A stretch of 32,000 bases of DNA, taken from positions 1 through 32,000 of the forward strand of contig JAFGBS010000001.1 in the NCBI GenBank assembly GCA_016933055.1, in the 5' to 3' direction. This document shows, in pieces, positions 1 to 32,000 of this stretch. The translations under genes and the position numbers were made by a program. Positions within the stretch are counted from its first letter, which is position 1. Every line of letters starts with the position of its first letter. The DNA is from Promethearchaeota archaeon. Its GTDB lineage: Archaea > Asgardarchaeota > Lokiarchaeia > Sigyniarchaeales > Promethearchaeaceae. A model generated the notes under the pieces. That model saw only the letters and a program-made list of their open reading frames with translations. It was not told where the DNA came from and searched no databases.

Positions 1-1483
1 CTTCTAACTTCTGTCGTTTTTCCTGTTCTCTTCGTTCTTGTTCTTTCTTTTGAAATTTGATTGATTCTTCAAGTTTCCTTTGTTCTTCAATTTCTTGTTC
101 TCGCTTTTTATTGTACAGAACACGTTCTTTTTGATCATCAGCGTATAATTTTTCATACATAGAAATTGCCGAATCTAATTTACTTGCCTCTCCTTTCCAC
201 CCGATTTTATGCAATATCTCTTTAGAATTTTGATATGTCTCTTTCGCACGCAAATAAGGACATTCTAATGAAAACTTATCAATTATTGCGTGTTCCTTAT
301 AGAACTTAACTTCTTTTTCGATATCTTCAATTTGTTTGAATGCCTGTTCACTGGCTTCTTTTTCTTGCTGTTTTGATTTCTCCAATATCTCTAGTTTTTT
401 ACGTTTTTGTTCTTCCCGATTTTTTGATTCTACTTCCTGTTCTTTAATTCTTCTAGCGATTTCTAAGTCTTCTTCTTCTTTAAGTCGCTTTGCTAGTAGG
501 TCTCGTTTTTGTCGTTCTTGTTCTTCCCAAATTTTATTTTCAAGAATTTTTATTGTGTCATTTAACTTGATAATTTCTTGTTTCCAACCCAATCTTGCCA
601 TAACATCCTTTATATTGCCATAGAGTTCCAAAGCTCTTACCAAATCATTGGATTTTTCATACAGAGAGGCTTTATCGAGATCTGCATAGACTTGATTTTC
701 CAATTCTTTCCGAGACAATGATTGCTGAATTATTAACTTCTTTTTCTCTTCTAATTCTTTGAGTTTTTTACTCTGTGCATTCAATTCCAATTCTTTGGCT
801 TTCCAAGTACTCTCTTGTTCTTGAAGACTCTTTTTTTCTTTCTCATCTTTTAGAAGAGCGAGATTTTTTTCTTTAATAAAATTTTGAATGGTGTTTTCGA
901 CTTTTTCAGCTTCCGTATTCCACTTAATATCCAAAAAAAGGTTTTTAGCTTGACGGTATTTCGCTATTAATTCATCATACTGTTGATTTTTGTGAAAAAC
1001 CTGTCCTTCTTCCAAAAGTTGGAATGCAGCATTTGAGATTCGATCTTCTTCTTTTTTTTTTTCTTGTAATTGTTTCAGTTTATTCTCTCTTTCTTGATGC
1101 TCTCTTTCTAATTCTTTTTTGTGACTTTGGATTAATGTTTGTTGCTCCTTCTCTTCTATTTCTTTTTCTCTTTGTTGTTGAATCTTTAATTCTTCTTTTT
1201 TGATATTATTCTGACGTTTGAATTGCGCGTTTTGAATGAGATCATAAACCTGTCTTTGTTTAATACCCCAAGGATGATCACTTATAATTTTATATGCCTC
1301 AATGAGTTTGAAGAGGGCTGCGTCAAAATCTGACTCTTGTAATAGCCTATCAGATTCTATACATAAACTATCTACTTTTTTTTCATAATTGTTTTTATTA
1401 TTCATCTGTTCAGCCATGGATAGCGTGCTTTCCATCGGAGCAGTTAAGATTTCCAATTCTTTCTCTAGCTCTTTATTATTCAT
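1..1483 (-). CDS. Charged coiled-coil protein with 4 MIT/TPR-like three-helix repeats; 3' end truncated by the window edge (>494 aa)
   Basis: Not in the ORF track because it has no stop in the window. Manual translation of the minus strand from ATG at 1483 (in-frame TAA directly upstream, GAAGGAG 7 nt upstream) is open to position 1: MNNKELEKELEIL...LVRALELYGNIKDVMARLGWKQEIIKL...KEQERREQEKRQKLE. E/K/Q/R-rich. Confidence 0.9.
   Translation of the reverse strand, partial: MNNKELEKELEILTAPMESTLSMAEQMNNKNNYEKKVDSLCIESDRLLQESDFDAALFKLIEAYKIISDHPWGIKQRQVYDLIQNAQFKRQNNIKKEELKIQQQREKEIEEKEQQTLIQSHKKELEREHQERENKLKQLQEKKKEEDRISNAAFQLLEEGQVFHKNQQYDELIAKYRQAKNLFLDIKWNTEAEKVENTIQNFIKEKNLALLKDEKEKKSLQEQESTWKAKELELNAQSKKLKELEEKKKLIIQQSLSRKELENQVYADLDKASLYEKSNDLVRALELYGNIKDVMARLGWKQEIIKLNDTIKILENKIWEEQERQKRDLLAKRLKEEEDLEIARRIKEQEVESKNREEQKRKKLEILEKSKQQEKEASEQAFKQIEDIEKEVKFYKEHAIIDKFSLECPYLRAKETYQNSKEILHKIGWKGEASKLDSAISMYEKLYADDQKERVLYNKKREQEIEEQRKLEESIKFQKKEQERREQEKRQKLE
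100..1380 (-). repeat. Four protein-level repeats (A..Y..A..h...h[G/K/P]W..E..kh...I) separated by charged coiled coils
   Basis: Conserved Trp codons at 1268-1270, 920-922, 584-586 and 197-199, giving periods of 116, 112 and 129 aa. The repeats are diverged at the DNA level and boundaries are approximate. Confidence 0.75.
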
Positions 1484-1540
1484 TTAGCTCTCCTTCTTCA
1501 CATGCCAAGGTGTGCACTAGTATGTAAGTTAACAATATCG

Positions 1541-1570
1541 TTACTATAGTAAATATTATCCTATAGATAA
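1541..1570. promoter_or_regulatory. Paired CTATAG-centred palindromes, candidate operator
   Basis: Perfect 12-bp palindrome TTACTATAGTAA (1541-1552) and ATTATC-N5-GATAAT (1554-1570), about 60-85 nt upstream of the 1483 start codon. Confidence 0.3.
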
Positions 1571-1610
1571 TTTGGAAAATTAAAAGATAAGGTAGATCCT
1601 ATCAGAGGAA

Positions 1611-2021
1611 TTATTCAATTGGGTCTCCCAAAAGTTCCTCATGGGAATTTAAATAGTCATCACAGATTTTTTCCCCTTCTTGAGTTAACTTATAGCCTTG
1701 ATCATTTTTTTCACAATATCCAAGTGTTTCACATGCACTCAATATCTCCCGTACTTCGGGTTCCTCCTTTTTCTCCTTAAAATCAGAGCGTAAACAATAT
1801 AGTATATCCTCTAAGGGGACTGGATTTCCTCCATTTTCATCATTCATAACCCCCAATGCAGCAATAATAAGACTTTGCTCCTGTACATTTGTGTCCATCT
1901 TATCTTCCCATTCTTCCAAAAGCCATAAGTGATCGAGTAGCATTTTTTTGATCATTGCCTCATTACCACTCTTAAAATATTCCTGAAATTCCTCTCTGAT
2001 CTTCTTTTTCTTTAAAACCAT
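1611..2021 (-). CDS. Hypothetical acidic protein with a C-terminal winged-helix-like segment
   Basis: 136 aa ORF. EVREILSACETLGYCEKNDQGYKLTQEGEKIC fits the wHTH recognition helix plus wing (L..LGY...Y.LT..G). Confidence 0.65.
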   Translation of the reverse strand: MVLKKKKIREEFQEYFKSGNEAMIKKMLLDHLWLLEEWEDKMDTNVQEQSLIIAALGVMNDENGGNPVPLEDILYCLRSDFKEKKEEPEVREILSACETLGYCEKNDQGYKLTQEGEKICDDYLNSHEELLGDPIE

Positions 2022-2151
2022 TTCAATCGCTATTTATCACTAATTTGGGTTATTGTTATTATAGTTACGAAATTTTGTCTTTAATAAATTATTGGAAAGA
2101 AATATAATCTCATAAACGTTTTATGGACACACATGAATGGAGTTCTAAGAA

Positions 2152-5100
2152 ATGGTAAAAAAACACTGTGAAAAACACTCAAGTTTTGTATATAATTGCA
2201 ATGAATGTAGACGAGCTAATAATATGGCTGTAGTGAATCATACATCCCCAGCCCAATCAAAGGACAAACCTCAACCAAAAAAGAAACAATCTAAAAGCCA
2301 AACGAAATCTGAAAAAGTCGAACAACCAAAAAAAATATCTGGCGTAAAGATCCCTATTGAAGAAGATTTTGATGAATTCGAAGATGATTTTGAGGGACCT
2401 GAAGATAATGGGGGCAGGTATAATTATCGAAAACCTCCCAGCAGAAGGAAAACGATATCTATCATAGCTGGAATGATCGTCGCGACAATCATCATTTTAA
2501 TTATTGCTTTATACGCAATACCAAAATGGTATGGAAGAATTTCACTGAATAACCAATTATATGCTGCAAAAAGTGATATAAGTGCCTCATATTGGGACTA
2601 TTATGTATTAAATTACTGGTCAACTCGATTTATAATAAATAAAACTGGTTTAATTGGTGGATTAATTGGTTGTATTGTATTTAGTATTCCCCCAGAAACA
2701 AACATATTTACTCTTATTTCGAATCGGTTGGGATGGAGGAAACTAACCACATGGAAGGTTTTGGTAATATGGTGGACTGCTGGATTTGTCATCTTTTATT
2801 TATTCGGACAATTAATTGATGTATTCTCAGAATTCAGTTTGACTATTTTCATGATTGAGAACGGAGACCTTGATATTAGCGGATTTTTCTCTGCATTTGT
2901 TGTATTGCGTGATCCTTCCCAGTTACAAATAGTTGATGTATTTGTTTATACGAATCTATTCCGCCCCATTATAAATTACCTTGTGATCTTGATTATAATA
3001 CGGTTAATTATCAGTATTGTAACGAAGATCTTCATTGATTTCAATTATTACAATATAGCAGCAAAAGGGAGTTTTATCATTGCCCTCCTCTTTGTGATGA
3101 ATTTCTTCTCGATTCCTCGTAAAGCATACGATGGATTAAGATTGATACTAGTATGGACAACACCCTTGGCTATAATTGGATTTACGACACTTGGGATATT
3201 CTTCCTGATTTACCCTCGGTTCCGAGAAAATATTGATCAGTTTACTCGAGAAGATAGAAAAAGAACAATTATTGCAGTAATTAGCTTGATTGTGTTTCTT
3301 TTAATTCCTGCATTTATCTCTATTCCAACATCAGTAAAAATTAATAATGACCAATCGATTTGGCAAGAACAAAGGTGGGATAAAAGAATTGCTGTAGAAC
3401 GTGAATGGACAATTCAAGCAGCGGGATTAGACATGTTTGATGATTTACGAAGTATAAAAAATCTGAATGAATCAAAAACTGGAAACATCGTCAATTCAAT
3501 TCGGCAATATGATAAAGAAGCTGCTATCTATCAAATGAATGCCTATGCACAAACGACATTTGAGGGTTTAGCGGACTCGGATATCGTATATGTTAAAGGA
3601 AAAGAATATTGGGTTAGTCCCAAAACTCTAAAATATGAAGATTTCATTAAAGGAGATAAGATAAAACAACATACGAATCTTTTTGACCATGTAGAAGGAT
3701 TTCTTGCTATAGATCCATTCACTGGTGAGTTGATCTCGAACCAGAGTAAGTTCTTTTCCATCTTTGGAGTAGATAATTCCTATCCAATCTTTTTTGGGGA
3801 ACATGAGTACAAATACGAAGCCACAAATAACACCCTCATTACCATCAGCTCCGAACATGATGCATTCGATGATGATATCTTATTAAATACAGAGTGGATA
3901 AATTCTGGGGACAATTACAATTACACATATCAAGGGGAAAAAGATGGTACCTTAACGGGATTATCAGCATTTTGGTTTACATTGGATATGGGATTGACTT
4001 CATATGCATTTGACATGAAATTCCAAAAAGATTTCCTGATCAATAGAAATATAATGACACGTGTTTCTAAGATTTTATTACCGGGACTAGAAATAGACGA
4101 AGATCCATACCTTGTGTTCGATTACACCAAAAATACTATGTATTATGCTCTTTCTATATACACAAAAATCCCATTGTTGAGTTATGCTCGAAGTAATTTA
4201 TTGCGTTATATCGGTACGGTGCTATTAGATGTAAAAATGGGGACCTTAGAGTTTGTTCTCAATCCTCAACTCGAAACAGATCAGACAAGTGATCCAACCT
4301 ATCCAATCTGGTCGGTTTATCTGAATGCCTATCCATGGGAATCCGTAAATTCTCCCAACTATGTAAACTGGTTAAAAGAACAACTTCGATATCCTGAAAG
4401 CTTATTTGAATCTCAACTTCAATATGAATACATTTACCACGTAGATGATCCCAGTACTTGGTACGGAGAATCTCAATTTTATGCTCGTCCCCCCTCTGGA
4501 GATTTATTTTATGTCCGGTTTGATTTAGGAGAGGGTGAGGGTTTAGAATTCGTTGGTATAGATCTGGTACAAAGACGTGGTCAATTTGCCACCACATTAG
4601 CTGGAATGTACGTATTGCGACACGGAATGCATTTTGGGGAAGTAATATTTTATAGCGGCATTGAGATAGGGGAAACAAACATGATCGGTCCAAATACTGC
4701 GCTACAAAGTCTAATTGCTGCTGCAACTCAAGACTTAGTTCTCATCGATAAAAAAGATTATGGAAATGTGTTACTCTATCCTTTAGGTACATCCCTCTAT
4801 TATTTTATTCCTGTATATTCTTCATCGGCTGATAATCGATTTCGAGTTCTCAAAATAGCTGGATTTGTGAATGCTTTTAACGCATTAGATGTAGCTTATG
4901 CAGAAAGCGCAGAGGAGGCCTATAAAATACTTAATTTAAGCATTACTGAAGAATTTCAAAGCGGGAATGTGACCCTAATTTATGAGATTGATGATGTGAC
5001 AATCCTTGAAGACATTCTGTTGGATATATATGTGAAATCAAATGATCTGAATTTTTCAGCTCCTGCAAGGAATGTTCAAGTGAACATCTCTATTGAATCC

Positions 5101-5358
5101 GATATTGTTGAAGTATTTCGTCCAGGATTTGAAACGCTGGAAAATTCTACGTTCTCTTGGGGTTCTGGTAATATTGGATATAATTTTACTGTATTTAATG
5201 AATCTTTATTACCATTGGAAGGATTTTCTACAGTTGTTCGTCTCACAGCGAATTTGGGTAGTGTATTTTCAGCTACTATTAAATATAAAGTAGTGTTGAT
5301 CGTAGACGGAGTTGCATATATCCCCGATTTCTACGAATTTGTAACATTTTATAAATAA
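2152..5358 (+). CDS. UPF0182 (COG1615) family integral membrane protein with N- and C-terminal extensions
   Basis: 1068 aa. About 9 hydrophobic segments are followed by a soluble domain with UPF0182-like motifs (IRQYD, D.DIVYVKGKEYW, LFDHVEG, PIFFGE, DPYLV, LRYPESLF, GNVLLYP...YFIPVY). Confidence 0.8.
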   Translation: MVKKHCEKHSSFVYNCNECRRANNMAVVNHTSPAQSKDKPQPKKKQSKSQTKSEKVEQPKKISGVKIPIEEDFDEFEDDFEGPEDNGGRYNYRKPPSRRKTISIIAGMIVATIIILIIALYAIPKWYGRISLNNQLYAAKSDISASYWDYYVLNYWSTRFIINKTGLIGGLIGCIVFSIPPETNIFTLISNRLGWRKLTTWKVLVIWWTAGFVIFYLFGQLIDVFSEFSLTIFMIENGDLDISGFFSAFVVLRDPSQLQIVDVFVYTNLFRPIINYLVILIIIRLIISIVTKIFIDFNYYNIAAKGSFIIALLFVMNFFSIPRKAYDGLRLILVWTTPLAIIGFTTLGIFFLIYPRFRENIDQFTREDRKRTIIAVISLIVFLLIPAFISIPTSVKINNDQSIWQEQRWDKRIAVEREWTIQAAGLDMFDDLRSIKNLNESKTGNIVNSIRQYDKEAAIYQMNAYAQTTFEGLADSDIVYVKGKEYWVSPKTLKYEDFIKGDKIKQHTNLFDHVEGFLAIDPFTGELISNQSKFFSIFGVDNSYPIFFGEHEYKYEATNNTLITISSEHDAFDDDILLNTEWINSGDNYNYTYQGEKDGTLTGLSAFWFTLDMGLTSYAFDMKFQKDFLINRNIMTRVSKILLPGLEIDEDPYLVFDYTKNTMYYALSIYTKIPLLSYARSNLLRYIGTVLLDVKMGTLEFVLNPQLETDQTSDPTYPIWSVYLNAYPWESVNSPNYVNWLKEQLRYPESLFESQLQYEYIYHVDDPSTWYGESQFYARPPSGDLFYVRFDLGEGEGLEFVGIDLVQRRGQFATTLAGMYVLRHGMHFGEVIFYSGIEIGETNMIGPNTALQSLIAAATQDLVLIDKKDYGNVLLYPLGTSLYYFIPVYSSSADNRFRVLKIAGFVNAFNALDVAYAESAEEAYKILNLSITEEFQSGNVTLIYEIDDVTILEDILLDIYVKSNDLNFSAPARNVQVNISIESDIVEVFRPGFETLENSTFSWGSGNIGYNFTVFNESLLPLEGFSTVVRLTANLGSVFSATIKYKVVLIVDGVAYIPDFYEFVTFYK

Positions 5359-5360
5359 AA

Positions 5361-5376
5361 TTATTTTTTTTCTTTT
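5361..5376 (+). terminator. Archaeal U-rich terminator
   Basis: TTATTTTTTTTCTTTT directly after the stop at 5358, between convergent genes. Confidence 0.5.
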
Positions 5377-5400
5377 CGACAATATTACTGCTTAGCAATT

Positions 5401-5706
5401 TTAATGACTCCGCATTAATGCAATTCTATAGGGAAATAATGTTGCGGTCATTACACCCTCCTTTACAGCAGGATCCTCTTCCATATACTTTGTCGCAGAA
5501 TCCCAAGAACCCTCTATAAATATCACAATACCAAACTGAGAAGCATCGTTATTCAAAGTTCGCCCTGCAAGAATAACTTTTCCTGCATCTGTGTCTTTTT
5601 TTAACCGTTCAAAATGGTCTTGTACTATCTTCTCCTCTTTTTGGGTCCATGCTTTCTCATCAAGCAAATCAGAACGTAATTTTAAGTAATATAGATACTC
5701 TTTCAT
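5401..5706 (-). CDS. YciI family protein
   Basis: 101 aa with HFERLK...GKVILAGRT...GIVIF...MEEDPAV, the YciI/MuconoIsomerase-like pattern (H, AG, DP). Confidence 0.85.
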   Translation of the reverse strand: MKEYLYYLKLRSDLLDEKAWTQKEEKIVQDHFERLKKDTDAGKVILAGRTLNNDASQFGIVIFIEGSWDSATKYMEEDPAVKEGVMTATLFPYRIALMRSH

Positions 5707-5715
5707 CAGAATTCC

Positions 5716-6918
5716 TCATAAGGCATTAATTATTTTGTTTTGGGAAGTTAAAACACCGTGCATAATACTCTCGAATACTTCTTTTACTCCCTCAGCGTTC
5801 TCGGGTAAGGATCTTTTCGCATTAATCAATGCAAGTAAAATTTCATTAATTCCTCGCAAAATCATATCAGGAGAGTACCACGGTCTTTTGGAACCCCACC
5901 ATTGAGTACAAGAGTGTAATCCTCTATCCAAAAAATTGCGAGCATTTCTATAGATGTCTTTTTTCTCATTATCCATTGAATTTTCGTATTTTGCAGCAAG
6001 ATGGACAGCTGTGGTGGCAAACATAATTAAGCGATATAATTCTATATGGAGCTCATTTCTCTTATCCAGCCATAATGGGAACGGATTATCTTGAGTTAGA
6101 TCAAAACTCATAGTAGACCATGAGGAAGCTTTAGGGACTTGTGGCTCTTTTTTTGGATATTTATCAATAATTTCAGAGATGGTACACATAGAGATGTCGT
6201 TTCGGTATTCTAATGATTGGAATAGTGGTTTGAGGAATTTATTAATACCATTCTTGACGTGATGCCCGAACGTTTCTCCGTCCATAGCTAAAATCACATA
6301 ATAATCCTTTTTTATGTTCCGATAATTTAATCGATTCACGAAATGGTCAATGGTGTTGATCTTGTTAAATCCCACATCATTGGAAATAAGATCATCTCGA
6401 AAAACTAATTTTAAGGAGGTATTAGAATGGAAGGATATGAAATCCGTTGGAAATACGGGTAAGGTGTTCGCTATCCCGGACATTATCACCCAATCGAACC
6501 CCATTTTACGAATAGGGTCGTAAATTTCTTCACTTACAGCCATCTCTGGAGGGAAAAATCCTCTAGGTGCATAAGCACCGAAAAAACGCTTATTGGTTTC
6601 ATTGTTTAGTTTAATCTGACGAATAACTTCTGGTTCAGGTAGTAGAGGAAGAAGTGGATGGAACTTTCCAGAACCAGTGAACTCAATCTGACCTCGGTTT
6701 GCTAGTGTACCAATAGAATTAATGACATCATTAAATCCATAATCGTTTAATTGTTCTGTAAGGGTTGCATTAATATTTAGGGTTATTTTCGCCGATGGAT
6801 ACTTGTTGAGAGTTTCTAAGATAGGCCGATAACTTTCATTCACAATTTGCTTTAATACTGGAGGGATCTGAGTTGGAGGTTGATAAATATGAAATAAAAA
6901 TGCAAAATGGATCGTCAC
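5716..6918 (-). CDS. Glycoside hydrolase family 57 (alpha-amylase/amylopullulanase-like)
   Basis: GH57 conserved regions are present: HIYQP, FHPLLPL, FFPPEMA (nucleophile Glu) and AMDGETFGHH (acid/base Asp). The GTG start overlaps the upstream TGA (GTGA, 6915-6918). Confidence 0.9.
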   Translation of the reverse strand: MTIHFAFLFHIYQPPTQIPPVLKQIVNESYRPILETLNKYPSAKITLNINATLTEQLNDYGFNDVINSIGTLANRGQIEFTGSGKFHPLLPLLPEPEVIRQIKLNNETNKRFFGAYAPRGFFPPEMAVSEEIYDPIRKMGFDWVIMSGIANTLPVFPTDFISFHSNTSLKLVFRDDLISNDVGFNKINTIDHFVNRLNYRNIKKDYYVILAMDGETFGHHVKNGINKFLKPLFQSLEYRNDISMCTISEIIDKYPKKEPQVPKASSWSTMSFDLTQDNPFPLWLDKRNELHIELYRLIMFATTAVHLAAKYENSMDNEKKDIYRNARNFLDRGLHSCTQWWGSKRPWYSPDMILRGINEILLALINAKRSLPENAEGVKEVFESIMHGVLTSQNKIINAL

Positions 6919-9578
6919 AAGAATGTATTCTTTTTAATAATATTAAAATCTACAATTTCGTTTTTTTCTTTTCCATTGAAATGAAGAGTTAGATGCAAAT
7001 CATCACTGTAAACTGCTCGAATTTTAAAGCTGCCTTCCTTTTCATTTCCTATTTGGGAAAATTGAACCCTTAACTTAGAATCAGATTTTAATAGCCGTTT
7101 TGTGATATCCTTTTTTCCTAAAAGCGCCTTTACAGGCTTCTTGGTTAGGATTAATTCCAAAACATTTCTACTACCCCGAAAGTGGGACCCTGTTATGGAG
7201 TATTCCGTGTTTTCATTATTAACAATCTTTCTTACCTCGTTTAACTCAGAAGTGCATACACATAAACAAATATCTTTGTTGATAGTTTTGTTAAAACTCC
7301 ATAGTGAAGAACTTCTTTCCAAAATAGTTACATCCTTAATAACAAAACCATTCACATTTTGAGTGTTTAACCAAATATCATTAAAGATAATTTCGATATT
7401 TTCAAACTTATTATGAGTTAAATTAGTTACTGTCACAAATTCTTCTTTATCTTCAGTTCGCAATCGCGTTACGGTTAGACCTTCCGAATGGATAATTTTT
7501 CTTGGTGATATTTTCAACTGTTCGATAACTTGCTTGAAATATTGTAATCCTTCCTCATCAGGCAAGGGAATGAATCCAAAATGATAAATTTGACCCCCAT
7601 TTTTCATGTTACGATGGAATGCATAGACTTTTTTTGATTGCTCGGATACATCAGTAGCAAGAACAATATTTTTCGTACCTTTGGACTGGTTTTTTTCCGT
7701 ATCCTCTAAATGATAGGAATAAATATTTCGATAGGAATTGAAATTCGTTTTCTCCAGTCTAATACTTTTGGGATTCTCTTTTTTCTGAATACTAGCGTGA
7801 TAAAGTGAAGATAATGTATCATCTGATCGCATATGTCCATTTCTAGTCGGTATATCATAAAAAGAGAGAATTATCCCGCCTTCTTCCGCATAATGTTTCA
7901 GTAAATTCATACTCGTTTTATCTAGAAAGGAAAAAAATATTGCAACGACTATTTTGTGTTTTTTTAAGTCTTCTATAGAACTAGTTTGTAGATCTATCCA
8001 TTTGGGATGATATCCTAATCTAAGGAATATTTCATATTCCGGAAACGGTGATTCTTGTAAAATCTGCTGGGGATCTGGGATAAATCCAAATTTAGAAGTA
8101 TTAAAATTCAAGCGTGAATAAGGATGGTAATACAATACTGCAATATCACCATCGTACACTTTTTCAGCACCTAAAAGTTTTTCACCCCTTACTTGTATAT
8201 AATCGGAATTTGATTCAATCACATCGAAGCTTGGATTTTTTTGCCCTTGAATCCCTATAGGAGCATTATAATCATAAAAATCTCCGATTAATTCTACGAT
8301 TAAAGATTCCCCATTAAAATTTACGCTTTTCTTAAGAATTGAATAGGTATCACCTGACAATTCCGTTTTTGGACTACGCCCTCCTACTCCCATGTAATAA
8401 TTTATTCCTTTAACTCCATTTCCAAGCACCAAGCGGGTTAAAAGATGCACAGAATTTGGTGAAATAATTTCATCTGGAATCCCAATTTTCAGTTCTGGGA
8501 TCAGACAAAGTAGCGGTATTTGAGTTTTTATCAATTCAATATTTGCTTCTAATAGGTATTGATTCTCTTCGATTTGCTTAAGAAAATCATCATGGACGTC
8601 CAAACCCACCGCAATTTTAGTTTTATACGCCTTATAATATGAATTAGCATTTACAGGGGAGGATAAATAAGGGACATTCACCATATAAGGTAAGTACAAT
8701 CCTTTCTTACGGAGAATATAACTCAAGGATGAAATATATTCTTCATTAATTTTCTCTTTAAATTCCATCCAATCTAAATTCCGCATAAATTCTCCCAAAA
8801 TTCTAAATTCATTTTGAGAATTAATTCCATCCTCTTGAGTTCTAGAAGTAGGTGGTTCAACATGATCGAAACTTAGAAAATTTTGACTATACGTTGAATT
8901 TACAGTATCGATATCTCGGTATTTTTCTTTTAAAAATGTCTTATAAAATTCAAGAGCAACGGGATTGTAATCCCCTTCAAAAATACTTTGGTTTTTGCTA
9001 ATATTGATTTCATGATCTAGTTGCAATAAAATTAGACCACCATGAGGGTATAAATGTCTGCGCAACACTCCAGCGATCTTATCCATATATGAATCAACTA
9101 GCCGGAGAAAAGTAGGAGAGAGATATGATATATTTTTATAAGGTTTTCTTAGGGATTTTTTATCCTCATTTTGGCATAATATCTTCGGATGATCTTTTAT
9201 CACCCATGATGGAATTCCTCCATACTGTAAATCCGAATTAATCCACGGTCCTACACGCACGATCAAATAAAATCCTTTATTTTCGCATAAATGCAAAAAA
9301 TGATCTAAATCCTTGGAAGGTGAAGTGATATCGAATTTACCTGCTTCCTCCTCATGATAACTCCAAAAAATACTTGTAGATATTGTATTTAATCCTAAAG
9401 TTTTGGCTTTGGTCAATCGATCCTCCCATTCATCGGATGGTATCCGGAAATAATGAATTTCACCTGAATTTATAAAAACAATCCTAGAACCAATTTGAAA
9501 CCGGTTTTTTCGTATAATTATTCCGTTTGATCTAATTTCTTCTTGCATTTGTAATGAACATCCTAAATCCATGATCAA
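6915..9578 (-). CDS. GH35/GH42-like beta-glycosidase (beta-galactosidase / GlmA-like architecture)
   Basis: SGEIHYFRIP...W.DRL.KAK.LGLNTI...WSYHE, VRVGPWI..D...GGIP.W, QLDHE, IPE. A GH42-type trimerisation segment follows (LKKHKIVV...LKHYAEEGG). Confidence 0.85.
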   Translation of the reverse strand: MIMDLGCSLQMQEEIRSNGIIIRKNRFQIGSRIVFINSGEIHYFRIPSDEWEDRLTKAKTLGLNTISTSIFWSYHEEEAGKFDITSPSKDLDHFLHLCENKGFYLIVRVGPWINSDLQYGGIPSWVIKDHPKILCQNEDKKSLRKPYKNISYLSPTFLRLVDSYMDKIAGVLRRHLYPHGGLILLQLDHEINISKNQSIFEGDYNPVALEFYKTFLKEKYRDIDTVNSTYSQNFLSFDHVEPPTSRTQEDGINSQNEFRILGEFMRNLDWMEFKEKINEEYISSLSYILRKKGLYLPYMVNVPYLSSPVNANSYYKAYKTKIAVGLDVHDDFLKQIEENQYLLEANIELIKTQIPLLCLIPELKIGIPDEIISPNSVHLLTRLVLGNGVKGINYYMGVGGRSPKTELSGDTYSILKKSVNFNGESLIVELIGDFYDYNAPIGIQGQKNPSFDVIESNSDYIQVRGEKLLGAEKVYDGDIAVLYYHPYSRLNFNTSKFGFIPDPQQILQESPFPEYEIFLRLGYHPKWIDLQTSSIEDLKKHKIVVAIFFSFLDKTSMNLLKHYAEEGGIILSFYDIPTRNGHMRSDDTLSSLYHASIQKKENPKSIRLEKTNFNSYRNIYSYHLEDTEKNQSKGTKNIVLATDVSEQSKKVYAFHRNMKNGGQIYHFGFIPLPDEEGLQYFKQVIEQLKISPRKIIHSEGLTVTRLRTEDKEEFVTVTNLTHNKFENIEIIFNDIWLNTQNVNGFVIKDVTILERSSSLWSFNKTINKDICLCVCTSELNEVRKIVNNENTEYSITGSHFRGSRNVLELILTKKPVKALLGKKDITKRLLKSDSKLRVQFSQIGNEKEGSFKIRAVYSDDLHLTLHFNGKEKNEIVDFNIIKKNTFL

Positions 9579-9631
9579 AATTGCTGATCTGTGTGCAAAT
9601 ATGGGTGAATAATAAGGGGAGATAAAAGAAT

Positions 9632-10471
9632 TTATTCCTTCTTCGGAAGTGATTTTCCCTTTTTCTTATGATAGATAAGTTCGTTCGCGAATTGAGACAC
9701 ATCTCTATAAATTGTACTCATTACTTCACTAAATTCATGATTCTTTATTTCGGAAGGAGTACCGAGCTGATGGAATAAAGTTTCTGTAGATTCCAACGGT
9801 GAAATATCAAATTCAATAGACTGTAATTTGGAGATATCCGGATGAAGAAAACTACGGGATTTTTGTGTATTGGGTTCAATTTGGCCAGACCTCATTACAT
9901 TATCTCTGGGTTCTCCTTCTGTTGCTAAGAATTGTAATTCAGATAGTAATTCTTCGCGACTCTTACCACGAAGTTCAAAAAGCATAAAAGGATCATAGTC
10001 GAAAATGGACGCAAGTGTCAATATAACAGCTGCAATATGCTTACAAGGTATTTCTTCATCGGGACAATTACAAGTTGCATCCAAGTTCTGTTTGGGAACA
10101 GGAAAAAGTGGTACACCTTTCCGTAAAAATAGTTTATTTATATGTTGAGGCATTTCTCCAGAAAGAAGCTTAGCTTCAATCTCTATTGTTTGCCCCATCT
10201 CCTCTATTACTTGTCTCCACTGCTCTGAAACTATGGGTGTAAATTCAATCTTGACCCGGTATGGAACTGGTGCTGTTCCTTGGCATAAGGCAAAAATTTC
10301 TCCTTTTTTTATAATAATATTGGAAACACGATTTTCTTTGGTATACGTTATTCCACGCTGCATTCTAAAGAATCTACCATATTTAAGCATGGATTTAATC
10401 CAAGAACGACCCCACCATGTTGAACCGAATTGTAACAAAGTCTTAATTTTGTCATCGGATTTATGTGACAT
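9632..10471 (-). CDS. SWIM zinc-finger protein (YwqB/Rv2102-like)
   Basis: TWWGRSWI...GRFFRMQRGITY, QGTAPVPYRV, PLFP, and the SWIM motif CNCPDEEIPCKHIAAV...FD.DPF.LF.LRG. Confidence 0.92.
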   Translation of the reverse strand: MSHKSDDKIKTLLQFGSTWWGRSWIKSMLKYGRFFRMQRGITYTKENRVSNIIIKKGEIFALCQGTAPVPYRVKIEFTPIVSEQWRQVIEEMGQTIEIEAKLLSGEMPQHINKLFLRKGVPLFPVPKQNLDATCNCPDEEIPCKHIAAVILTLASIFDYDPFMLFELRGKSREELLSELQFLATEGEPRDNVMRSGQIEPNTQKSRSFLHPDISKLQSIEFDISPLESTETLFHQLGTPSEIKNHEFSEVMSTIYRDVSQFANELIYHKKKGKSLPKKE

Positions 10472-10474
10472 TCT

Positions 10475-13400
10475 CTACAGTCCCTCCTCCCCCAATAGAA
10501 ATATTTTTTGAAGTTCTCCAAAAGATAGTTCTGTGATCCATTCTTCTCCAGTTACTTGTATAATACTTTCAGCAAGATCTCGTTTCTGTTCCAGCATTTT
10601 GCTTATTTTTTCTTCAATCGTACCCTCTACGACCATTTTGTACACATTTACTTTATTCTCTTGCCCGATCCGGTATGCTCGATCCGTAGCTTGATCTTCC
10701 ACTGCCGGATTCCACCATCTATCGAAGTGCATAACAACAGAAGCTTTAGATAGATTCAGTCCAACACCACCCGCTCTTAAGGATAATAGAAGCACTGGGT
10801 TCTCAAAATTTCCTTCCTGAAAATCTTCTACGATTTCTGTTCGTAATTCTTGTTTTATTCCTCCATGAATAAAAGGTACTTGATAATTGAAGACTTCTTC
10901 AATAACATACTGCAAAATGTCCCCCATTACTTTAAATTGTGTAAATATCAGTACCTTACTTTTGCTTGCAATTGCTTCTTCTAATAACTCTATGAATCTC
11001 CTTAATTTCCCCGATCTTTTAATGAAATCATTTAAATTATATTTTTTGATAGTCTCTAAGGGGGTATGTAAATAATGATCAGGATGATTACACACTTGTT
11101 TTAGTTGCATTAATGCTTTTAAAATAAGCCCTTTAGTCCGGAATTTTTGTTTTGAATTTTCCTCTACTGCCTCTACTTCAGTTAACATACTTTTCACGAT
11201 TTGTATATACAACGCTTTTTGTTCATCGGATAGACTAACATATACTTCTGTCTCTTGCTTATCTGGGAGTTCTGGGATAATTTGCCTATTAGTTTTCATT
11301 CTGCGTAACAAAAAAGGATTAACAAGATTCTGAAGTTCAGTTGTTAATTTTTCATTTCCCAAGCGTCCGACAGGTATAGCATATCTTTTCAAGAATTGTC
11401 TACGAGATCCCAATAAAAAAGGATTTAAAAAATGATATAAACTCCATAATTCGGTGATACGGTTTTCAATGGGAGTGCCTGATAAGGCAATTTTTCTCTT
11501 GGTTTTTTCTTTTAAACGATAGACTGCCCTAGCTTGTTTTGTTTTATAATTCTTGATATTTTGACTTTCATCCAAAATGACAGATTCCCATTTAGCAACT
11601 TCGATTAGATCAATATCACGACGTAAAATATTATACGAGGTCAAAATTACATTATAATTTTGCAGTACCCTATTCAATGCATCAATATCTTTAGCTCGTT
11701 CTGCTCCATAGTGCAATTTTGCCTGTATGGTGGGTGAAAATTTATTAATCTCTCGCATCCAATTTCCGAGTACTGATGTTGGACAAATGACTAAAAAATT
11801 CCTATTCTTTTGGTTATTTTCAAGGAGAGAAAGAATTAATGCAATAATTTGGATAGTTTTACCTAAGCCCATATCGTCTGCCAATACACAACCAAATCCA
11901 ATGGATGTTATGAGTCTCATCCAGTTAAATCCATATACTTGATATTTTCGAAGGATTCCTTGAAATTCAGAGGGTTGAGGTTCATTTGGTATCTCCATTT
12001 CCCCCTTGATGAATTTTATGACATTTTCCAAAGGACCATAAAACTGTACGGGAAATGGACCAGAGGTTCCATCTTGGTCTGTCTTAATATATGCATTTTG
12101 TGTCAAAGCTAGTTTTAGAGCATTTTCTCCTGTAATTCCTCCCTTAAGAGAGGAATTATTTCCATAAAATTGTTCTATATTACGCTTATCGACTAAAATC
12201 CATTGATCATTCCAATACATCAAAGAATGTCGTTCATCTGAAGAATTTAATAACTTATTTCTTTCTTCCTGGGATAAAATAGTATCCCCAATCTTTAAAA
12301 TCCATTCATAGGAGAGAACAGAAGAAATATCAAATGTTGTGGATTGAATTGAGGGTTCTATAGAATGAGGTTTCTCGGATTCTGTGCTATATATTGATAA
12401 CACCGGTTGAATGCGTTGGGACCCTCCCGCTGAAAAACTTTTCGGAATATCAATACTATATCCAAGAGAATTAAAACTTTCCATTCCAGATTGAAGCAGG
12501 CTCACAACTTCTGCCGAAGAGAGGACGATTTTGTTGGGATTTTTTTCTTTTAAAGAGCGACTGAGGGGTTTGAACACATAGCTTAGAACATTGAATGACT
12601 TCAATAAATACTCACGAATTGCAATATCTTCATTTTTACGAAATAGCAATTGTGCTTTTTCTAAACCCCGAAAACATTTCCAGAATTTCTTTAAGGGATA
12701 TTCAACCGAATCATCAGAGAGAGAATGAATTGAAAAAAGTAAATTCCATTTTCCTTCCTTCTGATTACCCGATTTAGGGGATTGTAAAGTAAATTTTAAA
12801 CTATATCCAAGCCTCCAAGAGAGATTTAATTTTTGGGACCATAAATCAAATATATGTGGAATGATCTCCTCTTTTACATTAAAAATACTAAATTGGGGAG
12901 AAGGAGAAAGTAAACTTTGTATTAACCTACTTTCCCAAGGAATCTGATAATTCATTTCTTGTTCAGTAACTGCACTAATCTCACGAATTAAAGAATCCAG
13001 AACCGTTTCTATGAAAACACGGCTAAGCTCTGAAGCGGAATAAATTTGAGATGTGGTTTTTATTGAATTTTGGAAACGAAAAATTTCTTTAAATTCTGGT
13101 GGAATGATAAAATCATGCATAGATTCGATATTTTCGATTATAGGGATGGCATGAGCAGAAATCGGGGCGTATTTTAAAATTTGAATATAATTTATGACAT
13201 CTTTTTTCGTTTTTAAGATTGGTTTCCAGACCGATTGCATTTTCCCTATGATTTCTTGGAAATAATCTTGATCCTCGGAAGATTCTATTTGGGTTACATA
13301 TGGAATATAGCTTCCTTTAGCCATTAATTGCAAAGTCAATTTTACAATTAAGCTCCAAAAATACATTGAAGAACTAATTTCAAGATGGGAATACAAGTCT

Positions 13401-13777
13401 AGACGTATCAACGAACGATCTGCAAGGAAATTCACAATTTTTTTTAATGGGACGATTTTAGCAATTGTATTCCCTAAAATCATTGAACTTTTTACAGATG
13501 AGGATTCCTCAACATTTATTTGGCGAATATAATCCAATGGATAAACAAGATTTATTGAACATGTAAGAGCTTTTTCGATCGGGAAATCAGGAAGAGTTTT
13601 TTCAATACTTTCATGTAAAATTTCCTCTGATAAATTTAATGGAATCCACAAGATAAAGAAAGGTTCTTTTATGCGTGGGAGTTCACGTTTTTCGTTTTGG
13701 GTAAATATTATTAAGTTAGAATTGTGTGAGTTTGCATACTCTAAAGGAATAAATGTTAATTCAGGGAATTTTTTCAT
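10475..13777 (-). CDS. SNF2/SWI2-family ATPase with DUF3670-like N-terminus (YwqA/HelZ/SSO1653 type)
   Basis: All helicase motifs are intact: LADDMGLGKT, ILDESQNIKN, LSGTPIENR, QLKQVCNHP, LIFTQF, LSLRAGGVGLNL, DRWWNPAVEDQATDRAYRIGQ. It lies 3 bp upstream of the SWIM gene. Confidence 0.95.
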   Translation of the reverse strand: MKKFPELTFIPLEYANSHNSNLIIFTQNEKRELPRIKEPFFILWIPLNLSEEILHESIEKTLPDFPIEKALTCSINLVYPLDYIRQINVEESSSVKSSMILGNTIAKIVPLKKIVNFLADRSLIRLDLYSHLEISSSMYFWSLIVKLTLQLMAKGSYIPYVTQIESSEDQDYFQEIIGKMQSVWKPILKTKKDVINYIQILKYAPISAHAIPIIENIESMHDFIIPPEFKEIFRFQNSIKTTSQIYSASELSRVFIETVLDSLIREISAVTEQEMNYQIPWESRLIQSLLSPSPQFSIFNVKEEIIPHIFDLWSQKLNLSWRLGYSLKFTLQSPKSGNQKEGKWNLLFSIHSLSDDSVEYPLKKFWKCFRGLEKAQLLFRKNEDIAIREYLLKSFNVLSYVFKPLSRSLKEKNPNKIVLSSAEVVSLLQSGMESFNSLGYSIDIPKSFSAGGSQRIQPVLSIYSTESEKPHSIEPSIQSTTFDISSVLSYEWILKIGDTILSQEERNKLLNSSDERHSLMYWNDQWILVDKRNIEQFYGNNSSLKGGITGENALKLALTQNAYIKTDQDGTSGPFPVQFYGPLENVIKFIKGEMEIPNEPQPSEFQGILRKYQVYGFNWMRLITSIGFGCVLADDMGLGKTIQIIALILSLLENNQKNRNFLVICPTSVLGNWMREINKFSPTIQAKLHYGAERAKDIDALNRVLQNYNVILTSYNILRRDIDLIEVAKWESVILDESQNIKNYKTKQARAVYRLKEKTKRKIALSGTPIENRITELWSLYHFLNPFLLGSRRQFLKRYAIPVGRLGNEKLTTELQNLVNPFLLRRMKTNRQIIPELPDKQETEVYVSLSDEQKALYIQIVKSMLTEVEAVEENSKQKFRTKGLILKALMQLKQVCNHPDHYLHTPLETIKKYNLNDFIKRSGKLRRFIELLEEAIASKSKVLIFTQFKVMGDILQYVIEEVFNYQVPFIHGGIKQELRTEIVEDFQEGNFENPVLLLSLRAGGVGLNLSKASVVMHFDRWWNPAVEDQATDRAYRIGQENKVNVYKMVVEGTIEEKISKMLEQKRDLAESIIQVTGEEWITELSFGELQKIFLLGEEGL

Positions 13778-13800
13778 GGATGGGCACTATGGTGTTAAAA

Positions 13801-14457
13801 TTATGGATTAAGTAAATATCTTAGAGTTTCAATGAGAGTATTTCGAAATTTTTTAATATCATTTCCTTCTAAAGATAAATCCGAGATCAGTTCATTTATT
13901 TTATTTCGTTCAGATATTTTAATATCTGTCTCGGTTAATACAGCTCCTACCACTAATGAGTAGATAATTAAAGGAGATATTTTCCGAAACTCTCCCCGTT
14001 TAATACCTTCATTAAATAAATTTAAAATCACTTCAAACAACTGAATTGGTTCATATTGTGTTTCTATTGGTCCTTTTTTCCGAGATTTCGGCGGATCTAT
14101 CAGAAACATCATTTTCCACGAATTTGGATTCTCTGAAGAATAATCAAGGAAAAAAATCACTAATTTTTCGAAAAGATCAAAATATTTTCCTTCATGAGAG
14201 TGGATTATTTTTAAAAATTCACCCTTCAAAAGTTCGAAATCATGTTTTCTAATCGCTATCCAGAGCTCCCGTTTGCTATTTACGTAATTATAGAGATTGC
14301 CTTGCGTCATATTCAGTTTAGAGGCTAGCTTTCGTGTAGAAAAGCTCTGTTCCGAAGCAAACAATTCAGCGCCTTTTTGAATTATTTCTTCAAACAAATT
14401 AGCCTTATCTTTTTCACTTCGAGCTGGTTTTCTCCCCTTAGAATTATCATCATTCAC
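13801..14457 (-). CDS. TetR/AcrR family transcriptional regulator
   Basis: N-terminal HTH FSTRKLASKLNMTQGNLYNYVNSKRELW and a helical C-terminal domain; GTG start. Confidence 0.93.
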   Translation of the reverse strand: MNDDNSKGRKPARSEKDKANLFEEIIQKGAELFASEQSFSTRKLASKLNMTQGNLYNYVNSKRELWIAIRKHDFELLKGEFLKIIHSHEGKYFDLFEKLVIFFLDYSSENPNSWKMMFLIDPPKSRKKGPIETQYEPIQLFEVILNLFNEGIKRGEFRKISPLIIYSLVVGAVLTETDIKISERNKINELISDLSLEGNDIKKFRNTLIETLRYLLNP

Positions 14458-14487
14458 GCAAAATCATCCCAATTTCCACTCTATCCA

Positions 14488-14519
14488 GATAAAACTAGAA
14501 TTTTTCTCACTAGTTTATC
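14488..14519. promoter_or_regulatory. Inverted repeat, candidate TetR operator in a divergent intergenic region
   Basis: GATAAAACTAG-N11-CTAGTTTATC, with a perfect 7-bp core AAACTAG/CTAGTTT extending to 10 bp with one bulge, 30 nt upstream of the TetR start. Confidence 0.45.
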
Positions 14520-14637
14520 GAATAATTTCTCTTATAAAAACTCTGGTCCAGTATAATACAGTTATTTGATTTAAACAGAAGAGTTTTATTATCCACAACC
14601 GCATTAGTAGTTATACCAAGTTCAAGGTTGATATCCT

Positions 14638-16377
14638 TTGATTTTATATGGAAATCATTTCATGATCTTTGATCGGTTATGTGAAGATATCGGAAAATAT
14701 CGTCGTATTTTACCTTTTAAAGTTCAGAGTACCTATATTCCCTTAAAAAATGAAGAAAAAATCCTTCTCGCAGCTGATATCATTACTGAAAAAGGGTCCC
14801 TTATTGAACGTCCCACTTTCTTGCGAATAGGACACCGTTGGCGCGAAAAAGAAGACATAAAACAATATAATCCCCTAATCCAAGAAGGATTCAACTTTGT
14901 CAAAGTTGATGTAAGAGGAACTGGTTCGTCTTTCGGAAACCGGGAGATTCCATGGTCTCCATCTGAGATACAAGAAATTAATGATATTGTTCATTGGATA
15001 ACAGAACAACCATGGTCAGATGGAAAAGTTATACTTATTGGATCTGATTATTCTGCTACTGTATCAGAACTCGCAGTGACTTGTAATAACAATTCTATTT
15101 ATGCTTATATTTCGATTGGCAATGGTTTTAACCTTTATTCGGACGTAATGTATCCTGGGGGTCTCTTTTTAGAATCCTACGTTAAGAAATGGAGTGAGAA
15201 AAACAAATTATACGAGAACACTAAAATCAAACCATTAAATGACCCTCTTTATCATTCAAACGCTTCTATAATTAAAGATCAACATACAATGAATAAAGAT
15301 GTGATGGATCTGTTTTCCTCTATCGAGTTTAGCGATCAATTATTGGCTGAAACTAATATTCCTTTGACTACTATATGTATTTCTGCTCATTCCGATGAAA
15401 TATATAGGAACAAATTCCCTAAGTTTAGTGTTGGTTCTTGGTTTGATGCGAAAACAGCTAACTCCGTTATCCATCGATTTCTAAATTATTCTAAACCCTT
15501 TATTGGTGTAATTGGATGCTGGAAACAGGATGCTAACCCATTGAATCTTCTGAAGGATCCCGAATCACGATTAAAATCTACTAATTTACTGCTATTACTT
15601 GAATTTATACGCTTTGCCCGGAAATCTATAACTAATCCAACAAGTATTCCAAAATTATTATATTATTATACCAATAGAGAAAACAAATGGAAAGTTACTA
15701 ATACGTGGCCACTTCCAAATCAGGTCATTATGCCACTGTATTTAGCTGGGAAAAATCAACTGAATATGAGAATATCTTCTAAAGCTGAAAAAAGTATATA
15801 CAAAGTTAATTATTCTACAACAACTGGTACCGCCAACCGATGGCAAGCTCCTTTTGGTGATAAAATTTCTTATAAAAAGCGTGCGAAGCAAGATAAGAAG
15901 TGCTTGATATTTACCAGTCAAGCATTATCTGAATCGATTGAAATCACGGGACATCCTATGATTACATTGCATTTTAGTTCGACTCATAAAGATGGAGCAA
16001 TATTTGTGTATCTAGAAGTAATATACCAGAAACATGTATATTATCTATCAGAAGGGCAATTACGATTGATACTTTGGAAAGAATCCAGCAATCCGTATTA
16101 TAAAACTCCTATTCCCTATCGAAGTTTTGGAAAAAATGACGTGTCGTTTCTTCAACCGAATTCAATCTATAATATACGAATCCCCTTAGAACCAATTTCT
16201 GTGTTATTACCGGAAAAAAGCAAGATACGAATAGCAATTGCAGGTGCTGATGCTGGCAACTTCAAACTCTATCCGGAACCAATGAAACCACCTCCAGAAT
16301 GGAATATTTATCATAACACCGAATTTCCATCTCTTCTTGAATTACCCGTAATACCGAGGGATAATATAAAGAAATAA
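14638..16377 (+). CDS. CocE/NonD (peptidase S15-like) alpha/beta-hydrolase homolog with a degenerate catalytic triad
   Basis: LAADI, VDVRGTGSSFG, WITEQPWSDGKV, and the C-terminal jelly-roll motifs FTSQAL...EITGHP...EGQLR. The nucleophile elbow reads GSDYSA instead of GxSYxG, and the His site reads GCWKQ instead of GPWxH. Confidence 0.85.
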   Translation: MILYGNHFMIFDRLCEDIGKYRRILPFKVQSTYIPLKNEEKILLAADIITEKGSLIERPTFLRIGHRWREKEDIKQYNPLIQEGFNFVKVDVRGTGSSFGNREIPWSPSEIQEINDIVHWITEQPWSDGKVILIGSDYSATVSELAVTCNNNSIYAYISIGNGFNLYSDVMYPGGLFLESYVKKWSEKNKLYENTKIKPLNDPLYHSNASIIKDQHTMNKDVMDLFSSIEFSDQLLAETNIPLTTICISAHSDEIYRNKFPKFSVGSWFDAKTANSVIHRFLNYSKPFIGVIGCWKQDANPLNLLKDPESRLKSTNLLLLLEFIRFARKSITNPTSIPKLLYYYTNRENKWKVTNTWPLPNQVIMPLYLAGKNQLNMRISSKAEKSIYKVNYSTTTGTANRWQAPFGDKISYKKRAKQDKKCLIFTSQALSESIEITGHPMITLHFSSTHKDGAIFVYLEVIYQKHVYYLSEGQLRLILWKESSNPYYKTPIPYRSFGKNDVSFLQPNSIYNIRIPLEPISVLLPEKSKIRIAIAGADAGNFKLYPEPMKPPPEWNIYHNTEFPSLLELPVIPRDNIKK

Positions 16378-16542
16378 TGCATTTTTCTTTCTCAGTTCTT
16401 TCTCTATTTTCATATTGTTTAATCACAGAATCAAGTGTAAAGTATCAACATAGAGAACATTCATAACTTATTAAATTCTCTATAAGGAGAAATTTCTTTA
16501 GGTGCTCTTGCAATATCGATTATATACTAATTAGAAGTCGAG

Positions 16543-17319
16543 ATGGAGAATGTGGTGACGACAAATACATCCAATCGTAGAATATTTAATAAGCAATCGT
16601 TTTATTCCGAGTTGGTACCATATTCATCTAAAGACGAGGCAAAAACTCTTGTTGATCAAATAAAATCACTTGATAAAGCTGTTAGAGCCCGTATCATTGA
16701 AAAATCTGATGGATTTTTTGTTTATTTCGATGAAAAATCTTTTAATGATATTAAGAAAGGAAAGTTCCAGGATATTATAAAGAAAATCGAAAAAGAGTCA
16801 CTTAATAAACCCAAATCCAATCAAAAACTAACAAAACAATCAAAATTGGATGAAGATGCAATTATATCACGTCAAATAACATTACCACAATTTCTTATGA
16901 ACCGTTTGAGTAAAAAAGCTTCATCCATTTTACAAAAAAGTGTGTTAGAAATACAAAAAAGTTCAAAAAAAGATTTGGAACAAGAATTAGACATAATTCG
17001 TTCTGAACAAGTGAAATTTGACATTCGTTACGAACATGAGAAAGAGATGTTGAACTATATCAACCGCATGGCAAAAGTTATAGAAAATCGCATTCGTGAG
17101 TATGCTGATCAAGAATCTGAGATTTTTATGAAGGCGAATGTCATCCAGCCGATAAAACGAGGTGAATTTCAAAAACAACTTTCTAAATTGGAGAAAAAAG
17201 GGGTAGATCAAGTAGCCTATCTGATCTATAAGAAACTTGGTAGGAAAACTAATCGATATCCTTATAAACAGAACCATTTAATAGATCGAATTCGGAATTA
17301 TTTAACTAACGAAGTGTGA
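16543..17319 (+). CDS. Hypothetical basic protein (SPOR-like N-terminus, possible RHH, coiled coil)
   Basis: 258 aa ORF, co-oriented with the next gene and separated from it by 17 bp. Domain guesses come from pattern only. Confidence 0.65.
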   Translation: MENVVTTNTSNRRIFNKQSFYSELVPYSSKDEAKTLVDQIKSLDKAVRARIIEKSDGFFVYFDEKSFNDIKKGKFQDIIKKIEKESLNKPKSNQKLTKQSKLDEDAIISRQITLPQFLMNRLSKKASSILQKSVLEIQKSSKKDLEQELDIIRSEQVKFDIRYEHEKEMLNYINRMAKVIENRIREYADQESEIFMKANVIQPIKRGEFQKQLSKLEKKGVDQVAYLIYKKLGRKTNRYPYKQNHLIDRIRNYLTNEV

Positions 17320-17336
17320 TAGGATAGAGCAATCAA

Positions 17337-17741
17337 ATGGAAAAAATTAAAAAATATCTTGAAAAAGATGGTATCCGTTATTTACAACGAGATGAAGATC
17401 TAGTAATTCCATATAAAATTGATAAGCTTAAATTCCATATTATTATCACTAAGAGGGTAAAATGGGTGGTTGGTACCGCCTTAATTGCCAGTTTTGATGA
17501 AATTCCCGATGGAGTACGATCAGAATTATATAAAAACCTATTGCATGCGAATTATCATTTACCCGAGATAAATTATGCTATAGATTTAGAAGGAAATGTT
17601 TTCTGTACGGTGGATATGGAGCATAGCGTCACAAATTTTGAAAGTTTTTGTTCAGAATTCTATGCAATTCCAAATGGGATAAAATTTTTTCTTGAAAAAA
17701 TTGCACCTCCGTTGAAATTGAAGCTATCGGGACAAGAATAA
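17337..17741 (+). CDS. YbjN-like (T3SS-chaperone fold) protein
   Basis: 134 aa. The pattern ...SELYKNLLHANY.LPEINYAIDLEGNVFCTVD is typical of YbjN-domain proteins. Confidence 0.7.
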   Translation: MEKIKKYLEKDGIRYLQRDEDLVIPYKIDKLKFHIIITKRVKWVVGTALIASFDEIPDGVRSELYKNLLHANYHLPEINYAIDLEGNVFCTVDMEHSVTNFESFCSEFYAIPNGIKFFLEKIAPPLKLKLSGQE

Positions 17742-17823
17742 CTGATTAGCTTTTTATTATCCCCAAAATTATTATTCTATTCATCTTTTCTTTACAAAGC
17801 TGATTTTAATATAGATTTGAGTA

Positions 17824-19020
17824 ATGAGATTTATGGAATTAGATGTATCAGAATGGAGTGCAGTAGTTCTGGCTGGGGGATTAGGGACCCGTCTCCTACC
17901 ATTAACGGCAAATATCTGTAAACCCATGGTGAAAGTTTGTAATCGTGCTATGGTAGACTATTGTATAGATCATTTGCGGTTTGCTGGAATAAACAAAATC
18001 GTAGTATGCGTTAAACATATGGGAGATGAATTGAGAGAGTATTTATGGAACCAATGGGATCCTATCATAAAATCTAATCCAGCATTCACCTTAGAAATCC
18101 CAAAAAACGATAGTTATGGGACCGCAGATGCTGTACGAAAAGTATGGGATCTCATACAGACGGATAATTTTATAGTATCGATGGCGGATATTGTTACAAA
18201 TTTACCTCTTAAGGAATTTATGAAATTTCATACAGAAAAACATGCTGAAGCAACAGTCTCTATGAAACCAATTGATGAATTTGCCTCAAAGTACGGTAAT
18301 ACAGTGCTCAATGCAGATGGTCGAGTGAAATTGTTTTTGGAAAAACCGAGCGCACATGAAATCTTCATATCTAGTTTGACTCAACAGCGGGATATGGTTT
18401 TACCCACCATAAACACAGGTATTTATTGTTTTCAAAGGGATATTGCTCAACAAGTGATAATGGAAACGGAATTTAATGATTTTGGGAAGGAAATTTTCCC
18501 CTATTTATTGGAAAATAATTATAAATTATTTGGATTTAATGAACAATATTATTGGATGGATGTGGGAAATCCAAAAACCTATTTATGGGCAAATTGGGAC
18601 ATTTTGCGTGAATACGGGTGGCCAATTCTCCCACAAGGAGAGGATTCTGGTAAAAAGATATGGACTCAAGAGTCATTATCCCTGCCATATAATAGTTATC
18701 TACATGATAGAGTTTGTTTGGGAAAAAATATTCATTTTGGTGAAAATGTTCGTATCAATTCTTTAACTGTATTAGGAGATAATGTAGTTATTGGGAATAA
18801 TTCCCTTATTGATCGATCTGTCGTATGGCATGATGTCACCATCGGTCAAAATTGTATCATCGAACAATCCGTGATTGCTAATGGGTGTAAAATAGGAAAT
18901 AATGTAACAATTCGATCTGAATCGATGATAGGACCCCATGCAGTTATAGAAGATGATGCAGTATTAGACTCCCGAACCGTCCAATCAAATGAAAATGTAA
19001 AAAAAGAAATTAAAGGTTAG
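17824..19020 (+). CDS. NDP-sugar pyrophosphorylase (GMPP/GlgC-like nucleotidyltransferase plus left-handed beta-helix)
   Basis: VLAGGLGTRLLPLT...KPM, GTADAV, ADIVT, FLEKPSAHEIF, INTGIY, DFGKEIFP, YWMDVG, followed by C-terminal hexapeptide repeats. Confidence 0.92.
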   Translation: MRFMELDVSEWSAVVLAGGLGTRLLPLTANICKPMVKVCNRAMVDYCIDHLRFAGINKIVVCVKHMGDELREYLWNQWDPIIKSNPAFTLEIPKNDSYGTADAVRKVWDLIQTDNFIVSMADIVTNLPLKEFMKFHTEKHAEATVSMKPIDEFASKYGNTVLNADGRVKLFLEKPSAHEIFISSLTQQRDMVLPTINTGIYCFQRDIAQQVIMETEFNDFGKEIFPYLLENNYKLFGFNEQYYWMDVGNPKTYLWANWDILREYGWPILPQGEDSGKKIWTQESLSLPYNSYLHDRVCLGKNIHFGENVRINSLTVLGDNVVIGNNSLIDRSVVWHDVTIGQNCIIEQSVIANGCKIGNNVTIRSESMIGPHAVIEDDAVLDSRTVQSNENVKKEIKG

Positions 19021-19034
19021 ATCTAATCGTTAAT

Positions 19035-20498
19035 TTAGATTCTCTCTCTTAATTGTTTTGTTTTGGTTTCATTTGCTTTTATCTTTGACAAGCTTTTTAT
19101 TTTTGATTTTAAAATTGTCTCGATTTTTTTAATTAAAGTCTCTGAAGTTTCCGGATCGGGAGTTTCCGAGGAAATAATCATAGAGTTTCGATGTAGGCTT
19201 GGTCTTATCATTACCCATGACGCTTTATATTTATTTTCTTTAACCCCTTCTTGGAATATGATCTTAATTCCAATTAATGTGTCCAGAATTAACAAGTTCT
19301 CGTTTTTTAATTCGTCTTTAATAATCTGGCGGAAATTATATAACATATCGGGATCAACATTGATAGATCGGTACACTTTTATGGATTTAGGAAAATTTCG
19401 CACTAAGGAACTCAGAGGTTCATCTCGATTTGATAGAACTTCCAATAATTTTAATAAAGTGAAAGTACCATCTGGAAATGGACCGTAAATCGGAAAATAG
19501 AATTTGAATGTGTCTGCAGCACCAAAAACACCTCTCTCTTGCCTGAGATGAGAGGAAATCTCCCCTGGAAGGTTGACTACCCGTAGTAATTTATAATTAA
19601 AATTTTCTGCATACTCATCGACAATTCTGGAACAACAAGATGTTGTAATAATTGGGCTTTCTTTGTTTTTCAAGATATAATCATCATTAGATATAATTAA
19701 CATGATTAAATCTTCAAAATCGACCAGTGTTCCAGTTTCATCGAACACAAGGAGACGAGAACCATCCGAATCGAAAATCACTCCGATATCAGCATCTGCA
19801 GCCTTTATGATCGCCGAAGTATCTCTGATGGAATTCAAATCCGGAAAAAGTCGATCATCTAACGCCCTATAATAGGTATTCAAAGCGATTACTTGTACAT
19901 TAAGCGAATTTAGAATTTCTGGGGTGATGTCTCCAGTAGGACCATAACTACAATCCACGACAACCTTGAGATTTGCAGAGGAAATTGATTTTCGATTGAC
20001 GAATTGGGGGATTGCTCCTTTATATACATCGAAGGTTTGAGTAATATCAGATAATGTACCAATTGATAGGGGATCCACTCGTTCTATTTTGTTTTTTTTA
20101 AAAATCTGATTGATAGAATGGAGTTGACTTACTTGAAACTCGACACCACTTGGGTCATAGAACCGTATTCCAGTATCTCCCTCATATACATGACCAGATG
20201 ACAAATATACGCCACCATCCGCACCGAATCTACGAATACAAAATTGAAGTAATGGCACGGGGGCGAAATGTAAATTTAGTATGTTAATACCTGTACTCAT
20301 AACGCCCGATAAATAAGCTCGTTTTAGCATACGTGAATTATTAAAATAATCTCGACCCGCAACTATTACTTTATACCCATTATTATGAAGGTAAGTTCCG
20401 TGAGATGCCCCTATCTTAGCAGCTAATTCGGGAGTGAGTATATGATTGGCTCGTGCAATAATTCTTCCTTTATCAATTATTTCTGTTAAGTCGTCCAT
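19035..20498 (-). CDS. Phosphoglucomutase/phosphomannomutase-like protein with degenerate catalytic motifs
   Basis: The four-domain alpha-D-phosphohexomutase layout is present (TPELAAKIG, GRD, SRMLKRA, VVVDCSYG, ADIGVIFDSDGSR, GIKI). The phospho-Ser loop reads LSSGHV (canonical TASHNP) and the metal loop reads DSDGSR (canonical DxDxDR). Confidence 0.88.
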   Translation of the reverse strand: MDDLTEIIDKGRIIARANHILTPELAAKIGASHGTYLHNNGYKVIVAGRDYFNNSRMLKRAYLSGVMSTGINILNLHFAPVPLLQFCIRRFGADGGVYLSSGHVYEGDTGIRFYDPSGVEFQVSQLHSINQIFKKNKIERVDPLSIGTLSDITQTFDVYKGAIPQFVNRKSISSANLKVVVDCSYGPTGDITPEILNSLNVQVIALNTYYRALDDRLFPDLNSIRDTSAIIKAADADIGVIFDSDGSRLLVFDETGTLVDFEDLIMLIISNDDYILKNKESPIITTSCCSRIVDEYAENFNYKLLRVVNLPGEISSHLRQERGVFGAADTFKFYFPIYGPFPDGTFTLLKLLEVLSNRDEPLSSLVRNFPKSIKVYRSINVDPDMLYNFRQIIKDELKNENLLILDTLIGIKIIFQEGVKENKYKASWVMIRPSLHRNSMIISSETPDPETSETLIKKIETILKSKIKSLSKIKANETKTKQLRERI

Positions 20499-20558
20499 TT
20501 TTTCTCAAGTTCACAAATTTTGTAGGATCCCGATATTACGTATGTGGATATTAATACT

Positions 20559-20579
20559 AATATGGTTATCATATTTAAG
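20559..20579 (+). promoter_or_regulatory. Putative TATA box (TATTTAAG) overlapped by the inverted repeat AATATG-N5-CATATT
   Basis: The inverted repeat spans 20559-20575. The TATA-like element at 20572-20579 lies about 30 nt upstream of the ATG at 20608, in a 109-bp divergent intergenic region. Confidence 0.35.
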
Positions 20580-20607
20580 CTATGGAATCTATTGGGATCT
20601 CATAAAA

Positions 20608-22323
20608 ATGACTCAAGAACCATTAGGGTATTTTAGTTTTGTTTTACATAGTCATCTACCTTGGGTATTGAACCATGGAGTTTGGCCGCATGGAACGGAT
20701 TGGGTAAATGAAGCCGCTGCTGAAACATATCTCCCAATCCTTTTAGAGCTTTATAAGCTAGTAGACGCAGGATACTCCCCAAAATTAACTATCGGATTAA
20801 CTCCTGTATTGTGTGAGATGTTGACACACGGAAGTTTTACAACTGGTTTTATAGACTATATTGATGGGAAAATCACTGCAGCAGAAGATGACTATGAAGA
20901 TTTCACTCGGAACCAATATCGTCCCGAGCGCATTAAATTGACAATGTATTGGAAGGAATATTACCTAAAAATAAAGGAAACTTTCATAAATCGGTTTAAT
21001 AAGAACATTGTCAATGGATTTAAACAACTTCAAGACAAAAATCTGCTGGACATTATTACTTGCGGAGCAACACATGGATATAGTCCTCTATTATCAAAGG
21101 ATAGCTCTTTAGACGCCCAATTTGGAATTGCTGTAAATAATTACAAAAAACATTTTGGCCAAGCCCCTACTGGGGTTTGGTTACCGGAATGTGCTTATCG
21201 CCCTGGTTATAAATGGAAAAATCCCGTTTCAGGGGTGGAATATGAAAGACCTGGAATCGAATACTTCCTTGCTAATAATGGGTTACGTTATTTCTTCATT
21301 GATACAGCATTATTATTAGGTGGATTAAGTCAAGGCGTCTATGCTGCTCGTTTTCCTCTTCTTAAAGAACTGTGGAAACAATTTGCTAAGCAATATAAGG
21401 AATTACCAAGCCATTTTGAGAAAACTCCTTATGAGTCCTATATAGTCTCCTCCCAGAGTGCGGAGGCTCCAGTTGGGTTTTTTACTCGGGATCAAAAAAC
21501 TGGAATATTGGTATGGAGTGGAGAACATGGATATCCTGGGTGCGCGGAATATTTGGATTTCCATAAGAAGCATTACCCCGGAGGACTCCGCTACTGGAAA
21601 GTCACCGGTTCGAATGTAGATCTCGGTAATAAAATGCTCTATTGGGTAGATGATGTTTCTAACAAATTGGATGAAAATGCAAGCAATTTCGTCGATGTTG
21701 TGAAAGGTGTTCTACGAGAACATAAAAACAAGACAGGTAATCCCGGAATCATTGTTGCACCTTACGATACGGAACTATTTGGTCATTGGTGGTTTGAAGG
21801 TCCGTGGTGGCTGAATCGGGTGCTTAAATGGATGGAAGATGACCCCGAGATCATTTTAACCAATACGCGTCTATATATGGAGCAATATCCCCCCAATAAA
21901 GTCTGTCAAATTACAGAGGGTAGTTGGGGACAAGGGTCCAGTCATTGGGTTTGGTTAAATGAATGGACCATGTGGACATGGGAAAAAGTGTACGAATGTG
22001 AAGCGAAAAACGAAGAAATTGTCACAAGATATTATCTATCTGAAGATCCGAACGTGATTCGTCTTCTGAAACAAATGGCACGAGAATTGCTCCTTTTGGA
22101 GAGCAGTGACTGGCAATTTTTAATAACAACATGGTCAGCACGGGATTACGCGGAAAACCGAGTTGCATTACATTACGAAAACTTCAATCGAATTTACCAG
22201 ATATTAACCGAATATACGAATGGGAATACTATACCCGAAGGTGAATGGGCATTCCTAGGAAAAATTGAAGCGAACAATTCCCTGTTCCCCGAACTAGATC
22301 TTTATCCATTCATAAAAAAATAA
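20608..22323 (+). CDS. GH57 1,4-alpha-glucan branching enzyme (DUF1957 / TK1436-type)
   Basis: HSHLPWV, CGATHGY.PL, WLPECAY (nucleophile), APYDTELFGHWWFEGP (acid/base), ARELLLLESSDWQF. The start is revised to ATG 20608 (571 aa) because the track's start at 20446 overlaps the divergent gene. Confidence 0.93.
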   Translation: MTQEPLGYFSFVLHSHLPWVLNHGVWPHGTDWVNEAAAETYLPILLELYKLVDAGYSPKLTIGLTPVLCEMLTHGSFTTGFIDYIDGKITAAEDDYEDFTRNQYRPERIKLTMYWKEYYLKIKETFINRFNKNIVNGFKQLQDKNLLDIITCGATHGYSPLLSKDSSLDAQFGIAVNNYKKHFGQAPTGVWLPECAYRPGYKWKNPVSGVEYERPGIEYFLANNGLRYFFIDTALLLGGLSQGVYAARFPLLKELWKQFAKQYKELPSHFEKTPYESYIVSSQSAEAPVGFFTRDQKTGILVWSGEHGYPGCAEYLDFHKKHYPGGLRYWKVTGSNVDLGNKMLYWVDDVSNKLDENASNFVDVVKGVLREHKNKTGNPGIIVAPYDTELFGHWWFEGPWWLNRVLKWMEDDPEIILTNTRLYMEQYPPNKVCQITEGSWGQGSSHWVWLNEWTMWTWEKVYECEAKNEEIVTRYYLSEDPNVIRLLKQMARELLLLESSDWQFLITTWSARDYAENRVALHYENFNRIYQILTEYTNGNTIPEGEWAFLGKIEANNSLFPELDLYPFIKK

Positions 22324-22349
22324 TAAGGCTCTAATTTTCTCCTTAATTT

Positions 22350-22883
22350 CTAATATTGTTTGTCTTGGGCGTATTTCCACATAACTTTGGTTAAAGTTTC
22401 GAAAGCTTCCTCTACATTAAAGCTTTCTTTTGCACTAACCTCTACATAGGAACTGCATCCCCGAGATCTGGCTATATCGATTGCTTCATGCTTTTGCACT
22501 CGTCGCAAATGTGCTAAATCAACCTTTGAACCCACCAACATGATCGGGATATTAGGATCATAATTCCGTAAGATAGGTAACCAATCATCGAAATGGGATA
22601 AAGTAAGCATATTCGTTACCGAAAACAAAAACATGATTCCATTCGCTCCTTTTACATAGGTAGGTAGTAAGAATCTAAAGCGTTCTTCTCCTCCAAAATC
22701 CCAAATTTGCAGTCTTACCGTACCTAAGCCATCTAATGTTAAGTCTTTGATGAAGAATTCTACTCCTATCGTTATTCTGGTGTCAGTTTTGAAAATACCC
22801 GTAATAAATTTCTGGGTAAGACTTGTTTTTCCTACTCCTCCATCACCAGCAATGACTAGTTTAAACACTTTCTCGTAGCTCAT
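22350..22883 (-). CDS. Rab/Ras-like small GTPase (Asgard type)
   Basis: G1 GDGGVGKTS, G2 TIGVEF, G3 WDFGGEERF, RabF-like RFRFLLPTYVKGA, G4 GSKVD, G5 EVSAK. There is no C-terminal Cys. Confidence 0.95.
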   Translation of the reverse strand: MSYEKVFKLVIAGDGGVGKTSLTQKFITGIFKTDTRITIGVEFFIKDLTLDGLGTVRLQIWDFGGEERFRFLLPTYVKGANGIMFLFSVTNMLTLSHFDDWLPILRNYDPNIPIMLVGSKVDLAHLRRVQKHEAIDIARSRGCSSYVEVSAKESFNVEEAFETLTKVMWKYAQDKQY

Positions 22884-23078
22884 AACCCTACCTACTCTGC
22901 ATTTTCTTTTTATCCCTATATACCATTTCTTCGTAATGTATGTAAATGTGGATCTTCTAACTAAGATACAAAATAGAGCTATTCTCTTAAATAAGTATCC
23001 TATGATATTGCATACGCCGAAAACAGAGAAAATTTGATTCTGGTGATAATACGTTAATATATCCTTAAGGATTATTAC

Positions 23079-23104
23079 AAAAAATAAAAAAAAAAATAAA
23101 TAAA
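23079..23104 (-). terminator. Long U-rich terminator
   Basis: About 26 nt of nearly pure A tract on the plus strand (T tract on minus), directly downstream of the stop at 23113-23115. Confidence 0.65.
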
Positions 23105-23112
23105 TATATGGT

Positions 23113-25263
23113 TTAGACTCGATTCTTGCGACGAGTAATCAAAATTGCCGCAACAGCTACAAGGGTGATACCCGCAATTACTAAGATAACTGCCCAGAAG
23201 CCTGGATTATCCCATTGCATGAATACACTGAAGGTAGGATCATGCCAGAGTTTATCCCCAGATCCGTTAAAGGTCGGATAGTTTACTGCGTAGATCAAGA
23301 TTGATGAACTGATGTTCAAAAATCCCCCTGCTTCGAAACTTTGAGATGGTGCATTAGGATCCTCATAACGTACTTTAGCGCTGGCATCGAAATCCAAGAA
23401 TGCTAATGGAATGGTACACGTGCTTGCTGGATAAGAAGTTCCCGGGTCTCCTTGTATATATTCAGGTCCAGCAATATCAACTGCTGCAACAGGTAAATCA
23501 CCTGTGTAATCTCCCACCTTAATTGTACCACTTGCATTTATAGAACCGGAGTGAACGGCTTCATCTGCTAATCCATTTTGTGCAAGCTCCAACTCTTCGA
23601 CAGTCTCTACCTCAAAGTGAAGGCGGAAATGCAAAATAGTGCTTACGTAGATTACAGAGAAATCCATATTAGGATCTTGTAAAGCTATATGATTTGGACC
23701 TGTTCCACCATTCCATGCAGAGAAGTACTGATCCAGTTTGATGATTCCTTTCGCCATCTGCACTTCATCATAGTCTGGGACTAACCCCGAATATTCCCCT
23801 GCTTCTGCGGCGGTAACCACTTCTTTTAGTTTGGGTGTGAAAGTAAATCCTAATTCGATATAATCCAAATTTTCAAAGACTGGAGAAGATAAATCTGAGG
23901 GACTCATTCCGATTGGAACTGCTACCATTTGCACAGTTTGCAATTCAATACTCCACGTGTATCCATCACCTTCATCAGTCAGTTCAGGTTCGTTGAATAC
24001 GATATCACCAATCCCTCCAAACGCAAAGTAATAACGTGCTTCAGAACCGGTGATGATTTCGCTTTCTACTTCACCCTCGACGATTGTAGTGCGTGTAACA
24101 TCAGGAACGTCATTTGAATTCTCATCTTCATATGCAATAAAGCCCATGAGGGAGTGTGTCATGATATAAATTTCGATGTCAAGGCCTTCGAAGATTTCTG
24201 CTATTCCCATCCCAGGAAGCGGATTAGGTTCTTCAGATTCTCCAAGTGTAGAGTTTAATGCTTGGATAATTGCCGGAACGTTAATGTAAATTTGGAATGT
24301 CTTAAACCAAATTTCGATCAAATTGAAGGAAAATCGACTCCATTCCCGACTAAATTCACCATCTTCTACGTCTTCAAGTAACCATAGCATGAAATCATCA
24401 TGATTTGCAAGTGCTGATGCATTCCAAGCAATAAGATCAGATGGAGGAATTGGATCGTCATCCTCTAAATTCCAATCATCCCAAATTTTATACTCCTTGG
24501 TTATTGTATAATCGCTAGAAGTATCCATAGTGTATTTTTCCCAAGTGATCATGTTGAGTACAATCAATTCGTCTCCATTGATGTTATCATTGATATGGAA
24601 TATCAAGTATGTAATAGCAGATAGAAGTTCACCAGCGATTTTCTGTCCTACTTCAACCGAATCTTCTTCCGTCCAAGTCGATGGGTCACCTTTCGCTTCA
24701 ATAGCTGCCTTAACATTCTGTGCTGCAGTGATGACCTTGTTAATAGCATTTATGAAGGAATCATTATTATCCCAAATCAAAAATACTACAGCGGCACCGG
24801 AGGTATATGTTATGTTTACTGTTCCTGTTCGGTTAATTGTCACATATGGGTGTTCACTTTGACCGAGTGGAATAGCTGTGTTGTATTCCCGGATCCAATA
24901 CAATTCCTCTCGACCATCGTAGGTTACATTATAGGTTTCAGTTTCCTCGTAGGAGGCACTCAATTTGTAAACATGTTTTATTTCATCTTCTTCAAAGGTG
25001 AAATCAAAAATATTCAAAAATAAGATCTTGAATACTTCCCCTAATGCACGACCAGAGGGACCAAGACCTTCAAGCATTCCAAAAACACCGCCTAAGGCAT
25101 TAAATAATCCATCTGGCATGGCTGCAATATCTGCTGGATCTTCAGATTTCCAATCGAATCCCCAACCGTCCCCAGGTCCCTGGGAGACAGCGAATGCTGG
25201 GATTGCGAGTAAAGCGCTCAAAACCATCAGAGAGCAAATAATACTAGTCTTAATTTTTTTCAT
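23113..25263 (-). CDS. Secreted, C-terminally anchored acidic surface glycoprotein of unknown function
   Basis: The start is revised to ATG 25263 (716 aa), which gives a signal peptide MKKIKTSIICSLMVLSALLAIPAFA. It has a C-terminal TM helix plus a basic tail (FWAVILVIAGITLVAVAAILITRRKNRV) and 9 N-X-S/T sequons. Confidence 0.85.
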   Translation of the reverse strand: MKKIKTSIICSLMVLSALLAIPAFAVSQGPGDGWGFDWKSEDPADIAAMPDGLFNALGGVFGMLEGLGPSGRALGEVFKILFLNIFDFTFEEDEIKHVYKLSASYEETETYNVTYDGREELYWIREYNTAIPLGQSEHPYVTINRTGTVNITYTSGAAVVFLIWDNNDSFINAINKVITAAQNVKAAIEAKGDPSTWTEEDSVEVGQKIAGELLSAITYLIFHINDNINGDELIVLNMITWEKYTMDTSSDYTITKEYKIWDDWNLEDDDPIPPSDLIAWNASALANHDDFMLWLLEDVEDGEFSREWSRFSFNLIEIWFKTFQIYINVPAIIQALNSTLGESEEPNPLPGMGIAEIFEGLDIEIYIMTHSLMGFIAYEDENSNDVPDVTRTTIVEGEVESEIITGSEARYYFAFGGIGDIVFNEPELTDEGDGYTWSIELQTVQMVAVPIGMSPSDLSSPVFENLDYIELGFTFTPKLKEVVTAAEAGEYSGLVPDYDEVQMAKGIIKLDQYFSAWNGGTGPNHIALQDPNMDFSVIYVSTILHFRLHFEVETVEELELAQNGLADEAVHSGSINASGTIKVGDYTGDLPVAAVDIAGPEYIQGDPGTSYPASTCTIPLAFLDFDASAKVRYEDPNAPSQSFEAGGFLNISSSILIYAVNYPTFNGSGDKLWHDPTFSVFMQWDNPGFWAVILVIAGITLVAVAAILITRRKNRV

Positions 25264-25621
25264 TTTAAATCGCTCTTGTTTGTTTAAAAATTTTAAGACA
25301 ATGAAAATGTCTGAAGATAATAAGACAAAATTCACCTAAAAATAAATTCGTTCGAGGCAACTAGAAATTATACGGTACGGAATAACAAAATAAAAAGAGT
25401 CGATACTATGTACAATTTAACTACTCTGGAAGGTATACATAGAAACCTTCAGTCAAAGTCATAAATAATCTGTAAAATAGGCGTTTGAATCGTGGAGGTC
25501 ATAGATCTACTCCTTTTCTCAATCTTAATCGCTTTTAGGTAAATATCTTTCAGAAAAAAAAGATCTGCGGACAAGAATAATATAAATAAAAAAAGAACTT
25601 GATTTCAAAGAAAGGGACGGA

Positions 25622-26962
25622 TTATAATCCTAATGTATCTAACCCATATTCTTCGAGAGCATACTTTTTTAGAGCTTTCCACTGTGCCTTACTCGTCCCA
25701 TAGTACTTGAACAATGCAATTCCTAATCCAAAATCAAACGTTCGCATCTGTTTTAACATTTCTTCCACATTGCACTCCACAGAATTCGTTATAGCTAAAA
25801 TTGCTTGGTTATTGAATTCTTTCATACGGTTTTTCATATTTAATATGGAATATCTATATACTAACCATGCAAGGAAACCCCACCATAAGCCATCATCTCG
25901 TGTCCCGGTCAAGTAGGGATAAATCATCGGCGATGCAGAATCCATATAAGCACCCAATTTAGTCCAATTTTGTCCTAAACGATTCCGGGTGAATAATTTC
26001 GGACCAGGTAACGAAAACCAACCTACAAGGCAATCTGAATCTATATTTTTAATACGTTCAGACAGTTTTTGCCCATAGGATGCAATTGTATCTTCCTTAA
26101 AATCATACCATTGGTTACTTTTTAATATCGTTCGAGGATCCCCGTATTTTTTAATAAATTTTGAAACACAGCGTTCACAACAACAAATATCCGTAAAGGA
26201 CCCATCATATCGGATATAATCAGCAAAAAAGGCCTCGATTTTGTAATTTTTCACAACTTCTTCTGCAAGATCCACTAAATAGTCAACGTGTCCACTATTG
26301 GGACACATAAATGAAGTCGTCGGTACATATCCTTTGCCACGAGCACCTCGGGCAGCCCCTTGTTTGGCATCTATTTTATTTTGGAGAAAAGGTATTTTTT
26401 CTAACACATCGGAAAAGTTTTTCTCCGTAGGGATATCGACTCGCATTTCACCTTCACAGCGAGTGGTAGAATCTCCCGGATGATATTTTGATTTAAAGGG
26501 TTCTCCGTTCTTATTATAATCAGTATGATAACCATATCCTCCATGAATGCTGACTCGATCGGGATAAATATGTCCTTGATAAGCATCATTCATAGAAGTC
26601 ATTGAAACCATAATCCGGATGTTACTATCTTTGCCAGCATCAACAAACTCCCCGAGAATATCACGATTCGTTGGATTCCATCCAATTTTGGTATTCCACA
26701 AGCATGCTCCATCTGTATCTTTAATAACTACACCAAGAACGTTAAAATGATGCTCTTCTAAATGCGTAATTATTTCTTTAACAGGTATTTGCTCTGCAAA
26801 TTCATAGTCTAATTTTCGAAATCCTGCCGGACCTCGTACTGGCATCAATCCCATTGCGAAGACTTTATCTGCTTTGAAACTCTTTTGGGTTTTTTCAATA
26901 AACTCATCTGGGGGGGTCCAATATTTTTTCCAAAAATCCTCTCCAAATTTATTTGATTTCAT
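25622..26962 (-). CDS. Putative glycoside hydrolase (GHL10/GHL6/GH29-like TIM barrel)
   Basis: VVIKDTDGACLWNT...RDILGEFVDAG...IRIMV, then FMCPNS...YKIEAFFADYIRY...CCCERC..KF. There is no signal peptide. Confidence 0.65.
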   Translation of the reverse strand: MKSNKFGEDFWKKYWTPPDEFIEKTQKSFKADKVFAMGLMPVRGPAGFRKLDYEFAEQIPVKEIITHLEEHHFNVLGVVIKDTDGACLWNTKIGWNPTNRDILGEFVDAGKDSNIRIMVSMTSMNDAYQGHIYPDRVSIHGGYGYHTDYNKNGEPFKSKYHPGDSTTRCEGEMRVDIPTEKNFSDVLEKIPFLQNKIDAKQGAARGARGKGYVPTTSFMCPNSGHVDYLVDLAEEVVKNYKIEAFFADYIRYDGSFTDICCCERCVSKFIKKYGDPRTILKSNQWYDFKEDTIASYGQKLSERIKNIDSDCLVGWFSLPGPKLFTRNRLGQNWTKLGAYMDSASPMIYPYLTGTRDDGLWWGFLAWLVYRYSILNMKNRMKEFNNQAILAITNSVECNVEEMLKQMRTFDFGLGIALFKYYGTSKAQWKALKKYALEEYGLDTLGL

Positions 26963-26977
26963 ACTAGATTATCTCCA

Positions 26978-28132
26978 TCATTCTAATGCTTTTAAGCGAT
27001 GAATCGCTTTCATGTCACTTTCGGTAATTTCGTGATTGTATGCGATTTGAGCTAATAATGAGTCCATGGTCAGATAGGTATTTAGCTCGAATTCAGGAAG
27101 AAAATTTCTTCGGTGCAACAACGTTACATTATACATCGAAAATCGATCTTTTCTCCCAGGAATCACCAGGCATCCATCTACCCTATTGGTGAATTTACCT
27201 AAATCTGAATCTTCAAAAGAGGTAAATCCAAAGATGTTCATACCTGAAATAAATGCTTGTAAGCAATAATTTAATGTTTGAGAGGTAGAACCCGATCCTG
27301 ATGTAACAATTGCGAGGTCTCCCTCCTTTCGCAAATCCCAATGCCCCATCGAAATTACTCGTAAATCTTTTACCACTTTTCCCCCTACTTGTTTATGTAA
27401 ATGTCCATACCGTATCGCGGCTACATGATTAATAATGCTATCTCTGCCGACACCTTGGAAATAGACATGACTTTTATTTTTTGGATGGAGATAGGGATCA
27501 ATAACTCCAATGAATTGAAGCAATGAATCGAGATGATCCTCAAAATGATCAACAGAATGCTCAAACAAGTCTAATAACGCTTGAGAATGCATCTGAAATT
27601 TACGATTAGCTTCTCCCACAGTGTCATTCACGGAACTACCAATGCAAGAACCAATAACTGCTGAACAAAATTCAAATTCGGTTCCTAATGGGGCATATAC
27701 CGCGTTTCTCTTTTGAGATGGGTTTAATATTAAGACTGTATCGGGAAATTCTTCTAGTAATTGTGTATTTTGGGTCATCCCTATAATATTTAATCCATCT
27801 TCTTTAGCGGATCGCGCATGTTTCAAAGGGGATCCTGAACCCGAACCCGAATTAAAAAAGAAAATATCTCCCTTTCGCCATGGTCTGACATTTGCATTGA
27901 TTGCAGGGAAGATAATTGGAAATCCATTATGTTCTAGGCAATCTTCAGTTAATAACATAGATTGCAAAGATCGTCCTTGCCCATCAACAATAATGGTTCG
28001 ATTCTTTTTTCTCGTGTTAATCAAAAGCTTAAAAATATTCTTTAATTGGTCATAATCGAGAGATTTTAGACTCTCTTTAACGCAATTCATTAAATATTTG
28101 TATGTATCAAAAAAGATCTTAAGGCTGGACAT
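26978..28132 (-). CDS. Tandem SIS-domain sugar-phosphate isomerase (6-phospho-3-hexuloisomerase-like duplication)
   Basis: Two HxlB-like halves: DGQGRS..SGSGS..APLGTEFE and QGVGRD..SGSGST..IPGR..PEFE..DMKAIH. ATG 28132 is preferred over TTG 28141. Confidence 0.82.
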   Translation of the reverse strand: MSSLKIFFDTYKYLMNCVKESLKSLDYDQLKNIFKLLINTRKKNRTIIVDGQGRSLQSMLLTEDCLEHNGFPIIFPAINANVRPWRKGDIFFFNSGSGSGSPLKHARSAKEDGLNIIGMTQNTQLLEEFPDTVLILNPSQKRNAVYAPLGTEFEFCSAVIGSCIGSSVNDTVGEANRKFQMHSQALLDLFEHSVDHFEDHLDSLLQFIGVIDPYLHPKNKSHVYFQGVGRDSIINHVAAIRYGHLHKQVGGKVVKDLRVISMGHWDLRKEGDLAIVTSGSGSTSQTLNYCLQAFISGMNIFGFTSFEDSDLGKFTNRVDGCLVIPGRKDRFSMYNVTLLHRRNFLPEFELNTYLTMDSLLAQIAYNHEITESDMKAIHRLKALE

Positions 28133-28345
28133 TATTTTCAACTTACAAAATACTATTAGGTAGTATCCATTTGAAGAACTCTATTAGGGGGGAATTAATA
28201 TTTCTAAAGTCATCAATAAGAGAATTCTTGAGGTGTGCAATAAAAAGGTTCATATAACAATGCACTAAATTTTTAAAAATTCACACAAAATTAAAAAATC
28301 TGCAATTTTTACTAAAGGTATACATTTTGGGAAAATAGAAAAACA

Positions 28346-28969
28346 ATGTCTGAGCAAATTTATTTACCGGGTGCATGTAGCGTTGCTATCAAATGTAAAG
28401 ATGGTGTAGTACTCGGAAACGATAATCGGGTAACCAGTTTAGGTGGATATATGGTAACAAGTAAAAATACCAAGAAGATATTTAAACTCACCGATAAAGT
28501 AGCAACTACAGTATCCGGTTTGCCGGCCGATTTTCAAACCGTTGTAAAAATCATTGTAGCAAATGCTAATTTATATGAACTTCGAGAAATGGAACCAATG
28601 AACACTATTGCCGTAGGAAAAATGCTTGCAAACATGTTATTTCAACGCAAGATGGCGCCATATTATGTAAACACAACAATTGCGGGTGTAGATGAAGATG
28701 GACCCAAACTTTTTACAATGGACGCTGCTGGTTCCTTAATGCCCGATGATTGGGGTGTGGGCGGATCTGCAGCAACCATGGCTGCTGGTGTCTTAGAAGC
28801 AGAATACACTGTTGACATTACCGTGGAAGAGGGTATAAAATTAGTGGAAAAAGTTATCCGCGCTTCTGTAAAACGAGATGCTTTCTCTGGTAACGGTATT
28901 GATATTCTAGCAATTACAAAAGATAGTACAAAAGAAGTTTCGAAACCTATTTCTGAATTGGGCGAATAA
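28346..28969 (+). CDS. psmB: 20S proteasome beta subunit lacking the catalytic Thr1
   Basis: PG|ACSVAIKCKDGVVLGNDNRV aligns with G|TTTVG..KD.V....RR; also KKIF, SG..AD.Q, DAAGS, GSAA, RDAFSGNG. Confidence 0.92.
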   Translation: MSEQIYLPGACSVAIKCKDGVVLGNDNRVTSLGGYMVTSKNTKKIFKLTDKVATTVSGLPADFQTVVKIIVANANLYELREMEPMNTIAVGKMLANMLFQRKMAPYYVNTTIAGVDEDGPKLFTMDAAGSLMPDDWGVGGSAATMAAGVLEAEYTVDITVEEGIKLVEKVIRASVKRDAFSGNGIDILAITKDSTKEVSKPISELGE

Positions 28970-29096
28970 ATTATAATATATTATATCTTTTTTCCTCAAT
29001 TCTTTGATTTGTCATATTGTCAAAATAATGACGAACTTTTTAAACTATAACGCAACGATAGAATTCTTTTTGTGTTTAAAAACACTGATTTAAGAT

Positions 29097-30011
29097 ATGA
29101 CTAATCAGCGAAAAATTGTCGAATCAGTTCCAAATTATAGTGAAGGAACCGATAGTAAGGTAATCGATCAAATTGTCGGAGAAATAAAAAACACCCCTGA
29201 AACGAATATAGTCGATGTACAATATGATTCCGATTACAATCGAGCGGTGATTACCTTTGTGGGAACTCCTAAAGCTGTACTAAATGCAAACATTGCTGCA
29301 TCCAAAAAAGCTTTGGAATTAATTGACATGACAAAACACAAAGGGCAACATCCCCGTATCGGGGCAACCGACGTAGTTCCTTTCGTTCCCGCGCAAAATG
29401 TCACTATGGAAGAATGCATAGACCTATCACTGAAATTTGCAGAACTATTATCTGATTTAGGTGTACCAGTTTATCTATATGAAGAAAGTGCACGTATTTC
29501 AGCACGAAAAGACATTGATAACATTCGGGTGGGAGAATACGAAGGATTAAAAGAATCCATTCGCATCAATCCCAATCATAAACCTGATTTTGGTCCCTCG
29601 ACGTTTCATCCCACTGGTGGAGCAACTATTACGGGTGCTCGTTTACCTCTAGTAAGTTTTAATATAAATCTCGGAACCACCAATGTAAAAATCGCAAAAA
29701 AGGTAGCTAAACGGATTCATCTCCGAGGGGGGGGATTAATTAATGTGAAGGCTATGGGGACAATATTGGAAGGTAGAGATTGTGTTCAAGTAGGCATAAG
29801 TAACATCAATTTCATGAAAACACCATTATACCGGCAAATGGAACTGGTTCGTATTGAAGCTGCGAGATATGGTGTACCTATTATGGGAACGGAGTTAATT
29901 GGACCTCTTCCTCTCGATGCAGCACTGAATTCCTTGGAATACTATCTTCAATTGGAAAGTCCCAAAAAATTAGAAAAAAAACATCTTTTAGAATCTTATT
30001 TTGATTTTTAA
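29097..30011 (+). CDS. ftcD: Glutamate formimidoyltransferase (FT domain only)
   Basis: VESVPNYSEG, DSDYNRAV, IDMTKHKGQHPRIGATDVVPF, VPVYLYE, GARLPLVSFNINL, VKAMG. It is 304 aa and has no cyclodeaminase domain. Confidence 0.93.
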   Translation: MTNQRKIVESVPNYSEGTDSKVIDQIVGEIKNTPETNIVDVQYDSDYNRAVITFVGTPKAVLNANIAASKKALELIDMTKHKGQHPRIGATDVVPFVPAQNVTMEECIDLSLKFAELLSDLGVPVYLYEESARISARKDIDNIRVGEYEGLKESIRINPNHKPDFGPSTFHPTGGATITGARLPLVSFNINLGTTNVKIAKKVAKRIHLRGGGLINVKAMGTILEGRDCVQVGISNINFMKTPLYRQMELVRIEAARYGVPIMGTELIGPLPLDAALNSLEYYLQLESPKKLEKKHLLESYFDF

Positions 30012-30026
30012 CACATAACCTATTTT

Positions 30027-31325
30027 TTATTCGAAATCTACCACAATGTCTCCTTTTTTTATTACTTTTAGGACATGGTTCACCCCGAATTGATATGGTA
30101 GATAATTATGATTCGGTACATCAAATAATACTAAATCAGCTTGCTTTCCCACTTCTATTGATCCAACATCATCATGACGACGTAAAGCAAAAGCCGCATT
30201 AATCGTGGAAGCTGTTAATGCTTCTGCTGGGTTCATTTTCATTTTGTAACATGCTAATGCAAGGATCATTTGCATAGATTCTGTCCAACAATTAGGATTT
30301 AAGTCTGTTGCCAACGCAATCGGAATTCCTATTTCTATCATTTTACGTGCAGGAGCATACTCTCTTAGCATCATGCAAAAGGGTGTGCCGGGTAATAATG
30401 TTGCTACCACCTGTTTTTCCGCCATTGCTCGCAATCCTGTATCATTAGATTTCAGAAGATGTCCCGTCTGTACAGCATTTAAATCTGCTGCTAACTGAGC
30501 CCCATTCGTATCAACAATTTCATCAATATGGATTTGAATATCTAATCCAAAGTCTTGTGCTGCTTGCAAAATTTTTCTTGTTTGAGGAACAGAGAAAATT
30601 CCTTTTTCACAGAATACATCACAAAATTGAGCTAGATTTTGTTCTTTAATGAGGGGAAGCATATTTGAAATGATAAGATCCACGTAATCATCCGATCTTC
30701 CAGCATATTCTGGTGGAATTGCGTGAGCGCCTAAAAATGTAGGTATAATTTCAATTGGATGTTCTTTATCCAAAATTTTCATAGTTTTAAGGGATTTTAT
30801 TTCATCTTCTACCGTTAATCCATATCCGGATTTGGTTTCGATGGTTGTTGTTCCGTATTCCAGCATGCGGTCTAAAATATCATGCCCATTTTCTACCAGT
30901 TTTGAAATGGAGGCTTCACGAGTTGCTTTTACAGTTTTTAAAATTCCTTCCCCTGAATTCAGAATATCTAAATAGGACATCCCAGATAGTTTCATTTGTA
31001 ACTCATTTTCCCTCGTACCATCAAAAATTATATGAGTATGGGGATCAACAAATCCAGGGGTGACCAATCGATGCTCTCCATTGATGATGATGGGAAAATC
31101 TCTGTGAGAAAACTCTCGATCGAATTCCTTCATAGTACCAACAAAAATGATCGTGTCCTTATGGATAACTACCGCTGCTTTGTGGACTATTCCAAGGTCG
31201 TTCATTTGACTCCCTACTCGAGGAACCCCATATTTTGAATCCATCGTGACTAGTTCTCTTATATTCAGAATTGCTAATGTGGAAAGTTCTTGAAATTCTT
31301 TAGTTGCAACCGTAGGAGTACTCAT
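30027..31325 (-). CDS. hutI: Imidazolonepropionase
   Basis: PGFVDPHTH, GILKTV.ATR, GTTTIETKSGYGL, FLGAHA, CDVFCE, HIDE, ATDLNP. The start is revised to ATG 31325 (432 aa) because the track's extension to 31532 overlaps hutU. Confidence 0.95.
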   Translation of the reverse strand: MSTPTVATKEFQELSTLAILNIRELVTMDSKYGVPRVGSQMNDLGIVHKAAVVIHKDTIIFVGTMKEFDREFSHRDFPIIINGEHRLVTPGFVDPHTHIIFDGTRENELQMKLSGMSYLDILNSGEGILKTVKATREASISKLVENGHDILDRMLEYGTTTIETKSGYGLTVEDEIKSLKTMKILDKEHPIEIIPTFLGAHAIPPEYAGRSDDYVDLIISNMLPLIKEQNLAQFCDVFCEKGIFSVPQTRKILQAAQDFGLDIQIHIDEIVDTNGAQLAADLNAVQTGHLLKSNDTGLRAMAEKQVVATLLPGTPFCMMLREYAPARKMIEIGIPIALATDLNPNCWTESMQMILALACYKMKMNPAEALTASTINAAFALRRHDDVGSIEVGKQADLVLFDVPNHNYLPYQFGVNHVLKVIKKGDIVVDFE

Positions 31326-31389
31326 ATCAAACACTTTTGAAAATACTAGATAATTATGCTTAAAAGAGGTAATATAAACAATTATAGTT

Positions 31390-32000
31390 ATGGTTGATTC
31401 TATTTCGTTAAGAGATCTGAAATTACCTCCTGATCCTGTTTTTGATAAAACTATTCGACGTTCTCCCTCCCGTGGATATAATTTATCCGCATCTGATACT
31501 ATTCTGGCAGTAAAAAATGCTCTGCGATACATACCCGCGAAATACCATGAAATTTTAGCGCCAGAATTATTAATGGAACTAATAGATAAAGGAAGGATTT
31601 ATGGGTATCGGTACCGTCCTCAAGGAGAAATTAAAGCTAAACCAATAGATCAGTACAAAGGGATTGTGGAAGCTAAAGCTATCCAATTAATGATAGATAA
31701 TAATCTGGATTTTGATGTTGCTTTATATCCCTATGAACTCGTTACCTATGGAGAATCAGGACAAGTTTGTCAGAATTGGATGCAATATCGGTTAATTAAG
31801 AAATATTTGGAAAAAATGACTGATACCCAAACATTAGTAGTAATGTCTGGGCATCCGCTGGGGATATTTCCGAGTAAGAAAGATACCCCTCGGGTAGTTT
31901 CGACAAATGGGTTGATGGTTGGTATGTATGATACTGCTGATGGAAAGGACTTTCATCGTGCGCAAGCTATTGGGGTGGCGAATTATGGACAGATGACTGC
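31390..32000 (+). CDS. hutU: Urocanate hydratase, long (UROC1-like) form; 3' end truncated by the window edge
   Basis: Not in the ORF track. Manual translation gives MVDSISLRDLKLPP...AVKNALRYIP...GRIYGYRYRP...MIDNNLDFDVALYPYELVTYGESGQVCQNWMQY...SGHPLGIFPS...NYGQMTA. Confidence 0.95.
   Translation, partial: MVDSISLRDLKLPPDPVFDKTIRRSPSRGYNLSASDTILAVKNALRYIPAKYHEILAPELLMELIDKGRIYGYRYRPQGEIKAKPIDQYKGIVEAKAIQLMIDNNLDFDVALYPYELVTYGESGQVCQNWMQYRLIKKYLEKMTDTQTLVVMSGHPLGIFPSKKDTPRVVSTNGLMVGMYDTADGKDFHRAQAIGVANYGQMT

Follow-up and report, generated by a model that had tools for sequence, protein, structure and literature searches.

The window, a stretch of 32,000 nucleotides from a Promethearchaeota archaeon, contains a locus of three genes encoding a sugar-1-phosphate nucleotidyltransferase (NTase), a protein with a phosphohexomutase fold (PGM-like), and a GH57 family protein. 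Coordinates are given in Table 1. The NTase and PGM-like genes meet tail-to-tail, and a divergent spacer separates the PGM-like gene from the GH57 gene; this layout, proposed in the initial annotation, is exact by coordinates. All three are real genes, since their same-genus orthologues are 72% (NTase), 84–85% (PGM-like), and 85% (GH57) identical.

Table 1. Genes and intergenic features of the locus, numbered by position in the window.
Feature	Position	Strand	Details
Sugar-1-phosphate nucleotidyltransferase (NTase, P0001), Rossmann-like NTase domain and left-handed beta-helix (LbH)	17824..19020	+	398 aa ORF; PF00483 and LbH_EIF2B
PGM-like phosphohexomutase-fold predicted pseudoenzyme	19035..20498	-	487 aa ORF; PGM_PMM domains I–III
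Predicted GH57 branching enzyme	20608..22323	+	GH57 and BE_C domains
Gap between convergent NTase and PGM-like stops	19021..19034	.	14 bp, read from sequence
AT-rich divergent spacer, PGM-like/GH57	20499..20607	.	109 bp, read from sequence

The NTase frame closes with TAG at 19018–19020 and the PGM-like frame with TAA on the complementary strand at 19035–19037. The PGM-like gene starts at 20498 and the GH57 gene with the ATG at 20608. A TTG at 20446 was rejected as the GH57 start because it creates a false extension of 54 residues; family models and homologues align from Met55 onward only. TATA-like stretches lie in the 109-bp spacer approximately 30–35 nucleotides upstream of the PGM-like and GH57 start codons, making the spacer a putative divergent promoter region. 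Oligo-T terminators are in use in archaea, and each convergent gene carries such runs in the 3′ end of the other: T-runs at about 19052–19068 on the plus strand lie within the PGM-like gene, and a T7 run at 18998–19004 on the minus strand (the complement of A7 in GTAAAAAAAG) lies within the NTase gene. These runs could terminate the NTase and PGM-like transcripts, respectively. Three unrelated upstream genes share the orientation of the NTase gene in the window, and the NTase and PGM-like genes are not co-transcribed, both of which count against reading the locus as a module.

The NTase matches PF00483 at 148 bits (cut-off 21.2) and LbH_EIF2B at 76.5 bits. It retains all catalytic motifs of the sugar-1-phosphate nucleotidyltransferases (the G-x-G-x-R-(x)n-K signature, catalytic Asp, (F/V)EKP, and WxDxG), and across the split and fused clades described below the GGxGxR..PK, D, EKP, NxGxY, and WxDxG motifs show 100% conservation. 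These intact motifs predict that it is most likely an active sugar-1-phosphate nucleotidyltransferase. Its top NCBIfam match is glgC (TIGR02091) at 174 bits, far under the cut-off of 424.9, and it is the most GlgC-like of the NTases in the host genome; man1P_GTase_Rv is matched at 170 bits. Among solved structures, the nearest NTases are not GlgC but GDP-mannose-type enzymes (GMPPB, 7whr) and a UDP-glucose enzyme, which weighs against a firm assignment of nucleotide and sugar.

The PGM-like protein contains Pfam domains PGM_PMM_I, II, and III, all above cut-offs. An AF2 model (pLDDT 92, pTM 0.91) has a complete four-domain phosphohexomutase fold, for which the top Foldseek matches are 1wqa (E 1e-41) and 9du5; the sequence also matches 1wqa at E 1.5e-44. 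All four catalytic loops are altered. The Ser loop is SSGHVY instead of TASHNP, which puts Gly at the position of the catalytic Ser; the metal loop DxDxDR reads DSDGSR, with Ser for the third Asp; the sugar loop GGEE reads GAAD (GAADTFKF); and the phosphate loop RPSGTEP reads RPSLHRN (IRPSLHRNSMI). The earlier description of the protein as a pseudo-phosphomutase is thereby borne out. Canonical sequences all have the catalytic Ser (18/18), against 42/63 fused and 7/31 split sequences, and its position in the split clade is variously occupied by G, S, V, A, H, or T. The His and Asn flanking it in the Ser loop are reported lost, yet a His adjoins the lost Ser in 84% of split members. Both the split and the fused clade have degenerate metal and phosphate loops, with two of the three metal Asp residues retained in split members. 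One Asgard fusion (family f21) keeps DSDADR and GGEESG but has Pro for Ser, which fits a non-catalytic, ligand-binding module.

The mutase appears dead yet under selection, because its motifs are lost while identity within the genus is 84–85% (72% for the NTase) and the model reaches a pLDDT of 92. Identity to other f1 genera and to f2 is 45–50%, an alignment of 34 divergent members has 13 invariant columns and 35 nearly invariant ones, and the clade comprises hundreds of Asgard clusters. As judged from its residues and model, the PGM-like protein is stably folded, strongly conserved, and unable to run the phosphoserine mutase cycle. Because its sugar and phosphate loops have degenerated as well, canonical binding of hexose phosphate by the window's protein is doubtful. 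Two further mutases of the host genome, of canonical PGM/PMM type, retain intact motifs. The GH57 protein matches PF03065 at 99 bits and PF09210 (BE_C) at 82 bits, and is a predicted glycogen branching enzyme by domain content; its scores of 474 bits against the Thermococcales and 419 bits against the Thermus branching-enzyme model both lie under the equivalog cut-offs (474 versus 1000 for the former).

The initial annotation had recognized in the two convergent genes the halves of a bacterial NTase-LbH-PGM-like fusion of ~830 residues, citing four signature strings (EKPS..EIF, DF.K..FP.LL, TPE.A.K.G, and SRM.KRA..SG.MS.G). All four are present and match the consensus of real fusions. Separate trees place the NTase as sister to the fusion N-terminal halves, and the PGM-like protein as sister to the fusion C-terminal halves and apart from canonical PGMs, so that each belongs with its matching half rather than in an unrelated clade. 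With both FastTree and IQ-TREE, and for both halves, the split, fused, and outgroup sequences each fall on one side of a branch with support of 96–100; the outgroup of the NTase tree consists of only three paralogues from the same genome. Outside the split clade, the nearest relatives are ~830-residue fusions in Bacteria and other Archaea. The fusion is present in more than 590 bacterial loci, and within Asgard archaea in families f21 and f10 and in genome G237. A search for longer relatives found no close relative of the window proteins that is fused.

The trees indicate that the split is ancient and defines a clade of at least nine Asgard family codes. Of the suggested origins of the split, fission plus inversion or a pre-fusion state, a recent fission does not hold given the age of this clade, and the inversion holds as a local event: the tail-to-tail orientation occurs in the host genus and independently at one other locus (L035). 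On these trees, either fusion or fission could have come first. Their mirrored form is expected from shared vertical descent and is not proof of physical interaction.

In a survey of 301 Asgard genomes, the NTase and PGM-like genes occur in the same 11 family codes, and the pair was not found in f9 (0/76) or f14 (0/19). At the majority of 52 Asgard loci they lie next to each other or within one to three genes, in arrangements that include tandem (both orders), convergent, divergent, and fused. Among the genes around the pair are those for the GH57 branching enzyme, a 1130-residue GH13 enzyme, a GalT-like protein, and a genuine GlgA (561 bits). In most loci of f1, f2, and f7 a GH57 orthologue adjoins the PGM-like gene, the divergent pairing of the PGM-like gene with GH57 or GH13 recurs in f1 and f2, and the GH57 branching enzyme was seen in pair-bearing Asgard families only. 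The survey thus links the pair to each other and to alpha-glucan genes, as predicted. The host genome also encodes a GlgA-like GT5 and an alpha-glucan phosphorylase. None of the 301 Asgard genomes has a canonical GlgC reaching the TIGR02091 cut-off of 424.9 bits, which the positive controls matched. The suggested proximity of bacterial fusions to GH57 and glycogen synthase genes is real at 14 of 80 bacterial loci, some with an operon-like string of fusion, GH57, GalT, and GT5 (GlgA), and does not extend to the other 66, which lack glucan genes. Further observations count against a glucan role: fusion-bearing Asgard families mostly lack GT5 (f10 0/5, f21 1/6), and GT5 also occurs in the pair-less families f18 and f29. 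Geomonas has both the fusion and GlgC, which counts against GlgC replacement.

We propose, with a probability of roughly 0.55, that the pair is an NDP-glucose pyrophosphorylase replacing GlgC together with a non-catalytic mutase-fold subunit, within a glycogen module. The three genes would form an alpha-glucan (glycogen) synthesis module in which the NTase makes the NDP-glucose donor in place of the GlgC not found in Asgard archaea, and the GH57 enzyme branches the glucan. The PGM-like protein would be a non-catalytic subunit of the NTase, bound as in the natural ~830-residue fusions, and would serve in hexose phosphate sensing or as an oligomer scaffold. Glucose-1-phosphate is thus a candidate substrate of the NTase, the NTase and PGM-like proteins may form a physical complex, and the PGM-like protein may be regulatory. 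A more specific and more tentative version is that the mutase-fold module is a pseudoenzyme drawn from the preceding pathway step and exerts allosteric control over NDP-glucose synthesis as a sensor of hexose phosphate or a gate, split in Asgard archaea and fused in many bacteria.

The pair could also be a split mannose-1-phosphate guanylyltransferase/phosphomannomutase that makes GDP-mannose for glycosylation, with the PGM-like protein an active mutase. JGI gives relatives exactly this label, GMPPB and plant GMPP are among the best solved relatives of the NTase, which scores 170 bits against man1P_GTase_Rv, and glucan genes are absent at most bacterial fusion loci. We nonetheless consider it improbable: the phosphoserine is gone in the window protein and most split members, the four catalytic loops are degenerate, the genome already has its two canonical mutases, the Asgard neighbours are glucan enzymes, and Streptomyces with its fused member, SCO1388, disrupted showed no GDP-mannose phenotype (PMC5982138). 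Non-canonical catalysis by the PGM-like protein, as a phosphatase, as a phosphotransferase with another nucleophile, or in glucose-1,6-bisphosphate-related chemistry, would account for its strong conservation, the frequent His beside the lost Ser, the two remaining metal Asp residues, and the many fusions with Ser in an RRSPFDP context. This too has a low probability, as the nucleophile position is variable in the split clade, the third ligand of the metal is gone along with the sugar and phosphate loops, and no other conserved nucleophile was identified in its place.

In f1, f2, and f7 the PGM-like gene has GH57 or GH13 as its closest and most constant neighbour, usually in divergent orientation, and in several f7 loci the NTase lies 16–20 kb away while GH57 and GlgA remain adjacent; the window NTase is itself part of another co-oriented gene string. 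The PGM-like protein might therefore act chiefly together with branching or glucan enzymes, binding for instance phosphorylated glucan or such an enzyme, with its NTase neighbourhood a historical leftover. That is unlikely given that fusions join the PGM-like protein to the NTase and never to GH57 (in the >590 bacterial loci and several archaeal lineages), that in f24, f6, and f27 an NTase>PGM-like tandem persists without GH57, and that the phyletic distributions of NTase and PGM-like are identical. The loss of catalytic motifs might finally mark the PGM-like gene as a functionless decaying relic, a reading effectively refuted by the conservation of its intact reading frame within and beyond the genus, the invariant columns, the hundreds of clusters in its clade, and the confidently modelled full-length fold.

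The making and control of the glycogen donor are largely unexplored in archaea, and in Asgard archaea especially; reviews list no dedicated enzyme for the archaeal nucleotide-sugar donor (PMC11046441, PMC12525153). The NTase/PGM-like pair is the best candidate donor maker in a phylum where GlgC was not found. It also exposes a very large family (>590 bacterial loci and hundreds of Asgard clusters) for which, as judged from its motifs, the database label of a bifunctional mannose enzyme appears wrong, since the mutase half is predicted not to work as a mutase. Our literature search found no paper characterizing the NTase-LbH-PGM-like family, and none of the solved structures covers both halves. 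A pseudoenzyme derived from an upstream enzyme and attached to the downstream one would be an unusual regulatory design. If the sensor model is true, the kind of control that GlgC gets from its own allosteric site would have been solved a second time, independently, and the whole K16881 'bifunctional ManC/ManB' annotation class would be wrong. The natural split form offers a clean test system, in which the two proteins can be produced individually and one titrated into the other.

Several known systems resemble parts of this arrangement. GlgC/GlgD of Firmicutes and the small and large subunits of plant AGPase (PDB 9xuk) likewise combine an NTase+LbH donor enzyme with a catalytically impaired subunit, and share with the window locus a glycogen-gene context and, in glgC, the best NCBIfam match of P0001. 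They differ in that P0001 scores only 174 bits against the 424.9 cut-off, and in that their partner is an NTase paralogue, whereas the window partner appears to be a pseudoenzyme that descends from the mutase, the enzyme one step earlier in the pathway. GMPPA/GMPPB (PDB 7d72) and plant KONJAC/VTC1 (PDB 8yre) are the closest solved NTases to the window NTase by sequence and illustrate control of a catalytic NTase by an inactive partner, but their partners are NTase paralogues, their product is GDP-mannose, and they have no glucan context. The archaeal PGM/PMM enzymes of Pyrococcus horikoshii (1wqa) and Thermococcus kodakarensis (9du5) share the four-domain fold of the PGM-like protein at 25–26% identity; both are active enzymes with the TASHNP, DxDxDR, GEE, and RPSGTEP loops, all four of which are altered in the window protein. 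GlmM inhibiting the cyclase CdaA (PDB 7olh, 9g69) and vertebrate PGM5, both among the structural matches of the PGM-like model, show, as precedents, that a phosphohexomutase fold can act as a protein partner or pseudoenzyme. GlmM remains enzymatically active and PGM5 is eukaryotic and cytoskeletal, and neither is paired with an NTase, as the window protein is proposed to be. Closest to the window pair are the K16881 fusions (KEGG 'mannose-1-phosphate guanylyltransferase/phosphomannomutase', e.g., Streptomyces coelicolor SCO1388), which share its signature motifs, its degenerate mutase loops, and its intact NTase motifs, and some of which lie in glycogen-type operons. The Ser is lost more often in the split clade, whereas 67% of the K16881 fusions keep it in a changed context, and the fusions are one polypeptide of ~830 residues where the window pair is two genes on opposite strands.

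The module comprises genes for a nucleotidyltransferase (NTase, P0001), a phosphohexomutase-fold protein of 487 aa (PGM-like, P0002), and a GH57 branching enzyme. The stop codons of the NTase and PGM-like genes converge and are 14 bp apart, and a 109 bp spacer separates the PGM-like start (20498) from the branching-enzyme ATG. The ORF coordinates, gap, and spacer are exactly those of the initial annotation. A TTG ORF from 20446 was rejected as the GH57 start; it is a false extension, since Met55 is where the alignments to the branching-enzyme models and to every homologue begin. The window belongs to an Asgard genome of Promethearchaeota / Lokiarchaeia type, with close homologues in Promethearchaeum syntrophicum, Lokiarchaeum ossiferum, and Promethearchaeota MAGs.

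Module genes and neighboring features in the window
Feature	Position	Strand	Description
Second GH57 gene	5716-6918	-	400 aa
Glycosidase gene	6915-9578	-	GH35/GH42-like
Hydrolase string	14638-17741	+	CocE/NonD-family hydrolase and two proteins without family match (258 and 134 aa), co-oriented
NTase	17824-19020	+	ORF; Pfam NTP_transferase plus LbH
PGM-like	19035-20498	-	ORF; Pfam PGM_PMM domains I-III
GH57 branching enzyme	20608-22323	+	ATG at 20608; Pfam GH57 plus BE_C
Small GTPase gene	22350-22883	-	Ras family
740-aa protein	23113-25335	-	No family match; downstream of module
Putative glycosyl hydrolase	25622-26962	-	GHL6/GHL10-like; downstream of module
Double-SIS protein	26978-28141	-	Resembles 6-phospho-3-hexuloisomerase

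The hydrolase string ends 82 bp upstream of the NTase gene and is also present in a same-genus genome (locus L010); in the window, the NTase may be co-transcribed with it. The GTPase gene lies 26 bp past the GH57 stop codon, and at loci of Asgard families f1 (L011-L015) and f24 (L047-49, L059-60) the NTase/PGM-like pair likewise has Ras-like genes beside it. We considered a link between this GTPase and the pair and set it aside, as the GTPases near the pair at other loci are only 34-38% identical, which does not establish orthology. The product of the second GH57 gene is 34% identical to a GlgA-adjacent 427-aa GH57 protein of other Asgard loci, and the GH35/GH42-like gene overlaps the start of this gene by 4 bp.

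The PGM-like protein matches the Pyrococcus horikoshii PGM/PMM (1wqa) with an E-value of 1.5e-44, and all four catalytic loops are changed. The phosphoserine loop reads LSSGHVY in place of ITASHNP, with glycine replacing the serine, and the metal, sugar, and phosphate loops read DSDGSR, GAADTF, and RPSLHRN in place of DGDADR, GGEENG, and RPSGTEP, respectively. Across 112 aligned sequences, the catalytic serine is kept in all 18 canonical mutases, in 7 of the 31 split Asgard proteins, among which glycine is the most frequent residue at this position, and in 42 of 63 NTase-LbH-PGM-like fusions, which no longer have the neighboring His-Asn or the DxDxDR pattern. Judged by its sequence, the PGM-like protein is a pseudoenzyme. 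The same genome also encodes two canonical mutases whose loops are intact (contigs C11 and C27). The gene is not decaying, given its conservation and predicted fold. Same-genus orthologues of the PGM-like protein are 84-85% identical, more than those of the NTase (72%), and among 34 divergent members 13 alignment columns show no variation and 35 almost none. The AF2 model is confident (pLDDT 92, pTM 0.91), and its structural matches include archaeal PGM/PMM proteins.

The NTase itself looks active. The GGxGxR..P.T..PK motif, the catalytic Asp, and the EKP, NxGxY, and WxDxG motifs are each 100% conserved in split and fused clades alike. Among NCBIfam models it scores best on GlgC, with 174 bits where the cut-off is 424.9, and next best on a mycobacterial Man-1-P guanylyltransferase; its nearest solved relatives are GMPPB-type enzymes, UDP-glucose pyrophosphorylase, and eIF2B-epsilon. 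With model matches and solved relatives both mixed, the specificity of the NTase is not readable from its sequence. The beta-helix (residues 278-380) matches Pfam LbH_EIF2B above cut-off (76.5 bits) as well as solved eIF2B-epsilon and GMPPB chains, a likeness that may be relevant to the prokaryotic ancestry of eIF2B gamma and epsilon.

When 1.8 billion representatives were searched with the PGM-like query using HMMER, stand-alone Asgard homologues ranked first, followed by proteins of ~830 aa in which the match spans residues ~385-830. Where named, the latter are called 'mannose-1-phosphate guanylyltransferase/phosphomannomutase' or 'sugar phosphate nucleotidyltransferase', and their sources include Helarchaeota, Thermoprotei, Deltaproteobacteria, Ignavibacteria, Caldisericota, and Thermosulfidibacteraceae. 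A search of longer proteins, from 854 aa upward, found no PGM-like homologues. A single scan of genomes representing species, which used a six-sequence alignment (an 18-fusion alignment being too diverse), located at least 590 fusion loci. Within the Asgard phylum, families f21 and f10 have fused genes, and genome G237 has one as a second copy. The constant 3' neighbor of the fused genes in f21 and f10 (L041-L046, L065-L067) is a single-SIS gene of the type represented in the window by the double-SIS gene.

Separate trees were built for each half with FastTree and IQ-TREE. In the PGM-like tree, each of three groups (canonical PGMs, split Asgard proteins, n = 31, and fusion C-halves, n = 63) is set apart from the rest by one branch, with support of 98-100 (FastTree) and 99-100 (IQ-TREE SH-aLRT). 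The NTase tree, in which the outgroups are three same-genome NTases only, gives the same grouping with support of 99-100 for the split and 96-98 for the fused clade. The Asgard families branch in nearly equal order in the two trees, and both halves therefore share one history. The initial annotation had noted signatures of the fusion family in both genes; both do group with it, and the four motif strings it named are present in the fusion consensus. The split and fused clades are reciprocally monophyletic, so the trees favor neither a fused nor a split ancestor. The split is old, as it extends over at least nine family codes, and only the tail-to-tail orientation is local, occurring in this genus (the window and genome G234) and independently at locus L035. 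G237 (L035, L036) carries a convergent split pair adjoining GlgA plus a fused 847-aa copy, and both lineages can therefore coexist; the two kinds of copy may differ in role.

We surveyed gene arrangement at 52 Asgard loci with the NTase/PGM-like family. The genes are in tandem with the NTase first in f6, f20, f24, and f27, in tandem with the PGM-like gene first in the other f1 genera, convergent in the window's genus and f3, divergent at L029 and L051, and in f2 have a GH57 or GH13 gene between them; fused genes are also among the 52. Across 301 Asgard genomes, the two genes occur in the same 11 family codes, and the pair was not found in f9 (0/76), f14 (0/19), f22, or f29. PGM-like matches in f5, f9, f18, f23, and f28, with E-values of 1e-41 to 1e-47, were taken as canonical mutases based on the tree placement of sampled ones. 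Because related genomes are non-independent samples, this distribution is presented as a pattern and carries no statistic.

Genes of glucan metabolism surround the pair. In f1 and f2, the PGM-like gene adjoins the GH57 branching enzyme or, in the same place, a 1130-aa GH13 protein; the latter occupies exactly the GH57 position at L011, L013, L015, L021, L022, L031, and L032. In f3, f4, f7, and f27, it adjoins a bona fide GlgA (TIGR02095, 561 bits), a 427-aa GH57 gene, and a GalT-like gene. A 437-aa distant GalT-like (HIT) gene lies immediately upstream of and co-oriented with the NTase in f2 (L016, L018, L024, L025, L033, and others). The GH57 branching enzyme was found solely in families with the pair. 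The glycogen synthase family GT5 largely tracks the split pair; f18 and f29 also have it without having the pair, and it is mostly absent from Asgard families bearing fusions. The f1 genera g2-g4 have no GT5 match at E <= 1e-15 and may make glucan by another route. With a model that matched eight control genomes, canonical GlgC was detected in none of the 301 Asgard genomes. The window's genome encodes a GlgA-like GT5, an alpha-glucan phosphorylase, an archaeal GlmU, and two other NTases, and no GlgC was found in it. The proposed linkage of the two genes to each other and to glucan genes thus holds across Asgard.

In bacteria, GT5, GH57, or GalT genes are present at 14 of 80 fusion loci, and the other loci are heterogeneous. 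Geobacteraceae have a co-directional string of fusion, GH57, GalT, and GT5 genes, in which (L126, L128, L129, L142) the GalT gene is a true family member. The GalT or GalT-like protein may be an NDP-glucose phosphorylase or exchange enzyme of the same pathway. Geomonas has both the fusion and GlgC, and three other fusion-bearing genomes are without GlgC.

The best-supported reading of these comparisons is that the NTase would be a GlgC-replacing NDP-glucose pyrophosphorylase and the PGM-like protein its non-catalytic mutase-fold partner. The natural fusion argues for physical association of the two modules, which in the AF2 model of an Asgard fusion (pLDDT 90.5, pTM 0.75) are joined by a short, five-residue linker of low confidence (375-379). 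The same fusion has intact metal (DSDADR) and sugar (GGEESG) loops and a proline at the serine position, which suggests ligand binding without turnover. Since these two loops are degenerate in the window's PGM-like protein, a scaffold role would be equally possible for it. Kinship with the fusions, gene linkage, and glucan neighbors bear out part of the initial interpretation; its further proposals are that the two proteins would act as a complex, that this would supply NDP-glucose, and that the PGM-like subunit may be a regulator.

The only genetic datum for the family is disruption of the fused Streptomyces gene SCO1388, which gave no GDP-mannose phenotype (PMC5982138). SVEN_3972 and SVEN_2781 were set aside as candidate fusion members, as the text of the paper gives no tie to the fusion (PMC5247666). 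We found no characterization of the NTase-LbH-PGM-like family in the literature and no solved structure spanning both halves. Through its naturally split form, a very large mis-annotated family becomes directly testable. Catalytic nucleotidyltransferases under the control of an inactive partner have precedents in GlgD, the plant AGPase large subunit, GMPPA, and KONJAC, and the PGM fold serves as a binding partner or pseudoenzyme in GlmM with CdaA and in PGM5. The finding is a nucleotidyltransferase with a candidate pseudoenzyme partner.
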